Made by a program: the position numbers and the translations under genes
Notes under the pieces: generated by a model
Told to the model about the DNA's origin: nothing
Database searches by the model: none
What the model saw: only the letters and a program-made list of their open reading frames with translations
IMG/VR virus record: IMGVR_UViG_3300030107_004408
Span: 1 to 58,737 of that record
Direction: 5' to 3' (one strand)
Origin: a virus
Taxonomy: Duplodnaviria; Caudoviricetes
DNA length: 58,737 nucleotides
Shown here: positions 1 to 58,737 of the stretch, piece after piece
Numbering within the stretch: the stretch's first letter is position 1
Layout: each line of letters starts with the position of its first letter

Positions 1-98
1 GCTGGACTCGTGGGTGGTCAGTACTTAAGCGTCTACTGGATAACGGACGTGGTGACTACGCTTCGCTAGTTGCTCCCAAGCTTGCGCAGAACATGCCT
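1..98. repeat. Terminal direct overlap with 58639-58736 (circular contig)
   Basis: The 98 nt are identical at both ends and the reading frame continues across the join. Confidence 0.95.
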
Positions 99-173
99 CC
101 CAAGGCTAAGCTTCCTGCTGCTGCAGCTAGCTTCGTTCCTCTGCTTCAGGACGCTGGGCTTCTTAGCAACTGA
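1..173 (+). CDS. C-terminal end of the MoxR-like AAA+ ATPase that starts at 57645
   Basis: Frame of tgg at 3-5 reads WTRGWSVLKRLLDNG...LLQDAGLLSN, TGA 171-173; in frame with ATG 57645 through the overlap. Confidence 0.85.
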   Translation, partial: WTRGWSVLKRLLDNGRGDYASLVAPKLAQNMPPKAKLPAAAASFVPLLQDAGLLSN

Positions 174-186
174 TACATAACTAGGT

Positions 187-252
187 CACACCGGCTTACG
201 TCGGTGTGCCTTATGGTACGTGTCAGTACCACACAACAACGGAGATAACATG
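187..252 (+). promoter_or_regulatory. Two-hairpin + CAA-repeat + SD leader element, copy 1
   Basis: CACACCGGC-ttac-GTCGGTGTG; TGGTAC-gtgtca-GTACCA; cacaacaacGGAGataacATG. Confidence 0.7.
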
Positions 253-1260
253 ACTTTAGAAAACATTCTTAAGGATGTGCCCAAGAAGGATTGGGTGTAT
301 CACTTGGGGCATGATGGTCCAAGGGAAGCTTTCAATGGCCATCCCGGTCGCTTTCCTTGCGCGCCTACTTCGACGTGCTTCAAGCCTGTCACAGTTAAGG
401 TTAACTGCCAACGCGCTAGGCATACGATTACTGTTTATCCTAGTGGTAAGATCGAGCTGCATGATCACAGTCGTAAGACTCGCAAGCAGGACGAATCGTT
501 TGTGTTCTTTGGCGGTAGATGTAGATGCTCTGAGATAAGAGACTCTTGGCATGAGCTTATGCGTAACCCTGACTCTAGTTCTTATAAGGCCTTACCTACT
601 AAGCTTGTGCAGTTTGCCCGTGCCCGTAGGGATTTGGTCAAGCGTCGGCGTACCTACCAGCGTAGATGTAGCCAGATCTCTATGCGCATAGCTACTCAGG
701 GTTGTGAGCCTTTGCAAAACAGGCTTACTATTTTCTCGTCTAAGCATTACTCGGCAGCGCTTACTCGTTGTACTACTAAGGAGTTGCGTCAGAGTTACAT
801 GGTTAGAAGCCCTGCTTGGCGTAAGAAGATGCATGCCTATCGTACTGCTCGCTGGCGTAAGTCTTCGCGGAAGCTTGGCTTAGACGAAGCTTGGCTAAAG
901 CTACCTGATGACTGGTTCGGTAGTAATGTTTGGCGTAGCGAGCATGGTGCAGTTCACGCTGTGCCTAAGGCTGTCCCCTGCTTTGTGGAGTACGCCCACT
1001 ACGTTGAAGATTCGGACGAAGTACCAGTAGTACTGCACTGTTTCGGTTGGGACGCTTTGAGCACTAAGCGCCAGGACTTTAGTCCTTGGAGCATGGAGCC
1101 ACGCAGCCTTACCGGATGGGCCTACAGGGGCGAGCTTGGCCGTTGGTTAGTTAAGATTAACCCCTATGAACTGGACGCTATTGAGAAGTTAGGCCTTAGC
1201 GCTTTCGCATCTGAGCAACACCTGCTCTGGTACATGCGCCGCTTAGGTCGATCTAAGTGA
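250..1260 (+). CDS. Hypothetical early protein (basic, Cys/His-rich N-terminus)
   Basis: Long ORF; start moved to ATG 250 behind the conserved GGAG leader. Confidence 0.75.
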   Translation: MTLENILKDVPKKDWVYHLGHDGPREAFNGHPGRFPCAPTSTCFKPVTVKVNCQRARHTITVYPSGKIELHDHSRKTRKQDESFVFFGGRCRCSEIRDSWHELMRNPDSSSYKALPTKLVQFARARRDLVKRRRTYQRRCSQISMRIATQGCEPLQNRLTIFSSKHYSAALTRCTTKELRQSYMVRSPAWRKKMHAYRTARWRKSSRKLGLDEAWLKLPDDWFGSNVWRSEHGAVHAVPKAVPCFVEYAHYVEDSDEVPVVLHCFGWDALSTKRQDFSPWSMEPRSLTGWAYRGELGRWLVKINPYELDAIEKLGLSAFASEQHLLWYMRRLGRSK

Positions 1261-1268
1261 TAACCTCG

Positions 1269-1338
1269 AACGCATGCCTTAACGGGCATGCGTTACTGGA
1301 TGTTACTTATGGCATCATTGACAACGGAGATAACAATG
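1269..1338 (+). promoter_or_regulatory. Two-hairpin leader element, copy 2
   Basis: AACGCATGCC-ttaacg-GGCATGCGTT; GATGTTA-ctta-TGGCATC; acaacGGAGataacaATG. Confidence 0.75.
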
Positions 1339-2616
1339 TCTAAACAACTAGTAGCAGCAAGGCTGGCATCGTTCCATCGATTCCCGTACTTCTCTACTGT
1401 TATTAGCAGCATGGCTCTTACCGAGTCTACTGCTTGCCCTACTATGGGTATCGATGAGCGCTGTCGGTTGTACTACAACCCAAAGTTCATTGCTCCCCTT
1501 AGCCTGGACAATCTAGTAGGCCTACTCGTACACGAGTCATTGCACATCTACCTTAGGCATGCCCAACGGTGTAAGGCTATCGGTGCTGATCATAAGCTGT
1601 GGAACATTGCCGCAGACTTAGAGATCAATGACGATCCTGACCTAGTAGGCATACTGCCCGATGGTGGTGTGCATCCAGATACATTCGGTTTCCCTACTGG
1701 CCTAACGGCTGAGCAGTACTACCGAATGCTGTTGGATAACGCTAAGGAACAGCCCCCGCCACAGCCCGGTAGCGATTCTGATGATAGTGGCGACGGCGAT
1801 AGCAGTAGTAGCGATAGCGCTGATGATGGTAGTTCTGGTGACGGTAATAACGACACCGAATCTAACCAACCGCAAGTAGGCTCCGGCCGCTGTGGTTCTG
1901 GTGCTACGGGTGAGCCCGAAGGGTACGAGGCTCCTGCTGACTCTGAAGATAACCCAGGTTTAGATCCCACAGAGACTGAGCTTATTCGTAATAAGCAAGC
2001 GCAGGAAATCCTGTCTAGTCCTAACCAGGGTTCTATTCCGGGTAACATTCGTAGGTATAGCGCTGAGCTTACTGCCCCACCTCGTGTGTCGGTAGATGAG
2101 CTGTTTAAGCAAGCGGTGCGTAAGGCTTGGGCTTCTGCCCGTGGCTGTACTGACTTTACTTATCGGCGTAGATCTAGGCGTGACTTGGGTAACGGTATCA
2201 TCATGCCTGGCATGCATGAGCCTTTGCCCAATGTGTCTATTATTATAGATACGTCCGGTAGCATGGGTACTGCTGACATCGATACGGGTACGCACTTGAT
2301 TAAGCGTATCCTTCAGAAGTCCTTTCAGTTGGAGCCTACCGTTCTAGTCTGCGATGCTTCAGTGCACGGTATCCAAAAGATTACCGACACTAAGCAGATC
2401 AAGCTTAGGGGCGGCGGTGGTACTGATATGCGTGTGGGTATTGATGCAGCTATGAAAGCTAAGCCAAGCCCAGATGTCCTTATCGTTATTACCGATGGCT
2501 ACACCCCATGGCCCAAGCGTCCTATTCGTGGCGTTAAGCCTGTGGTCTACCTCGTTGGCAGCTATACGACTAGGCGCGGTATACCTGATTGGATGCAGGT
2601 TATCGAAGCCGCTTAA
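1336..2616 (+). CDS. Putative HEXXH metallopeptidase + VWA domain protein (DUF2201-like)
   Basis: HESLH, WNIAADLEIND, acidic Ser/Asp linker, MIDAS motif DTSGS, GGGGTDM, ITDG. Confidence 0.85.
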   Translation: MSKQLVAARLASFHRFPYFSTVISSMALTESTACPTMGIDERCRLYYNPKFIAPLSLDNLVGLLVHESLHIYLRHAQRCKAIGADHKLWNIAADLEINDDPDLVGILPDGGVHPDTFGFPTGLTAEQYYRMLLDNAKEQPPPQPGSDSDDSGDGDSSSSDSADDGSSGDGNNDTESNQPQVGSGRCGSGATGEPEGYEAPADSEDNPGLDPTETELIRNKQAQEILSSPNQGSIPGNIRRYSAELTAPPRVSVDELFKQAVRKAWASARGCTDFTYRRRSRRDLGNGIIMPGMHEPLPNVSIIIDTSGSMGTADIDTGTHLIKRILQKSFQLEPTVLVCDASVHGIQKITDTKQIKLRGGGGTDMRVGIDAAMKAKPSPDVLIVITDGYTPWPKRPIRGVKPVVYLVGSYTTRRGIPDWMQVIEAA

Positions 2617-2624
2617 GCGTCCTT

Positions 2625-2700
2625 TAGGCTTACCACCTTAACGGGTGGTAGGTCTATGGATGCGCTTATGCATCACTAGACAACAACGGAGATAACAATG
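2625..2700 (+). promoter_or_regulatory. Two-hairpin leader element, copy 3
   Basis: TAGGCTTACCACC-ttaacg-GGTGGTAGGTCTA; GATGC-gcttat-GCATC; acaacaacGGAGataacaATG. Confidence 0.75.
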
Positions 2701-3567
2701 TCTAAAACTGAAATCCCTATTAGTGGTAACCTTGTCGGCTGGACTCTTAGCAACAACACTGACCGGACTAAGATTGAGGAGGCTTGGATTGCTGCTGGCT
2801 ACGGTAGGTTCGTACCTACAGCTAACAGTGAGAAGAGCGCTTTGCATGCTGCCCTTAAGCGTGTGTGGGGTGGTCCTCGCTGTCTGGTTAGGCCAGTTAG
2901 TGGTTCCACCTATGCGGTAGTGGCAGAGAAAGCCGGCGATGACTCGCTAGAGCATGATGTGTCCTTTATCGCTAAGGTACCTGACTCCGATAGCGTTATG
3001 ATCCGCTTCTATGATGAGCACAAGATCAGGGTGATCCCACCTAGAGCAGCGGAAGTACAAGCCGCCTTTATGGCAGAGCTTGATAAGCTGCCGTCTCCTA
3101 GGATGGCGCGTTCTCTTGTCAGTGTACTGGATAGCATGCACGCTATCCCGTTTAAGGCTGGCAGAGGTAATGGTGGTGTCTACTACCTACCTCAGGAGCA
3201 TTACGCTAAGTGGACTGAGCTTATGGACGCAGTGATTGCTGCTGACCCTGGTGGTACTAACTCTCACCATGAGATGGCTATCGCCATGAACGCTAAGACC
3301 TGCTCCACAGTGCTTGAGTCCGTTACGGCCACACTGCTTAAGGAGACTGAGGATATGTCTACTGATATTGCCGGTGACGGTAGTAATGGTGAGCTAGGTA
3401 AGCGTGCGCTTAAGTCTAAGCAGTCACGAGCTGATCACCTTCGTCAGCGTGTTAAGCGTTATGAAAGCTTGCTTAACACAAACCTCAGTGCCCTTAGTGC
3501 TCGCATTGAAGATGTGGACAGTGCCGCTGCCATGGCTACGCTGTCGCTGTTAGCTGCAGCCAAGTAG
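2698..3567 (+). CDS. DUF3150/DUF6744-like protein
   Basis: GNLVGWTL N-terminus, GGVYYLP motif, coiled-coil C-terminus; adjacent to AAA/VWA genes. Confidence 0.55.
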   Translation: MSKTEIPISGNLVGWTLSNNTDRTKIEEAWIAAGYGRFVPTANSEKSALHAALKRVWGGPRCLVRPVSGSTYAVVAEKAGDDSLEHDVSFIAKVPDSDSVMIRFYDEHKIRVIPPRAAEVQAAFMAELDKLPSPRMARSLVSVLDSMHAIPFKAGRGNGGVYYLPQEHYAKWTELMDAVIAADPGGTNSHHEMAIAMNAKTCSTVLESVTATLLKETEDMSTDIAGDGSNGELGKRALKSKQSRADHLRQRVKRYESLLNTNLSALSARIEDVDSAAAMATLSLLAAAK

Positions 3568-3581
3568 AGATAAACACCCCT

Positions 3582-3617
3582 AACCCCCGTTAGCTTAGCT
3601 GGCGGGGGTTTTCTTTT
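3582..3617 (+). terminator. Rho-independent terminator ending the early module
   Basis: AACCCCCGTTAG-cttag-CTGGCGGGGGTT followed by TTCTTTT. Confidence 0.85.
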
Positions 3618-3619
3618 GC

Positions 3620-4073
3620 CTTAAAATATTCAGAGCCTAAATGCCTAAGCTTAGCGCGTTAAATATGTTTCGCCGTAGGATAACGATATGCGTTTAACAT
3701 ATATTAAGGTTAAGGAATTTCGACTAAGGTTGTAGAAAAATAGATTTCTGGGACGCGTTCGATCAGCGGTTACGCCGATTTGCGCATTATATGGCAATAA
3801 TGTACTAATAACCTTATTCACCCTACGATTAGTCATTAGCCACCTGATGATAGTGACGGTTAAACCTATGTTTTCGTCGATGCAACATCATATGGGTTTT
3901 CTTGGCCGGTGTATCCTCTGAATAAAAAAAGAATAACCACGGGGGGGTGGTTGGTGGTAGGCGGGGCTGTGCAGTATATGGACCCACTGACTAGCAAGGT
4001 CGTTTGACGGGAATCAAACCTGCTCTTGTGTCGGTTGAACCTGCATTATCGTTAAATAGTTTAATACCCTGAA
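3620..4073. promoter_or_regulatory. AT-rich control region (promoters/operators, possible origin)
   Basis: Non-coding and AT-rich; shares motifs with 55970-56178; lies upstream of the replication genes. Confidence 0.5.
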
Positions 4074-4493
4074 ATGGCTGACGAGGTTGCTAGTACACCT
4101 ATGACAAGTCGTGACAGGACAAATCAGTGGCAATTGATACAATTAGCCATGGACAAAAATCAGCTAAACTCCCTGCTTCTTGTACTCTCAGACACTCTCG
4201 GCTGCTCAAAGTCGGAGGCATTGAAGTTCTCCCTTGAGTTCACGTTAAGTAAACTTGAAGCTGGTGCAGCCGAGGGGCTCACGTCTGTTCCTATCCTTGA
4301 CGCAGCCAGCAAGCTGGTGCTCGCCCAAGGGGGGTTCACAATGGACGAGCTACTCGACTACCTGTCTGAACGTATGCCCATCTTCGCACCGCATAAGACA
4401 AAAATATTCGCAGCCCGAGTGCTGAACGCATCGGGCTACGAAAGGAAGCAGTGCCGCAGGGGCAAAGAGAGGCCCCTACTATGGCAACGCTAG
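4074..4493 (+). CDS. Putative DNA-binding protein (RHH-like N-terminus, winged-helix-like C-terminus)
   Basis: IQLAMD...LSDTLGCSKSEALK pattern; C-terminal RVLNASGYERKQ...LW. Confidence 0.5.
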   Translation: MADEVASTPMTSRDRTNQWQLIQLAMDKNQLNSLLLVLSDTLGCSKSEALKFSLEFTLSKLEAGAAEGLTSVPILDAASKLVLAQGGFTMDELLDYLSERMPIFAPHKTKIFAARVLNASGYERKQCRRGKERPLLWQR

Positions 4494-4495
4494 TA

Positions 4496-5332
4496 TCAAC
4501 TGTCGGCGTAAGTGATTCCGTTGGAACTACCTGCTTTGGCAAAGCCGGTGACTGCCCACTGGGTGCTGCTGATGCAGGTTACTTCTACGAAGTCCCCAGC
4601 AACGGTGTCAGATCCAAACTTGATGATGTCGTTGCTATTGTTATCGGAAGCGGCACCATCATCGGAGTCGCTGGCTGCATGGCCACCTACGAAGAAGACG
4701 CTGCCATCTGTAGTGGCAGTCTTCACTTGGCAAATGGCAGTAGAGTAGGCACCAGTCTGGACGATCTTGAACGTCAGCCCAACTGCTGGCGCGGGGAGAG
4801 TAACGATGGCAGCGTTGGGAGCCATCAGTACAGTCTTACCACTGTCGGCAGCAGTCAACGTTGTCGTAGCACTCGTAGCCGCAGCCACGGTGGTGGCATT
4901 AGCGTGCGAACGCTGGGCCACACTGGCAGGAGCCAGAAGCACAGCACCAGTGGAAGCATGGTCAGACAAGACTGTACCGACAATGACGGGCGCAGTACCA
5001 GCGGTAGCACTCCAGCTACCAGCAGTGTCGGAAAGATACACAGGGCCGCCCGCTCCCTCAGAGGCAGAAGAGTCAACGGAAGTGATCAGCTTGTGGCTAA
5101 CTACCCGTACAGATGCTCCGGTTGCAGCAGCGTGGTCAGCTACGCCCATGACTCCTACATCATAGAGATCGACGTTGGCATCTGCCTTGCGGAACTTGAC
5201 TCGGTTCCCGTCATAGCCCGAGGCGATGACGATATCGTTTGCGGAAACTGCGCCGTCTGCGATTGCATTAAAAGATCCGTGGTAGCCTGTTCCATGCTGT
5301 GGTTCCAGGTACTTTGCTTTGATATGTGGCAT
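4496..5332 (-). CDS. Structural-type protein (decoration/head-fibre-like), paralogue of 21198-21602
   Basis: AAGGAG SD before ATG 5332; Ala/Gly/Ser/Thr-rich; cement-like N-domain. Confidence 0.65.
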   Translation of the reverse strand: MPHIKAKYLEPQHGTGYHGSFNAIADGAVSANDIVIASGYDGNRVKFRKADANVDLYDVGVMGVADHAAATGASVRVVSHKLITSVDSSASEGAGGPVYLSDTAGSWSATAGTAPVIVGTVLSDHASTGAVLLAPASVAQRSHANATTVAAATSATTTLTAADSGKTVLMAPNAAIVTLPAPAVGLTFKIVQTGAYSTAICQVKTATTDGSVFFVGGHAASDSDDGAASDNNSNDIIKFGSDTVAGDFVEVTCISSTQWAVTGFAKAGSSNGITYADS

Positions 5333-5442
5333 CGTGAACTCCTTCACTCTTATGGGATTATGCCCGCCCGGTCTGAGCCGGGTATGCCGGGGCAGCCCTA
5401 TTCTATTCCCCTAACCCTACCCCAGTCAACAACGGAGGCAGC

Positions 5443-7641
5443 ATGAATTTACCTTGGCAACTTAGCTTCTTTAAGGATGGCGTACTCAGCGTTAATCCCA
5501 AAGACACACTCATTCGGGATGTAACTAAAGTCGAGAGGCTATTTTGTAATCCACCCACACGACCAGACAACTTCCCTAAGAAGAAACTACCATGCTGGTC
5601 ACCCACAGTTTACCCTGCTGGGGCATTGCGGGGTAACAAAGCGGTCACAGGAATCACAGCATTAGTCTACGATTATGATAGTGCGGTGCTTACCGCAGAA
5701 GATATGCTGGAGCACTTGGGTGAGACTGGTCTGGAGTTCATCTTCCATACCACCTGGAGCCACTGCCCAGAGAAGGCGCGGTATCGTATTGTTATCTTCC
5801 CCGAGCGTACCCTCACTCCTGATGAGTACCCAGATGCATGGGAGAATGGCCTCGCTATTATTGGCGTGCCCGCAGGTGTGGACAGGCAGTCGAGAAATAT
5901 CTCCCGCCACTATATCTTACCGTGTGAGCGCCCCGGCACTGAGTACATTGGAGAATATTCAACGGGACGGGAAGTGACCGTAAGCGAATTAACAAAAAAG
6001 GTGAGCACAGCTAACAAACCCCTGAGCAACACCGGGCTGACCCTGGAAACCAAACTCCAGTTGCTCGACCACACATGGATTACCATGGGTGAGTTGGTTG
6101 CCCGAGGTGAGGGTAAGCATAAATGTACCTGCCCTTTTGAAGAGGGCGCCTCGATGGGCAGCGCTTTCTTGCGGGTACTAAAGGACGGGCGTGCATTCAT
6201 TCAGTGCACTAGTGATAGTCACAGCCATGAGGGTTCCCAGTTCTGGTTGGCCAAGAAGAAGAAGAGCAAAGGGTTCGCCGCACGCAGTGTTGCAGACCGC
6301 GAGCAGAAGCTGGGTGAAGTCCCAGAGAAGCTGCTTAAGTATGCGGAAAACAATCTGGCATACAATGCACTGCAAGGTATCTTCTATAGATATTCGGATG
6401 GCTCTTGGTGCATTGACATGCCAATGCGTAAAGAGTCCTTGGCCGATCACTTACTTGGGTTGATGCCCAAGGGGTGTGACCGCTCGCATGTCATCGCGCT
6501 GATTGATCACATTCTATCCCGGCAGGTCTACGGGTTTGATTGCGCTGCTACTCGCAATCGAATCATCTTGGACCGGGGTGCGAAGAAACTTAACCTTTAT
6601 GCGTGGCCGGAAATGGAGTCCGAAGCAGGCAAGTGGGGCAGGATCAGTGACATGCTTGATGTACTCTGCGACCACGATGCCCAGGCTCGTGAGTGGTTAC
6701 TTAACTGGAGCGCTGCTCTGGTCCAGTACCCCGAGCGTAGGAGCATGACTGCTGTGTTGGTTCTGTCGCCCCAACAGGGCGTTGGTAAATCTATGTACGG
6801 ACGTATTCTCAGCGAGATGATCGGCCGACGCAACTGTGTTGTTGTCAGTAACCGTGCGCTGCGGGACTCGTTCAACTCTCACTATGTCACCAGTCTCTTG
6901 GTCCTGGCCGATGAGGTCGGTATGGAGCGTAATGCGTCTGACGTTATTGCCGAACTTAAAGCGGCTGTAACTGATGACATGGTTCACTGCTCTACTCCGT
7001 ATGCTGCACGAACCACGGTTACTAACCGCATGTCTTGGTGGCTGACGAGTAATAGACGACGACCGTTCCTCGTGGAACAGGGCGACCGAAGATTTACTGT
7101 ACTCTCTCCCGCGCTGGCAGATGAGCAGTACCGGCAGGCGCTGCGAGATTGTTTCGACAGTGAATCCTCTTCATATTCTGATTCTTTCTACGCAGAGATC
7201 TGCGCATACCGCCATGCGTTGGAAAATACTGTGGTCAACTGGAACCTGATTGCCAGCCCCTACAACTCTACTGCTAAGAAGGAACTGCAAGCGGCTTCCC
7301 GTAGTTCCATTGAAGCTTTCACTGTGGAGCTGCTGGAGTCTGGGCCTGCTGTTGTGCTCACTGATTACCCGCCTTCACCTACCTACATCCGTGTGTCCGA
7401 TAGTATGCTGTCCCGTGCTGTACCGTGTGAAACTATATACGGTGCCTATCGAGAATGGTGTACGCGTAATGGTAGGTCGGACTTCCGTAGTGAGACACTA
7501 CTGCGACTGCAAGTGCGAGACATGGGTAACGCTAAGATTAAGAAGGCACGCATCGGCGGTCGGAAGATTGATGTTTATGTTGGACTACCAGTGCCCAAGG
7601 GTGAGAATGTCGTAGACCTTCCGTCTACTGTGGAGGGCTGA
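5443..7641 (+). CDS. Primase-polymerase (AEP-type) fused to a P-loop helicase (D5/DUF5906-like)
   Basis: YDYD, HTTWSH, RYRIV; Walker A QQGVGKS; Walker B LVLADE; TSN; DRRF. Confidence 0.85.
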   Translation: MNLPWQLSFFKDGVLSVNPKDTLIRDVTKVERLFCNPPTRPDNFPKKKLPCWSPTVYPAGALRGNKAVTGITALVYDYDSAVLTAEDMLEHLGETGLEFIFHTTWSHCPEKARYRIVIFPERTLTPDEYPDAWENGLAIIGVPAGVDRQSRNISRHYILPCERPGTEYIGEYSTGREVTVSELTKKVSTANKPLSNTGLTLETKLQLLDHTWITMGELVARGEGKHKCTCPFEEGASMGSAFLRVLKDGRAFIQCTSDSHSHEGSQFWLAKKKKSKGFAARSVADREQKLGEVPEKLLKYAENNLAYNALQGIFYRYSDGSWCIDMPMRKESLADHLLGLMPKGCDRSHVIALIDHILSRQVYGFDCAATRNRIILDRGAKKLNLYAWPEMESEAGKWGRISDMLDVLCDHDAQAREWLLNWSAALVQYPERRSMTAVLVLSPQQGVGKSMYGRILSEMIGRRNCVVVSNRALRDSFNSHYVTSLLVLADEVGMERNASDVIAELKAAVTDDMVHCSTPYAARTTVTNRMSWWLTSNRRRPFLVEQGDRRFTVLSPALADEQYRQALRDCFDSESSSYSDSFYAEICAYRHALENTVVNWNLIASPYNSTAKKELQAASRSSIEAFTVELLESGPAVVLTDYPPSPTYIRVSDSMLSRAVPCETIYGAYREWCTRNGRSDFRSETLLRLQVRDMGNAKIKKARIGGRKIDVYVGLPVPKGENVVDLPSTVEG

Positions 7642-9221
7642 TGGATTTCATTGACGTTAGCCTTACCATGTTCTCGGTGCCCGACTGGGCACACGAGGTG
7701 CCTGGGGTGTGGCCCTTCAAGAAAGGAAACGGCGCACGTGTGCCGATGAATGTCACCGGCCTGCTCGATCGTTCTCTTCCCTATGAAGATGGCGCAGACA
7801 TGTTGGCGGAAATATTGGATGGGCCCATGTACCACGAGTGGCTCGGCGAATATCTGATGCCACACCAGAAGAATATTTTAACCCGTGCCTTGCCGCGTAA
7901 GGGTTTTAATGCTTGGGCACCACCTGGGTCTGGTAAGACCTTATGCGGCTGTGTGTGGCTGGGCGCTGCGGGCCGAGGCCCAAAGGTGGTGATCACTAAG
8001 GCTGCGGCACGCGGCACATGGAAGGAGGAGATACGCAAGTACACTAACTATGTGCCTGTAGTTCTGAGTGGTCAGAAGTCACGCACCATCCCAGGGGAAC
8101 CAAACTGCGTCTACATCATCGGCTGGGAGACTCTGATCTGGTGGAAGGATGCCCTGGTTGAGCTTGGTATTCACTCCCTTGTTATGGATGAGATCCACTG
8201 GGCTAAGAACCCCAAGCGTGTGCGCGGTGTAGTCCAGAAAGACGGAACAACTGAGTGGGTTCCGCTGAAGAATGCATCGGCCGCAGCAGTGGAGGTTGCA
8301 AGGTCAGCTACCCGCAGGTTTGGTTTAACTGCGACACCCATACCCAACCGCCCAAAGGATCTATGGGCGCAGTTGGATTTAGTTGAGCCCTGGCAGTGGG
8401 GTACGTTCCACCAGTTTGGGGTACGCTATTGCGATGGGTTCAAGGATACTTATGGCTGGAAGTACGATGGGTTGAGTGGCCAGATAGAGTTGGGTGCAAG
8501 GCTTAAATGGTCTAAGCACAAGACTTCGCAGCGTGCCATTTCATCCACCCTACCTGCAAAGCGTAGGCAGATTGTGTATCTAGACAAGGATGAGCAGAAC
8601 GCTCCGTCTGGGTTTAAGAACGACATCCGTAGGGCAGGGAAGACTGGTGATAGGGAAGCTATGTTTGAGGTACTGCTCCAAGAAGCTGCCTCAAGGAAGA
8701 GGAAGTATGTAGTTAGCAGGGCAGTGGAAGCTGCTGCTTCAGGGCAGAAGGTCACCATCTTCACTGGACGAAGGAAGGATTGCGACAAGATCGGTGCGGC
8801 TGTTGCCAAGGCAACGAGTGTTCCGGTTTGGTGTGCCCATGGCGGCACATCTGCTGACCAGCGTGACGCCATACGTAAAGAGTATATGGAATCCAAGTCT
8901 GGGATACTCGTGGGTACCGGAGCTGCGTGGGGAGAAAGCGTCAACTTGCAGGACACCGACCTCGCGTTGTTCGTTATGCTCCCCTGGACCCCTCGTGAAG
9001 TTAGGCAGTGGGAAGGTAGATTCTCTAGGCTGGGACAGGCCAGACCAGTGTTGATTTCTTACGTCATAGCTAAGAACACAGTGGACGAGCATGTGTCTGA
9101 CTTGTTGATAGATAAACTACCAGCAGTAGGTAGCGTGGCAGAGGACGAGATACTAATGGAAGTGGAGGAAGCTTTCACTGAAACGCAGGAAGATTTACTT
9201 TCCAGAATAGCGGAAGTGTGA
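7641..9221 (+). CDS. SNF2-like SF2 helicase
   Basis: PGSGKT, DEIH, LTATP, GESVNLQ, QWEGRFSR. Confidence 0.85.
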   Translation: MDFIDVSLTMFSVPDWAHEVPGVWPFKKGNGARVPMNVTGLLDRSLPYEDGADMLAEILDGPMYHEWLGEYLMPHQKNILTRALPRKGFNAWAPPGSGKTLCGCVWLGAAGRGPKVVITKAAARGTWKEEIRKYTNYVPVVLSGQKSRTIPGEPNCVYIIGWETLIWWKDALVELGIHSLVMDEIHWAKNPKRVRGVVQKDGTTEWVPLKNASAAAVEVARSATRRFGLTATPIPNRPKDLWAQLDLVEPWQWGTFHQFGVRYCDGFKDTYGWKYDGLSGQIELGARLKWSKHKTSQRAISSTLPAKRRQIVYLDKDEQNAPSGFKNDIRRAGKTGDREAMFEVLLQEAASRKRKYVVSRAVEAAASGQKVTIFTGRRKDCDKIGAAVAKATSVPVWCAHGGTSADQRDAIRKEYMESKSGILVGTGAAWGESVNLQDTDLALFVMLPWTPREVRQWEGRFSRLGQARPVLISYVIAKNTVDEHVSDLLIDKLPAVGSVAEDEILMEVEEAFTETQEDLLSRIAEV

Positions 9222-10231
9222 CATTTGGTGACACCCCTCAACTCACCAGCAGGGTATACTCAAGTATGGAAACAGCGCAATGCGATGTGTGCTCATCAAC
9301 CTTTGCGGTTAATGAGATCTATAAAGATTCAGCAGGCAAGATGGCCTGTAGTGGTTGTAATGATTATCCACCGGTAGATCATGAGCCTTTACTATTAAAC
9401 GCCGGCCCGTCTGAGCGTGGCTGGCATCGCATGGAGCTAGCAGCACGTTGCTTGCGGCTCTATGCTTGGAACGAAGACGGTAAGACTCCGTTCCCAGTTT
9501 CGGAACCACTAGTAAAGGGCAGTCTACTTCACATAGGCTTGGCTCATTACTACATGCGCAAGAAGATGGAGCAGGACAACGATAACCCTAACAGGTATCT
9601 AGAGCCCGAAGCTGCTGTGGTAGCTTTGTCTAACCACGAGCAGTCCTTGACCGATGACCGCAACGCTAAGTCGCTGTGGAAAGCTAGCGTGGCTGTCGTG
9701 CTGGATGCAATGGAAGCTTACATCAACTTCCACAAGCATTGTTCTTGGCGGGTATTGGAAGTAGAGAAAGAAGTACGTGGAAAGCTAAAGCGCCCAGGTG
9801 GTGAACCGTTCTTATTTACGCAGCGCGTGGACCTCATCGTAGAAGATGTTCACAAGCGTGTGTGGTTTGTTGACCACAAGTCCTGCTACCGCATCAACTC
9901 CAAGACCATTCGCCAGCACATATTGTCTGGCCAGTTCCTTGGTTACCAGATGTTCGGTAGAGGCAAGTACGGTAAGAGGTTTGCCGGCGTTATAGTTAAT
10001 CGTGTAAAACTATCTACCCCCTATGGATTTGACCGCTCGGTGCTTGAGCCCGCACCTGATGCAGTGAAACGTTTCGCTAAGAACTTGGGGGAAGTGGAAG
10101 AGATGACAGAAAAGTATGCGGGAAGGCCGCCACAAGAATGGCCTGCTGCCTACAGCGATCAAGTTTGTTTCGGCAAGTACGGCAAGTGCGGTGCTTTTGA
10201 ACTATGCCAATGGGGTAAAGAAAATGAGTAA
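9218..10231 (+). CDS. PD-(D/E)XK (RecB/Cas4-like) exonuclease with N-terminal Zn ribbon
   Basis: CDVC/CSGC, GSLLH, RVDL...VDHKS, Q..GY, C-terminal Cys cluster; the start may be ATG 9266. Confidence 0.75.
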   Translation: MTFGDTPQLTSRVYSSMETAQCDVCSSTFAVNEIYKDSAGKMACSGCNDYPPVDHEPLLLNAGPSERGWHRMELAARCLRLYAWNEDGKTPFPVSEPLVKGSLLHIGLAHYYMRKKMEQDNDNPNRYLEPEAAVVALSNHEQSLTDDRNAKSLWKASVAVVLDAMEAYINFHKHCSWRVLEVEKEVRGKLKRPGGEPFLFTQRVDLIVEDVHKRVWFVDHKSCYRINSKTIRQHILSGQFLGYQMFGRGKYGKRFAGVIVNRVKLSTPYGFDRSVLEPAPDAVKRFAKNLGEVEEMTEKYAGRPPQEWPAAYSDQVCFGKYGKCGAFELCQWGKENE

Positions 10232-10457
10232 AAACTACGTTGCACCTGAAGAGTTCATCAAGATTTGGTGTACGTCTAAGAGCCTGGAAGAAGTCGCACA
10301 GCGAACTGGGCAGTGCCCTAAAACTTTGTCGGTGCGAGCTTCTCAGTACCGGCGAAAGGGAGTGGATCTACAGAAGTTCACACGAGGTGGCGGGCAGGCC
10401 CGCAACGATTGGAACCGTCTGGCTGCACTTGCCGAAGAGATGAAGGTAGCGAAGTGA
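10224..10457 (+). CDS. Small HTH-like protein
   Basis: SLEEVAQRTGQCPKTLSVRA; start overlaps the end of the upstream gene. Confidence 0.55.
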   Translation: MSKNYVAPEEFIKIWCTSKSLEEVAQRTGQCPKTLSVRASQYRRKGVDLQKFTRGGGQARNDWNRLAALAEEMKVAK

Positions 10458-11359
10458 AAGCACAACGTCTTAGTTCCGCTGGCATCTTTGCCGTTTTCTA
10501 TGGTCCGTCGAAGACAGGTAAGTCTACGGCAACCGGTGCGGCAGGTGCGTGCGGTTTATTCATCGCCCAGCCTGGCGGCTTGTTGCCTCTGAAGAACTTC
10601 TTGGGGTTGGATAACATTGAGTTCATGTGCCCGAAGGATGTGGAGGGAGCAGCAGAGCTGGTCGCCTCTTCCGCTGGCAAGCACCCCACGATCGTGGTTG
10701 ATGACTTTTCGTTACTTGTAGAACAGACGGTGCAGAAGTTAGAAACTAAGCATAGTTTTGGCGACATGTGGCGAGCACTTAGGCATCAGGTTTTGACGAT
10801 GAGAGAAGCAGCAAGAGCAGCGACAGCATCGGGTACTCACGTTATCTTTAACTGTCACGAAGTTCCCCCAAAGACTTCCTCTGGTAAGTATGTGCGTGGG
10901 GGTCCGAAGCTCCCAGGTCAGTTGCCTGAGCAGTTCGCAGCGTTTGCTGACATCGTAGCCCGTGTTGCTTTTGAAGAAACAGCAGCACCCTGGAAGTACG
11001 TCATCCGTACCGGGCCGTCACATGAGTATGTTTCTGGAGACAGGCTAGACGTGCTCCCTGACCCATCTCCCATGAACCTCGCTGAAGGTTTACGCGCAGC
11101 AGGTTACGAGATTCCAAGACCGAAGGTTGTCAGTTGGCACGAGAGTTGTGTCGAACAGTTAAGTAATAAGATTTTAGATTCAGGCATAGAAGGCTGGAGA
11201 GATATTTTGAAACCTGCTTCAACTAAGTTGTTGGAGAAACATTCACCCTCACATGTGCGCTGGGCATTGCAGGATGCCCTGCACCGTGCAGTCATCCAGA
11301 ACTCCCATAAGGAGAAGGTGACGCGCATGTTTGAGGAAGCAGACAATGATGCTTGGTAG
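10454..11359 (+). CDS. Sak4/AAA_24-like phage ATPase (recombinase)
   Basis: YGPSKTGKS, IVVDD, FNCH, GPKLPG; lies between the nuclease and SSB-like genes. Confidence 0.7.
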   Translation: MKAQRLSSAGIFAVFYGPSKTGKSTATGAAGACGLFIAQPGGLLPLKNFLGLDNIEFMCPKDVEGAAELVASSAGKHPTIVVDDFSLLVEQTVQKLETKHSFGDMWRALRHQVLTMREAARAATASGTHVIFNCHEVPPKTSSGKYVRGGPKLPGQLPEQFAAFADIVARVAFEETAAPWKYVIRTGPSHEYVSGDRLDVLPDPSPMNLAEGLRAAGYEIPRPKVVSWHESCVEQLSNKILDSGIEGWRDILKPASTKLLEKHSPSHVRWALQDALHRAVIQNSHKEKVTRMFEEADNDAW

Positions 11360-11470
11360 TTTTACAGACTGACTTTTTCTCTGTTGTGTCAGTTTGTCCC
11401 GCAGGAAGGCACGGGGTCATAGGTGCCTTACCCTAACCAACCCACAACCCAACTCCGAAGGAGATTTATC

Positions 11471-11962
11471 GTGGAAAACTTGAACCTGACTATTGATTTC
11501 ACTGGTGTTACACCTGCTACTGGAGGCATTGACGTTCTGCCTGCCGGTACGCATAGCGGGAAGATTCTGGAGTTCGCCCACTTCGATGATAGTAATCGTC
11601 TCTACGCTTACCTGTTGACCAACGGTATGCGTCACCGCGAATCGTTTAATCTCAGCAGCCCCGCTGGTGTTTCATTCCTCATGGCATTTATGCAGTCGGC
11701 TGGAGCCCCAGGTTCCATGTTCGGTGGCAAGAAGAAGGTGCCTTTCCATAAGTTCGCGGGACGTGAAGTTTACTTCAACTACACGCCGCCCACCGTGGAC
11801 GAGAATGGACGCCCCGTCAGCGGCTCGTACCCGAAGTACACGTTCTACACCAAGGACAGGTACGACATGATCAACAACGTGTCCAACGCTGTGGAAGAGG
11901 ACAAGCCCGAAGCAGCGGAAGGTAGCAGCTCAGAGGACTATGATTTTCTGCTCGATGATTGA
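11471..11962 (+). CDS. SSB-like protein (DUF669-like)
   Basis: IDFTGV..VLPAGTH N-terminus and acidic tail; GTG start after AAGGAG. Confidence 0.6.
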   Translation: MENLNLTIDFTGVTPATGGIDVLPAGTHSGKILEFAHFDDSNRLYAYLLTNGMRHRESFNLSSPAGVSFLMAFMQSAGAPGSMFGGKKKVPFHKFAGREVYFNYTPPTVDENGRPVSGSYPKYTFYTKDRYDMINNVSNAVEEDKPEAAEGSSSEDYDFLLDD

Positions 11963-11986
11963 GTAGGGAGGGAGTAGGGAACCGCT

Positions 11987-12017
11987 GGCAGACCGGTTTA
12001 TAGTCTGCCCCTTTTTT
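11987..12017 (+). terminator. Rho-independent terminator after the SSB-like gene
   Basis: GGCAGAC-loop-GTCTGCC followed by ccTTTTTT. Confidence 0.6.
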
Positions 12018-12032
12018 ACCATAGGGGAAGCC

Positions 12033-14540
12033 ATGAAAGCGTTGTGCCATCCGTGCCCACTGGGCAACTACTGGAAGGGTAAAGGCGAGTTCGCACCAGT
12101 TGTCGGAGAAGGGCCAACCTCCCCAAAGATAGTAATCCTCGGCGGGACTCCCGGTGCCCATGAGATGGTAGAGGGTCGACCGTTCGTCGGCCCTTCCGGC
12201 AGAGAGCTACAGGATGCCTTGGACCGGTTGGAGATCGGACGCTCTGACCTGCTGATTACAAACGTGGTGGCATGCCGGCCACCAGATGGCAAGCTTAGTA
12301 ACTATATGCTTAAGCTTTCTCGGCGCAACAAGAAGCTGGTTAGGGATAAGAAGCTAGCTGAACCGTCGCCGCATGAATGCTGTCGGCCCAGGTTGTTGGA
12401 CGAGCTTAGCTCTGCGGAGAAGATTATCTGCTTGGGCAGCACAGCAGCCGCAGCCATCCGAGGTGGAAACCCATCAATCATGGGCATACGAGGTGCGTGC
12501 GAGGAGCTGGAGTTCCAAGGCCGTAAGGTTAAGGTTGCTTACACAGTGCACCCAGATTTCGTGCAGACAGTGCCCAAGTGGCGGCCAGTATTCCAACGGG
12601 ACTTGGCAAAAGCCTTCAGGTTTTTTTCCAACGCGCTAACCTGGTCCGACCCAGACATTTATTTTGTGACAAATGGTGACCAGCTCCGGCGTTATTTTAA
12701 TCGGCTAATGGTGTCTGGCAAACCCATCGCGTATGACGTTGAGACTGACGCTAAGAACCCACTAGCGGCAGAGCTTAGATGCTTAGCGTTTGCGAATGAC
12801 GAGATCAGTGTTGTCGTGCCGCTGTTATCTATCGATGGAACAACACGCTTCTTCTCTGGGCAGGAGGAGCAGGATATATTGAAACAAGTTCAGGATTTTC
12901 TGAAGAAAGCACCGCTGGTTGGCCACAACGCAGGGCAGTATGACCGCTTAGTGTGCGAGCAAAAGCTAGGTGTAACGCCTAATCTCAGGGCAGATACACT
13001 CATCCTGCACCTGCTTACTGACAATGAGATGCCCCACAATCTGGGGTTTGTGACTAGTTTCTACACAGATTTCTCTGAAGCCTGGAAGGCAGACCATACT
13101 GCGGTTACTGCTCGGTCTGACGAAGAGCTACATACCTACTGCGCTAAGGATGCTTGCGCTACAGCGCACGTAAGTCGTACCTTAGCTGCCCATGTCAAGG
13201 AGCGTAACCAGTGGCACTTGCTGAGCACTGAGCACACGCTCCAACGTATCGGCTGCGGGATGCAGCGGCTGGGTCTGAAGGTTGATTTCGACAGAGTTAA
13301 TCAGCACGCGTCTGGGTTCGAGACTAGGCTTGCGGAAAACCGTAAGCGCTGCATGGAGATTGCACCTGACGGGTTCAACGCAAACAGCACGCTGCAGCTC
13401 CGCAGACTCATCTTTAATGAGTGGAACCTGCCTCCTGTTAAATACAACGAGAAGACAGGTGACCCGTCCACCGATGACGAGACGTTGAGAAAGCTCATCA
13501 CCAACTATGGGCTGGACGAAGAGAAGACTACATTTCTCCAGAGCGTTCGCCTCATCCGGCGCTACACGAAACTACTGAGTACTTACATCAACCCACTGCG
13601 CTCTGGGCTGGTGATGCCCGATGGGCGTGTCCACCCCGCCTACAACCGTTTACCTGCTACCGGTAGATACAGCAGCAGTGAGCCTAACGCTCAGAATATC
13701 CCGGCTTTCTTACGGGACATATTTGTGCCCGAGGAGGGGCACGTCTTTGTGGGCGCAGACTTCGATCAGCTAGAGCTACGTTTGATTGCGGAAGAAGCGA
13801 AAGCCATGCGCTTAGTCCAGGTAATCAACTCTGGGCTTGACCCGCACAACGAAACCATGGAAGCGGTTTACGGCAAGGGAATCTGGAAGCTGGATGGCGC
13901 ACCGGACGACCGCCGCAAGAAGGGCAAGGGTACGTTTAAGAAGACTCGCGGAATCACCAAGACCACTAGGTACGCTTGGCAATACGCGGCTGGCGTTCCG
14001 ACTGTACATGAAAAGGTCATATCAGTAGAGGATGATAGTGGCCAACTTATCTATGCTCACATGTCGCACAAGGATGTGCGGGACGTGATGAATGGCCTGA
14101 AGAAGGCTGACCCAGAGATACCAGCTTGGTGGAATGGTGTGCGGCACATTTACCGCAAGCAAGGTTTTGTGGCGGATTCTGTCTGGGGGCGTCGTAGGGA
14201 TTTCCGTGGCGAAGAAAAGCTTAACGAGATGGTGAACCACCCAATCCAGGCCGGGGGCGCAGCTATCGTACACGAGTCAATGCTTGAGCTGGTAACTGGA
14301 AAGCCAGGTAATGCTTCTGAGTCATGTCTCACAGACTTCACCCCTATACCTTTCGATTTTATTAACAGAACAGGTCTTGTCAATCAATGTCACGACTCCT
14401 TACTGTTTGAGGTTCCAGAGGATATAGGAGAAGAAGTGGCTGTTCGGGTTGAACAGGCCATGACCCGTCGTCGTCGTAAGGGAGCCCTGCTCTCATACAC
14501 AGCAGAAGCAGCTATCGCCCAAAACTGGTTGGAGGCATGA
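12033..14540 (+). CDS. polA: Family A DNA polymerase with N-terminal family-4 UDG domain and 3'-5' exonuclease
   Basis: UDG: CxxC, GRPFVG, TNVVACRPP, HP; exonuclease: YDVET, GHN..YD, YCAKD; polymerase: TGRYSS, ADFDQLELR, RxxxKxxxY, HDS. Confidence 0.93.
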   Translation: MKALCHPCPLGNYWKGKGEFAPVVGEGPTSPKIVILGGTPGAHEMVEGRPFVGPSGRELQDALDRLEIGRSDLLITNVVACRPPDGKLSNYMLKLSRRNKKLVRDKKLAEPSPHECCRPRLLDELSSAEKIICLGSTAAAAIRGGNPSIMGIRGACEELEFQGRKVKVAYTVHPDFVQTVPKWRPVFQRDLAKAFRFFSNALTWSDPDIYFVTNGDQLRRYFNRLMVSGKPIAYDVETDAKNPLAAELRCLAFANDEISVVVPLLSIDGTTRFFSGQEEQDILKQVQDFLKKAPLVGHNAGQYDRLVCEQKLGVTPNLRADTLILHLLTDNEMPHNLGFVTSFYTDFSEAWKADHTAVTARSDEELHTYCAKDACATAHVSRTLAAHVKERNQWHLLSTEHTLQRIGCGMQRLGLKVDFDRVNQHASGFETRLAENRKRCMEIAPDGFNANSTLQLRRLIFNEWNLPPVKYNEKTGDPSTDDETLRKLITNYGLDEEKTTFLQSVRLIRRYTKLLSTYINPLRSGLVMPDGRVHPAYNRLPATGRYSSSEPNAQNIPAFLRDIFVPEEGHVFVGADFDQLELRLIAEEAKAMRLVQVINSGLDPHNETMEAVYGKGIWKLDGAPDDRRKKGKGTFKKTRGITKTTRYAWQYAAGVPTVHEKVISVEDDSGQLIYAHMSHKDVRDVMNGLKKADPEIPAWWNGVRHIYRKQGFVADSVWGRRRDFRGEEKLNEMVNHPIQAGGAAIVHESMLELVTGKPGNASESCLTDFTPIPFDFINRTGLVNQCHDSLLFEVPEDIGEEVAVRVEQAMTRRRRKGALLSYTAEAAIAQNWLEA

Positions 14541-15007
14541 TGAGCAACAGAGTTAGAATATTCTTGGCGCACTCAATTCACGAATCGCCGATGAAAATAA
14601 AAGACATCGCCAAGGCTCTCCGGGATTCTTTTGAAAAGAAATACCTGAAAGCTACTGGCAACAGCCCAGCTATTTCGGTCACGTCTGGGCGGGCAGACCA
14701 CAAGATACATTGGAAGGGTTCTTGGGAAGACTGGGAGTTGTCCGTATTGAACCGCAAGAACGTGACCACCGGCAGCTTGGTTTACGACATGTTCGTGGCC
14801 ACTACTAAGAGCTGCGGCAAGTCCACTGCTACGATTTTGCGGGAAGCTGTACGTACAAACCGTCCGGTATTCCTGTGGGATGAGACTGTGGGTTGCAAGA
14901 AAGTAATCGGCATAGAAAGCCGAGATGAAGAGGATTGGGCAAATGGTTTCAGCGTGGTGCTGGAGCCAGAGCAGCTCTCTCTATTCAACACAACGGAGAC
15001 AACATGA
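14537..15007 (+). CDS. Hypothetical protein, possible NDT/TIR-like Rossmann fold
   Basis: IFLAHS first strand; YDMFVA; GKST...EA...RPVFLW. Confidence 0.45.
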   Translation: MMSNRVRIFLAHSIHESPMKIKDIAKALRDSFEKKYLKATGNSPAISVTSGRADHKIHWKGSWEDWELSVLNRKNVTTGSLVYDMFVATTKSCGKSTATILREAVRTNRPVFLWDETVGCKKVIGIESRDEEDWANGFSVVLEPEQLSLFNTTETT

Positions 15008-16242
15008 GAGTATCTACAAACATTAAGAGCCCAGATGGTAAGGCATACCAAGTAAACCTTGGGCAGAAAACCTTGTTGATTGGCCCGAATGAAAGCGGCA
15101 AATCTGCTGTAGCAGAGGCAGTCGAGCTTGCAATAACGGGCAACGTATCGAACTTGCTTATGCGGAAAAATCCTGTGAAGCAGTCATCTCAGCTCAACAT
15201 TCTCCAGCATCCGGATTCAGCGGAAGCTTTGTTTGCCCAGGTGGAGTTTGAAGACGGAGGGGTAGTACGCTGGCAAGGGAAGCAAAAGCTGGTAAGTGGC
15301 GATGCTGCCGACCTCGGGGCGTCTGTTGCTTTGATCGCAGAACTCCGTTCCGTGCTGTCTGGCAGCGCGAATACTGCGTATGAGTTCTTCTACAACAAAC
15401 TCGTCGGCGGTGATGCTGCTAAGGTCTGGAAAGACAAGGGCGCGGTGAAGAGGAGAATACGAGCCGAGTTGGGCCGGGTAGACCATCAGATAGAGACAGC
15501 CGGTAGCATTGAAAAAGAAGATTACCGCGAACTGCTTGAGCAGTTTATGAAAGCCCTGATGCTCTCTCATGTGAAGCGCAACAAAGAAAAGCTTGGAACA
15601 CCTGCTTCCAAAGAAGTACTGAAATCCCTCGGGCTTTTACATGAACTTGCCGCGCTTCCCGGTTCGGCTACTTTGTGGGACGAGCTAGAGGCACGCATAG
15701 CTTCTAATGCTATCTACATGCTTGTCATACAGTACGTAGAGGAATCAAAAGTCCTAAGTGAAGCTCTCTCTGCCGCGGCGGCAGAGGAGAAAGAAGCCCT
15801 TGCGGCCATGAAGCGTGAGGCTAACTTGGCTCTTGCTGATTACTGCAAGCTTGTGTCCAAGTATCTCCCACCAGGGGAGACGTTTGAGCTGACGGAAGCT
15901 AACAATATGCTGTTCATTGGATTGCGGCGAAAAGGCGCAACCCATAATGCACTCTCCGGTAGTACAGAAGCACGAGTTCTTGCGGCGATGGGTGCGGCGT
16001 TGTCCGATTGCGCACATTCCGTTGTGATAGTGGATGACCGTATGTGGGACAGTGGTACTATGGCGAGTACCATGAAAGCCCTGGAAAAAGCACCGTGTCA
16101 CGTTATCATGATGACTACTTCTAAGCCTCGTGGTAGAGCCCGAAAGGGTTGGACTTACGTGGATATGCAATCGGCACACGCCGAGGTTGAATCCAGTGAC
16201 GATAACGAGCTTGTGGTTGAGGTGGATTTCGGCAATGAGTGA
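15004..16242 (+). CDS. SMC/Rad50-like ABC ATPase with short coiled coil and degenerate motifs
   Basis: LIGPNESGKS, LSGS signature, VIVDD; start at ATG 15004 behind acaacGGAG. Confidence 0.7.
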   Translation: MRVSTNIKSPDGKAYQVNLGQKTLLIGPNESGKSAVAEAVELAITGNVSNLLMRKNPVKQSSQLNILQHPDSAEALFAQVEFEDGGVVRWQGKQKLVSGDAADLGASVALIAELRSVLSGSANTAYEFFYNKLVGGDAAKVWKDKGAVKRRIRAELGRVDHQIETAGSIEKEDYRELLEQFMKALMLSHVKRNKEKLGTPASKEVLKSLGLLHELAALPGSATLWDELEARIASNAIYMLVIQYVEESKVLSEALSAAAAEEKEALAAMKREANLALADYCKLVSKYLPPGETFELTEANNMLFIGLRRKGATHNALSGSTEARVLAAMGAALSDCAHSVVIVDDRMWDSGTMASTMKALEKAPCHVIMMTTSKPRGRARKGWTYVDMQSAHAEVESSDDNELVVEVDFGNE

Positions 16243-16492
16243 CGAGACTGTACTAGAAGAGATGCTGGAAAAACGTGTCCGTGAGATTGAGGCAGCTACT
16301 GGACTCTACGTAGCGGTCAGGGAAGACTTGGATTCTGAGGATGATTACTTGGCTGTGATGATGACGCCGGATAATAAGCCTGTAGCGGTAGTCAACATTA
16401 CTTGCGATATGATGGGAGATCTAGACCGGCTCATTGGGTCTTTCCTCCACAACGGGCACACTCGTGCTTGTCGAATGTCCTCCCCCAACTAA
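16235..16492 (+). CDS. Small acidic hypothetical protein
   Basis: ATG overlaps the end of the ATPase gene; last gene on the + strand. Confidence 0.55.
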   Translation: MSDETVLEEMLEKRVREIEAATGLYVAVREDLDSEDDYLAVMMTPDNKPVAVVNITCDMMGDLDRLIGSFLHNGHTRACRMSSPN

Positions 16493-16570
16493 ACAAACCT
16501 CTCCCTTTTACCTCTTTTAGGGAGAGGCTTTGTTGGCCCCCCGGCGTCACGGATAACGTCGGGGGGTTTC
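16493..16570. terminator. Paired hairpins between convergent transcription units
   Basis: CCTCTCCCT...AGGGAGAGG and CCCCCGGCGT...ACGTCGGGGG. Confidence 0.65.
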
Positions 16571-16906
16571 TTATAGGTCGCGCCTTCCAGCGAATCGAAC
16601 TACGTCATCTAGTTTTCGATCCATGTCTCTGAACATGCGGTCGCGTTCATTATTATATGTTTCGATCACGCGGTCGTATCGAGTGCGGATTTCATCTTCG
16701 CGCTCTTCGTATTTATTGACTAGGGCCACGAGTTGTTTTTCCCAACCCTTAATCATTTCCACGTTCCGCTGATCGTTCTCTTTGCGCTGCTTAGCCATCT
16801 GCTCAGCCTGAGCATCAAGCTTCTTTTCCATACGGATAGATTGCCAAATAAGCAAAGGTATAAGCCCGATAGCGTCGATGTGTTCCATTAGCATCGACGG
16901 GTCCAT
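16571..16906 (-). CDS. Putative holin-like protein (N-terminal hydrophobic segment + coiled coil)
   Basis: AIGLIPLLIW followed by heptads; lies in the lysis cluster. Confidence 0.45.
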   Translation of the reverse strand: MDPSMLMEHIDAIGLIPLLIWQSIRMEKKLDAQAEQMAKQRKENDQRNVEMIKGWEKQLVALVNKYEEREDEIRTRYDRVIETYNNERDRMFRDMDRKLDDVVRFAGRRDL

Positions 16907-16911
16907 CGGCT

Positions 16912-17166
16912 CTACTCCTCTTCGGGGTCGCCCTCTTCTTCGGGCTCATTGGGATCTTCAATGGGTGGAGCCATCATACCCGGTTTGCCCAGGGCTGGGG
17001 GGGCTTCTTCCTCGGCACTATCGGCCTCCTCTTCGGCAGGGAAGCAAACTTCTTCTACCGCCTGGAGGCGTTCGTCCATCTCCATGATTTGGCTTTCGCC
17101 AAACACAAAGGCCGCAAGCGCAGCGGTTCCTACAGCCACAAGCTTCTTACTAATATCGCTATCCAT
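16912..17166 (-). CDS. Small membrane-anchored protein
   Basis: LVAVGTAALAAFVF segment and acidic tail. Confidence 0.5.
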   Translation of the reverse strand: MDSDISKKLVAVGTAALAAFVFGESQIMEMDERLQAVEEVCFPAEEEADSAEEEAPPALGKPGMMAPPIEDPNEPEEEGDPEEE

Positions 17167-17522
17167 TACTTATCTCCAAGTAGGATTTCCAGTTCTTGTG
17201 CTGCTTTAACATAATCGGACGGTGGTAGGCCAGTAGCTGGTGATAGTGCCAGATCACATACAATATCAACCATTAGCCCAAGTACTGCTTTTTCCTGCGC
17301 TTCGTTGAGGACTGGCATGTCAATCTTAGCGTTCAGCAGGGCTACAACCCAATCTCTTTTGTCTTTGCCGCTTGCATCAGACAACAGGACTTCGGCTCTT
17401 CGACAGGCTGCCTTGATCAGCAGGCTCAAGTTGTTGATCCTACGCCTGCGGTTTTCTTTCCTCGCTGCCTTCTTCGCAGTAGACTTTCGTTTAGCGGGAG
17501 CCTTCTTCTTTGCTGCGGTCAT
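17166..17522 (-). CDS. Hypothetical protein with Lys/Ala-rich N-terminus
   Basis: ORF coupled to both neighbours. Confidence 0.55.
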   Translation of the reverse strand: MTAAKKKAPAKRKSTAKKAARKENRRRRINNLSLLIKAACRRAEVLLSDASGKDKRDWVVALLNAKIDMPVLNEAQEKAVLGLMVDIVCDLALSPATGLPPSDYVKAAQELEILLGDK

Positions 17523-18106
17523 TTGAGTTGATCCTCTGTCAAAAGGGTGTACGTGAAGCTTTCCCAGCCATTTACTGCGATTTGCTTGTCTGCCAGTTCT
17601 ACCAAAAAATCCATATCTGGAGAATGGAGGACCTGGCAGCCTGCGGACCAGCGCCCAACTCGGTCACTTCGGCCTCCGCGATGGATATTCAAGTAGGCAA
17701 TCTCGTTGCGTAGGGTCGAGGGGTCCAGGTCCAGTTCGGTATCCCGGTCGTTGTCCCGGTAGAAGTTAACCTTCTTCACCTGACGCAGTGCTTGTTTACC
17801 CTTGTGGAGCCCACGCTTGTACGCTCCGCGATACTGCCCAGGGGCCATGATGGCGCAACCCTGCGACGGGCGCATTGGATGTACAAGGTAGTACTCGCCG
17901 GGTGTCGTTGTCATGGCAGCGTTAAAGCACCGCCAAATGCCTGACTGTTTCCAGAAGACGTAAAGATCATCGAGGTACAGATCCGGCTTACGATGGGAAA
18001 CGTTGTTTCGCACACCGATGATGTTCAGGTCGTATTCGGCATCACCATCAAAGACCGCGTAGTCTAGTGCTTTTGCGGCCCGAAGGACTGGGGGTAGGTA
18101 GCTCAC
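17519..18106 (-). CDS. Putative endolysin with a YkuD-like His...Ser-x-Gly-Cys site
   Basis: LNIIGVR; NIHRGG...WSAGCQV; flanked by membrane proteins. Confidence 0.6.
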   Translation of the reverse strand: MSYLPPVLRAAKALDYAVFDGDAEYDLNIIGVRNNVSHRKPDLYLDDLYVFWKQSGIWRCFNAAMTTTPGEYYLVHPMRPSQGCAIMAPGQYRGAYKRGLHKGKQALRQVKKVNFYRDNDRDTELDLDPSTLRNEIAYLNIHRGGRSDRVGRWSAGCQVLHSPDMDFLVELADKQIAVNGWESFTYTLLTEDQLK

Positions 18107-18351
18107 GCGCTCACCAAGAGCTGAAGTCCGTAAGAGATAAGAGCGACCATGCCCATCGCTGCCGCCACTTTCATGTCTAGCTTCTGGAGCTTCTTTTCCA
18201 TGTGGTCCAATCTGTGCGACTGGAGTTCCATGGATTTTTCTCTCGCTGCTGAGCGCTCATCGAGACGTGCCATGCAGATCTTAATCTCACTAACGTCCCT
18301 GCGGATTCCATTAGTGACTGCCCAAACTTGTTCGATCTGTGTATCTGCCAT
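18103..18351 (-). CDS. Coiled-coil protein with C-terminal TM helix (XhlA/holin-like)
   Basis: Heptads then VAAAMGMVALISYGLQLLV. Confidence 0.55.
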   Translation of the reverse strand: MADTQIEQVWAVTNGIRRDVSEIKICMARLDERSAAREKSMELQSHRLDHMEKKLQKLDMKVAAAMGMVALISYGLQLLVSA

Positions 18352-19193
18352 TATCTCTGTTGTCCGTAAACGCCACCACGTGGGTGCTTTCCGCCGCCAG
18401 GGACGTAAGGCGGATCCATTTTAGAAAAGCTATGAGTCACTCGGTACCAGACTTTCCAAACGGCAGAAGAGTCAGAGCTTGCTCCTGAAGCCTCCCAGCC
18501 AGCAGCAATAACCAGATAAACATTGTTGGAGTTGTTCCAGCTAATGTTTTGCCCATTCATAAGCATGTTGCTTAAAGCGTCACTATCTGAGTTTAAGACG
18601 ATGCCAGTTACACCGATGGGCTCCAGGGCGTCACTGCTGCGGTCATCTGCAATTTGAAGCATACAGTTGATGTAGCACTTGGGTGTGCTGCCGATATTAG
18701 CCGCAGGACCTGTGGCTAAGTTCAAGTCTTGGTCGCCTCCGACTCGGAGCTGTATATCACCATTCGTGTCGTTGACCATTTTGCCGCCAGCCCAGACCTG
18801 ATTAGTTTGATCTGTTGGATCATCCGAGAGGCAGGCAACCAAAAAGTTCTCGTCGTTTGCCGTAGTGGACATTCGCTGGACGAGGAACTCGACGCCGAAC
18901 TCGTCTTCCCACTTCATCAGGCTACCGGCAGATGTAGTCAGCGGCTTATACCAGCGAACGCAATCTTGAGCGGAAACAGTCCAATCATCACTGTCTCGGT
19001 CTGACTCAAGCGAAATAGTCATACCCCCAGCCGCAGTAGACTTGGACACAAGCGTGCTGTTCGGATCATTCTCCGTCCAAGTCCCATCGTTAATGTCGAT
19101 AGAGATCCATTCGCTTTTTCCGATAAGCTCCCGACGCTGCTTGAGCGTTGTCTGGAGATTGATCGGACCCGGTACTCGCGTGTTTCTACTCAT
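18351..19193 (-). CDS. Probable virion or receptor-binding beta-rich protein
   Basis: Lies downstream of the fibre gene; beta-rich composition. Confidence 0.5.
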   Translation of the reverse strand: MSRNTRVPGPINLQTTLKQRRELIGKSEWISIDINDGTWTENDPNSTLVSKSTAAGGMTISLESDRDSDDWTVSAQDCVRWYKPLTTSAGSLMKWEDEFGVEFLVQRMSTTANDENFLVACLSDDPTDQTNQVWAGGKMVNDTNGDIQLRVGGDQDLNLATGPAANIGSTPKCYINCMLQIADDRSSDALEPIGVTGIVLNSDSDALSNMLMNGQNISWNNSNNVYLVIAAGWEASGASSDSSAVWKVWYRVTHSFSKMDPPYVPGGGKHPRGGVYGQQR

Positions 19194-19555
19194 GATGCTG
19201 CATCAATAAGGTTAACGTAGCCCGTGATATTCACTTGGTTGTTAGTGGTCGTATACGCCTTGACGATCAAAGCAGAGCTGTTGCCCTTGAGGAGCCAACC
19301 CGGTGCAATCAGAACAGTCTCATTCGGATTGATGGTGGTGATAAAGTGATCACCCGCCTCAGTTGTCCCTCCCCACTGGAGAGTCAGGGTTTCTGTGACC
19401 ACTGAGTGCGAACTCGCCCAGAGCCAAATCTCGTGGTAGTCGGCAGCGACACTTGTGCCGGTATGGATCGTAGTTATCGTACCCGAGTTATCAGCGACTG
19501 AGATCCCACGTCCATCAGTAGACTCAGAAAGACAGAGTTTTGAAATAGTAGCCAT
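19190..19555 (-). CDS. Fibre-associated small beta-sandwich protein
   Basis: Follows the fibre gene; EIWLWA...ITGYVN. Confidence 0.5.
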   Translation of the reverse strand: MATISKLCLSESTDGRGISVADNSGTITTIHTGTSVAADYHEIWLWASSHSVVTETLTLQWGGTTEAGDHFITTINPNETVLIAPGWLLKGNSSALIVKAYTTTNNQVNITGYVNLIDAAS

Positions 19556-19564
19556 CGTTAAATC

Positions 19565-20809
19565 CTACGAGAAAACTTGCATGTGAAGAATAGTGTTGGC
19601 GTCATCAGCGGCAGCGCCCGAGGAAGCTGCTGCCCAGGCAATGTCGGTCCCGTCTGATTTGAGGACGTAGGTGTTAGACCCGATCCCCAGAGCCGCTGGA
19701 TCTCCGCTGGCGTTTCCAACGATGATGCTCCCCCGAGTGAGGCCCGCCATCTTTGCGAGGGTCACCTGATTGTCAGCGATGTGAGCGGTATCAATCGACC
19801 CATCTACATAGTGCTCGGAGTTGATCGAGTCATCTGCGATGTTATCTCCGTCTACCGCATCGCCAGCAAGCATAGCGTGCTCGACCGCACCGGTCTGGAT
19901 GGTCATGGCACCAGCGGACAGGCCGATATCGCCGCTTACGGTTGTCCATGTTGGATCTCCGTTTGCGTCAGCGACAAGTAGCTTACCGTTTGCGCCCGCA
20001 GCCAGGGCTGAAGGATTGCCAGAAGAATCTCCGACGATAAACTTACCCCGAGCCAACCCAGCCATCTTAGCCAGAGTAATTTGGTCATCAGCAATATGAG
20101 CCGTGTCGATGGAGCCGTCTACATAGTGTTCGGAGTTGATTGAGTCGTCGGCAATCTTGTCGCCGTTGATCGCATCCCCGGCAATATAGGCCTGAGCGAT
20201 TGCGGTCCCTTGCCAGACGCCCGTACCGATCGTGCCCACAGCAGTGATCTGCGTCTGGCTGGCGTCTACTCCGATTACAGAACTAGAAGCTGTGAGTCCT
20301 GTACCCGCGAAGAGAGTAGCAAGTGAGGCAACAGTAGTAAGCTGTTCAGTAGATCCGTCTGAATCTATAGTAGCAAGCTTGTCCCCATTAGCAGGAGTAA
20401 CATCGCTAAGCTCAGACAGGTCAAGTGTGAGAGTTAGCGCTCCAGTGGTCCCTCCACCGGAGAGCCCGACGCCAGCCGTCACTCCAGTGATATCTCCGAC
20501 GAAAGCCATAGCGGTGCCAGAAGTAATCTGGATGTCGTTACCGGCATCAGTCGTAAAGTAAAGCTCGTTAGGCGTAGCCGTCTTTACCCAGAGTTGGCCA
20601 TAAGCTGCGGTATCTCCATCAGCAGCGGCCTGCTCCTTCATGGTAACAGCGCCTTCGACAGTCAGTCGAGTCTTAGGCGCTGCAGTTCCAATGCCGATGC
20701 GGTTGTTGCTGGCATCTGCTGTCAGCGTAGTGCCGTCAACCTCAATATCAGAGAGAGAGCCGACCTGACCTTTGGTCCCGCCTGGGAATTTCGGACTACG
20801 TACGCCCAT
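19565..20809 (-). CDS. Tail fibre-like protein with an internal repeat
   Basis: NNRIGIGT, GDITGVTAG, two copies of IADDSINSEHYVDGSIDTAHIAD. Confidence 0.75.
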   Translation of the reverse strand: MGVRSPKFPGGTKGQVGSLSDIEVDGTTLTADASNNRIGIGTAAPKTRLTVEGAVTMKEQAAADGDTAAYGQLWVKTATPNELYFTTDAGNDIQITSGTAMAFVGDITGVTAGVGLSGGGTTGALTLTLDLSELSDVTPANGDKLATIDSDGSTEQLTTVASLATLFAGTGLTASSSVIGVDASQTQITAVGTIGTGVWQGTAIAQAYIAGDAINGDKIADDSINSEHYVDGSIDTAHIADDQITLAKMAGLARGKFIVGDSSGNPSALAAGANGKLLVADANGDPTWTTVSGDIGLSAGAMTIQTGAVEHAMLAGDAVDGDNIADDSINSEHYVDGSIDTAHIADNQVTLAKMAGLTRGSIIVGNASGDPAALGIGSNTYVLKSDGTDIAWAAASSGAAADDANTILHMQVFS

Positions 20810-21195
20810 CAGCCACCTCTAATTTTTTGGAACCAGAATTCGTAATTGGCATCGTCATCATCGGAAGAGCCATCGAAGACCGGATTCAGATAAATCCTAC
20901 CGTTTGCGTCACACTTGAACGGAATGGGCACTGAGTACACATCGCGGATAGTTGTCAAAGCGGAGCTGCTGTAGTCGATGATCTCGTTGATATCGTTAAG
21001 CGTCCAACCAGAAGACTTGCCCAATCTTGGTTGCCAGTTGGCAGAAGAGCCTCCAGTGCGAATCAGATGCATGGAGACAAGCAACCAAGCTTCCGCCTTG
21101 TCAGAGGGGAGCTGGACGGTGACTTCTTGTGCACTGGAATCTAAGTTGGTGATAGTGCCGCTAACTAAGTAGTAAATCGGTTCGCTTCTAGCCAT
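20809..21195 (-). CDS. Hypothetical structural protein
   Basis: ORF coupled within the fibre cluster. Confidence 0.55.
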   Translation of the reverse strand: MARSEPIYYLVSGTITNLDSSAQEVTVQLPSDKAEAWLLVSMHLIRTGGSSANWQPRLGKSSGWTLNDINEIIDYSSSALTTIRDVYSVPIPFKCDANGRIYLNPVFDGSSDDDDANYEFWFQKIRGG

Positions 21196-21197
21196 TG

Positions 21198-21602
21198 CTA
21201 TTCTCCGTATACGGGCGCAATGAGAGCGCGAAGCTCTCCGTCATCATCAATAACCGTTCCAATGATGCGCGGCTTCTTTGCAGTAGTACGTGTTGTAAAT
21301 TTTCCGTTTTTGCCCAAGAAGACTGGGCTTCCAATCTTGGTGGAGGGGGGCAATTCTTGGTCGCTTACTCGGAAAGACATACAGCGCACTACGTCTCCAG
21401 CAGCAGATGCATGGTCTGCAATAAACAGCATGCTGTGCTTAGCCTTAGTTGAGTCCGCTAGGGCTACCTGCAAGTAGGCGCCCTTGCGTCCCACCACAGA
21501 AACGATGTCCCCTCTTTTGAGGTCTTCAAGTGGGTATGCGCGGACAGCTCCGTGGTAACCGGTGTCCATCTGCAGCGGCAGTTGTTTAAGCTTCATTCCC
21601 AT
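21198..21602 (-). CDS. Cement/decoration-like protein, paralogue of the 4496-5332 N-domain
   Basis: Shared TGYHG, ADHA, GxPVxL, IxGTV and LxAP motifs. Confidence 0.6.
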   Translation of the reverse strand: MGMKLKQLPLQMDTGYHGAVRAYPLEDLKRGDIVSVVGRKGAYLQVALADSTKAKHSMLFIADHASAAGDVVRCMSFRVSDQELPPSTKIGSPVFLGKNGKFTTRTTAKKPRIIGTVIDDDGELRALIAPVYGE

Positions 21603-21620
21603 AGTGTTTTTCCTTGTGCA

Positions 21621-21650
21621 AAGATACTGATTTTAAGGGTGATTTGTCAA
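21621..21650 (-). promoter_or_regulatory. Sigma70-like promoter for the fibre/lysis cluster
   Basis: TTGACA-18 nt-TATCTT, then AAGGA and ATG. Confidence 0.6.
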
Positions 21651-21655
21651 GACTA

Positions 21656-24600
21656 TTAAAGCTCATCGTCGTCATAGATACGCGGTATTGGTAGGTCTTT
21701 GGAAGCTTCTATTTCTTGCTCTGGGGTTCGCTCTACGATGGTACCTGGGCTTGGCAGATACGCATCTAAGTTCTCTTCTGCAAGTGAGCCTCTTGCTGCT
21801 TCGCCAGATAGTTCGCCAAGTTCGGTCACTGCTTTTCTACCACGGTACTGTATGACTTGGCCGCGATCATCTAGATCCCACACATCTCCCATTTCAAAGG
21901 CTTTAGAAGCCTCGTAAGGGTACCACTTAAACCCTGAGTAGTTCTGAAGTGCTCTCCAACCTGCAGACATGAGGCTTTTCTGCGAAGCGTCACCAGGCGT
22001 TCGTGGAGGTCCGATTTGATTCCAGGCCACTCCGAGGTCACCTTCTGCCTTTTGGTAGGCTTCCGCTAGGTCGTTGTATCTTGGTGCATAGGGGTTCTGA
22101 TAGTAGATATTGTTTAAGAACCCAGAAACTTCTACGGATACCCAAGGCACCATGGTTTGCATAAAGAGCCAAGTCCCTCTGTGCATTTGGAAGCGACCTT
22201 CGTACTCACCTGCACCCGCATCGATCATAAACTGGGGCGACTTACCACGTTGGGTAAGCTGAGTGCCGAATGCTGAATCCCACTTCTGCATTATATTATG
22301 CTCAGCTTCATTTACGTTTATGTATTCGCCTTTCTCATACCCACCGGTATCGACTCCAGCATCCAGCAAAAAGCTTTCTAGGAATTCCTTGTAACGGGGG
22401 AAGAGCATGTTGAGTGCTGGCTCAAAAATGAAAGATTCCCAGTCACCGGGTGTAACTGTACCCCAAGGTGTTCGTCCCATGGTGCCCCCAGGGGACATGG
22501 GGCGATCCGGCTGAACACCATCGTAACGGTGTGCTAGCGCTGCACCCGTGCCCAACATCCAGCTTGCACCTATTTCGCCGATGTCCGTAATTGTAAGAGG
22601 CGGAAGCATCATTGCCTCATACTGGTACGGCTTGCCCCTTGAATGTACCCAGAAATCTGGGTCAGGAGAAGCCTGGTGCCCGATCAGTGCTCTACCTAAC
22701 ATCCAGTCTGGGCGTAGGTGGCGTTCCATCTCATCCAACCACTGCTGTTCGGATTGGATTTCACCCTCAACGTGCGGGTCTATGATGCCATCGTAAATTC
22801 TATCCCTGAAGTTGAGCTGGCTGCGGATTCTGTTGAGGGCAGTCCTACCAGTAAAGCTATCCATGATTGCTTTATTAGGCTTAGTTAATGGCTCGGCAAC
22901 TCTCCTGCCCATTTGCTTGAATGCCAGTCGCCAGAACCGCCAGAATGGCATCACCTTGCACAGTGTCGCAACTTCGGCTTTGGTAATTCCGTGCTTCCAG
23001 TCGTACAGAGATTCCCTGACTGCCCGCACCGCTTCTTTCTGTGTGAAACCTCTTCGCACGCGAAGCTCCATATACAGATTTCCGCGCATACGTGTTTGCA
23101 GGTGCTGGGCAAACCAGCGAATGTCATCGGACCATCTACCGACAGCGTGCCACGGTGCGTTCTTAGTGACATCTGTCAGGTAATTCAGTAGTTCCTCGTT
23201 TACCTGCGTATCAAGTACCGATTCGTGCAGCTCTCTACGCAATTGGCGAAAGTTTATTACCTCACCGTGTGCAGTCCTCATCACACCGTTGTCGCCGCGC
23301 CAGATCTTGTTTGCCCAGGTGTTGAATACAGCAGAGCTTGGAGAAGCCATGATGTGCATGGGAGCTTGTCGTCCCTTGCCTTTTCTGGACCTGAACACAG
23401 CGTCGGTCACTTCATCCATGCTTTTGCCCAGGCGTTCGCTCCACCAGGGTATGCCCGACAGGGTGTTGAATGTGACCCTTGTTCCGATCTCATAGCCATG
23501 GCCGAAGACCATCTGGCTCCAGTCTCCCCAAAGGTTGGTATTCACGTACTGGGGTCTGGGTATGACAGTGCCGGTAATGACACTTTGTTTCCATAGCGTG
23601 TTGAAAGTTGACATTGCGCCGAGTTGCTGCTCGGCGCCCTTTTCTGCTGATTTTTGGTACAGCCGTCCAATCTCTTTGCCCTGCACGTTTAGGCTGTCTT
23701 CAACTGCTTTGAGTACGGACTGGGGCATGAACAGGGCGCGGCCATCTGAGTCCGTCGCCACTTTGTGCATGTAATGGTAACGTTTGGCGTTTTCTGCTGT
23801 CCGGTAGTAAGAAGTGGTCACCGGCATACCCATCTTATTAAGGACGCCATAGCCTGCAATTAAGTCCGCCTCGCTTAGCGTTGCGTATGCACCATCCCAA
23901 ATCTTATTGGCCGCTGCTGCTTCTTTTGTAGTAACTGTTCCCAGTATTCGCTTTGCAGTTAACTCCCACATATGCTGCTTAAGGGCACCTGCCGTAATGG
24001 CCATTACACCACTAGCGGTAGCTCTAGTCACGTCCCGATCTACGTCAGCGTGAGCTGCGGCGGTTGTGCCATCTTCAAGAGTCTTACGGGAACTGACTCG
24101 TGTGGCGTTTCTAAGCCTGTTTTCTGCGTACTCGTAAGCAAGCTTTGAAGTTGGCAATTCGCCTTTCTGCATTAGCTTTGCAGTATCTTCTAGGATCTTA
24201 TATGCGTCAGCAGTAATGCTGGCCGCAATATCAGGAGTCAGGGCTGCACGGGAGCTAGACGGCCACCAGTGGGTTGCCCAGGAGATGAATGTGTTGCCCT
24301 CTGCCATGGGCGAATTCCATGTAGGACCGTAATTTTCATCGAGCCACTTTTCTTTCCAAGTAGGCTCTTTGCCTTTCATCTTCTCCAGTTTAGCGACTTC
24401 ACGTTCTACTTTTTTGCCACCCTCCTCTGCCTGCTTGGCCGTCATATTGCGTAGTGCTTTTTTTCTACCCGCAATTTGCTTGGAAATTTCTTCCTCACGG
24501 AGAATTAGGCGAAGTTCTTCTGTTTGCTTTTCCGTTATGGTGCCAGCGTTTCGTTTGGCTACGAGCTTGCGCCTTCTCTTGATCTCTGCCGCTTCTGCCC

Positions 24601-27600
24601 TTTCCAGTTTTACTTTCAGCGGAAGATTAGACGGATCTGTAAGACTGTTGTGCAGGAACATATCCCACAACGGATCACGCATAGATGTTGGGATGGCCGC
24701 AGACATTCCCGTCTTCAGCATAATCGGTGCTTCAGTCAGGCCATCCCAAGTGACGTAAGATTCCAACAGCTCTCGGGTGCGGTCTGCTATTGCACGCTCT
24801 TTGCGCTCACTTGCTGTAAGTTTTTCTCCAGTGGGCTTTTTGGCGCCTTTTGGAATTACGCCGGCTTCTTTCCTGGCCTTTCTGCCGAGCCAATAGAGGT
24901 CGTTGCCCATGTCGTCGACTAGGTGTTGGATCGTTTTTACGATTTCCACCATGTCTTCGTTGAATTTCCCTCCGATTATCGCGCTCGCAGGATCTTGGAA
25001 ATTCCTTAGAAATTCCTGCATTTTATTGATGCCCTGCGCAATGACACCGCTTTTCCCTGCAACTAGGCGAAGTAGTGCTGGATCCTTCCTCACGTTTTCC
25101 AGCATATCGGCTACCCGTAGGCCGGCAGCTTCGGGGTGTATGTCGAAAAATACCCTACGCAGTTCTTCTGGAAGACCCGTTAACGCTTCAACTTCTCTGG
25201 CCTGTAAGCGTAATTGTTTTGGTTTTCCCTGCTGTTTCCATGCTTTGCGTAAATTCTTATAAGTATCGGAAGCGATGCCGCCTACAGTGGCTCCCTTGTT
25301 TGCCCCAGTTGGGCGTGCAGTCGCTGCCCTGCGTACGGCTTTGCCGTAGATTGAATCTATTTGGGAAAACAAGCTCGGCGCATCTACAGTTCTGCCTAAT
25401 GTTTTCTTATCTTCTTTAGAGGTAAATGTGGCCAGCCAATCGTATGCGCTACCTTGACGTTCTGGCCCTTGGAGGGTGTGGCGAAACTTAGACCACCAAC
25501 TAGCCCTAGGGCGCATGCCATTGGCTACGCCTTCAGGTACTGCCTTTAAGGCTGCGTACCCACGCCTAAGCTCGTCTGCAACGTCCCGATAAACGTTACC
25601 TACCAGCTCAAGCTCACGCTGTTGCCGTGCAGCCGACAGCATGTCAGACACAGCATTTGATACCATCTCAAAATGGCGCTTAAGGTTTTCCTGAGATCCT
25701 TTCCAAAGAGTTCCTAGCTTTCTAGATACAGCTTCATTGGTTTTACGGGCATCTCTTGCGGTTCTCTTAAGGGCCTTTTCAGTATCCTTGTACCACTTTC
25801 CGACGCTTGCTGGGTACTTGATAGTACCCCGGTGCAGGTTCCTCTCTGTTAATGGCAACTCTCGTACAATGTCGTGCCCGATGTCTTGGTTTAGCTTGTG
25901 GCTTGCCGTCATGATTTTCTGCGTGGCAATATCTGCACGCTTGCCCGGTTGGGCGCATTCATCGAAATACGGCTTCAGGGCTTCTTGGGCCTTCTTGAGT
26001 TCTGCTTCTGCAGCTTGCGTCTTTGCCCTGGCTTTTTCTAGGTCTTTCTTCGCAGCCTTGAGGCGTCGTCGTAGGGTGTCCGCTTGCTTCGGCGTGATCA
26101 GCAGGCCTTGTGCAAACTCTTTGAACTCATCCAAGTTTAAAAGACCGGTCGGCATTTCTGCAGTCGGCAAGCTACCTGTTTCTACAGCTCGTCTTGTATT
26201 AGCAACACTCTGCTCTTGAAGCTCTTTCAGCACACCTTCGGCTTTAGCTTGCTGCGCAGACGCACGGTCGTGGACACCGTTGGCGCGTTGGGCTTCTCTG
26301 ACTTCGTTTTTGTATTTGTTGTCAATTCCGTTGAAGACTTCTTCAAGCTCGTCTAACTCTTTTTCAGCCGCAGCTACTGTGTCGTCATAGTGCTTAGCAA
26401 AAGGAGCATTATTTTTTGCTACTCCTTGGAAGTTCTCCAAAGTTTTCTGGGCATGCTGTGCTTCTATTTCGGTAGCTCTAAATTCATTCAAAGCCGCATC
26501 AATTTCCCATGAGCCATGGTTGGGCGTTGCTTCGTATGGGGCTCCGTATCTACCGGTATCTGGATCTCTCCTAATCACAAGCGGTTGGCCCTGCCTTGCG
26601 TCTTCTGCTGCTTTCTTCGCTTCCCCGGCACGCCGGGGCATCATCCCCGTTTCACTCGGAATGGGAAGAGGCTTCCGTTCTGGCGCCCAAGCATTGAACC
26701 TAGCTTTCGGATCGGCCAGTAAAATCTCGTAGTCCCGCACGGCCTGCTGGGTAGATTCCAAAAGCTCGTCAGCAGATCGCCAAGTTCCAAGTTCTTTTTG
26801 CCCGAGGAGGCGCAGTGTTTTAGGGTTATCCAGCGTGCGCGTCACGTATGGTACTGGTTGTATTTGACCCGATTCTATCAGTATGCGGATTCTTGCATTG
26901 CCCAACCCTTGGAGCACTAAGTCTTTGCCTGCTTCGCTTAGGATCGGGAAAGGAGCATACGCGGCAGCTCGTCCCAGAGCTGGGTTCATTCCCAGTAGCT
27001 GCCTAGTTGCGCTTTCGCCCAGAGTCAGGACGGAATGCTCAATCAAGTTGGCGGCCTGGACCCCTGCAGTTTGTGCCTTTTCCAGCTCGTAACCGTAGTC
27101 TAGGTAGGCGCCTACATCATCAGGATGTTTTGCGGCGGCCTTCTCATGTATTCTGGGGTCTGAGAATATCTCATCTGAGCCCTTGTGTTTAAGTGCTGCT
27201 CGGAGTTTTTCAGGGGTAATTGGCTTTGGCTTTTTCTTTCCAGCTTGTTTGGACACTAGTTCTTCTAGTGCGGCTACTCTCCTGCCGTGGCGAGCGGCCA
27301 GTGTAGAAGTTTGGTCTACTAGATCGCGGCCCAGCAGTGCCGCTTCATCTTCTGCAGCAAGCCTGAACGAGGGGGCATCGTCATAAATGCCTTTAGTGCT
27401 AGCTTCTTTCCTAGCTGTTGTTTTTGCCAGTTCAGCTTCTCGATGTCGGATACCCCTAACGAGATCGCCCTCTGTCTGTACCATGCGTGCGCCGATTCGG
27501 TCGCGCACGATGAAGGGCAGTGCTGCGTTTTTACTCCCCAACATCTTTTCAGCATGGGCATGCCGCTCTGCTAGCGGTGCGTCTTCGGCTAGACCAAAAG

Positions 27601-30600
27601 CTTTCGGATTATCGATGATCTGTTGGGCAGCTTCAAGGTGTTTGATGTTCCGGCCCATCTTGTACCGGAAGGCGGTGTGGTACAAGCGCCAACCACCTTT
27701 CGTCACCTTTGCTCCGATAGCTATACCACCGGTAAAGGGGTCTGGACCTGCGATGTCGACTATCCAGCCTCCTGCCTCTCCAATTCTTCCGGCCGTACGT
27801 TTCGCAGAATAAAGATCCGCACCTTCTAGGTCTGTACCTGCGTTTACAGCTTCCTGGAACAGGTGGTTCATATTTTCACTGAACCAAGCGCCCTCGTTCA
27901 CATTTTGGATGAGCATGGTATCGATGGCACCATTGCCCGTGCTTCCGGTGATTATCTTGTATTGAGCTTCAGCGTGGGCTCTTACATCGTTTCCAAATAC
28001 GGTAGACCCGAATGGCAGCATGTCTACTGCTACGCCAAGGGGAGTAAGCTCTGTTTTTAGCTTCTCTACTTCTTCCGCATACCAGTCGGTCTGTATGCCG
28101 TATTCCAAAGTGCGAGATTGGTTTCCGACAATGGTCATCGGAAACAATTTGTTTAGCCACTGGAATGAAGATTCTTTCTGAAAATCAACTACGGGTAAAA
28201 TTTCACCGTGAAAAAGTTCCGGGTCTACTGTGATGAATGTCCAGACCTCTTCGCCGTTTTCATCCAGTTTTGTTGTTTCTAAGCCTGTCGGAATGGCGAG
28301 CCCTGCAGCTTCTACCTGCTTCACTATCTGAGCAAATTCGACAGAATCTATTTGCTGATTAGGCTCAATTGGTTTTTTTAAGACTTTATTGGCATCGCCC
28401 ACATCAACAATTTTTGTGGTCAGCACCGGAACTTGCTTTACCCCCATGTGAACTGCTTGGCTCAAGTCCATTTCAGTGGGGTCTAGTCCTGCTTGCAGCC
28501 ACGCTGACCGATTAGACGGGTAATGTACATAGGCTTGGTTGTGTGACTGCCACGCCGCCATGAGCGGGCGAAGTGCCGGCGTGTACGACATCACGTTTTC
28601 TACAACACTGTCTGGGTCTTCGATGAAGAACGCGATGCCCCGGTTGCGCGACAGTACTCTTGTTACGTCAATCCAAGCTAGCCTTTCGGCTTCTTCTTTA
28701 AACTCCGCTATCTTATCATCAGGGATGGTGTGGGAGTGGGGTCCGAGATCTCGTGTCCCCAGGTATTTTGCAGCTTGTGCATCGTAATACCAGTTTCTTA
28801 GCCTATTTTGTAGGCCATCGTCACCGTCCAGCTTGATGGCGCCGTTGGGTAACCACTGGATAAGAACTTCCCCTGGAGGGGGGTACATACTTTCTTGTAC
28901 CTTTCTCGTTGCGTCAGCTTTGACCTTAGATAAAAGCTTTTCTTCCCTACTCTCCGGTGTCGAGTACAGACTTTCCTGATTGACTACCTTAGTTAGCCCA
29001 AGGTAGGGCTCAAGCATTGCCGCAGCGTGTGCAACTCCTATGCTGTCTTCGGCGGCTACACCTAGGTGGTCTGCCATCGACACTAGCTTTACGCCTTCTT
29101 CCGTGGCTACATACATCTGACGGTCTTTGTAGGCGTCTAGTTGCTTAGCACCAAAGCTGTTGGGTGCATGCGGCAGCTCCTTATACATGAGCGCAGGCGT
29201 AAACTCGTACATCGGCGCATACGAGCCTGGGTCTGATGGGTCGTAGTATTCCGGCAACCCTTCCACCCCAGCATAATTTATGACCCACCAGGGAGCTATT
29301 GACGGTGCTTGCATAGCGGATCTGATGTCGATCTCGCCCTGGGCTCGTATAGCAGCTTGCACACCAGAGTGTCCGATTTCGCCTGTGGCTATTTTTTCCT
29401 CAATCCTGAGCGTCTCGTTTTTAATGGAGTACCAAGCGTCCATTCGCTGCATGGCTGCGGGATCTCTTACTCCCTCCCTGAACCTCCTTTCGGCTTCTTT
29501 GCTCCTGGTATGCGCTCCCATGGCAGCAAACTGGCGTTCTTCTGCCGTAAGCATATAGTCAGTACCATCTGGCCCGATGTAGGCCACCGGAATTGGGAAT
29601 ACGCTTAGGCCGCCATTTTCCGGGTCTACGTATAGGCGCTCGTATTCTCCTAACTCTGGGTTCCAAACCTCCGTAGTTACCGGCCACACAATGTAGGGAG
29701 AGTGGGCAATGGAGCGGTTCCACCTGAACGGAGCCGATTCCATGGGAAACTTATTGGAATATTCCTGCTCCGCTTCGTGCCAAGCTTCCACCCAGGAAGA
29801 CACCGACTTAAGTGTCTTTGCCGTAGGGTGTTCGGGGTTTGAAGTTTGCAGTGCAGCCAGCACATCTCGATCAACACGAAACGGCGTAGTTGCAGTTCTG
29901 TCTACAAAGGTTTCATGCCGCCTAGGCCAGGGGTCTACTCCAGTCAATCTGCGGAATGAAGACGCAAACATGTCTTCTTTTGCGGCATGCAATGCAGTGC
30001 CACCTATGGCTACGCCATCCCACCCAGGTAGCCGTGCTCTGTTGCTGTGCCCAATATTCTCAGCATCGTAGACAGTTGATAGCAACTGGTTTTCGCCGCC
30101 TTCGCCTTCCTTGACATCTCTAGACGATATTTTCAATTGGCGAATTGCTTGTGTGAATCCCAGCATTTCTTGGGGATTCGGGCTTCTGGCCGATTTAAGT
30201 AGCTGCTCTCGGTAGGCATATACATGCCTAGCTTCTGCTTCAAACGCCTCTTTCCAGGCAGGGTCTTCTGGGCCGCTGAAGGTTATCAACCGGGCAGTGC
30301 CATCTCTGTCACGCATAACGTGGCGATTTAGACGCCTGTCGTACCTTACTTTTTCTTCGGTATAAGGTATGTATTGAAATTCTCTGCCAGATATTTCAGC
30401 AATCTTTTTCGGGCTACCTGCCTTTGCAAACGGATCCGTTGCAATACTTACTTCTTTTTCGGTACCTTCTTGGGATAGCCAGAAGTAAGCTGCCCGGTGG
30501 GCTGGCAGACCATTGATGTGGAGCCAACCATGGGTCTTGGCTTCATCTCCCCAGTTCGGATCTACCATCATGGCTCTGGATCTACTTGCTACGAAGGCGT

Positions 30601-32752
30601 CCAGCTCGTGCGTGTCTACAATTTTGTGCGCCATAAGGGATTCTATTTGCCCTTCTGGAGTCTGACTGGCGCCACCCTGCGCCGCCTTTACCATTTCGGC
30701 AGAAGCGTTATCTAAGTCAATAATACCTCTTCTAGCATTTGCCCTAAGGTGTGATGCCTTGGTCAGCCATTCCTTATCTTCTGCCCGTAGGAGGTGGGTC
30801 TGTTGTTGCATCTCCTCTTGGAGTTGCTTTTCTAGCCACTGCTCCATTGCTTCGGAGTCTCTAGACCAGTGTCGGCTTACGACTACCTTGTCCCCTATGA
30901 TGTCAGCAACCATGCCTTCGGCGAGTTCAATCTCGTCGTAAGGGTTCAAAGAACCATATTGCAGTGCTTGGCTTTGCTTATTCTCTCCACCAAAAAGAGG
31001 TGCTATACCCGTCATATGCCACAAGGCCGCAGCGCGCTCCTTCCTCTTGTAGTTATAGGCCCACATTTCACCGTGAGCGTGTCCGTAGTCCAGTCTCCTT
31101 TGGAACTCTGCTCTTCGTTTTTTGTAGTCCTCCTCGGCAGCTTCTCGGAGTAACCGCTGGGTTACCTTTGCTTGATCGGAAAAAGAGGTTTGCTCAAAAC
31201 GCTGCTGTTCTACCAGGTGGCCTTCTACGTCTCCAGTACCGATGTAGTACATGCGGGCTTTATTATGGTGATCTGTAAATGTTTCAGATGCCGCATTTTC
31301 TAGCTTAGCTGTGAGGGCATCGAGATCTTCTTGGCTGTCGAGGGTGGGCGCATGCTTTAAGGCTTCTATGCCTACGTCGGCAGCAGATTCCCCCGTAAAC
31401 AGCGCATCAGATATTAGCCTAAGCTCATCTGCCGTGAGTACCGTCTCCCCGTCTTTGTTGACACTCCCGTGGCCAGCGGCAAGCAGCTTCTCCTCCATCT
31501 CTTCCATTTCATCAGAAAAAGATTTTTGCAGCATTTCTTCTTCTAAGCGTTTTTGCGCTTCAATAATAGCCTTTTCGGGATCCATACCGCCGTCGATTAG
31601 CTCACGCTCGATCCTGTAGAACGCCACTGCCCATTTCAAGTCATCGCTAGCGTCGGGCCGTAAGATTTCGGCCCAAGTTTTCGGGGACGGCTCTACAACC
31701 CACTCGGCCTTAGTCTCATTTTTTCGCCAATAGTCCGGTTTTATGACGATCTGATAGCTCTCGGGAAGGCCCGCAAACTTGCGGTGCTTGTAGTAGTCTG
31801 GCTGATAAAGCAACGAATTGGCGGCATCCGTATCCGTAACGTTGCCTTCTGCAACCTGATCGAAATTGGATACAAAATTGCCGTCTTTTACGCTAAATCC
31901 ATAAAGGGTATCTGCCCGTGAATTCCAACGAGCAAATTCGTCTCTAACTTCCTTTTCCATTATTTTGCCCCACACCATCTCAAGTGGGGCTTGGATTCTG
32001 TCCGATTTAACTACTACGGCAGGCCCAACGGGATGTGTGTGGAGTTCGTATAAGTCTTCTGAGTCTCTTGTTTTCCGCCCGTCGATTTCTATCTCACCGA
32101 ACGAGGGTACTTTGTATACAGTGTATGTGTATACGTTCATGCGCCGGGCGCGGTAGCCCTCGGGGATTTCAGCAGGCTTGTATTTTCCTTCCCAGTAGAA
32201 GCCAAACTCGTCGTCAATGATATCTAAATCTGGCCCTGTAGTTAATCCAGCCTCTTTCGCTGCAATAGCAGCATCTTGCTCAGACGGAAGGGATCCCAGC
32301 CCAGTGGTGGGTACTTCGCTTTCTGGGATTAGGGATCCTGTACCTTTCAGTTCCATTTGGCCCAGAGACGCCAGCCGTTGGGTTTCCCTGGCGGCATCGA
32401 TCTGGGCTTGCTTAACTTGGACAGCCTCTTCTGCTATTTTCTCTGACGATGGTGTGGGGAGCTGAAAGTCGCCCCCCAAAGTTGTATCTGTCGCCGCAAA
32501 TCTGGCAAACTCTGACTGTACATCTGCAATATATTTATTGGGGTCAAATTCAGTGCTTTCTTGTTGCTTTTGCACTGCAGAAGTAGACGAAAAGCGTACG
32601 TACCGCTCAAAGTCGGCCGGGTACATTCCGTACTTTCTAAAGTACTTTTCCGCAGGGCCGTCTGGGTCAAAAGAATCGTCACGCAGCTCGTCATCGCTGG
32701 GTGGCTTGATCCTTATTTCCGACCCTTCCGGCGTCTCTTCGGATTCACTCAT
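21656..32752 (-). CDS. Giant (3698 aa) probable internal virion/ejection protein
   Basis: Last of three genes after the tail genes; coiled coils; LYDW...MPFWRF segment resembles large polyvalent protein C-termini. Confidence 0.7.
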   Translation of the reverse strand: MSESEETPEGSEIRIKPPSDDELRDDSFDPDGPAEKYFRKYGMYPADFERYVRFSSTSAVQKQQESTEFDPNKYIADVQSEFARFAATDTTLGGDFQLPTPSSEKIAEEAVQVKQAQIDAARETQRLASLGQMELKGTGSLIPESEVPTTGLGSLPSEQDAAIAAKEAGLTTGPDLDIIDDEFGFYWEGKYKPAEIPEGYRARRMNVYTYTVYKVPSFGEIEIDGRKTRDSEDLYELHTHPVGPAVVVKSDRIQAPLEMVWGKIMEKEVRDEFARWNSRADTLYGFSVKDGNFVSNFDQVAEGNVTDTDAANSLLYQPDYYKHRKFAGLPESYQIVIKPDYWRKNETKAEWVVEPSPKTWAEILRPDASDDLKWAVAFYRIERELIDGGMDPEKAIIEAQKRLEEEMLQKSFSDEMEEMEEKLLAAGHGSVNKDGETVLTADELRLISDALFTGESAADVGIEALKHAPTLDSQEDLDALTAKLENAASETFTDHHNKARMYYIGTGDVEGHLVEQQRFEQTSFSDQAKVTQRLLREAAEEDYKKRRAEFQRRLDYGHAHGEMWAYNYKRKERAAALWHMTGIAPLFGGENKQSQALQYGSLNPYDEIELAEGMVADIIGDKVVVSRHWSRDSEAMEQWLEKQLQEEMQQQTHLLRAEDKEWLTKASHLRANARRGIIDLDNASAEMVKAAQGGASQTPEGQIESLMAHKIVDTHELDAFVASRSRAMMVDPNWGDEAKTHGWLHINGLPAHRAAYFWLSQEGTEKEVSIATDPFAKAGSPKKIAEISGREFQYIPYTEEKVRYDRRLNRHVMRDRDGTARLITFSGPEDPAWKEAFEAEARHVYAYREQLLKSARSPNPQEMLGFTQAIRQLKISSRDVKEGEGGENQLLSTVYDAENIGHSNRARLPGWDGVAIGGTALHAAKEDMFASSFRRLTGVDPWPRRHETFVDRTATTPFRVDRDVLAALQTSNPEHPTAKTLKSVSSWVEAWHEAEQEYSNKFPMESAPFRWNRSIAHSPYIVWPVTTEVWNPELGEYERLYVDPENGGLSVFPIPVAYIGPDGTDYMLTAEERQFAAMGAHTRSKEAERRFREGVRDPAAMQRMDAWYSIKNETLRIEEKIATGEIGHSGVQAAIRAQGEIDIRSAMQAPSIAPWWVINYAGVEGLPEYYDPSDPGSYAPMYEFTPALMYKELPHAPNSFGAKQLDAYKDRQMYVATEEGVKLVSMADHLGVAAEDSIGVAHAAAMLEPYLGLTKVVNQESLYSTPESREEKLLSKVKADATRKVQESMYPPPGEVLIQWLPNGAIKLDGDDGLQNRLRNWYYDAQAAKYLGTRDLGPHSHTIPDDKIAEFKEEAERLAWIDVTRVLSRNRGIAFFIEDPDSVVENVMSYTPALRPLMAAWQSHNQAYVHYPSNRSAWLQAGLDPTEMDLSQAVHMGVKQVPVLTTKIVDVGDANKVLKKPIEPNQQIDSVEFAQIVKQVEAAGLAIPTGLETTKLDENGEEVWTFITVDPELFHGEILPVVDFQKESSFQWLNKLFPMTIVGNQSRTLEYGIQTDWYAEEVEKLKTELTPLGVAVDMLPFGSTVFGNDVRAHAEAQYKIITGSTGNGAIDTMLIQNVNEGAWFSENMNHLFQEAVNAGTDLEGADLYSAKRTAGRIGEAGGWIVDIAGPDPFTGGIAIGAKVTKGGWRLYHTAFRYKMGRNIKHLEAAQQIIDNPKAFGLAEDAPLAERHAHAEKMLGSKNAALPFIVRDRIGARMVQTEGDLVRGIRHREAELAKTTARKEASTKGIYDDAPSFRLAAEDEAALLGRDLVDQTSTLAARHGRRVAALEELVSKQAGKKKPKPITPEKLRAALKHKGSDEIFSDPRIHEKAAAKHPDDVGAYLDYGYELEKAQTAGVQAANLIEHSVLTLGESATRQLLGMNPALGRAAAYAPFPILSEAGKDLVLQGLGNARIRILIESGQIQPVPYVTRTLDNPKTLRLLGQKELGTWRSADELLESTQQAVRDYEILLADPKARFNAWAPERKPLPIPSETGMMPRRAGEAKKAAEDARQGQPLVIRRDPDTGRYGAPYEATPNHGSWEIDAALNEFRATEIEAQHAQKTLENFQGVAKNNAPFAKHYDDTVAAAEKELDELEEVFNGIDNKYKNEVREAQRANGVHDRASAQQAKAEGVLKELQEQSVANTRRAVETGSLPTAEMPTGLLNLDEFKEFAQGLLITPKQADTLRRRLKAAKKDLEKARAKTQAAEAELKKAQEALKPYFDECAQPGKRADIATQKIMTASHKLNQDIGHDIVRELPLTERNLHRGTIKYPASVGKWYKDTEKALKRTARDARKTNEAVSRKLGTLWKGSQENLKRHFEMVSNAVSDMLSAARQQRELELVGNVYRDVADELRRGYAALKAVPEGVANGMRPRASWWSKFRHTLQGPERQGSAYDWLATFTSKEDKKTLGRTVDAPSLFSQIDSIYGKAVRRAATARPTGANKGATVGGIASDTYKNLRKAWKQQGKPKQLRLQAREVEALTGLPEELRRVFFDIHPEAAGLRVADMLENVRKDPALLRLVAGKSGVIAQGINKMQEFLRNFQDPASAIIGGKFNEDMVEIVKTIQHLVDDMGNDLYWLGRKARKEAGVIPKGAKKPTGEKLTASERKERAIADRTRELLESYVTWDGLTEAPIMLKTGMSAAIPTSMRDPLWDMFLHNSLTDPSNLPLKVKLERAEAAEIKRRRKLVAKRNAGTITEKQTEELRLILREEEISKQIAGRKKALRNMTAKQAEEGGKKVEREVAKLEKMKGKEPTWKEKWLDENYGPTWNSPMAEGNTFISWATHWWPSSSRAALTPDIAASITADAYKILEDTAKLMQKGELPTSKLAYEYAENRLRNATRVSSRKTLEDGTTAAAHADVDRDVTRATASGVMAITAGALKQHMWELTAKRILGTVTTKEAAAANKIWDGAYATLSEADLIAGYGVLNKMGMPVTTSYYRTAENAKRYHYMHKVATDSDGRALFMPQSVLKAVEDSLNVQGKEIGRLYQKSAEKGAEQQLGAMSTFNTLWKQSVITGTVIPRPQYVNTNLWGDWSQMVFGHGYEIGTRVTFNTLSGIPWWSERLGKSMDEVTDAVFRSRKGKGRQAPMHIMASPSSAVFNTWANKIWRGDNGVMRTAHGEVINFRQLRRELHESVLDTQVNEELLNYLTDVTKNAPWHAVGRWSDDIRWFAQHLQTRMRGNLYMELRVRRGFTQKEAVRAVRESLYDWKHGITKAEVATLCKVMPFWRFWRLAFKQMGRRVAEPLTKPNKAIMDSFTGRTALNRIRSQLNFRDRIYDGIIDPHVEGEIQSEQQWLDEMERHLRPDWMLGRALIGHQASPDPDFWVHSRGKPYQYEAMMLPPLTITDIGEIGASWMLGTGAALAHRYDGVQPDRPMSPGGTMGRTPWGTVTPGDWESFIFEPALNMLFPRYKEFLESFLLDAGVDTGGYEKGEYINVNEAEHNIMQKWDSAFGTQLTQRGKSPQFMIDAGAGEYEGRFQMHRGTWLFMQTMVPWVSVEVSGFLNNIYYQNPYAPRYNDLAEAYQKAEGDLGVAWNQIGPPRTPGDASQKSLMSAGWRALQNYSGFKWYPYEASKAFEMGDVWDLDDRGQVIQYRGRKAVTELGELSGEAARGSLAEENLDAYLPSPGTIVERTPEQEIEASKDLPIPRIYDDDEL

Positions 32753-35700
32753 GAATTTTCCAAGTCGGCTTTTTCTTCTTCTTGAACTTTTCGGGAATGG
32801 CTTCTATACGTTTCTGCTCTTCTGCCGCCTTTACGTCTTTCTTGGCCTGTCTTTTCTTTTTTCTAAAGTCTTTTCTGCCCTTCTTCCTACCGGTCAGATC
32901 TTCCTTCGTAGGCCTACGTACGTTCTGACTTGACTTTAGCGATACCTTGGATGTGCCCGGCTCTGCTGTAGGCTCTTTCCAGGTCCTTTCTTTCACTTCC
33001 TCTTTGTCGCCTCTGCGCAGTTCGCTTAGCCTCTTCTTTACGGCCAAATCTCTGGCCTTTCGTTTTGCCTCCATGACAGACTGCGATGCCTTACCATAAG
33101 CGCCTGGACGGCCTCGGTAGCCGATTTGTTCTGTTGAAATGGCATCTCTGAGCCCTGAGACGATCGGCATAGCTCGGACTTCCTTGCCCTTCATGACAGG
33201 ATCTTCTGGCGCGGATTCCATCATAGCTATTGCGCCTTCCATGTTGCCGGCTTCTTTTAGCCTTTGGAATTCTTCCAGCGCGTATTCCGCTTTCGGATGT
33301 ATCTTCATGGGAGTTCGGACACGCTCACGTAGCTTTTCGTATTTCTTTCGGCTCTCCAATTCGCTGAGCATACGCTCATAATATTGAGCCTTGGCCTCTG
33401 CTCGCGCAAGACGCTTCTCTGGCTGCGCATCCCGGCGTTCTTGCATGTCTTCAGCTTCTGGCTGCAGGGCCATAGCATCCCGTTCGTAGTAGCCGGGCAC
33501 ACCTTCTGCTTCTAACTTGTCCGAATCTTCCCTTAGTAGCGAACTGTACATCCTGTCCAGTTCTGTGTCGTCATCTATATCTATTTCGTCGAAGCTTGAT
33601 AAGAACGGATCTTTCTTTGGATCAGGCTTTTTGTCTTCTGTTTCAGGTGTTCGGACTTCCGCCACGTTTTCCGCTAGATCCGGGTTGCCGTCATCGTCGT
33701 CCTTGCGCTTGACAGTTGCCTCTTCGCTCCTCAGCGGTAGTCCCGAAGCCACCCAGTGCTCTCCCATATCCTGCTCTACTCTGTCCATGTAGAGCCCAGA
33801 CTTGACCCGTGTGTCGTTGTCAACACCTTGGCTTTCCATGTGGTGGCTGATCACGGATCTCAGATCTTTTACGGAAATGTTGGAACCACTTAAACCTTTA
33901 ATATAGCGAAGTGCGATTCTCTTCTCGCGGCTGCTCATATCCGTTCTTTTTGCAGTGGACTGGGCAAGTTCTGTAAGAAGGTGATTGATGAATACGCCTA
34001 TAGCTGCTTCGTTACCTAGGCGTACACCGTCTTCTTCAAGTTCCAAGTTTTGGTCTACAATCGGGTCTAAGCCTTCAACGCCCCGCTCTTTATAGCCAGT
34101 ATCGTAATAGGCGTCTGCCACTGCCCAAGCTGTGGCTTGGTCTAGCCGGGTTTGTCCTCGTACTTTTTGAGGCGGAGCTGCACTTTCGTCCAACCTGGCA
34201 TACGGATCTGGGGAACCTTCAATATCCCGCTGTACTTCCCTGCCTGGAAAATCGTCATCACCGAACTCTTGGTCGCGCTGTTCGTAGCCGGTTTCGGTAT
34301 ACTCAAAGTCACGCATTTCAGGTAGGGATAGTTCCCGACCATGGTGGTCTGTTAATCCATCCCATAGCCCCGACTCGGGATGGGCGAAAACCCAGCCTTC
34401 GCTTTCTCCGAGTTCAAGGCGGTCAGACACCATATTCGGGTATTTCTTTGAATTGAGATCGGGATTAAAAGCTTCGGCGCCGTCACTTAGCCACTGCCAC
34501 CCTTGCTCAGGTGTGTGCTTTATGCCATCTCTGCCCATTCGATCTTGTATGCCTAACGGGTCGTCTTTTGTGACACCCAGGAGCACACGAGGTGCGCTTA
34601 TTTCACGTTCCTGGGGAGTATCGTCCAGGTGTTTGCTTATCGTAGGACTAACATCTCGGTACCACACGTACCCGTTTTCGTCTATCCAAAGTCTTGCTCC
34701 GTAAGCGGAATACTTATAAGGTTTTTTGTCTTTGTACCCGCCTGGGCCTACATCAATGCCCGGTGTTAAGTATCCTTCATTGAAATAAACACCGGGTTTT
34801 AGGTCCGCACCTTTTCCGTCGTAATCCTTGATCGTGTTCAGCGTCCATTCCAATTGTTTTTGAACCCACCTTGGCATTTTCTGGTTGTCTTTACGCTCGT
34901 AAAAGCCTTTTTGGGTTTTTTCGAACAAATCCTGCGTAGTAAGTGCTGGATCGGATCGCCATACCCCTTCTTCTTCTATATGCTCTGGTTCAAAGTCTTC
35001 TCTCTCAATCCTCCTATGCGGAGGTGGCGGATACCTCTTCTCCACTGCTGCGGCGGCAAAGGGGTCTACGTCGGGTGTAAGCTTTCTAAGCTCACGCCAC
35101 GTTTCTTCGGTCATCGTGCCTGTGGGAGACAGTCCGTTGGCTTTTTGGAATTTAGTAACAGCGCCGGCTAAGCCCGTGTAGTAGTCGTCGTCGTCACCGC
35201 CACCCTTGATCCCCAGGGCGAGCAGTCGGTCTTGGACTTCAGATACCGCAGGTTTGTTGCCCTTTCTGGTGCTTTTGTCCAACATGGGCATAGGCGGTTC
35301 GCCAACCTCTTCCCGCACTTCGGGAGGGGCCGCTTGGGATTCGGTAGGCTGCACCACACTTGGGTCTGGTTGGTATGCGCCTTGCGTCATTTGGGCTGAA
35401 GGCCTGCCCTTTCCTCCGAACAGCCTCTTTAGCATTCCAGACTTTCTCGCGGCTCCGACCCTTTCTTGCAGGGGTGCGGTTTGTTCTCCGCGTAATACTT
35501 GACCGGCTTCAGCCACTTCGGGTAGCAGCCCTGCTACTTGATTGTCTCTTCCTATGGCTCTCTTAAAGAACTGGTACGCTCGCAATTCTTGGCCAGGAGC
35601 AAACCCAGCTTCCCTCATTTTATTTTGAAAGGGCACACTAGAAAATAATTCTTCTTGCTGGGCGCCGACTGTTTTGTAGCCAGCTCCAATTGAATCTCTG

Positions 35701-36869
35701 CGTTCTTCTGCCCATCTTGCGGCTTTTGACAAATGCGGGCTTTCAAACCTTTCGGCTGCAGGTGAAGTTACATCGCCTACTAGTTCACCGTAAGTAAGTT
35801 GCTCAGAAGTGCCTGTCTTCGTATCTGCCATGGTAACGGTGTTACCGTCTGCGCCCATGGTCAGCGTGAGTCCGTTTGCTTCGACACCGAGTGAGTTTAA
35901 CCAAGCCTGCTTATCTGTGACGGATGCTTGGAGATTCGGTGCTGCGCCTATGCTGGTGCCGCGATCGCCGGCAGCATATCCCCAAGATTTTGGGTTCTTA
36001 CGTATGATTGCATCTAGCTCGTCTAGAGTGCCCTTTGTCTTGGCGCTACCTGCGTAGCCTCCTCTCGTGAGATCGTCCCTATGCTTAGCGAATTCCCTGC
36101 TTATGTCAGCTAGGTTTTTATCGTAAGATGCGTACCTTTCTTGGTCTACGTTTGCTTTTTTAGCAAGAGCATTCACTGTGCCCTTATACACACCGCCAGC
36201 GCCCAGGACTGTACGCCAATTCTTTGTCTGATAGTCCAAAAGCTGATGCAGAGCGGCATGGTCGCTTTTTGATATTTTAGCGTACAAGTCATCGCGTAAA
36301 GCATTTTGGGCTTTAACGACGTCGGTCGGATTTAGGACCATCTGACCACTGCTATCCGCAGTAAAATATGTGCCGATGTACGCGGATACTAGCGAGCCTA
36401 CGTGACCATCGGCAGCTTTTATGGTACGGGCTGCCATTCCGTTTTGATCTGCGTTTTGTTGCGCACTGTCCAGTTGGGCTTGAGCAGCCCGCGTTCTTGC
36501 ATCAATCTTGGTCCCAGCAAGTGCACCAGAAGATTGGATCTCCTGTACGTACATCTGACTATAGTTTTGGTGCAACCTTACCAAGTGGTTGTACATCTGC
36601 CGATCGTACGTAGAGCCTTCGATTGAAAGCTCTGACTCGATTTCAGCTAAGTCTGCTTGTACTTCCAGTACTTTTTGGTTGTATTCAGCGGCTTCTTTAG
36701 CAGTAAGACCGGTAAGTGGGTCCGGTAAGACCTGGGGTGCGCCAGCCGCACCCACAAGGGCGCCCTTCACTTGGCGTGCGCGTAGTTGTCCCTTTCGCCG
36801 TTTCAGCGCTGCTACATCTTGCTCAAACTGCGGATTTGCAGTGTACGGACGTTGCCATCGTCTTGCCAT
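32745..36869 (-). CDS. Large internal virion protein with a peptidoglycan-binding (PG_binding_1-like) domain
   Basis: VSEVQDRLLALG...AVTKFQKANGLSPTGTMTEETWREL. Confidence 0.7.
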   Translation of the reverse strand: MARRWQRPYTANPQFEQDVAALKRRKGQLRARQVKGALVGAAGAPQVLPDPLTGLTAKEAAEYNQKVLEVQADLAEIESELSIEGSTYDRQMYNHLVRLHQNYSQMYVQEIQSSGALAGTKIDARTRAAQAQLDSAQQNADQNGMAARTIKAADGHVGSLVSAYIGTYFTADSSGQMVLNPTDVVKAQNALRDDLYAKISKSDHAALHQLLDYQTKNWRTVLGAGGVYKGTVNALAKKANVDQERYASYDKNLADISREFAKHRDDLTRGGYAGSAKTKGTLDELDAIIRKNPKSWGYAAGDRGTSIGAAPNLQASVTDKQAWLNSLGVEANGLTLTMGADGNTVTMADTKTGTSEQLTYGELVGDVTSPAAERFESPHLSKAARWAEERRDSIGAGYKTVGAQQEELFSSVPFQNKMREAGFAPGQELRAYQFFKRAIGRDNQVAGLLPEVAEAGQVLRGEQTAPLQERVGAARKSGMLKRLFGGKGRPSAQMTQGAYQPDPSVVQPTESQAAPPEVREEVGEPPMPMLDKSTRKGNKPAVSEVQDRLLALGIKGGGDDDDYYTGLAGAVTKFQKANGLSPTGTMTEETWRELRKLTPDVDPFAAAAVEKRYPPPPHRRIEREDFEPEHIEEEGVWRSDPALTTQDLFEKTQKGFYERKDNQKMPRWVQKQLEWTLNTIKDYDGKGADLKPGVYFNEGYLTPGIDVGPGGYKDKKPYKYSAYGARLWIDENGYVWYRDVSPTISKHLDDTPQEREISAPRVLLGVTKDDPLGIQDRMGRDGIKHTPEQGWQWLSDGAEAFNPDLNSKKYPNMVSDRLELGESEGWVFAHPESGLWDGLTDHHGRELSLPEMRDFEYTETGYEQRDQEFGDDDFPGREVQRDIEGSPDPYARLDESAAPPQKVRGQTRLDQATAWAVADAYYDTGYKERGVEGLDPIVDQNLELEEDGVRLGNEAAIGVFINHLLTELAQSTAKRTDMSSREKRIALRYIKGLSGSNISVKDLRSVISHHMESQGVDNDTRVKSGLYMDRVEQDMGEHWVASGLPLRSEEATVKRKDDDDGNPDLAENVAEVRTPETEDKKPDPKKDPFLSSFDEIDIDDDTELDRMYSSLLREDSDKLEAEGVPGYYERDAMALQPEAEDMQERRDAQPEKRLARAEAKAQYYERMLSELESRKKYEKLRERVRTPMKIHPKAEYALEEFQRLKEAGNMEGAIAMMESAPEDPVMKGKEVRAMPIVSGLRDAISTEQIGYRGRPGAYGKASQSVMEAKRKARDLAVKKRLSELRRGDKEEVKERTWKEPTAEPGTSKVSLKSSQNVRRPTKEDLTGRKKGRKDFRKKKRQAKKDVKAAEEQKRIEAIPEKFKKKKKPTWKIHE

Positions 36870-36880
36870 TTTACGGTCCT

Positions 36881-37360
36881 CTACGCTTGTGTTGCGCCAC
36901 CTTGTACAGCGCCCTTACCGGTATTCGTCCACCTTTCTACCCTAGCTACGCGCTGTGCTTCCAGGGCAGAATAGTCAGCATCATTAGCGGCCTTTGCTGC
37001 CAATGCCCGCTGTGATTCTTCAGACCTAGCTAGTGGAGCAGTAGCTGCCGCCGCGCCTTGTGCAATGGTAGCCCCTTGGTCCAGAGCTGCTGCAGGATTG
37101 TCTGAGCCAGCCATCGCCCCAGACAAAGCGGCGTATGCGGCTTCGCCAGCATCCACTTTGTCTTGCCGAATCTTTGCCTCGTCTGCTTTCCCAGAATCTG
37201 GGTGTAGCATGGCAGAGATGACTTGCTTTTCTTTTTCTTTCCGAGCTTGCCTTAGGCTTCCGAGTGCACCTTCGCTGGCCAGCTTTTCCCGCTTTGCAGT
37301 TTTCTTCTGCCGACGCCCGATTCGGCCCGAGCCCCAGTCGTCGTCCAGTTCGTATGCCAT
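36881..37360 (-). CDS. Small Ala-rich probable ejection protein
   Basis: Composition and position before the large internal proteins. Confidence 0.5.
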   Translation of the reverse strand: MAYELDDDWGSGRIGRRQKKTAKREKLASEGALGSLRQARKEKEKQVISAMLHPDSGKADEAKIRQDKVDAGEAAYAALSGAMAGSDNPAAALDQGATIAQGAAAATAPLARSEESQRALAAKAANDADYSALEAQRVARVERWTNTGKGAVQGGATQA

Positions 37361-37368
37361 GCCTACTC

Positions 37369-37986
37369 CTACTTGAAGTAAATGTACTTCATGTTCCGTA
37401 TTCTAATACGGGCGGTGTTTTGGTTCAAAAAACAAGCCACATGTGCTGTGTGCCAGCCCGATGTGAGGTTGGTCTTGGTTACGTGACCACTCCAAATTCT
37501 GTCTCTATTTAGATATCTGGTCGCGCTTACTCGCCCTTCCGGTAGCACCCTAAACTGCCTGTTCTGCAGAGCATCGTCTATGTACATCTTCAGCTCAAGC
37601 TGTTTCCCGTCTCCGTATACTAGGCCACCTGCAAACGTAATTTGCCACGTCAGTATGCACACAGACGGGGCATAGGGCAGGAAAAACGAAATACCACACC
37701 CAGGTATGGGCTGGTAAGCACCATCGTCTGCGTTGTCGTCTGGGAATGTACTGGGCACATAGTCCAGGTTTCCCGTAGTCCCTACCATGCGGCCTTTTGC
37801 AAGGCTGTTGGGACGGATCATTCTATTTGAGACTGCCCAAGTGTCTTTATTGTCTGAATCCAGGTACCCGTTTACCGCAGAAAAACTGGTTATGGCGCTA
37901 TCGTCATTGTAGAAATTATCTGCAACATCGTCTGCGGAAATGGCTGTGCCTGTGACGAATGTATTTAGGGCAGTGATTTTAGGCAT
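37369..37986 (-). CDS. Tail-associated protein
   Basis: N-terminal FVTGTAISADDVADNF anchor-like motif. Confidence 0.55.
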   Translation of the reverse strand: MPKITALNTFVTGTAISADDVADNFYNDDSAITSFSAVNGYLDSDNKDTWAVSNRMIRPNSLAKGRMVGTTGNLDYVPSTFPDDNADDGAYQPIPGCGISFFLPYAPSVCILTWQITFAGGLVYGDGKQLELKMYIDDALQNRQFRVLPEGRVSATRYLNRDRIWSGHVTKTNLTSGWHTAHVACFLNQNTARIRIRNMKYIYFK

Positions 37987-38708
37987 CAGCTTCCCCCTGC
38001 GTATAGGCCGATGGCGGATATGTTACCCTGGTACAAGGTTACTTCTACATCTGCGATGCCCGAGGAGACACCGGCAGCAGATGTCGCTACGAGTAGCCTA
38101 ACTGCGTCGATTGTCCGTGCACCCACGTCATCGGAAGTTATGAATGTCCTAATGGCAAGGTCTTTTTTCGGACCTTCCTGTGCGCCCCCTGTTACTGTTC
38201 TGCGTTCTGCTGCGACGAAACGCTCACTTCTGTCTATGTCCATCCAAACGCCAGTAATAGCGTAGCGTACTTGTATTTTGAACACAGCATAGAACAAGTG
38301 GCTTTGCACTCCACCAGTTGCATCTTGTATGTCCCATATATGTATGTTCGCAAGAACCAGAACACCTCGATCGGTGGTTAGCTCTACGTTGGACGAAAAA
38401 GTAGTTGTAAGCTCATCTGTGCCATCGTGGACAATAGCCCAGCCTGTCCCTGTGCGTACACCAGATGCAAGTACGGTAGTACCGGACATACCTTCGTAGT
38501 TGTTTGTGTAGACGTGCAAAGCAGCACCTACCGTTTGGGTGCCAGTGCCGGTAACCATGCTTGGAAGGTGAGCATGGTGCATGCCATTTCTTTGTACTGA
38601 GCTGGCATCCAGCGCATTGATCTCGTCTTTAACACCCGTAAACTTAGCGTTAAGCGAAGCCGCAGTTATGGCTTCTCCCTCTTCTATATTGGAGAAATTA
38701 GTAGTCAT
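37986..38708 (-). CDS. Tail-associated protein
   Basis: N-terminal GEAITAASLNAKF motif. Confidence 0.55.
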   Translation of the reverse strand: MTTNFSNIEEGEAITAASLNAKFTGVKDEINALDASSVQRNGMHHAHLPSMVTGTGTQTVGAALHVYTNNYEGMSGTTVLASGVRTGTGWAIVHDGTDELTTTFSSNVELTTDRGVLVLANIHIWDIQDATGGVQSHLFYAVFKIQVRYAITGVWMDIDRSERFVAAERRTVTGGAQEGPKKDLAIRTFITSDDVGARTIDAVRLLVATSAAGVSSGIADVEVTLYQGNISAIGLYAGGS

Positions 38709-39355
38709 CAGCGCATTTCCACTAAGATCAGTTCACGGTTGAAAATTTGGCAGGCTTTCGTCGAGGAGTCGAACGTTGTGTAGTCTTCGTCTGCGACAAG
38801 CTTTGCGATGAGGCTAAACGTATTTTCCCCAGGCACTACAGGTACCACAGCGTCTAGCGAGAATCCGTGGGCGTTTGTGTACATGCCTTCTCCGGTCAAA
38901 TCGTTAGATCTGTCTGTACATCCGGTAGCTGTTTCTGCTATTTGATTGCCGTTAATGGCAAGACAGTACTGAAAAGAAGCTTCGGTGGGGTTGAGGCCCA
39001 TATAGAAATTCTGGAAAGAAGCCAGTACCCAGACCAGCGATGAGTCTGTGGTGATTTTCTTCTCGATTATGGTTGTCCATTCACGGCTATTACTGATCTG
39101 CACATGGTTGGTCGGACTGCTCGATGCCGCAGTATGATAATCCATGCCGTGGTCTACCTTTTGGTAGACATTGTAAATTCTGATCGCAGCAGACTCTCCG
39201 ACATCGTTTTTATCGGTAATCGCATTTTCAGCCCAATTGTGTTCTCCGAGATTTCCTTCAATCTCGTTGACTACTTGTCGAAAATTGTGGTTTACCGATT
39301 CTAGGTCTGCGGGATACCCCGCTTTATCCCTGTACTTTGGGAAGTATTGTGCCAT
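38708..39355 (-). CDS. Tail-associated protein
   Basis: N-terminal GYPADLESVNHNF motif. Confidence 0.55.
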   Translation of the reverse strand: MAQYFPKYRDKAGYPADLESVNHNFRQVVNEIEGNLGEHNWAENAITDKNDVGESAAIRIYNVYQKVDHGMDYHTAASSSPTNHVQISNSREWTTIIEKKITTDSSLVWVLASFQNFYMGLNPTEASFQYCLAINGNQIAETATGCTDRSNDLTGEGMYTNAHGFSLDAVVPVVPGENTFSLIAKLVADEDYTTFDSSTKACQIFNRELILVEMR

Positions 39356-41529
39356 CAGGGCATCCTAAATCTTGCGCCCATTTTGGGCTCTTCGTCAATC
39401 ATCATACCAAGAAATTCGCAGCGAGAATTTGTGGTAATTACAATTTTATAAACTTCGCAAGACGGGATGTCGATATCTACCCGTTTCCAGTAAGGGCGCC
39501 TGCGGACCCACTCGCTGCCGTCTCCCCATTTTGCAGTGCCCCATTGCGGTGGGATATCTTCTGGAGAAAATAGCGTGGCATTCGCGGTGTCTGTGTAAAT
39601 TGCTTCGCTGCCCATTCTCCAGTCTCGATACACCTTGATCGTTGCGGAAGAATTCGCAGTTTCTCGGAAGCACAAGTAAACCGTCTTAGCTGTCTTGCGG
39701 TTACTTGACATTGCCCATTCGATCCAAGAAGTTTCGATCGTGGCAGTCGGAGCTGCTGGTTCATGTGAAGACACTTCGTGGTCTAATACCCAAATTCCAT
39801 TGTCTTCCGTGCCACTGTTGTCTGCGACTTTGCCCGCTGCTACCAGCATCTTCCTGTGGTCATTAGTCACGCACACTGACATCACTGTCTCGTGAATACG
39901 CCTACGCCAACCATCTTGGATTGGGCTATACACGAAACACATGTTGTTACCGATCTTGCTGTAGTTATCTACGTTTACCCAGCATCGGTATTCTTTCGAC
40001 ACAGGGTCCACTACGGCACAGGCTTGCTTGGCCCTGACGGGGTTTATTTTCTGCACTAGATGGGTGATTTCATTACTCAGGAGAAACACTGCCCCGTCTT
40101 TGTACTGAAAGAAGCCCTCCCGGCCTAGCCATACAGTGCTTCCGTCTGGCAAATCAGCGAAAGAACTGGGTGCAACGCAGCCGAAGAATCGATCGACTGT
40201 GCTTGTTTTGAACCCGTCTCCGTCTGAGTTTTGCGTAATCAGGAACGTAGACGAAGCAGTGAACACAAGTAGGCCGTCCCCGGTGTTCCACAGTCCGGTT
40301 ACTTCTCCACCGGCAGGGTCTGGGTAGATTTCAGTGCCGTCCTCAAAAGTGCCAAATCGCCCAGGCAGTGAGGGGATGACTTTTGCCGGATCGTCTTTCG
40401 TGTTGGCAATCCACAGTCGGCCCATTGCCAATCTGCATAGCTTGAAAATCGGTACTGGTATGGCTTCTAATGGGCGTGCCAGTAGGAAAGCATCCGGTAC
40501 GTTATCCGGCATAGATGTGGCTGAGTTGTCTGGTATTGTGGCGTACAGCCCGAAGGAACCTGCACCTACGTTACCGGGTACAACAAACAGGTCATCCGTA
40601 CCGCTGTTCTTAGTGTCGCGCGTGCGTAACAGTAGGCGTCCAGTAGTCCCTTCTCTACCTCTAGCTAGATTGCCCCAGTACACCTGTTTCTGGACTTGGC
40701 CTGCTGTGTCCCCTTCCGTGTCCACTGATTGTTGGTGAAAGTGTACGCCGTTGGACCGCTGGGAAATAGGAGACAGGTTCCCAAACATATCTACCCACTG
40801 CACAGCAGCTTGGTACATTCCTTCCAGCAGGTACGATTTCCCGTCTCCTACCCCTAAAGGTTGTACGACAATGGTGCCCAGTCTGCCATATCCCCAATCT
40901 TTGTGCAGGGTGTAGCCCGCTGAAGCTCTGTCAATTGAGTAGCCCTTGGCGTTGGGGCTAGCGTCTGCAACAGTTTCCGGCCCATAGCCCAGAGGGGTTG
41001 CGGGAGCTGAATCGTAGCCCAAGGGTGTTGTTACTTCCCCATTGCAAATGTAGGCTCTGCCGTTTTGGGGTACGATCACAACGCCCTTTGGGGTCCGCTC
41101 AAACTGCGTAGGGAATTGCGGAGAAGGGTCATCCACTAGATCTACGGTGATTTGAGGGTTCGTAGACGCCTCTCCGATAATTTCATACCAGGGGTCGGAA
41201 GGCTTCCAGCCTTGGAAGATGGCGATGTTGGAGCCGCTGTGTACGATCAGCACATCTTGTGCGGTGCTCTCAAAATATGCGTGAAAGACACCATGCATCC
41301 TGCCATATAGAGTAGGCCAGCTATAGGTATAGCCACCAGTATCCTGATCGTAGGTAGCTATTTTTGGCACTAATGGCGCGGGACCGTGTACAGAGGCTAG
41401 AGTGCCCTCTGGAGTATCGACAAAATTTTCTATTCTTGCGGCAACTTCTGACGGCGTAATAAGCCGCCCGGTTTCATTCCGAAGAATAAGGGGCGGTGTG
41501 GTGTCTCTACCTTTACCAAAGCCCCCCAT
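39355..41529 (-). CDS. Tail nozzle/stabilisation protein (beta-propeller-like)
   Basis: Size, position after the adaptor, GCVAP..WLGREGFFQY pattern. Confidence 0.6.
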   Translation of the reverse strand: MGGFGKGRDTTPPLILRNETGRLITPSEVAARIENFVDTPEGTLASVHGPAPLVPKIATYDQDTGGYTYSWPTLYGRMHGVFHAYFESTAQDVLIVHSGSNIAIFQGWKPSDPWYEIIGEASTNPQITVDLVDDPSPQFPTQFERTPKGVVIVPQNGRAYICNGEVTTPLGYDSAPATPLGYGPETVADASPNAKGYSIDRASAGYTLHKDWGYGRLGTIVVQPLGVGDGKSYLLEGMYQAAVQWVDMFGNLSPISQRSNGVHFHQQSVDTEGDTAGQVQKQVYWGNLARGREGTTGRLLLRTRDTKNSGTDDLFVVPGNVGAGSFGLYATIPDNSATSMPDNVPDAFLLARPLEAIPVPIFKLCRLAMGRLWIANTKDDPAKVIPSLPGRFGTFEDGTEIYPDPAGGEVTGLWNTGDGLLVFTASSTFLITQNSDGDGFKTSTVDRFFGCVAPSSFADLPDGSTVWLGREGFFQYKDGAVFLLSNEITHLVQKINPVRAKQACAVVDPVSKEYRCWVNVDNYSKIGNNMCFVYSPIQDGWRRRIHETVMSVCVTNDHRKMLVAAGKVADNSGTEDNGIWVLDHEVSSHEPAAPTATIETSWIEWAMSSNRKTAKTVYLCFRETANSSATIKVYRDWRMGSEAIYTDTANATLFSPEDIPPQWGTAKWGDGSEWVRRRPYWKRVDIDIPSCEVYKIVITTNSRCEFLGMMIDEEPKMGARFRMP

Positions 41530-41545
41530 TGTTCACTCCAGTGCC

Positions 41546-42016
41546 TTACTTGGAGCAGGTACTTACATGCTTCTCAAAGGACTTTTCGTACTTGTAAACC
41601 TTATCGCATTTGGGGCAGGCGTGCCCTTCCGTTGCGGTCATCGCCACATCGATGGCAGCGTTTAGGTCATCTTGGGCAACCACCTGCATACCTGCCGTGA
41701 CAATATCCAAGTGTGTGGCGCCCTGCTCATTAAGCTTTTCTACGACACGCTGCGCAACCTTTTCGATAATGCTTTCCAAGTTATCCTTGGTCAATGCATA
41801 AACGGGTTCCCACTCTTTTAGCGGATTGTTCTTATGGTTAATGAACTCTTGGCCCTGTCCAGGGCGTAGGAACATGGCCTTCCAGTACCCGTTTTCGTCT
41901 TCGGACATTGTTCTAACAACAGCAATATCCACCTTGCCTTGTTCGCTTGTCTTGCGGTAATACAGGACATTGGGATCAGGGGCAGGATCTTTGCGATATC
42001 GGTGCGGTCCGTACAT
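41546..42016 (-). CDS. Hypothetical protein with C-terminal C2H2/C2HC-type Zn finger
   Basis: CPKCDKVYKYEKSFEKHVSTC. Confidence 0.6.
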   Translation of the reverse strand: MYGPHRYRKDPAPDPNVLYYRKTSEQGKVDIAVVRTMSEDENGYWKAMFLRPGQGQEFINHKNNPLKEWEPVYALTKDNLESIIEKVAQRVVEKLNEQGATHLDIVTAGMQVVAQDDLNAAIDVAMTATEGHACPKCDKVYKYEKSFEKHVSTCSK

Positions 42017-43515
42017 TAACTATTCTCCGTGAATCTGACTCGCGACTCCCGCACAGGTCTGCGCACTCTGGCGGCCTTCTTCTTGGGGCGCAAGCGCTGC
42101 ATGTTACCATACCGCTTGCTAATCGTGGTCATTAGGTTTTCGTAGCTGGAGCGTGCAACTCCTGCCATCTCTGGGTTGCCCTGCGCTTCGTATAGCATGA
42201 CAAGGATACGCTCGATCAGCGCATCGATGGCTTCTACGTGCAGTCTGGGCGTGTCTTGATCGTGCACCAACGGTGCTGGTCTGCGCAACGCTCGGATATC
42301 GATCTCGTAACGATCGTCTGGCATAGGCCAAAATCGAACAGAACGGTACCCATGCGTTGTCTTCAGCCGGTGATTGTAGGCGGGTATCTCTGAGCCGTCG
42401 TGCTCATACACTTGCGCGGACCCATTTACTTCTGCCAGCAAGTGGAACACTTCAGATGATTCGATATTTGGTGTATAGCCAACACCACCAACTGGGCTAG
42501 ACGAGTACCTACGTACGTAAATACGCTTTCTAAGCCCAGATCTGCCTTTTCGGATTGCGTCCACAATAGCGCTACTAGAGGAGTCATACTTGCGGTAGTA
42601 ATCCAAGATATGGTCTACGTTCGGCAGCTCAACTTTGATAACGGTAAAGGGAGAGGCGCCTGGGTATTCCACTGTAGACGACACTGGGGAAGGGGCGCTT
42701 TCCCAAAGAGGCTCGGACAGATTATTGCTGTTTTTTACCTCGGAATCCCTCTTCCCCCACACATAGGTGTAGCAGTAGTCGAATTTGCCCGCTGGGTCTG
42801 GGCCTAGCCAACCGACTGCGTGCACTCCGTCCAGGGATGCGGTGGGGGCAATCGTAGGCGTATCAATTTGGAAATGCTTGCCTCTGAAAATACGGTAGGG
42901 ACGCCCTGTTTCGTTACCCCGATAGTCCAAGTACTCGTACCGTTCCATGTCGTACTGAGTGGTGACTTGGAGTGGGTAGTGGGTATTGGAGAACAGGTGG
43001 GCGGATCGGATGTCGATCAAGTCTGACGGCAGGTAATACTCTGACGTGAAGATACGGTATTTCATACCGGTATCTGACGTGTTGTCCCAGGGCAGATCAA
43101 TGGTGAATCTGTCAACGGTGTCGGAGCCCACTATTTGGGACCAAACTTCTCTAATTCGCCTGCGAATTACAGTTCCATCTGACTTCTCTACCTCTACCAT
43201 CCTCCCATCCCAGGTTCCGTCAGTCGTCCAGGTGGCGTGGTCAGATGCGGTAGATGTAGCGTACGTACGCTCTAATACGTACTCGTCACCAGAGTTTACG
43301 GATAGCCTGTCAGTTGACGTGCCCGTTGTCTGTGTAACGTCTGGTGCTGTGACGATTTTAATCTCGTCTTCAAAAAACAAGAACGGGGCTTCCAGCGATA
43401 AAAGCTGGTAAGCCCTGTTGATGAAGCGATCCACCTTAGCCTTGAACTCGGTAGACTGGTTGGGGTTCCAGTCTACCTGTTCAAGAACTCGGGTACGGAT
43501 CTCTCCCTTGTTCAC
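42016..43515 (-). CDS. Head-tail adaptor-like protein with an inserted domain
   Basis: Probable GTG start at 43515 (VNKGEIRTRV...FINRAYQ); C-terminal FWPMPD. Confidence 0.6.
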   Translation of the reverse strand: MNKGEIRTRVLEQVDWNPNQSTEFKAKVDRFINRAYQLLSLEAPFLFFEDEIKIVTAPDVTQTTGTSTDRLSVNSGDEYVLERTYATSTASDHATWTTDGTWDGRMVEVEKSDGTVIRRRIREVWSQIVGSDTVDRFTIDLPWDNTSDTGMKYRIFTSEYYLPSDLIDIRSAHLFSNTHYPLQVTTQYDMERYEYLDYRGNETGRPYRIFRGKHFQIDTPTIAPTASLDGVHAVGWLGPDPAGKFDYCYTYVWGKRDSEVKNSNNLSEPLWESAPSPVSSTVEYPGASPFTVIKVELPNVDHILDYYRKYDSSSSAIVDAIRKGRSGLRKRIYVRRYSSSPVGGVGYTPNIESSEVFHLLAEVNGSAQVYEHDGSEIPAYNHRLKTTHGYRSVRFWPMPDDRYEIDIRALRRPAPLVHDQDTPRLHVEAIDALIERILVMLYEAQGNPEMAGVARSSYENLMTTISKRYGNMQRLRPKKKAARVRRPVRESRVRFTENS

Positions 43516-43519
43516 TCGG

Positions 43520-43996
43520 CTATCCCATGCAATTGATGAAACAATTACCGGTAGCGCCAGCGGAGATACCTGCCGTAGCAATGCCGAAGACGGCACTGGT
43601 AACGGCGGCAGCGTCATCTGCGGTGCCTACGGCATCCCCTACGATGAGGCCCGTATCTGCGCTAAGGTCGCCTGTATCAGCGAGCACTGAGCCTAGTCCT
43701 CTGCGGAGAATGAATCCGTAAGAGTTCTGGGCAATAGCGTGCTGAGCGACACCGACAACTCGGCTAGCATGAGTGTTAGCTGGGGACTTTTGTACAACAT
43801 AAGTTGTAGCGCCATCACCGAACGAAAGTACGCTACCCACTACAGCGGCTGCTCCGGTCATCTGGACATAGATCCAGACCTTTTCACCGGCATTGCCATC
43901 ATCAGCGGGTTGGTGGTAGCAAAATCCTAGTGGAAGTTTTGCGGAAGTATCAACGTCAGTGACGCTGATACCCATGGTACGAGATGCTGCTCCCAT
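43520..43996 (-). CDS. Capsid cement/decoration protein
   Basis: Directly after the MCP; Gly/Ala-rich; VGVAQHAIAQNSYGFI. Confidence 0.6.
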   Translation of the reverse strand: MGAASRTMGISVTDVDTSAKLPLGFCYHQPADDGNAGEKVWIYVQMTGAAAVVGSVLSFGDGATTYVVQKSPANTHASRVVGVAQHAIAQNSYGFILRRGLGSVLADTGDLSADTGLIVGDAVGTADDAAAVTSAVFGIATAGISAGATGNCFINCMG

Positions 43997-44005
43997 AATA
44001 GCCTC

Positions 44006-45088
44006 CTAAGCGTTGGCAGTGCCGTCAACGACACCATTAGCGTTAAGACGATCACAGTACATCTGCATGGAGAGAACGATCTCCCACTCCCAGGCATCCT
44101 GTCCAGGAACCTTGGTAGGACCGCGCATAGCGAAGTCACCGCGAGTTTCCATTCCAGAATCTTCACCCTGAGTGTAGATGTGCCAAGAATCAGACTTCAG
44201 GAAGTAGATAACACCATTTCGACTAGTGAAGGTCGAAGCGCTGGTATCAAGCTCGGGCTCTACATAGAACTCGGCTTCCTGGAACATAAGTCCCTGACGA
44301 ACACCGCGACCCTTCTCACCATCAAAGCGAGCTTGGTAACGGACCTGATCGTCCAGATCATCGTAGTAGTTGTTGAAGGATGCGATGTCTCCGATCATAA
44401 GATCGCAAGGTCCACCTGACTTACCCTGAAGGGAAGCATCCCAGTACACTCGGCGCATCTGCTTACGGCCATTGGTCGCGAAGCTGGATACCTGCTGATA
44501 CTGGTTAAACCAACCAGTAGTAGCACCGCTAGTAGCACCTTCCTTAGCCAAACCAAGGACTGTCTCGTTCTGAGCGCTTGCAGCGGCAAAGTCGAGGATA
44601 CCGTTAACGGAAGAGCCCTGAGGGTTGAAGGTGGTGTCACCATTGAGGGTGAGGAAACCGTCAACATTGTCGCTAGAACCGGCACCGGTCACAAGCTGCT
44701 TAACGATCTGCTCGTGGAACTCCATCAGAGCGGCTTCGGGATAGACCTTGATCAGACGAGCAATTGCAGTCTCGCCAGATGCTTCGGCCAAGTCCTTGCC
44801 GGGAATGATGTAGCTGTAAATCATACGTGGGCAGTAGATCTGACCACGAGCACCGACAGTCCGACGAGTCGAGCTGTAGATTTCAGAGCCAGTATCAATG
44901 CGAGTCACCTGACCGGGACCATTGGTCACGACGGGGAACTCTAGGTAGGGACCACCCTGCGTATTGCGTTCGATATTACCCTTAAGGATAATCTTATCGA
45001 GAACTGGGTGGTGCTGATAGAACTGTTCAGTCCATTCGGGAATTAGCTTGTTCTGAGCAAAATTCAGAACGTCAGCATTTGTGGGCAT
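44006..45088 (-). CDS. Major capsid protein
   Basis: About 360 aa, after the scaffold; GGPYLEFPV; strong codon bias; GGAG before ATG 45088. Confidence 0.75.
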   Translation of the reverse strand: MPTNADVLNFAQNKLIPEWTEQFYQHHPVLDKIILKGNIERNTQGGPYLEFPVVTNGPGQVTRIDTGSEIYSSTRRTVGARGQIYCPRMIYSYIIPGKDLAEASGETAIARLIKVYPEAALMEFHEQIVKQLVTGAGSSDNVDGFLTLNGDTTFNPQGSSVNGILDFAAASAQNETVLGLAKEGATSGATTGWFNQYQQVSSFATNGRKQMRRVYWDASLQGKSGGPCDLMIGDIASFNNYYDDLDDQVRYQARFDGEKGRGVRQGLMFQEAEFYVEPELDTSASTFTSRNGVIYFLKSDSWHIYTQGEDSGMETRGDFAMRGPTKVPGQDAWEWEIVLSMQMYCDRLNANGVVDGTANA

Positions 45089-45103
45089 GACTTTCTCCAA
45101 TCA

Positions 45104-46036
45104 TCAGGTAAGCCTGTTTTTGGCAGACCAATTAACTGCCTCGCGGGCAGCACTTAATCTAGCTTCTCGCGGATTGCGAGGAGCCTGGGCTCCCCGTACA
45201 CTTGCCGGATTGTTCCTATTCTCAGCACCCGATGTCAACTGAGCCGCTGGCCTTGGTGCTCGCTTACGCTTGCCGGCCTTCATCAGGGCATGCTCTACAG
45301 CTACTTCTGAGGGTGTTCCCTTCGATCGTAGTGCATTTGCAATTTCGATAGTCTTTTCGTTCTGACCTACGAGTCTAGCTGCTGCATCTGGATCCCATCC
45401 CGCATCTAGCAATCCGCCAAGCTGTTCACGCTTATTTTCTGACTTGAAAATATGCGCGTGCTTCTTCTTGTACTGCTCTGCGTATTCTGCTGCTTGCGCG
45501 TCAACTTCGGCTTCAACATATTCCTTGAATTGATCAAATTCGCTTTGAAGACTGCCCATTTCGTTTTTTAGGCGTTCGTTTTCGGCCGTATACTGGCCCA
45601 AACGAGGATCTTCGGCGCCTCCTAGAATACTACGGAGCAAGTCCCTTTCTTCTTGGATTTCAATTTGCGTCTTTTTCAGGGCTTCCAGATCAGCACGCTC
45701 GGTGTCAAACGCCTTGCGCTGTTCCGCTAGATCTTGGAATTTTTTGGTGTAGCCGCTTTCTAACTGCTTGTGCAGAAAGCCTACAGGTTCACGCAAAATT
45801 TCAGGCAGGACATCCATGTTCCCATCCCAAACAGATGCGTCGAAACCCGAAAGCGGGTCGGGGGTTGTTGCAGACAGCCTCTCTTCAGCGGAACTGCCAC
45901 CGAGTGCTGTGTGGTTATCCGGCGATGCCGGGTTTGATTCAGGAGACTCCACAGACGTTTCGGCCGTACTGGTGCTAACCTCACTGGTAGCGGGTGCGGC
46001 TTCGGCGGCAGGGCTGGTCGTTCCTTCTTCCATCAA
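45104..46036 (-). CDS. Scaffolding protein
   Basis: Acidic disordered N-terminus, GYTKKFQDLAEQRK coiled coil, upstream of the MCP. Confidence 0.7.
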   Translation of the reverse strand: MMEEGTTSPAAEAAPATSEVSTSTAETSVESPESNPASPDNHTALGGSSAEERLSATTPDPLSGFDASVWDGNMDVLPEILREPVGFLHKQLESGYTKKFQDLAEQRKAFDTERADLEALKKTQIEIQEERDLLRSILGGAEDPRLGQYTAENERLKNEMGSLQSEFDQFKEYVEAEVDAQAAEYAEQYKKKHAHIFKSENKREQLGGLLDAGWDPDAAARLVGQNEKTIEIANALRSKGTPSEVAVEHALMKAGKRKRAPRPAAQLTSGAENRNNPASVRGAQAPRNPREARLSAAREAVNWSAKNRLT

Positions 46037-46043
46037 TGTAATC

Positions 46044-46637
46044 CTATACTAAATCGTAAACTCTTTGGCGCTTTTTTTTCTGCAAAAGCCCATGCCCTGC
46101 TGCTTCTGCTAACTCGCCATGCTTAACCGTGCCGGGAACCGGTGAATCGCCAATAGTGGGTGCAGCTTCGGCCTTAGTCCCTAGTTTTAACTCAGGAGAG
46201 TGATGCTCCTGCGTCAGGGTGTTTTTGGCTGCGCTTTTGCCGAAATCTTTTAGCATTTGCTTAGTTTCCGGCTCTTTCAGCGCCTCCCGCAGCTTACTAG
46301 TTTTTGCTTCTGGGGTTGGCGCTAAAAACGTACTCGGGTCCGCTAGTAGATTAGGGTCTGCTGTAATCGGAGCAGGTTTTTGCAAACCTTGGATTTTTGT
46401 GCCAGAAGGTGCAGTCATGCCCCCCTTCGCAGCGCCCTTAGCCACATTTAGGCCAGACATTCCAGCGTTACCTGCCGTGGGAAGACTGGCAACGGAACCG
46501 AGGCCAGCACCAGCACCAGCGGCACCGGCACCGGCACCGGCAGCACCGGCACCGGCAGCGGAACTGCCAGCCAGCGCCAAGCCGCCGCTACCAGCGCCTA
46601 CGCTTGCCATAAACGGCGCAAGGGCAGCAAGAGCCAC
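46044..46637 (-). CDS. Gly/Ala-rich hypothetical protein
   Basis: GAGAAGAG low-complexity run. Confidence 0.55.
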   Translation of the reverse strand: MALAALAPFMASVGAGSGGLALAGSSAAGAGAAGAGAGAAGAGAGLGSVASLPTAGNAGMSGLNVAKGAAKGGMTAPSGTKIQGLQKPAPITADPNLLADPSTFLAPTPEAKTSKLREALKEPETKQMLKDFGKSAAKNTLTQEHHSPELKLGTKAEAAPTIGDSPVPGTVKHGELAEAAGHGLLQKKKRQRVYDLV

Positions 46638-47023
46638 TAGACTCTACCCATCTCGGTAGCGGCCTTATCCTTCTTGTCCTTGTCGAACTGCAAAGCGGCT
46701 TGCACTGCGGAGATACGGCTATCTTGGCCTGGATTTCCACTTTCTGGTGGTGGCATCATTTCGCCGCCAGCTTCCGGTGGTGGCCCCATAGCCATGCCCA
46801 TACCCATGTCGCCTTCCGGTGGAAGCGGGGGCATTTCGCCTTCCATGCCCATCTCATCTTCCATACCTTCGGGGGGCATACCCTCTTCGGCTTCGCCACC
46901 TTCTTCTCCAGCAACATGCCCACGGGCAGACAGTTCGTCGTACATGGCGTTGCCGTCCAAACCTTGGGCGATCAGCTCGTCCAGAGCCGCAACAATTTCT
47001 TCTCGGTATCCTTCTAGAGGCAT
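46637..47023 (-). CDS. Acidic Met/Pro-rich hypothetical protein
   Basis: GGAG SD; coupled ORF. Confidence 0.55.
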   Translation of the reverse strand: MPLEGYREEIVAALDELIAQGLDGNAMYDELSARGHVAGEEGGEAEEGMPPEGMEDEMGMEGEMPPLPPEGDMGMGMAMGPPPEAGGEMMPPPESGNPGQDSRISAVQAALQFDKDKKDKAATEMGRV

Positions 47024-47035
47024 TTTATTCTCCGG

Positions 47036-47299
47036 TTATCCGACTGGATCACGCAGGTTTCTTTGGTTTTTAAGGGCAGATTGCGCTGCCTGGAGTCTTC
47101 GATCGGCGTAAGTTGAACCTTCTAGCTCGCCCGTACCCGTCATTGTATCTTCTTGCGGGACTTCATCTGCCAGCTCTTCTTCCGCCAGCATTTCCCCTTC
47201 GGGCGTTTGGGGTCCACCTAGCTTTTCCTGGATCTTAGGCAACAGGGATTCTAGCTGCCCCTGCGCTTCCGAATACAATTGGCTGGTGGTTAATGCCAT
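47036..47299 (-). CDS. Hypothetical protein
   Basis: ORF within the head operon. Confidence 0.5.
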   Translation of the reverse strand: MALTTSQLYSEAQGQLESLLPKIQEKLGGPQTPEGEMLAEEELADEVPQEDTMTGTGELEGSTYADRRLQAAQSALKNQRNLRDPVG

Positions 47300-47307
47300 T
47301 TGGCCCC

Positions 47308-47697
47308 CTACGATGCTGCCGTAGTCTTAGCAGATGCAGTCTTTTTTGTCATGTCGCTTTTGTATTCCTGGACGCTTTTGTATCCATGTGAGTTCAATAC
47401 GTCATGCTGCCTTTGTTTTATCGACATATTGAAATCGGTGTCTTCTTTCGAGCCCTTTTCCACTGCGATAGCCTTCGGGTGCGCTTTTAGCCATGCACGC
47501 TTTTCGGCATTGCTTTCCCAGCGCGTGCCCAGTTGGGTGCTGACCTCTGCATTTGAAAATACGATGCCGTGGGTAGGCACTGCTGCTACGATTACACGTA
47601 CTTTCGCACCACAATCAGGGCAAATGTCGTGCTCTTGGTGCCTTTGGAGTACTTCTCTTACCCCACAGTTTGGGCAATCGTGATCATATGCCAGCAT
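47308..47697 (-). CDS. FmdB-like zinc-ribbon protein
   Basis: YDHDCPNCG...CPDCG. Confidence 0.65.
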   Translation of the reverse strand: MLAYDHDCPNCGVREVLQRHQEHDICPDCGAKVRVIVAAVPTHGIVFSNAEVSTQLGTRWESNAEKRAWLKAHPKAIAVEKGSKEDTDFNMSIKQRQHDVLNSHGYKSVQEYKSDMTKKTASAKTTAAS

Positions 47698-47698
47698 T

Positions 47699-47935
47699 CT
47701 AAGCCTTCCTGTTTGCTTCTTCGCGGTTGTATTTACGGCTAACTACACGCAGATTATCTTCGGAATTATCCATCGGATTACCATTTACGTGGTGCACTTC
47801 TTTCCCGTCTCCTTTGCTTACTCGCCCTTCTCGCTGCGCTTTTCTGCGAGCTGCGTTGCGCTTAGCTCGGGCTCTTATATCTTCGATGGAAGACTGGAAT
47901 TTTCTGTATTCTTCTTTGTAATTACGCTTAGCCAT
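47699..47935 (-). CDS. Small HNH endonuclease-like protein
   Basis: GDGKEVHHVNGNPMDNSEDNLRVVSRKYNR. Confidence 0.75.
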   Translation of the reverse strand: MAKRNYKEEYRKFQSSIEDIRARAKRNAARRKAQREGRVSKGDGKEVHHVNGNPMDNSEDNLRVVSRKYNREEANRKA

Positions 47936-49773
47936 TACATCATACCGGGTGGTCCACCCATACCCGGTGGGGCGGGGGTGGGACTGCCGGCGCCCCCTTC
48001 CATTGCGCCCACTGCGCCTGTCGGTACATCGCTAGCCCCTGGTGGCATACCGCCGGTAGCGATCGTGTCTTCACCGCCCCCTCCCTGGGCCATAGCTTGC
48101 ATACCTTGGGCTTGAGCCTGCATTGCGCGTACTTCTGCCATTTGCTTTTCTTTTAGCTCTTCTTCGGAAATCAGCACATCGTCCCCAATGTCTAGTAGAT
48201 CTAGAATGTGGGAATGTAGACGGCGTTGGTCGATGTGCTCGCTGACCGCCAAAAATTCCAAAAATTGGATAATCTTTTTGACTTGGGCCGCTTTGCTGTT
48301 TTCCGTGGGGCTGTACGGTACGATTTCGTAGTCTACCGCAAGAGGCTCTTCTACAATCCCACCAGAAGCTTTAATTTCTTCCGCAATTTCTGGGCTTCTG
48401 GCCATCAGGTGTGCCCGAGAAACTACGAATGTTTCTCGATCTCCGGTAAGTCGTACCGGAATTTCACTCTCTGGCTCTAGATATTCTTCGTAAAGGCCAA
48501 TGATGGCTTTTGCCATGTGCCGAATTACGCCATTGATCATTTTTGTGCGGCGGCCGAGGCGTGTTCGCATCGCCGAATCTACCAAAGCTAATTCTGTTGC
48601 CACGTCTGCAGTACCCGCAACACCGCGAGCATAGTCGGGGATGCCCAGGACAAACTGGACTGTCGCTTCAATGCGTTCACGGATTGTCGCAAATTCCGGG
48701 GCCAAATTACTGGTAGGAGTATTGGACAAAATTTCGGATAACGGAGCTGCGTTTCTGCCCTGAAGGCGCACAACATCACCGGGACTGGTCGCAGAGGCCA
48801 CTTGATCCACGAAATCTTCGGGATTATCGCACAAAGCTTCGTTAATTACGGTGACCGGAATGCTTGATTGGGCATGGCGTAATTCCAGTGTATCAAGCTC
48901 ATTTAGGCGCCTTTGCTGGCGTTCCACGAGTTGGCTGTCTGCCAATCCACCGATATCTGCCAGATTATCGGTAAAAACGAGTGGCTTAAAGGGATTCCGT
49001 ACAAAAACATAGGGCAGCTCTCCCGCAAACAGTGGCTCTTCTTCGTCCTCCAGCATGTGGTAGTACTTGTCTTCCGTAAAATCGTAGACTTCGTACACGA
49101 CTACCCATTCAAATACGTTTTTGACTTCCTTGTTCAGATTTGCGGTAGTCCCTTCCTTGTCTTGTAGCCATTTTGGGAAGGAGCCCAGTTGGGCTTTACG
49201 TGCGATAACCGGGTCATACTGCAGCCCCTGCTGGCCTTTATTATCTTCCGTTCTTGCGAAGAATTCGGCCTTGGTCAGGGTAGTGACCTCAACAGCGTAT
49301 CTAATATCGTCCCATCTGGAGGCAGACATGTCGTAGAAAAAATACCGAGGGTCTAGGACCACAAAATCTGGCCGATCGAGCGTAAAATTCCAGACTGCTT
49401 TGACGATAGACCGCCCGTATACGCTGGTCAGTGTGCCCATCTTCCACAGAACTTCGTGGGCGTCGGAGCGGTACAGGATGTCGTTGATCAACGCTTCGCG
49501 GTACTTGGCCGCTAGCTTAGCCTGCTCCCCGCTCTTCCTAGCTGCTGCCGTCACTCTAGGCGTTGGTGGTGTTACACTTGCGACCATCGTATCGCAAAAT
49601 GCGTAGAGATAATTGTTTTCCACTAGAAGCGGATCATCGCCTTCCGCTGCCTGATCACCCCAAAACTCAGACCGATACCAAGCCCTCCACTTGTCCCAAG
49701 TAGCGTGCTCTTTTTGCGCTTTTGAAATATGCGCAGAAATAATAGATTTGAATGTTTTTGGGTCTAACGACAC
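47935..49773 (-). CDS. Portal protein
   Basis: 612 aa; position after TerL; ATE motif; Gln/Gly/Pro-rich tail typical of P22-like portals. Confidence 0.8.
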   Translation of the reverse strand: MSLDPKTFKSIISAHISKAQKEHATWDKWRAWYRSEFWGDQAAEGDDPLLVENNYLYAFCDTMVASVTPPTPRVTAAARKSGEQAKLAAKYREALINDILYRSDAHEVLWKMGTLTSVYGRSIVKAVWNFTLDRPDFVVLDPRYFFYDMSASRWDDIRYAVEVTTLTKAEFFARTEDNKGQQGLQYDPVIARKAQLGSFPKWLQDKEGTTANLNKEVKNVFEWVVVYEVYDFTEDKYYHMLEDEEEPLFAGELPYVFVRNPFKPLVFTDNLADIGGLADSQLVERQQRRLNELDTLELRHAQSSIPVTVINEALCDNPEDFVDQVASATSPGDVVRLQGRNAAPLSEILSNTPTSNLAPEFATIRERIEATVQFVLGIPDYARGVAGTADVATELALVDSAMRTRLGRRTKMINGVIRHMAKAIIGLYEEYLEPESEIPVRLTGDRETFVVSRAHLMARSPEIAEEIKASGGIVEEPLAVDYEIVPYSPTENSKAAQVKKIIQFLEFLAVSEHIDQRRLHSHILDLLDIGDDVLISEEELKEKQMAEVRAMQAQAQGMQAMAQGGGGEDTIATGGMPPGASDVPTGAVGAMEGGAGSPTPAPPGMGGPPGMM

Positions 49774-49776
49774 GAA

Positions 49777-50148
49777 TCACACCTGAATAAGGATGCGGGT
49801 AGTGACAGCACTAGTCGGGCCTGTGTTTCCGGCAGTTCCAGGTAGGGTGACTGCCCAGAGTGTGATCCTATCTGCAAAGCTTACGCCCTGCGGAAACGCA
49901 TACGTAATGGAAGAGGACGCGGGAGCCATCAACACCATATCGGGCACAGTCGTGCCGGGAGTCGTATTGGATGTGTCCGTAGTGTGCAGCTTCACATACG
50001 TAGCTGCCGAGTTTGCCGTGTTGTTAATCTCGACGGACCGGATCACTGAAGCACCCGTATAGACTTCATCCTCAGTCTCATCACAGTCTGTATTGATTAC
50101 GGTACGATTGGACGCTGGCGTCCCATGGGTAACAATGGATACTGCCAT
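49777..50148 (-). CDS. Small beta-rich structural-type protein (paralogue of 50157-50534)
   Basis: YVKL..GTTVPDMVL..GTAG. Confidence 0.6.
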   Translation of the reverse strand: MAVSIVTHGTPASNRTVINTDCDETEDEVYTGASVIRSVEINNTANSAATYVKLHTTDTSNTTPGTTVPDMVLMAPASSSITYAFPQGVSFADRITLWAVTLPGTAGNTGPTSAVTTRILIQV

Positions 50149-50156
50149 GTCTGCCT

Positions 50157-50534
50157 CTATGTATGCACGATGTAATAGTTAAGATCGCTTCCGGGTGCCC
50201 CTGTGCCTGCGGTACCTCCGCTAGAGGACGTAGCGTAGATTGAAACACCGGTATCAAAAGTGATGCCACCTGGAATCTCAAAAGTAATGTTCTTCTCGTC
50301 AGCATCGCACTTCAGTACGATATCTGGCGGTGTCGTACCTGCCGTCACGCTGGTTTGGTTGTAGAACTTTACAAAATTGATTTGAGAGCCATTAGCATCG
50401 TTGTCCAACGTAATGCTGTAAATCGTAGCAGCACCGCCGAGGATATTCTCCAAAGCGGTGTTGGTAATGGTCCCACGGGTGACCTTATACGTCATTCCCG
50501 TGTTTGCGGGACTGGTAAAGACTGCTGAAGCCAT
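50157..50534 (-). CDS. Small beta-rich structural-type protein (paralogue of 49777-50148)
   Basis: FVKF..GTTPPDIVL..GTAG. Confidence 0.6.
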   Translation of the reverse strand: MASAVFTSPANTGMTYKVTRGTITNTALENILGGAATIYSITLDNDANGSQINFVKFYNQTSVTAGTTPPDIVLKCDADEKNITFEIPGGITFDTGVSIYATSSSGGTAGTGAPGSDLNYYIVHT

Positions 50535-50574
50535 TTGGCCCTCCGAGATGCTGGAATCTTAATCGAATTCGGCC

Positions 50575-52248
50575 TTAAAGCCAATACTTCTTCCGATTCC
50601 TCTTGTTTTTGTCTTTGTGAAGCTGTAACCGCTCTTTGTACGTGTATGGCCGCAATTCTATGATATTTGCATCAGGATCCGAAAACCCTGGCTTAGATCG
50701 GCGCGGAAGATCCCTTGCACCGATAATTGACATCATTAGGGCGCTAACTTTGTCCCAGTGATGCCGTTCTCTGCGTTTTCGGTTGGCCTCGCCTCTTGCG
50801 ATCTCCGAACTGGGGCCTTCTTCGATGTGTTTGTCGTTTTTGTACGACATAAGCTGTTCAACAGTATTTTCATCGTTAAGCTCAAGATCATCAAGAAGAG
50901 CATCGATTGTGTAGCCCAACATTTGGTCTAGAGACTTGCCCGTGGTGGTGAAGCCGGGTCTGCGGGCCTTTTCGTAGTAGAGATTGCGATAATCCCACTC
51001 CCGCAAGAGGCTCAGCACTGCTTGCCCAACACCATTGGATTCTACAACGATCCTAGCGTTGTTATACCGCTCACCAACCTCCATTAGCTTCCGCGTGAAG
51101 ATAATCGGGTCTACGTGTGCCGCATATGTGGCTACTTGGGTCCATTCCCCGTCATACACTTTCAAAACCTGAAAAGCGGCATGATCTCGGGCGGCGTGAC
51201 CACAGGGGTCGGCCCCGATTGCGTAAATTGCGCCTTCTTGTGGTTTTTCGTACTCCATATACGGCTCTTTCCATGGAGTAAGCTCTTTGTTCCGGTGCCT
51301 CTCCAGAGCATGGGACGGAATTGCGGCATTTGCGGCTGCAATCCAACAACTCAGATCGTCAAACGGGTAGAAAACCGGAAACAGGTCTGGCCTACGCCTG
51401 AGCTGCTGGTCAGTGGACAATAGAAAGCGGCGGAAGGCCAAATGTTCTTTTGTCAGCCCTTCTTTTTGGTATCGATTCATGAAATCGATTTCTTCGTTTT
51501 CTAATTTCCAGGATTTGTCCCAAGCACGCCTATTTAGAGCCCCATCCCAGAAGGGATAGAACTTAGCCATGTTTCGACCATTACCGGCTTTCGCTTCTAG
51601 GTAATGATGATGCCAATCTGAATTGGCTTCCCAGGGCGTACTCTCAAAAATCGCAATTGCGTTGTCTCGATTAACGAGAGAGGGCCAGATTAGGAACATG
51701 CTGCCCGAAAAGTCATCCCAGAACGGACACTCAGATGCGTGAAAGGAGTCAGGGCTCTGCCCAATACCCACTGCCCCAGATTCTGCGGAAAGGACACGCA
51801 TTTTGCCGCCCTGCATGGGCTTAAAGCTCAACTGCCTACTTTCTCGGGAATGTACCGTTGGGCTTCTTACGTCACCGGGCCATTTTTGGTGCAGGTGGTG
51901 AACACGTCGATGCAGATACTCCGCACGCGCAGCGTTATCCGCAATACAAACATGGTCCCAACCAGGATTATACGCAGCTAGTGGATAGCACCCGTACTCA
52001 ACACTGAGGGATTTACCCATCTGACGCGCAGTCAAAATAGTCAGAAACTTATTCTGATTATCCGAAGTCTGCGGTGGATTGGACAGGTAATCTAACACGT
52101 CCGTCTGCATCGTGGCAGTGATTCGCTTCGGATCGTAAGGAATAAACTGACTTGTCTTCTGGTCGTGCACTTGCCCAAAGGCAGGTAGTGACTTGGCAGG
52201 ATCCCGAAGGAAATTAAGAACCTGCTTCGGGGACGGTTTAGGCGGCAT
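50575..52248 (-). CDS. terL: Terminase large subunit
   Basis: ARQMGKS Walker A, FHASE Walker B variant, EST coupling motif, nuclease GADP...D, ESNGVG. Confidence 0.88.
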   Translation of the reverse strand: MPPKPSPKQVLNFLRDPAKSLPAFGQVHDQKTSQFIPYDPKRITATMQTDVLDYLSNPPQTSDNQNKFLTILTARQMGKSLSVEYGCYPLAAYNPGWDHVCIADNAARAEYLHRRVHHLHQKWPGDVRSPTVHSRESRQLSFKPMQGGKMRVLSAESGAVGIGQSPDSFHASECPFWDDFSGSMFLIWPSLVNRDNAIAIFESTPWEANSDWHHHYLEAKAGNGRNMAKFYPFWDGALNRRAWDKSWKLENEEIDFMNRYQKEGLTKEHLAFRRFLLSTDQQLRRRPDLFPVFYPFDDLSCWIAAANAAIPSHALERHRNKELTPWKEPYMEYEKPQEGAIYAIGADPCGHAARDHAAFQVLKVYDGEWTQVATYAAHVDPIIFTRKLMEVGERYNNARIVVESNGVGQAVLSLLREWDYRNLYYEKARRPGFTTTGKSLDQMLGYTIDALLDDLELNDENTVEQLMSYKNDKHIEEGPSSEIARGEANRKRRERHHWDKVSALMMSIIGARDLPRRSKPGFSDPDANIIELRPYTYKERLQLHKDKNKRNRKKYWL

Positions 52249-52596
52249 TTATCCGATCTGCTTCATGGGCATAGTCTTGATCGCCTCTTCCCATTCCGCC
52301 TCTGTGGGCTCGGGTACATCCATCACTTTGGGCTTCTCGGTACCTGCGATCTGCACTAGCTGGGCGATAATGTTGGTGCTACTTGAGCTATCGTCCGATT
52401 GCTGCGCCTGGATTCCCGTGTACATCAGCTCGGCCCACTGCCGCAGCTCCCGCGCAGTCGTTGTCCCAATCTCCTTCCTAAGAAGAGCGCCACCGATTTC
52501 CGCAGCCAGATCTACTACATCGTTAAGCGAACGGATCCGCCCCTGCTGCAATAGCGCAAGTGCGTCATACGGAACTGGCATCTCTTCTTTTGCCAT
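52249..52596 (-). CDS. Hypothetical protein, terminase small subunit candidate
   Basis: Small helical ORF abutting TerL; position only. Confidence 0.4.
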   Translation of the reverse strand: MAKEEMPVPYDALALLQQGRIRSLNDVVDLAAEIGGALLRKEIGTTTARELRQWAELMYTGIQAQQSDDSSSSTNIIAQLVQIAGTEKPKVMDVPEPTEAEWEEAIKTMPMKQIG

Positions 52597-53303
52597 TACT
52601 TCTCCTTAGGTAGTCCCCGTCCAGGGCTGATCGGACTTCTTTCTCGGGGCTTGTAGTCCCGTCGCTCTGTTTCTGGGTTTCTTTGCTCTCGATCTACTTG
52701 CCTGCCGCCACCTGTTATTTCTGTTCCCTCCTCGCGCTCTCTCCAAGATTTTCCCCCCGGCTGAGCGGGAGCGGCGGATACTGCTATGATGGCATCTCTC
52801 TGCTCTGGTGTGAGTCCTTCCCATATAGCTTGCCGATCTTGCGGATCAGCGTCTGGCATGAAATCTGGAGGTGGCTTCTCGTCGGATCCCCTCTCCGGTG
52901 CCGCCTCCTGCCCCCTTTCGTCTGTTCCTACAAACCCTTCGCGATCCCATTTTGCGGCATCATCGCCTAGGCGCTTCTTGAAGTCCATGTGGTAAAGCTC
53001 TTCGCCCGGCCTGCTCTTTTTTCCTTGGTGTTTGGCCTTGCCTTTGGATTCTGTGTCCGCAGGTGGAGTGGGATCGGCAGGGTCGCCCTTGTTCTCCTTT
53101 GCTTCTTCCCGACCTTCTGGAGGGAGAGTGCCGCTGGGATTCGCTATCTTTACCATTCCACCGTGGGGCGCGTTCTCTGCAAGGAACTTCATCGCATCCT
53201 TGATCACGTCATCGTACTTGCCCTTTCCATAGTCCCGGTTTTCCTTACCCAAGTACTTCTTATCGTCGGGACTCTCTTTCTCTTCGGCGGATTCTTTTGC
53301 CAT
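52596..53303 (-). CDS. Highly charged, disordered hypothetical protein
   Basis: Long ORF with an AGAGGA SD. Confidence 0.55.
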   Translation of the reverse strand: MAKESAEEKESPDDKKYLGKENRDYGKGKYDDVIKDAMKFLAENAPHGGMVKIANPSGTLPPEGREEAKENKGDPADPTPPADTESKGKAKHQGKKSRPGEELYHMDFKKRLGDDAAKWDREGFVGTDERGQEAAPERGSDEKPPPDFMPDADPQDRQAIWEGLTPEQRDAIIAVSAAPAQPGGKSWREREEGTEITGGGRQVDREQRNPETERRDYKPRERSPISPGRGLPKEK

Positions 53304-54213
53304 AGCGTCGTTTCCTCTTACTCACAGTTTCTTGAGCACGTCTTGCGTATTTTGCCCAAGGGTGGTCTGGGTTTGCAATCCATTCCATCTTAGCGTGTTT
53401 TGACTGAAATACAATACCATCTGCATATAGCGGCCTATCCATTGGGTGCGCTACATAGCCTGACTGCAATGCTGCTTTGACTGCCGGGTGCCTTATTAGC
53501 TTATCCTGCGCATCCGTATATCTCCGCTTAGCGATACGCAACCCAGGCTTACGGGGCAAGGTCATGCCCTCCAACAAATACAGCGCAGCGGTAGCCATGT
53601 CGCGGTTTGTTACCATTGGCATAGGATCTATGCCTAGTGCCCAGAAGGCTAGCTTAGGAGTATCCATAATGTGGTTAATAGCTATTACTAACTGCTGCTC
53701 TGCATTCGGATCTTTTTTGCATAAGACGCTGCCCAAGATGTCAATAGGCATACCCATAAGCCACCACCTTAGCGTGGACAGGGCACATTTCTTATACATG
53801 GGCATATCTTGCGGAAACAATCCCCAGAAGTTTCTAGTCGGTTGTTGCAATATCGCACACGCCAACTCGTAGGGCGTAGGCGGATTATCCAGCCCCCATG
53901 CCGCTTTAGCCTTCGGCGGCCAGTCTTCAGGCGCTACCAGGAACTCGCTGTTTTCCCCGAATACCGCTTCCGCTATATCATGATCACTCCATAGCAACTT
54001 ACGGATGGCTAATATCTTCTTAGCCGCATGGGCTAAGCTGGCCGGGTACCCACCCTGCAATATCGGCACTTCCACATTTACTGCTACAGCCACATCCACA
54101 GCCTTGATTCCGAACACCCTAGCCGTGGTCCGGTTTGCCTTAGTGTGCAGCAGCCAATGTCCTAGTCCCCCGCTGTTGGTGCAACATATGTCGAATTCGC
54201 TGATATTAGGCAT
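53260..54213 (-). CDS. Hypothetical protein, first gene of the late strand (possible HTH segments)
   Basis: WSDHDIAEAVF and GMPIDILGSVL resemble HTH starts; weak evidence. Confidence 0.6.
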   Translation of the reverse strand: MPNISEFDICCTNSGGLGHWLLHTKANRTTARVFGIKAVDVAVAVNVEVPILQGGYPASLAHAAKKILAIRKLLWSDHDIAEAVFGENSEFLVAPEDWPPKAKAAWGLDNPPTPYELACAILQQPTRNFWGLFPQDMPMYKKCALSTLRWWLMGMPIDILGSVLCKKDPNAEQQLVIAINHIMDTPKLAFWALGIDPMPMVTNRDMATAALYLLEGMTLPRKPGLRIAKRRYTDAQDKLIRHPAVKAALQSGYVAHPMDRPLYADGIVFQSKHAKMEWIANPDHPWAKYARRAQETVSKRKRRYGKRIRRRERESRR

Positions 54214-54224
54214 TGTACCTACGT

Positions 54225-54265
54225 TATGGGCAAAAGTGATTTAGCAAAAATGGTTTGCATGTCAA
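54225..54265 (-). promoter_or_regulatory. Possible promoter of the late operon
   Basis: TTGACA at 54260-54265 on the - strand; the -10 is ambiguous. Confidence 0.35.
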
Positions 54266-54302
54266 TGAGACTCCATATACTAATACGGCAACGGCAAAAA
54301 AA

Positions 54303-54790
54303 GGGGATGCCTTGAGTTGAGCCGAAAGAATTGAGGCGAGACGAAAGGCTACGCTGGCAGGATCGCTACGACGAAGTCGGATCGTCACTGCAAGAGCGGG
54401 TTGTGCCCGAGCGAAGCGAGGCATAGCACAAGACCGGCACGAGGAACGAGTGTCCTTCTCCAGCGACGTAGTAATCCCCGTCTAGGCTTACGGGTTCCGT
54501 AAGGGGGAGGACGAGGAGCTAGCGACGAGGACGGTGGACGCTTGCTCTCCCCGGAGACTGCAACGCGATAACGCGTTGTCCTTCAGCGCAACTTGTTGCG
54601 CTACCGAGCGAGCGAAGCGAGCGAGGCGCCGGCGGCGGCCTAGGCTTCGCGGCGTAGCGCTAGGGAGCGAGCCCAACGGGGCGAGCGTTACGCGGCTGGT
54701 GATAGTGGCTGGTGGGTGGGTGGGTTGCATTGCATCCTCTGGGGTAGGGCTAGACCGCTAGCCGGTGAAGACTAGCGGCCTAGCGTTAGG
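54303..54790 (+). other. Highly structured non-coding region with GAA-triloop/tandem G.A hairpins
   Basis: Nested inverted repeats; GCGAAGC twice; see findings. Confidence 0.65.
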
Positions 54791-54793
54791 GCT

Positions 54794-55051
54794 CTACAGG
54801 TGGCGCGTCCACATGAAGTGACAGGCTAGGGCCTGTACCGCTAGCAGGGCTAGCAGTACGGGCGTCCGGATAAGGACGAAACCTAGCACCTCGGTGCGCC
54901 AGTCGTAGCGCTCGTGGGCTATCGCTCGGTGGGTGTCCTTCAGTCCTTGCCAGTAGGCAGCTAGCAGAAGACTGCTAGCCGCCAGGGCGCACACTGTGAC
55001 GCTCACCAGAGCGAAGAGGTCCCAAGCGTCGCCGGTGCCGGTGCCGCTCAT
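54794..55051 (-). CDS. Small two-TM membrane protein
   Basis: Two hydrophobic segments; ATG 55051 with GAGG SD overlaps the upstream stop. Confidence 0.55.
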   Translation of the reverse strand: MSGTGTGDAWDLFALVSVTVCALAASSLLLAAYWQGLKDTHRAIAHERYDWRTEVLGFVLIRTPVLLALLAVQALACHFMWTRHL

Positions 55052-55698
55052 GCTGCCACCTCGCGGCTGCGCTCGTCCTTCCATGCCTGCGCGATGGCGT
55101 CCGCTTCGCTCATGTCCTCGTCTTCCACTAGACCGCTAGCGTTGCGGTACATGCGCTTGATGCGCTTGGCATCTACCTCTGGGGTGTCGTCCGTGCCGTT
55201 GTTGAGCATCGCATTGGCCATAGCGATAGCGTCCCGCACATTGTCGGTCGCCAGCGCTGTCCGCAGTGCCATGTCCTCGCAAGCTTGAACCCCGATGCCT
55301 TCGGCGTCTGGGTAGAGTTCCTGAGCCTTGAGCTGCGCAGCCTTACGGGCCTCTCCGTCATCGCTCCAGTTGTAGAGGTGTGAGAAGTCGACTTGTTGCA
55401 AACCTCCTACGGCTCCACAGGTAGGACAGCAAGCCTTGCGGCCCTCTTCCTTGTTCCAAAGCCACTGACTGTCGGCACCGTCTTCCTTCCCTACGCGTAC
55501 GAGGCCGACCACATAGCCGGCAGCCTTAGACGAGACACCATTCTTCACGCGTTGCGCTATGGACCGAACCGGGATGGCTCGCGCTACGAGTTTGGTCCTG
55601 TCGTCTCCGAATAGGTCCGCATCGTTACGGGTGCTAGTGCTAGGGGCCTTGGCGCTAGGGGCGTTGGCTTTGCGGGTCTTGGTTGTCTTGGTAGTCAT
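55048..55698 (-). CDS. Leftward early hypothetical protein (CCPTC motif)
   Basis: acaacGGAGaaagtgATG leader as in other early genes; has its own promoter. Confidence 0.7.
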   Translation of the reverse strand: MTTKTTKTRKANAPSAKAPSTSTRNDADLFGDDRTKLVARAIPVRSIAQRVKNGVSSKAAGYVVGLVRVGKEDGADSQWLWNKEEGRKACCPTCGAVGGLQQVDFSHLYNWSDDGEARKAAQLKAQELYPDAEGIGVQACEDMALRTALATDNVRDAIAMANAMLNNGTDDTPEVDAKRIKRMYRNASGLVEDEDMSEADAIAQAWKDERSREVAA

Positions 55699-55755
55699 CA
55701 CTTTCTCCGTTGTGTGATGTGTGAAATCCGGGGCACCGTGCCCCGGTCGGTCTGT

Positions 55756-55798
55756 GTGACCTACGGTCACTATAGCGTGTTAGGGCTGCGGATTTCAA
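55756..55798 (-). promoter_or_regulatory. Leftward sigma70-like promoter + palindrome
   Basis: TTGAAA-18 nt-TATAGT overlapping GTGACC-gta-GGTCAC. Confidence 0.75.
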
Positions 55799-56140
55799 GG
55801 GTTAGGCATCATTGTTACATTTCGTTACATATGGCCTGACCTAGGCCTAGCGGTCTAGGCTTAGAGGCCTAGCCTTAGGGCGTTATCATAATAGTTGTAA
55901 TGTTAAGGTCGTTTCGAAAGGTCCGCAGCACAAGGCGGCCAGCGCCAGATCGGGCCGGGCCAGGCCTGGGATCAGCGGTCACGCCGGTTTAGTAGCTACG
56001 AGCAGCGGTTACGCCGCTTTGCTTCGCTGATGATAGTGAACTAAGAGCCTTAAGGTTTAATAGCCCAAGGTCTGGTGGCCTAACGTTAGATAAATCAGGC
56101 GCTCCACGTGGTGCACGCCCCAAAACCACCGTTACATTCA

Positions 56141-56178
56141 TTGACACGACCATATCCCAGGTTCAACCTGCATTATCG
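56141..56178 (+). promoter_or_regulatory. Possible promoter with a CAGGTT-c-AACCTG palindrome over the -10
   Basis: TTGACA-17 nt-CAACCT. Confidence 0.45.
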
Positions 56179-56199
56179 GAGGGTCAGTCATTTAGGGCT

Positions 56200-56241
56200 A
56201 TGAAACCCTAACCTAAACGGGCTAAGATGACCGTAGGTCAT
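56200..56241 (+). promoter_or_regulatory. Rightward sigma70-like promoter + palindrome
   Basis: ATGAAA-17 nt-TAAGAT overlapping ATGACC-gta-GGTCAT. Confidence 0.7.
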
Positions 56242-56411
56242 CGTTGATGACTTGGCGGAGCTATGTCTAGCTCCTTTGCTCTTTGGCATGGGCTGTTAAG
56301 CCCTTATAACTGTAGCAATCTTGTCGTGAGACACGTTGCTACTAACTTGTTTATCTCTTCGTTGGGGGGAGGTTGCATAGGCTTAGGCTTATGTAGCCTC
56401 CCCCACCTTTT
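56235..56411 (+). ncRNA. Candidate structured leader or small RNA
   Basis: Four hairpins; the last has an ~18 bp stem followed by a T-run. Confidence 0.4.
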
Positions 56412-56467
56412 CTACGTTGTAGTCCTGCTATCGGCTTTCGGTAGTAGGTCACACAATGGAGAAAACA

Positions 56468-56992
56468 ATGGAAGATACAGACCTAAAACTCGTAATGACT
56501 GATCTCGGTCGTACTCAACAGATGCTTAGCTTCCCTGCTCTTATGGAGTTGGCCGCTGCTCTGGTCAAAGCGGCTAACGACTTTGTGGTGGAAGGCATCA
56601 AGGCTGATGACGTTAACGCTGTTCCTTTCGAGGAGCTTAGTTACAACGTCATTATGGCGCTCGCAACCCTTCGTGAGGAGAGGCCGCTACTGTTTGATGC
56701 CCTGGATAAGGATGTTGACGGTATGCTCTACAGTCACGCCTCTGCCCATGAGTTTGAGCTTATGCTGGCTAGAGTTGATTTAGAAGATACCGCACGGGAA
56801 GCCCTGATTACGGGTAAGGATCCGCACGGTATTGGACATTTCGCTGCGGGCCTCTATGCTACGGATGCAGAGGTTAACGAGGACGACGGTAAGCCTCAGT
56901 ACATTGAGTGCGACGAGCAGTTCTCGCGTAGCCTTATGGACCAGTTGGCTAAGGACTTGCGTCCTACCTTCGATGACGAGGTACCGTTCTAA
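56468..56992 (+). CDS. Acidic early hypothetical protein
   Basis: GGAGaaaacaATG leader; ends DDEVPF. Confidence 0.7.
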   Translation: MEDTDLKLVMTDLGRTQQMLSFPALMELAAALVKAANDFVVEGIKADDVNAVPFEELSYNVIMALATLREERPLLFDALDKDVDGMLYSHASAHEFELMLARVDLEDTAREALITGKDPHGIGHFAAGLYATDAEVNEDDGKPQYIECDEQFSRSLMDQLAKDLRPTFDDEVPF

Positions 56993-57234
56993 TGGGCGTT
57001 AACTACTCGGAGGATTACCTTAGGATGTCGTTACTTTACGACGACTTTGAGGTAGTGCTCATTGATGGCAGTCCTGAGTATAAGTACACTAGTACTACGG
57101 ATGATAGTGAGTACTACCTGCCTAAAGACGTGCATACTCGCAGACAGGCCATTCGAGCACGGATACTTCTAGGGTTACTTAACCCTATCCGGCCTGACTA
57201 TATGAAGGTTTACGGTGGCTACGGCTGCCGTTGA
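56992..57234 (+). CDS. Small early hypothetical protein
   Basis: TAATG coupling to the upstream gene. Confidence 0.6.
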   Translation: MGVNYSEDYLRMSLLYDDFEVVLIDGSPEYKYTSTTDDSEYYLPKDVHTRRQAIRARILLGLLNPIRPDYMKVYGGYGCR

Positions 57235-57245
57235 ATATAACGACA

Positions 57246-57317
57246 GGATGCTTCAGCTTAACGGCTGAAGCGTCTCACGGTGTATTCAACACCATAACAA
57301 CAACGGAGAAAACAATG
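57246..57317 (+). promoter_or_regulatory. Two-hairpin leader element, copy 4
   Basis: GGATGCTTCAGC-ttaacg-GCTGAAGCGTCT; GGTGT-attca-ACACC; aacaacaacGGAGaaaacaATG. Confidence 0.75.
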
Positions 57318-57509
57318 AAGAACTGCACTAACTGTTCCAGGCTGAGAGAGGAGCGGGATGACCTGCTGGAATCCGTGAAGGACCTGCTAGACCTGACCGA
57401 GTACGGAGACATAGACGGGATGGTCTGGGAGCTGGTTAACGATGGAGACGAGTGGGTCGTCGAGAGACTCAACCGAGCGCAGCGTTTAGTCGACAACGGA
57501 GGTGAGTGA
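57315..57509 (+). CDS. Small acidic early protein (64 aa, N-terminal CxxC)
   Basis: Start reassigned to ATG 57315 behind the leader element. Confidence 0.65.
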   Translation: MKNCTNCSRLREERDDLLESVKDLLDLTEYGDIDGMVWELVNDGDEWVVERLNRAQRLVDNGGE

Positions 57510-57573
57510 TGATCAATAAACACTGCGGTGAATACCAGACACTTATCCATGGTCGTCTCTGAGTGTAGCGCCA

Positions 57574-57647
57574 GATGCTTCAGCTTAGCGGTTGAAGCAT
57601 CCCACGATACGCTCAGTATCACAACAACAACGGAGATAAGACAAATG
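57574..57647 (+). promoter_or_regulatory. Two-hairpin leader element, copy 5
   Basis: GATGCTTCAGC-ttagcg-GTTGAAGCATC; GATAC-gctca-GTATC; acaacaacaacGGAGataagacaaATG. Confidence 0.75.
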
Positions 57648-58737
57648 CTACATAACAATAACTACCCACATGATGTGGTCGTACGTTCCTTTGCCATGGC
57701 TTTGCTAGTCCTTAGAGACAAGCTGCCTACTGGTATCGGAGCTTCGCCTCCCATGCTTTGGGGTGATGGTGGTCGCGGTAAGACTTCACTCGTTAAGTCT
57801 ATCGCTACTAAGGTTAACGTTCCTTACTACATCATTCGCTGCCCAGATGAGGAGCCTGCTAATCAAGCTGGCTACCCTGTGCCGGATATGAGTACGGGTA
57901 CTGTGCGTCGTATGCCTAGTCATATGTGTCACGACGTTAAGGCTAACAACGGTAACTTCATCGTGTTCTTCGATGAGCTTGCTGATGCGCCTAGGGCTAC
58001 CCAGGTTTCGTTTCACGCTCCCATCATTGATGGTGAGTGGGGGGAGGTTAAGCTTCCTCCTCATATGCGTGCTGCTGCTAGCAATCCACCGGAGATCAGT
58101 ACTACTGGTGGTACCATCAGTAACACTGTAGCCAAGCGCTTTGTTCACTTCTGGTATGACCCGAGTGAGGACAACTTCGTTAAGGCTATGATGACTCCTG
58201 GTGTCGGTGGTAGCTGGCCTGAGCCTGACGTTCCTAACCTTCCTAAGGATTGGGCTAACGAGCTTCCGGCTGCACAGTCATTGGTCGCTCAGTTCCTTAA
58301 GGCTAAGCCTGGGAACCTTACCCTTAGTAAGCAAGAGCGTGAGTCGCAGATTGAGTGGAAGCCTACTCCCTGTGAGCGTTCGTGGACTACTGCTATCGTT
58401 CATTACGCTGCATGCGTTGCAGCTAACGAGCCCGGCCTCATGCATTGCATGATTGCCGGTAGCGTAGGGCAAGGACGGGCTAACGAGTTCCTTACTTGGG
58501 TACGTAACCTTGACTTGCCTGACCCTGAGGACATCCTGTTTAACTGCGACAGTTACACCATCCCAGCTAGGACTGACCAGATCTTGGCTATGGCATCTAG
58601 TGTAGTGGAATGTGTTGTTAGGAATAACAACGCTGACCGCTGGACTCGTGGGTGGTCAGTACTTAAGCGTCTACTGGATAACGGACGTGGTGACTACGCT
58701 TCGCTAGTTGCTCCCAAGCTTGCGCAGAACATGCCTA
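57645..58737 (+). CDS. MoxR-like AAA+ ATPase (~388 aa, continues to 173); absent from the ORF track
   Basis: Manual translation: LWGDGGRGKTS, IVFFDEL, AASNPP, AKRFVH. Confidence 0.88.
   Translation, partial: MLHNNNYPHDVVVRSFAMALLVLRDKLPTGIGASPPMLWGDGGRGKTSLVKSIATKVNVPYYIIRCPDEEPANQAGYPVPDMSTGTVRRMPSHMCHDVKANNGNFIVFFDELADAPRATQVSFHAPIIDGEWGEVKLPPHMRAAASNPPEISTTGGTISNTVAKRFVHFWYDPSEDNFVKAMMTPGVGGSWPEPDVPNLPKDWANELPAAQSLVAQFLKAKPGNLTLSKQERESQIEWKPTPCERSWTTAIVHYAACVAANEPGLMHCMIAGSVGQGRANEFLTWVRNLDLPDPEDILFNCDSYTIPARTDQILAMASSVVECVVRNNNADRWTRGWSVLKRLLDNGRGDYASLVAPKLAQNMP
58639..58736. repeat. Terminal overlap with 1-98
   Basis: Identical sequence; only the final base 58737 differs from base 99. 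Confidence 0.95.

Follow-up and report, generated by a model that had tools for sequence, protein, structure and literature searches.

Whether a leader that recurs in front of neighboring phage genes is a selected RNA structure, and what it might do to the messages of those genes, is the question raised by this virus (Duplodnaviria; Caudoviricetes), whose IMG/VR record IMGVR_UViG_3300030107_004408 was analyzed as one 58,737-nt window (positions 1 to 58,737). The original prediction described five copies of a cassette in which two hairpins, P1 and P2, are followed by an unstructured CAA run and the motif ACGGAGAWAA ahead of an ATG; all five copies (here c1 to c5, on the plus strand) were recovered where it had placed them, each with these elements. 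The source is an uncultured marine phage without a close cultured relative, and by the proteins scanned it appears unrelated to T7; window positions 1-8000 had no DNA similarity match among 50,697 phage records, all tblastn matches of the DNA polymerase stayed under 60% identity (the 15 listed are at 21-28%), and the phage was found in none of the RNA sequencing runs listed.

The window is circularly permuted, positions 1-98 recurring as 58639-58736, and from this 98-nt overlap of the ends it follows that a single gene block on the plus strand carries the five copies, one at each of five successive junctions. The gene order across them is 80-aa gene, c4, 64-aa gene, 17-codon ORF, c5, ATPase, c1, 336-aa gene, c2, DUF2201, c3 and DUF6744, and the block closes at a canonical intrinsic terminator (3582-3610, plus strand) with a 13-bp G+C-rich stem followed by a T run. 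The 17-codon ORF (57509-57562, plus strand) is predicted to be translated; its start overlaps the 64-aa stop codon as TGATG, its Shine-Dalgarno (SD) sequence is of the ACAACGGAGG type, and its own stop lies in the outer helix of c5. The 336-aa gene between c1 and c2 sits as an orphan inside the ATPase-DUF2201-DUF6744 module, and its protein matched only itself in a search of 5.8 billion proteins (184-588-residue candidates). When 39 window proteins were compared by tblastn with 156 fetched loci, relatives of the ATPase and the DUF2201 protein occurred together in all 25 loci listed, and eight of these also held a DUF6744 relative.

The two-hairpin anatomy of the original prediction was correct in that P1 and P2 are both present, but it was incomplete, since P2 competes with a more stable outer helix that had been missed. 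One strand of this outer helix is the sequence surrounding the stop codon of the preceding gene; its partner, immediately 3' of P1, comprises the 5' arm and the loop of P2. The resulting fold, state A, is an interrupted hairpin of 22-24 bp in which the outer helix (6-9 bp) is followed by a 2-3-bp clamp, an internal loop and P1 (9-14 bp); in state B the outer helix is replaced by P2, a hairpin of 5-7 bp. The upstream stop codon falls within the 5' strand of the outer helix in five of the five window copies.

Copy c4 (57230-57317; 91.8 bits against the covariance model) precedes the 64-aa gene (ATG 57315); its outer helix (57230-57238 with 57282-57290) holds the stop UGA 57232-57234 of the 80-aa gene, its clamp pairs 57241-57242 with 57278-57279, and P1 (57246-57275; 12-13 bp, loop TTAACG) and the alternative P2 (57279-57293) are followed by the CAA leader and the SD up to the ATG. 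Copy c5 (57559-57647; 88.7 bits) precedes the gene of a MoxR-type AAA ATPase (ATG 57645), and its outer helix (57559-57567 with 57608-57616) holds the stop UGA 57560-57562 of the 17-codon ORF; the clamp joins 57569-57570 to 57605-57606, P1 occupies 57574-57601 (11-12 bp, loop TTAGCG) and the alternative P2 57606-57620. The stop UGA 171-173 of the ATPase gene lies in the outer helix of c1 (169-176 with 220-227), the copy that precedes the orphan gene (169-252; ATG 250; 69.8 bits); here short helices (180-182 with 215-217, 183-185 with 209-211) lead to P1 (187-208; 9 bp, loop TTAC), and P2 would take up 214-231. Copy c2 (1254-1338; 60.9 bits), ahead of the DUF2201 metallopeptidase/VWA gene (ATG 1336), has its outer helix at 1254-1262 with 1301-1309 around the stop UGA 1258-1260, its clamp at 1264-1265 with 1298-1299, P1 at 1269-1294 (10-11 bp, loop TTAACG) and the alternative P2 at 1299-1316. 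In c3 (2611-2700; 73.6 bits), which precedes the DUF6744 gene (ATG 2698), the outer helix (2614-2620 with 2662-2668) holds the stop UAA 2614-2616 and is continued by the clamp (2621-2622 with 2658-2659) and P1 (2625-2656; 13-14 bp, loop TTAACG), with the alternative P2 at 2659-2674. Copies c2 and c3 have 24 identical bases in common, reaching into the first three codons, and c4 and c5 are 79% identical over 66 nt; between most copies, the stems are unlike altogether and homology is limited to about 20 nt.

The junctions have two alternative folds, and both covary. RNAfold returned P1 in all five copies, with whole-segment z-scores of -3.0 to -6.7 against dinucleotide shuffles, and the minimum-energy fold was state A in each of the six stop-to-ATG segments, the sixth coming from the orthologous contig L102 described below; state A was more stable than state B by 3.6-10.6 kcal/mol. 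The outer duplex (p 0.0115-0.042) and P2 (p 0.0025-0.033) each scored better than shuffles in every one of the six copies, and P2 formed in all six once the upstream strand was blocked; the shuffles used for the outer helix, P2 and covariation kept mononucleotide content only, and P2 was judged copy by copy because the MAFFT alignment did not bring its arms into register. Total helix length in state A is nearly constant (23, 22, 23, 24, 23 and 24 bp across the six copies, with two more peripheral pairs in c3) even though P1 spans 9-14 bp and the outer helix 6-9 bp. Between clamp and P1 lies an internal loop of 3x3 or 3x2 nucleotides in c2, c4, c5 and L102 and of 2x1 in c3, reduced to a 1-nt bulge in c1. 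The RNAalifold consensus was state A, with 22 pairs and double changes at 13. In the junction alignment, 84.3% of cells were paired as against 35-43% in slid controls, a figure that is favored because the structure string was derived from those same sequences; double changes occurred at 15 of 24 pairs, and none of 500 shuffles reached the observed values on four of five measures, although the copies are not independent, since c4, c5 and L102 share descent.

Outside the window, one metagenome scan yielded one short orthologous contig, L102 (1.3 kb; ATPase identity 73%), whose junction (contig positions 26-120) is the orthologue of c5 and matches the covariance model at 79.2 bits; relatives P0003 (73%), P0004 (41%) and P0005 (37%) are carried by ENA and Logan contigs. 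Relative to c5, P1 and the outer helix each carry two double compensatory changes and P2 carries one, and one position has changed along with both its alternative partners; compensatory changes and shuffles support both folds, in the orthologue as well. The last 23 bases upstream of its junction, which are all the upstream sequence on the contig, are unlike the window. The P1 loop, described as kept, is indeed CTTARCGG in four of the five window copies (c1 has TTAC), but L102 has a different loop. Among the differences listed from contigs of four DNA runs, two variants were informative (71 further differences lay beyond the listing): G222A in c1 puts a U-A pair in place of a U.G wobble and strengthens the outer helix, and A2641G in the P1 loop of c3, present in two runs, changes this loop to the c5 form.

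A scan of IMG/VR with the DUF2201 protein gave no relatives and a scan for the exact 21-nt leader no matches; a gapped loop-to-leader pattern matched once in each of 99 stretches, close to the estimated chance count, and in these the covariance model called weak leader-like matches only (nine at E up to 1; the best, L007, at 23.7 bits). The model likewise had no match in 56 IMG/VR loci with ATPase relatives (24-36% identity), in the nearest of which (L103) the genes overlap without spacers. Within the window, a region at 56365-56470 (plus strand) ahead of the first gene of the block (ATG 56468) is a diverged relative, with an 18-bp hairpin (TTAG in the loop, a T run behind it), a further 9-10-bp hairpin, and a leader in which T replaces C (...CAATGGAGAAAACA ahead of the ATG); it is not counted as a full member because it scores only 9-14 bits against the model. 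A weak relative (14927-15007, plus strand; 20.2 bits, E 0.003) lies inside the 3' end of the upstream ORF, where its 9-bp hairpin occupies 14946-14968 and CAACACAACGGAGACAAC forms the leader to the ATG at 15004 (ATGA overlap).

The leader motif ACGGAGAWAA occurs exactly six times in the window, in the five plus-strand copies and once on the minus strand at 19842; with one mismatch allowed there were 17 matches against 5.8 +/- 2.6 expected, a count that none of 100 shuffles reached. Behind P2 the leader is CAA-rich and unstructured, and GGAG stands six to nine bases ahead of the ATG. The mean unpaired probability over positions -20 to +3 was 0.67 in the five cassette genes and 0.47 at 42 other starts (one-sided Mann-Whitney p 0.006), and both SD and ATG are open in state A and in state B. 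Masking of the SD by the freed 3' arm of P2 was considered and rejected, as by eye the complementarity amounts to at most 3-4 bases in c2, c3, c5 and L102 and is absent in c1 and c4.

The absence of -35/-10 elements and of a U-tract, also part of the original prediction, was borne out: in a promoter scan that covered consensus sites of the sigma-70 type, and in the search for hairpin-plus-T-run sites, no plus-strand call fell at any copy, and the sequence that follows the junction hairpins is C/A-rich rather than a T run. Canonical terminator sites were called at 3582 and 56365, and hairpins with T runs fold near 12000 and 16550; since the same phage has such canonical terminators elsewhere, the T-less junction hairpins form a separate class. 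Intrinsic terminators were rejected, with no terminator-like call at the five junctions, and antitermination sites of the nut/put type were rejected as well, given five copies with no terminators in between and no Rfam match. Rfam 15 gave no matches at gathering scores over the whole window; in E-value mode, positions 1-3700 and 55700-58737 gave three chance-level matches (E 0.19-0.9), all far below gathering. A literature search on stem-loop leaders conserved between the early genes of phages returned nothing relevant. The core of the original prediction, a repeated and selected cis-acting RNA structure before genes that belongs to no Rfam family, therefore holds.

Of the three functions proposed for it, a processing or stabilizing site similar to those of T7 is the best fit by analogy: the interrupted helix spans 22-24 bp, or roughly two turns, in every copy and always contains an internal loop or bulge. 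We tentatively favor the reading, at somewhat short of an even chance, that each spacer joins an RNase III junction of the T7 type, for processing and stability, to an open translation leader. In T7 the early-gene RNase III sites are R0.3, R0.5, R1, R1.1 and R1.3. Substrates of E. coli RNase III typically provide two helical turns, which may be put together from short coaxial helices, and internal loops confine the enzyme to a cut in a single strand, so that a protective hairpin stays at the 3' end (PMC1540722, PMC3867540). The 22-24 bp found in six of six copies correspond to these two turns, a yardstick taken from the E. coli enzyme, and an internal loop or bulge is present in all copies; the internal loop between clamp and P1 would be the predicted RNase III target.

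Under this RNase III reading, host RNA polymerase would produce one polycistronic transcript in which the spacers serve as mRNA junction modules; a single transcript is assumed. State A would be the substrate of host RNase III and would be cut at or near the internal loop, like the early R sites of T7. The upstream message would then have P1 at its 3' end as a barrier to 3' exonucleases, and the new downstream 5' end would refold into P2 (state B), shielding the 5'-monophosphate end, with the open CAA leader and its SD following on the downstream message. P2 would come to lie within a few bases of the predicted 5' end, and 5'-terminal stem-loops reportedly protect mRNA from RNase E (work attributed to Emory, Bouvet and Belasco and to Bouvet and Belasco, both in 1992). 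The single transcript, the cleavage and its position, and the stabilizing roles of P1 and P2 are thus predicted steps; the sequence does not demand cleavage, since such hairpins can stabilize or insulate cistrons uncut, and the conserved CTTARCGG loop of four window copies is left unexplained by the RNase III model.

The resemblance to T7 is one of geometry and position, with no likeness in sequence claimed and with cleavage predicted here. Like the T7 sites, the junctions are intercistronic and are repeated before successive early genes. Both form irregular hairpins that span some two helical turns and are broken by an internal loop, a geometry in agreement with PMC1540722 and PMC3867540; the expected products would also agree, the upstream message closed by a 3' hairpin and the downstream one beginning shortly before the ribosome site. 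Unlike the T7 sites, the junctions have a further hairpin that excludes the first and is itself kept by covariation, they hold the upstream stop codon in the 5' strand of the lower helix, and they include a fixed leader, CAA-rich and fused to the hairpin; moreover, no T7-like polymerase was recognized in this phage. REP elements are an example of intercistronic stabilizer hairpins. Such stabilizers, known from selective RNA processing and stabilization, likewise place a stable hairpin between two cistrons, where it can shield the message on its upstream side and give the genes of one operon different levels (PMC10667835), but they are not known to carry a fused standard leader, and no conserved alternative 5' hairpin is described for them.

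In one rival reading ribosomes would operate the junction without obligatory cleavage: a terminating ribosome would melt the outer helix and P2 would capture the freed strand, so that the module would act as an insulator in which P1 blocks 3' exonucleases and the next ribosome site stays open whatever gene lies upstream. This reading is unlikely, though several observations speak for it: the stop codon within the outer-helix strand, the 17-codon ORF at c5, which overlaps the stop of the 64-aa gene and brings ribosomes to the helix, the formation of P2 in all six copies with the upstream strand blocked, covariation in both states, and ribosome sites more open than at other genes. Yet it yields a switch without an obvious effect on translation, because SD and ATG are open in both states; hairpins that begin at a stop codon are common in compact genomes, and the constant helix of 22-24 bp is not required by it. 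A variant that couples ribosomes to RNase III, to which we give a still smaller chance, is a translation-gated processing switch: while upstream ribosomes melt the outer helix, P2 would hold the strand, no RNase III target would exist and the message would stay joined, and when translation stops the long helix would form and be cut.

The other two functions of the original prediction, and a role in transcription, fare less well. A role as recombination boundaries is possible and compatible with any RNA reading, the shared leader and hairpin offering short homologies by which early genes could be swapped; the orphan gene lies between c1 and c2 in a module whose ATPase and DUF2201 genes recur together, the bases shared by c2 and c3 and by c4 and c5 would provide homology, and L102 diverges from the window just upstream of its junction. 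That this is their chief function, as in the PeSL cassettes of T4-type phages, is improbable, for most stems are wholly different and covariation reflects selection on RNA pairing, which recombination alone does not need. PeSL cassettes are likewise intergenic modules that combine a stem-loop with an SD and a start codon and recur in series between small early genes, comparable to the junctions that flank the orphan here, but they have a sigma-70-type -35/-10 between stem-loop and SD and a stem-loop read as a terminator, whereas the present junctions have neither a promoter-like site nor a T run and their stems covary as RNA (PMC4122927; see also PMC2839356); with the defining promoter not found, the PeSL-like option lost ground. 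It is also improbable that P1 is the site of a phage or host protein, be it a translational repressor, an antiterminator or a stabilizer, that reads the CTTARCGG loop. Four of the five window copies present CTTAACGG or CTTAGCGG on stems of unrelated sequence, and the natural c3 variant exchanges one of these loops for the other; the option is nevertheless weakened because L102 keeps its P1 stem by compensatory changes while its loop differs, and because c1 has TTAC; about 40 nt separate P1 from the SD, the protein scans (Pfam/PHROGs) brought up no RNA-binding or antiterminator family, and an antiterminator would have no terminator to overcome between the copies. Least probable of all is that the hairpins are transcription signals, either T-less terminators or attenuators or DNA-hairpin promoters for an unrecognized virion RNA polymerase, even though a hairpin stands before every gene. 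N4-like phages encode a giant virion RNA polymerase, and N4-type DNA-hairpin promoters have a 5-7-bp stem, a 3-nt loop and conserved bases. The window has a giant ORF of 3697 aa on the minus strand (21656-32752), its function unassigned, yet it had no Pfam, PHROG or PDB sequence match, no Atlas match above 0.82 for residues 800-2800, and no polymerase motifs by regular expression; scans with Pfam and PHROGs (13 and 26 proteins) and with Pfam (34 more) recognized no phage RNA polymerase gene, which is a failure to detect. The P2 loops of 4-6 nt are unconserved and the P1 stems of 9-14 bp are unlike N4 promoters, the T run of the phage's own canonical terminators is missing, and a promoter would not explain a covarying outer helix that spans a stop codon.

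For the RNase III reading that we prefer, the T7-like logic is known; what differs in these junctions is the covarying alternative P2, the stop codon in the helix and the fused leader. If the translation-gated switch were true, the fate of each cistron would be tied to the translation of its neighbor, and the self-contained module would let unrelated genes, the orphan flanked by c1 and c2 being an example, insert with ready-made expression signals. If the preferred reading is right, a phage without its own RNA polymerase would share with T7 the logic by which an early transcript becomes a set of stable single-gene messages, and it would do this by a more elaborate module, in which the same sequence would serve as the lower half of a nuclease target and then as the 5' cap hairpin of the next message, ahead of a standard open ribosome site; the junction modules would be natural counterparts of the insulators and bicistronic designs of synthetic biology.

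The virus contig (58,737 nt; IMG/VR completeness rating 100%) repeats bases 1-98 at 58639-58736, a 98-nt terminal overlap that stops one base short of the end (58737 and 99 differ); the window is thus a circularly permuted complete genome, and the five junction copies, c1 (169-252), c2 (1254-1338), c3 (2611-2700), c4 (57230-57317) and c5 (57559-57647), all on the plus strand, are consequently consecutive junctions. The IMG/VR entry gives the topology as linear. Across the contig ends the gene order is 178-aa gene, 80-aa gene, c4, 64-aa gene, 17-codon ORF, c5, ATPase, c1, orphan 336-aa gene, c2, DUF2201/VWA gene, c3 and DUF6744 gene, after which a canonical terminator (3582-3610) closes the block; at the junctions, upstream stop and ATG are 75-82 nt apart. 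The original prediction of a repeated leader cassette was exact in all five copies, both for the positions and for the parts: a main hairpin (P1), a small second hairpin (P2) on its 3' side, a CAA run and a leader before the ATG. The covariance model that it proposed, built from the copies and run on the window, scored them at 61-92 bits, the best other match reaching 20 bits with filters off.

Folding from stop codon to ATG yielded one minimum-energy architecture in six of six sequences, the five copies and an orthologous junction on L102, a 1332-nt metagenome contig that carries 119 nt upstream of an ATPase and a full junction scoring 79 bits; this ATPase is 73% identical to that of the window, and the next relatives stand at 41% and 37%. 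An outer helix of 6-9 bp pairs the stop-codon region with the bases just 3' of P1, followed inward by a mismatch, a 2-3-bp clamp (CG/CG, CC/GG or AGG/CCU), an internal loop and P1; RNAalifold returned the same consensus architecture with no structure supplied. Both hairpins of the predicted anatomy were found, and the outer helix, present in the minimum-energy fold of all six, had been missed. Since P2 supplies, with its 5' arm and loop, the 3' side of the outer helix, the two are mutually exclusive; the long form (state A) is favoured over the P2 form (state B) by 3.6-10.6 kcal/mol, and P2 forms in all six copies once the upstream strand is blocked. The long form totals 23, 22, 23, 24, 23 and 24 pairs, despite unequal lengths of the component helices, and in 5/5 window copies the outer helix includes the upstream stop codon, at c5 that of the 17-codon ORF.

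The outer duplex (p 0.0115-0.042) and P2 (p 0.0025-0.033) were better than mononucleotide shuffles in every copy. In a six-row alignment of the copies and L102, whose rows share descent in part (c4, c5 and L102 are related) and whose own sequences gave the structure scored on it, 84.3% of cells were paired, versus 35-43% with partners slid by one to three columns, and both sides had changed at 15 of 24 pairs; in none of 500 shuffles did the pairing, the covariation score or either of the two double-change measures come up to the observed value, and 17 of 500 reached the count of further pair types. The MAFFT register, with c1 and c3 off by two columns in the outer helix, lowered these counts rather than raising them. 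Between L102 and c5, two P1 pairs have both bases replaced (T-A to C-G) and two others are G.U in one of the sequences, while the outer helix has two double changes and P2 one (A-U to G-C); the changed P2 base also pairs in the outer helix, where its partner has changed too, and such co-change of a base with both alternative partners is expected under selection on both states. The phage is present in marine metagenome runs, and contigs of four other DNA runs contained two variants within junctions: G222A converts a U.G pair of the c1 outer helix to U-A at a position that falls in the P2 loop, and A2641G changes the c3 loop to the c5 form. The junction module is a real, selected, two-state mRNA structure.

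The full CAA-rich leader is restricted to junction genes, with partial likenesses only at 56468, 5443, 57509 and 15004, and the predicted openness of the ribosome site is higher at the five junction genes than at 42 other starts (0.67 vs. 0.47, p 0.006). The 17-codon ORF (57509-57562, plus strand) starts at an ATG that overlaps the 64-aa gene's stop, has its own stop within the c5 outer helix and is preceded by a strong ACAACGGAGG Shine-Dalgarno (SD) sequence; its sole purpose may be to bring ribosomes to c5. Copies c2 (1321-1344) and c3 (2683-2706) share 24 identical bases that reach three codons (Met-Ser-Lys) into two unrelated genes, which suggests that either gene conversion or selection has acted on the start region. 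AACGGAGAUAAC-type ribosome-site contexts also precede several genes of an unrelated virus on a 29-kb IMG/VR contig (minus strand; 7025, 9338, 2172, 4560 and 11628), there without the hairpin module; the two viruses may share a host group. The leader of the block's first gene (56340-56470, plus strand) has an 18-bp hairpin, a T run and a 10-bp hairpin, and its minimum-energy fold has the SD paired with a UCUCUU stretch further upstream; attenuation or masking of the ribosome site may be its role. The start listed for this ORF, 56456, is probably wrong, as the conserved leader is matched by 56468.

The two large non-coding regions (55771-56455 and 3611-4073) have motifs in common: a 24-nt repeat (3760, 55969 and 55999), CTGATGATAGTGA, and GGTT[C/G]AACCTGCATTATCG, found some 40 nt in front of the gene at 4074 and some 300 nt in front of the block's first gene. 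These are candidate promoters, origin or packaging site. From about 56.4 kb across the contig ends to about 17.5 kb the genes lie on the plus strand and encode, among others, a MoxR-type AAA ATPase, a DUF2201 metallopeptidase/VWA protein, a DUF6744 protein, a primase-helicase, an SNF2 helicase, an exonuclease, a Sak4-like protein and a family A DNA polymerase (12033-14540), in which an N-terminal domain of the uracil-DNA glycosylase (UDG) superfamily is fused to exonuclease and polymerase domains. The minus strand encodes terminase, portal, major head protein, SU10-type adaptor and tail fibre-like proteins, one of whose genes (19565-20809) contains a 183-nt direct repeat (19687-19869 and 20002-20184; 70% identity). 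Also on this strand, an ORF of 3697 aa (21656-32752), without Pfam, PHROG, PDB-sequence or convincing Atlas match, adjoins one of 1373 aa (32745-36869) with a peptidoglycan-binding domain; both are probably ejected internal virion proteins. The DNA of bases 1-8000 matched none of 50,697 phage records.

Among the material searched, this phage and the L102 lineage were the sole carriers of the module; it was absent from 56 IMG/VR loci that encode distant relatives of the ATPase and from 99 pattern-matched loci. The ATPase and DUF2201/VWA genes lie side by side or nearly so in distant phages, where the pair, often with DUF6744, forms a conserved module; in the window it is split by the orphan gene (250-1260, plus strand), with c1 and c2 on its flanks, whose 336-aa product matched only itself among 5.8 billion clustered proteins (candidates of 184-588 residues). 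Because of this insertion, a PeSL-like gene-shuffling role of the junctions is possible; the strict PeSL reading was rejected, as the -35/-10 elements of the definition in the excerpted text of PMC4122927 do not occur at the junctions.

Terminator and promoter scans bore out the predicted lack of a U-tract and of -35/-10 elements. The junctions do not read as terminators, having no T run; the canonical T-run terminators of this phage lie at 56365, 3582, near 12000 and near 16550. Nor do they fit the features of N4-type hairpin promoters, and the corresponding polymerase gene was not detected among the proteins scanned; RNA polymerase, RNase and RNA-binding families were likewise not recognised in this set. 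In the Rfam check the motif matched no family. The P1 apical loop of L102 differs (8 unpaired bases, or 4 after extra pairs) and lacks TTARCG, which is evidence against the loop-binding protein that had been one option.

Another option, a processing or stabilising site as in T7, fits in helix length, interruptions and location; the cleavage itself we infer from geometry. Excerpts of PMC1540722 and PMC3867540 describe E. coli RNase III substrates as typically two helical turns long, a length that short helices can reach by stacking, and internal loops as confining the cut to one strand, so that a protective 3' hairpin remains; for the rnc mRNA, the excerpted PMC3867540 adds that the unstructured 5'-monophosphate end left by RNase III attracts RNase E. 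Every copy of the junction is of suitable length, is suitably interrupted for such a target and resembles T7 R sites in location, on which grounds state A would be the nuclease target. The junction could also be a non-cleaved insulator or a ribosome-operated switch. Under the processing reading, P1 would stabilise the upstream message at its 3' end, P2 would close the 5' end newly made on the downstream message, and the CAA-rich leader would offer an open landing site; by analogy with T7, the junction would then join an RNase III site for processing and stability to a standard translation leader, the reading that we hold likeliest and to which we give slightly less than an even chance.

Follow-up and report, generated by a model that had tools for sequence, protein, structure and literature searches.

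The cos sites of lambda and HK97 (with an HNH partner), SPP1 pac and the T7 concatemer-junction hairpin are all elements next to terminase genes. What defines the known cos and pac sites is that terminase binds and cleaves duplex DNA there, and they are read as duplex, with no hairpins needed; we know of no cos, pac or terminus site that has been described as an array of hairpins with G.A mismatches. The promoter hairpins of phage N4 are extruded by supercoiling, and the Rep-binding element of adeno-associated virus (AAV), which consists of tandem GAGC repeats, is bound as duplex by an HUH-helicase protein.

DNA mini-hairpins also serve as landmarks on single strands; a review (PMC13037366) names the G4 origin, RSF1010 ssiA with its RepB' primase and the N4 promoters, and mentions reports of poor SSB binding and of nuclease resistance.

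Here we describe a non-coding, hairpin-bearing stretch of about 400 bases in a marine tailed phage (Caudoviricetes; IMGVR_UViG_3300030107_004408); “the window” is the whole stretch of DNA that was analysed, 58,737 nucleotides. Positions 54296-54724 are non-coding and under selection; on the plus strand, and only there, they fold well into an array of some twelve small hairpins, built of Watson-Crick steps of 2-5 bp split by tandem G.A/A.G mismatches and mostly capped by C-GNA-G triloops. The array adjoins a conserved unique block and heads the leftward late/packaging operon.

With the d(GCGAAGC)/d(GCGNAGC) mini-hairpins of Hirao and colleagues (PMC13037366), the phage hairpins share strand specificity and C-GNA-G triloops in which N takes all four bases (GAA, GGA, GCA, GTA). 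Unlike them, the phage triloops cap longer stems, in which 2-3 Watson-Crick pairs alternate with tandem G.A at a four-base period, and they are arrayed by the dozen; nor does a DNA energy model reproduce the high stability. RSF1010 ssiA/ssiB (RepB' primase) and the G4 complementary-strand origin likewise have strand-specific DNA hairpins with a GAA-type mini-hairpin on unwound DNA, and our phage encodes a primase; the ssi signals, however, are portrayed (PMC13037366) as single hairpins of ~40 nt that occupy a mapped origin, on both strands, whereas the phage array consists of many hairpins on one strand and has, as a class, a link to terminase. Shared with the N4 virion-RNA-polymerase promoters are the GGA/GAA caps, stability on one strand and a place on the template strand for the genes to the left; but the N4 hairpins, by that account (PMC13037366), are few, have 5-7 perfect pairs and stand before early genes, and the window contains no detected homologue of the virion polymerase.

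Like cos, pac and terminus elements, the array adjoins packaging genes, in that it heads the TerL operon, and its hairpin class is terL-associated across phages; in Burkholderia phages a hairpin of the class lies beside an HNH gene, a likeness to cos-type sites. The arms of its 23-mer, with their runs of GAGC/GCGA tetranucleotides, recall the AAV Rep-binding element. A structured early-sense element in a late/early divergent gap is also found in HTVC027P, a marine podovirus of ~58 kb, in the form of the Flavobacterium-1 RNA (RF02976, a motif on which our literature search found no paper), but this RNA lacks the G.A/GNA design, neither the window nor its relatives contain a sequence or model match to it, and the neighbouring genes are not homologous.

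Gene Setting and Layout of the Array

An initial annotation of this DNA had placed a large structure at an early/late boundary, and the array does lie between the leftward early cassette (55698-54794) and the head of the late/packaging operon, where the 317-aa gene starts at 54213. It is 2.05 kb upstream of terL, with three genes between, and the divergent early promoters lie 1.1-1.5 kb away. Every motif named in that annotation (at 54369, 54407, 54437, 54604 and 54667, together with the perfect hairpins and the enclosing helices) was found in its place; arm A1, the best arm, had been overlooked, as had GC-gta-GC at 54652-58. The parts of the locus, with the hairpins drawn from the sequence, are:

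54246-54311, plus strand: conserved unique block, with AAAAATGG at 54246-53, GAGACTCC at 54267-74, A7 at 54296-302 and GGGGATGCC at 54303-11
54254-81, plus strand: sigma-70-like promoter TTTGCA-16-TATACT inside this block (9/12 match)
54303-54479, plus strand: Domain 1, with closing helix GGGGAT (54303-08) / ATCCCC (54474-79) and four arms enclosed
54349-57 and 54460-71, plus strand: second helix of Domain 1, CTACGCTGG / CCAGC-gac-GTAG
54309-54349, plus strand: arm A1, GCCTT-GA-GTT-GA-GCC-GA-AA-gaa-TT-GA-GGC-GA-GAC-GA-AAGGC, with three GA/GA steps in a row and a loop of GAA
54369-54379, plus strand: mini-hairpin CGAC-gaa-GTCG
54407-54421, plus strand: hairpin CC-GA-GC-gaa-GC-GA-GG
54437-54453, plus strand: hairpin GCAC-GA-G-gaa-C-GA-GTGT
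54487-503 (loop GTT), 54561-78 (loop ATAA) and 54585-602, plus strand: perfect 7-bp hairpins
54503-52, plus strand: stretch closed by GGGGAG/CTCCCC, containing two GACGAGGA repeats
54604-54626, plus strand: 23-mer CC-GA-GC-GA-GC-gaa-GC-GA-GC-GA-GG
54652-58, plus strand: GC-gta-GC
54667-86, plus strand: GC-GA-GCCC-aacg-GGGC-GA-GC
54695-54724, plus strand: right edge of the element, with GCTGGTGA, TGATAGTG, GCTGGTGG (54708-15) and the G-tract GGTGGGTGGGTGGG (54711-24)
53260-54213, minus strand: 317-aa gene, first of the leftward late/packaging operon, whose homologues mark the locus in relatives
50575-52248, minus strand: large terminase gene (TerL), in the same operon as the 317-aa gene
55798-55769, minus strand: promoter TTGAAA-18-TATAGT (10/12 match), upstream of the 216-aa/96-aa early cassette

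The conserved block aligns with 12 relatives of the adjoining 317-aa gene (alignment A2) and has no second copy elsewhere in the phage genome; the sigma-70-like promoter inside it has a conserved counterpart in 0 of the 12. Both helices of Domain 1 are present in the DNA minimum-free-energy fold, every listed pair being standard, and the GCGAAGC heptamer itself occurs at 54411 and 54612. The 317-aa protein has 0 Pfam and 0 PHROG matches and a poor structure prediction (mean pLDDT 55.6), and the 216-aa protein of the cassette has no homologues in phage records. No tRNA or tmRNA genes were found in the window, and 53200-55800 has no DNA similarity to isolated phages; the best isolate match for TerL is Roseobacter phage CRP-7 (23% identity), in which the gene order upstream of terL differs. 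The contigs of run X1 leave 54677-54721 uncovered, with none spanning it, and break a second time near 20.5 kb, in ordinary coding sequence; we attach no meaning to either break. A proposed genome-wide repeat motif, TCTAGGCTTA, was discarded (6 matches vs 3.8 expected).

Structure of the Plus Strand

Tandem-GA hairpins, defined as two Watson-Crick pairs, GA/GA and two more Watson-Crick pairs, were counted against 1000 local dinucleotide shuffles. The plus strand of 54303-54690 carries 7, with a shuffle mean of 0.87 (at least 7 in 0/1000 shuffles), and the minus strand of the same interval carries 0; the structure first noticed is real and strand-specific. GNA triloops on stems of 2 or more are likewise in excess on this plus strand (8 vs 2.19; at least 8 in 2/1000 shuffles). 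Over the whole genome, the 25 tandem-GA hairpins of the plus strand amount to a chance total (24.9 in shuffles), with no REP/MITE-like dispersal, and 7 of the 25 fall within one 375-nt stretch. Near the locus, the minus strand has no cluster of GNA or G.A hairpins, the sole one (55756-70) being half of a palindromic operator pair.

The whole region folds modestly better than its shuffles, both strands alike (z -1.9 to -2.2). Under the DNA nearest-neighbour model, which like the RNA model is not parameterised for these special loops, the 23-mer is marginal (-0.7 kcal/mol, z +1.5) and arm A1 reaches -4.8 (z -1.95); as RNA, arm A1 reaches -15.9 kcal/mol (z -4.9, 0/200 shuffles as good) with -8.6 for its complement, and the 23-mer folds exactly as drawn, at -6.1 vs -1.9 for the complement. 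Since the DNA model rates the mini-hairpins as marginal, the exceptional stability claimed for them as DNA is taken from the literature and not from calculation. The stems under GAA loops measure 1-4 bp between mismatches, and the longest perfect one, CGAC/GTCG, has 4 bp.

Conservation of the Fold

A natural variant strain, represented by contigs assembled from runs X3 and X4, differs by 23 substitutions and 4 indels in the 244 nt of 54238-54481 and by 1 substitution in the adjoining 54020-54237 (218 nt, 194 of them coding). Arm A1 of the variant has two-sided changes from T-A to C-G (54312/46), from T-A to G-C (54317/41) and from A-T to C-G (54327/31), a wobble T.G has become C-G (54318/40) and the pair 54321/37 is lost; four of the five changed pairs thus still pair, three via both sides. 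None of the 12 GA bases of the arm is altered, and of the G.A positions considered (n=20) 0 are substituted, so that the GA/GA pairs, whose conservation the initial annotation had wished to see checked, are kept alongside compensatory pair changes. In run X3 the hairpin at 54407-21 reads CC-GA-GCC-gga-GGC-GA-GG: a C inserted behind 54411 and a G inserted behind 54415 together make one extra C-G pair, and with A54414 changed to G the GNA loop is kept. The hairpin at 54561-78 is 3 nt shorter in the variant (a 3-nt skip at 54569-73) and, as we interpret the skip, can still form. Both Domain 1 helices are invariant in the variant and hence give no covariation signal there. By these compensatory changes, the hairpin fold is under selection.

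Among the relatives of the 317-aa gene (n=17; 27-39% identity), the strand that corresponds to plus in the window carries 22 tandem-GA and 34 GNA hairpins, vs 7 and 11 on the opposite strand, and the GNA-loop and G.A hairpins come after the conserved unique block. The locus is kept without sequence identity: hairpin type and strand recur in distant relatives, and the region upstream of the 317-aa gene shows no primary-sequence similarity to them. When the leaders of the window and 14 relatives were taken together (15 leaders), 19 GNA triloops were counted vs 1.9 in shuffles, along with 3 of the complementary TNC type; 13 of the 19 are C-G closed, and RNA-type tetraloops are rare (GNRA 2/64, UNCG 1/64), in agreement with the DNA mini-hairpin loop type first proposed. 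The first early-sense ORFs of the relatives are not conserved among them and are missing from the window. A Chi-like GCTGGTGG as a conserved partner was not supported (with at most one mismatch, 11 on the equivalent strand vs 6 on the other, in 18 leaders).

Occurrence in Unrelated Phages

The exact 23-mer of 54604-54626 is present at 32 viral-contig loci, amid many unrelated flanks, and also at 43 loci in a prokaryote genome collection. On one unrelated contig (L056), in a context with no DNA similarity to isolated phages, GTGC-GA-G-gaa-C-GA-GCAC stands beside the 23-mer, a near twin of the hairpin at 54437-53. A relaxed scan of viral contigs, using the core pattern of the 23-mer with free NN positions, gave 140 unique contexts, in 110 of which both inner pairs are complementary (chance 1/16); all four variable pairs are complementary in 75/140 (chance 1/256), through many pair types. 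The covarying non-GC steps of the family (AT/AT, AC/GT, GG/CC) favour a fold over a repeat that is read as sequence. Well-formed contexts are mostly intergenic (75/98). Runs of T4 or more lie within 15 nt of the hairpin in 15/98, only 5 of these 15 after a co-directional gene, and a terminator reading of the family was rejected. Rfam models run on 14 further hairpin-bearing loci returned tRNAs only, nothing overlapping the hairpins.

TerL is the large ORF beside the exact 23-mer in 6/9 unrelated contexts, and among the large ORFs near family hairpins (n=80), 26 match PHROG 38 and 14 match PHROG 2, both TerL families. In 32/85 dereplicated contexts a TerL-like ORF is no more than 3.5 kb away, vs 6/37 imperfect matches (38% vs 16%; Fisher P 0.014), a flawed control in which many members are probably decayed members of the family; no TerL was found nearby in 53/85. 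Of the 32 linked contexts, 24 have the hairpin upstream and 8 downstream of terL; the G.A strand runs antisense to terL in 18 of the 24, which is also the arrangement in the window. The terminase association of the class is moderate in size. In Burkholderia phages the 23-mer lies between the HNH gene and terS/terL, 1.3 kb from the linear record end. Distances to contig ends are close to expectation within 500 nt (7/40 vs 5.8; P 0.35) and give a weak signal within 1 kb (17/40 vs 11.5; P 0.04). As a companion of the hairpins in other phages, GAGACTCC/GGAGTC was rejected (5 in 85 contexts vs 3.7 expected). Our literature search found no description of this hairpin element, although supplementary motif lists might still contain one.

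Discussion

The explanation that we tentatively prefer is that the array acts at the level of DNA, as a signal on a single strand that belongs to the packaging or terminus end of the genome. The plus strand would become unpaired through end resection, replication or supercoil-driven extrusion and would then fold into compact mini-hairpins, poor substrates for single-strand-binding proteins and exonucleases, that may label or protect the genome seam close to the packaging site or terminus; packaging initiation, end processing and end protection are possible roles. The active form would be DNA rather than RNA, exposed by some such process and presumably recognised by a reader of the hairpins. 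Of the functions suggested in the initial annotation, that of a terminus or packaging signal gains support, of an indirect kind, from the hairpin class near the large-terminase genes of many unrelated phages. It counts against a packaging role that 2.05 kb and three genes separate the array from terL in the window, that the known cos and pac sites do without hairpins, and that terL is often found at seams between modules, places in which non-coding elements of any sort could accumulate; it counts against the DNA reading that the DNA energy model gives little stability while the RNA model folds the hairpins well.

A plus-strand RNA with tandem sheared G.A RNA hairpins, either a stand-alone ncRNA or a structured leader from which rightward early transcripts begin, is a reading that we think unlikely. 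The sigma-70-like promoter ends 22 nt before the structure, which makes such an RNA possible, and would start transcription ~15 nt ahead of it; RNA parameters fold arm A1 and the 23-mer well, and the hairpin-rich stretch of the relatives lies, early-sense, between a late gene and the first early-sense ORF. The architecture is similar in Pelagibacter phage HTVC027P, where a perfect TTGACA-17-TATATA faces a structured leader (z -5.0) that contains the Rfam Flavobacterium-1 RNA (90.2 bits) in the same orientation, but gp35 of that phage has no homology to the 317-aa protein, and the parallel is therefore an analogy only. Speaking against an RNA are 0 Rfam matches in the window at the gathering or E-value threshold (the best sub-threshold match has 21.9 bits vs a gathering score of 70) and none in the 17 relatives, loops of the C-GNA-G kind instead of the usual RNA tetraloops, a promoter that the 12 relatives do not conserve and the lack of a plus-strand terminator after the structure; the transcript would, moreover, collide head-on with the 96-aa and 216-aa genes, and relative to flanking genes the G.A strand shows no preference for the sense orientation ((+,+) in 12 contexts, (-,-) in 18). 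We consider an origin-associated single-strand initiation signal rather improbable: once the DNA is unwound, the PrimPol-helicase (5443-7641) or host primosome proteins would recognise the plus-strand hairpins and prime leftward DNA synthesis, as happens at ssiA/ssiB with RepB' in RSF1010. The phage does encode a primase-helicase (PHROG DNA-primase matches, E 2.8e-30), a helicase and a family-A polymerase, and GAA-triloop mini-hairpins belong to ssiA and the G4 origin (PMC13037366). Next to the array there are an AT-poor/GC-rich asymmetry and an A/T-rich stretch (54214-54300, GC 0.40-0.47), the conserved block is single-copy, as expected of an origin, and cumulative GC skew has its minimum at ~54.1 kb, a turn that is confounded with gene orientation. 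Yet the minus strand offers no mirror-image signals of the kind that RSF1010 pairs on opposite strands, no iteron array was recognised, and an initiation signal does not predict enrichment of the hairpin class beside the terminase genes of unrelated phages.

Selfish or fast-turnover mini-hairpin DNA that gathers in a tolerant intergenic seam, with no phage function, would fit the identical 23-mer amid so many unrelated flanks and the varying presence and copy number in homologous contexts (contigs of the L082 type have 1-2 copies after GGTACCTCTAT, HTVC027P 0 there), as well as a stretch that is GC-rich (0.58-0.68 vs ~0.51 for the genome) and evolves ~10x faster than its flanks; we judge it unlikely all the same, since the hairpins are concentrated at one locus and not dispersed, a like array occupies the same locus and strand in relatives at 27-39% protein identity, the fold is kept by compensatory changes and no nuclease or transposase gene adjoins. 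The array could instead be a barrier to leftward transcripts that insulates the 216-aa/96-aa early cassette from the late operon, with transcripts ending at ATCCCC-TTTTTTT (54308-54296). The cassette has its minus-strand promoter (55798-55769) upstream, seven T follow the closing helix and arm A1 on the minus strand, and CATCCCCC followed by T-rich sequence is kept in relatives; but the G.A design leaves the minus-sense hairpins weak (energies of the complements above), a 400-nt array far exceeds what a terminator needs, most relatives have no upstream co-directional gene to terminate, and a scan of 54214-54793 on both strands found no terminator-like site, all of which makes a barrier quite improbable. 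Hairpin promoters of the N4 type on the template (plus) strand, for which the 3698-aa protein would have to conceal a virion RNA polymerase, are very unlikely. GAA/GGA triloop hairpins do lie on the template strand of leftward genes, a giant 3698-aa ORF is present in the virion module, the commonest geometry of the family puts the G.A strand antisense to and upstream of terL (18/32), and N4 uses GGA/GAA-capped 5-bp hairpins (PMC13037366). The resemblance to N4 promoters noted at the start nevertheless breaks down on stem length (2-4 bp between mismatches, vs 5-7 perfect pairs), on the number of hairpins, about a dozen being too many, and on the downstream genes, which are late and packaging genes; the 3698-aa protein, further, has no match of any kind, to a polymerase or otherwise, in PHROG, Pfam, PDB-sequence, phage tblastn and atlas searches, a weak negative. 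As for low-complexity (GCGA)n-like sequence arising by chance without any selected structure, the 23-mer is nearly (GCGA)3-A-(GCGA)2-GC and the whole-region fold has a z of only about -2 on both strands, but local shuffles, compensatory changes, stem covariation over 140 contexts and conservation of the locus contradict this reading, which is barely credible.

Returning to a DNA signal at the packaging end, it is conceivable, though we would call it doubtful, that (two pairs, then G.A/A.G)n hairpins with GNA caps form a widespread, undescribed class of phage DNA element that marks the packaging/terminus end in many unrelated tailed phages, acting as folded ssDNA either within the machinery for the making or protection of ends or as a structure read by terminase or a partner nuclease. 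The array of the window is the richest of such arrays among those encountered, and the recurring hairpin design is probably an undescribed signal. Should the element prove to be RNA instead, it would still be a new class of structured RNA with an unusual architecture. Hardly any uncultured phage has a known packaging signal or known genome ends, and those that have been described are read as duplex; if this strand-specific class with covarying stems does recur beside terminase genes, it would provide a sequence-level marker of the packaging seam in metagenomic phage genomes. Such a recurrence would also hint that the formation or protection of ends, or priming, includes a step on single-stranded DNA, and it would show tandem sheared G.A pairs and GNA triloops put to natural use to an extent for which there is no earlier description.

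Genomic setting of the array

The window is the sole contig in its assembly and an entire phage contig of 58,737 bp; since its last ORF extends past the contig end, we take it to be circularly permuted.

Gene blocks and large terminase of the window
~56,263 across the coordinate origin to ~16,500, rightward: gene block including the PrimPol-helicase, a helicase and a family-A polymerase
55,698 down to 16,571, leftward: gene block including the large terminase, portal, capsid, a 1374-aa ORF and a 3698-aa ORF
50575-52248, in the leftward block: large terminase gene (terL)

The array of mini-hairpins with tandem G.A mismatches (about 54303-54690, + strand) occupies a 580-nt gap (54214-54793) and is 2.05 kb from terL. 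To the left of the gap lies the gene for a 317-aa protein, which opens the long late/packaging operon, and to the right a short cassette of leftward genes, with ORFs of 216 aa and 96 aa. The gap has a GC content of 0.58-0.68 versus about 0.51, and its + strand is G-rich. Among isolates, Roseobacter phage CRP-7 has the closest TerL (23% identity). The 3698-aa ORF (21656-32752, minus strand), part of the virion module, had no match in PHROGs, Pfam or PDB sequences, nor in isolated phages (central 1501 residues searched) or a protein atlas (central 1300-residue part searched).

Reality of the hairpins

All the hairpin motifs named in the initial annotation are present in the window at the positions it gave. 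It overlooked the clearest arm (54309-54349), in which three GA/GA steps follow one another below a GAA loop. The + strand of 54303-54690 carries seven hairpins in which a GA/GA step has two base pairs on either side, against a mean of 0.87 in 1000 local dinucleotide shuffles, none of which reached seven. These hairpins are strand-specific, with none on the minus strand. Across the genome their number is that expected by chance (25 versus 24.9 in shuffles), with 7 of the 25 inside the array stretch. Whole-region folding energy reaches only z of about -2, on both strands and with DNA or RNA parameters.

The locus in relatives and in a variant strain

At 45 marine metagenome loci we found genes for homologues of the 317-aa protein (27-39% identity), and the DNA upstream of them showed no alignable similarity to the window's array. 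Thirteen sequences have a unique block in common, on the strand equivalent to the window's + strand: AAAAATGG, a spacer of about 10 nt, GTGAGAGAGG..., a second spacer of about 25 nt and AAGGGGGGATGCC; it is single-copy in the window. Past this block several relatives carry GC-rich stretches with strong structure (z -3 to -6.5 with DNA parameters in L026, L033, L039, L041, L043 and L051; five others were unremarkable). In 17 relatives the equivalent strand holds 22 tandem-GA and 34 GNA hairpins, and the opposite strand 7 and 11. Fifteen leaders, the window's included, contain 19 GNA triloops versus 1.9 in shuffles, 13 of them closed by a C-G pair, and three of the complementary TNC type; among 64 tetraloops in the same leaders, two were GNRA and one was UNCG.

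A variant strain, seen in contigs from two public runs, differs from the window by 23 substitutions and 4 indels over 54238-54481 (244 nt), versus a single difference in the adjoining 54020-54237 (218 nt, 194 of them coding). Five pairs are altered in arm 54309-54349: three changed on both sides (T-A to C-G, T-A to G-C, A-T to C-G), one went from wobble to C-G and one was lost. None of the 17 scored substitutions hit the 20 G.A positions (chance 0.029 for this arm alone). In the variant of one run, hairpin 54407-54421 has a C inserted in one arm and a G in the opposite arm, and its loop reads GGA in place of GAA, so that a C-G pair was added and a GNA loop kept. Hairpin 54561-54578 lost three bases and, by our own reading, could still form. 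We take these changes as selection on the fold, with few independent events behind them since they come from one variant lineage.

A hairpin class across phages

The exact 23-mer hairpin of the array (54604-54626, + strand) occurs in 32 loci of a viral-contig collection, many with unrelated flanks, and in 43 loci of a prokaryote collection of much greater size, GC-rich archaea accounting for many of these. A relaxed scan, in which the G.A steps and the GCGAAGC core were the sole fixed positions, returned at least 116 loci and at least 140 unique contexts; with the G.A steps set by the pattern, it informs on the variable pairs and not on G.A conservation. Of the 140 contexts listed, 110 are complementary at both inner variable pairs (chance 1/16) and 75 at all four (chance 1/256), with GC, GG/CC, AT, AC/GT and other pair types. 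Well-formed hairpins are intergenic in 75 of the 98 contexts listed, and orientation relative to flanking genes is mixed. A T-run follows only 15 of these 98 hairpins, and the 15 are not typically behind co-directional genes. No Rfam family overlaps hairpins of the class.

The large ORF adjoining the exact 23-mer is a large terminase in six of nine unrelated contexts. Eighty ORFs of 380-760 aa lie within 3.5 kb of well-formed hairpins (from the 98 listed, with other sizes and duplicates removed); 26 match PHROG 38 and 14 match PHROG 2, each of which is a family of large terminases. A local phmmer network placed a TerL-like ORF within 3.5 kb in 32 of 85 dereplicated contexts among the matches listed, versus 6 of 37 imperfect-stem contexts (Fisher one-sided P = 0.014), an association that we regard as moderate, the imperfect-stem control being itself imperfect. 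The hairpin is 5' of terL in 24 of these 32, and in 18 of the 24 the G.A strand runs antisense to terL, the arrangement also seen in the window. Burkholderia phages of one family carry the 23-mer with an HNH gene on one side and terS/terL on the other, and 1.3 kb separates it from the end of a linear record.

Several of these loci have further features. In Burkholderia phage vB_SBP9 (PQ789808.1, 1720-2050), a reading frame that is unannotated, carries an HNH-type motif and lacks an ordinary start codon lies directly after the hairpin and downstream of an annotated HNH gene. Two contigs related to Pelagibacter phages (L082, 6320-6350, and L109) have runs of about 20 G after the hairpin in terL-upstream gaps. 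Locus L090 has a 300-nt gap (6030-6300) occupied by a tandem array of 17-nt units based on GATCGAACGAGCGAAGC, the GCGAAGC-type core in repeat form; the following gene is, on our own reading of the ORF start, capsid-like.

Other sequence features of the window

The genome's most strand-skewed 8-mer, TGATAGTG, occurs ten times on the + strand (1782, 3848, 5676, 14033, 16025, 17241, 21150, 54700, 56031 and 57102) and never on the minus strand, all copies lying between 54700 and 21150 going rightward. Three are non-coding, with extended similarity CTGATGATAGTGA, and some are simply Asp-Asp-Ser codons. TGATAGT is similarly skewed (15 versus 0). Non-coding 55960-56180 and 3757-4051 have short exact words in common in the same order (CAGCGGTTACGCCG, CTGATGATAGTGA, AACCTGCATTATCG) and could represent regulatory modules repeated among the rightward genes. 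The palindrome TGACC-GTA-GGTCA (55756-55770, minus; 56226-56242, +) lies 3' of the -10 box in two divergent sigma-70-like promoters (minus strand, TTGAAA-18-TATAGT; + strand, by our own reading, ATGAAA-17-TAAGAT) and looks like a putative shared operator of early promoters. At the right array edge (54695-54724, + strand), GCTGGTGA is followed by GCTGGTGG overlapping the G-tract GGTGGGTGGGTGGG; GCTGGTGG, an octamer of the E. coli Chi type, has just two copies in the genome, and both are on the + strand. CTAG is concentrated in 54001-56000 (25 of 187 copies), often as GCTAGC, CCTAGG or CTAGCG.

Possible roles of the array

That the array specifies a + strand RNA is possible, if rather doubtful. 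A sigma-70-like promoter lies 22 nt upstream, but it is not conserved; the RNA energy model folds the array hairpins well and as drawn, and under the DNA model the mini-hairpins are nearly without stability. There is also an analogy, albeit one without gene homology, in Pelagibacter phage HTVC027P (L240, MN698241.1), where the equivalent divergent gap between late/packaging and early modules contains the Rfam Flavobacterium-1 RNA (7543-7663, 90.2 bits) behind a perfect TTGACA-17-TATATA promoter; taken whole, the 431-nt leader folds at z -5.0. A priming signal for the PrimPol is unlikely, and selfish hairpin DNA more so. We consider a leftward transcription barrier improbable. N4-type promoters are very improbable, and a chance origin is scarcely credible.

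We tentatively favor, at well below even confidence, a DNA-level role for the unpaired + strand at a packaging or terminus seam, because the loop repertoire is of DNA type, fitting the mini-hairpin rule (GCGNAGC, any N; PMC13037366) and avoiding common RNA tetraloops, and because the hairpin family does not favor the sense strand of neighboring genes and clusters at packaging-module heads. Since folded mini-hairpins are reported to bind SSB poorly and resist exonucleases (PMC13037366), the mechanism we infer is that the folded + strand could serve as a landmark or shield in packaging initiation, end processing or end protection. No Rfam family matches the array, and neither arrays of this sort nor a terminase-linked class of hairpins was described in the literature searched. 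We place the array among DNA mini-hairpin signals, a known kind, with a genuine possibility that it stands for a new class of packaging-end element.
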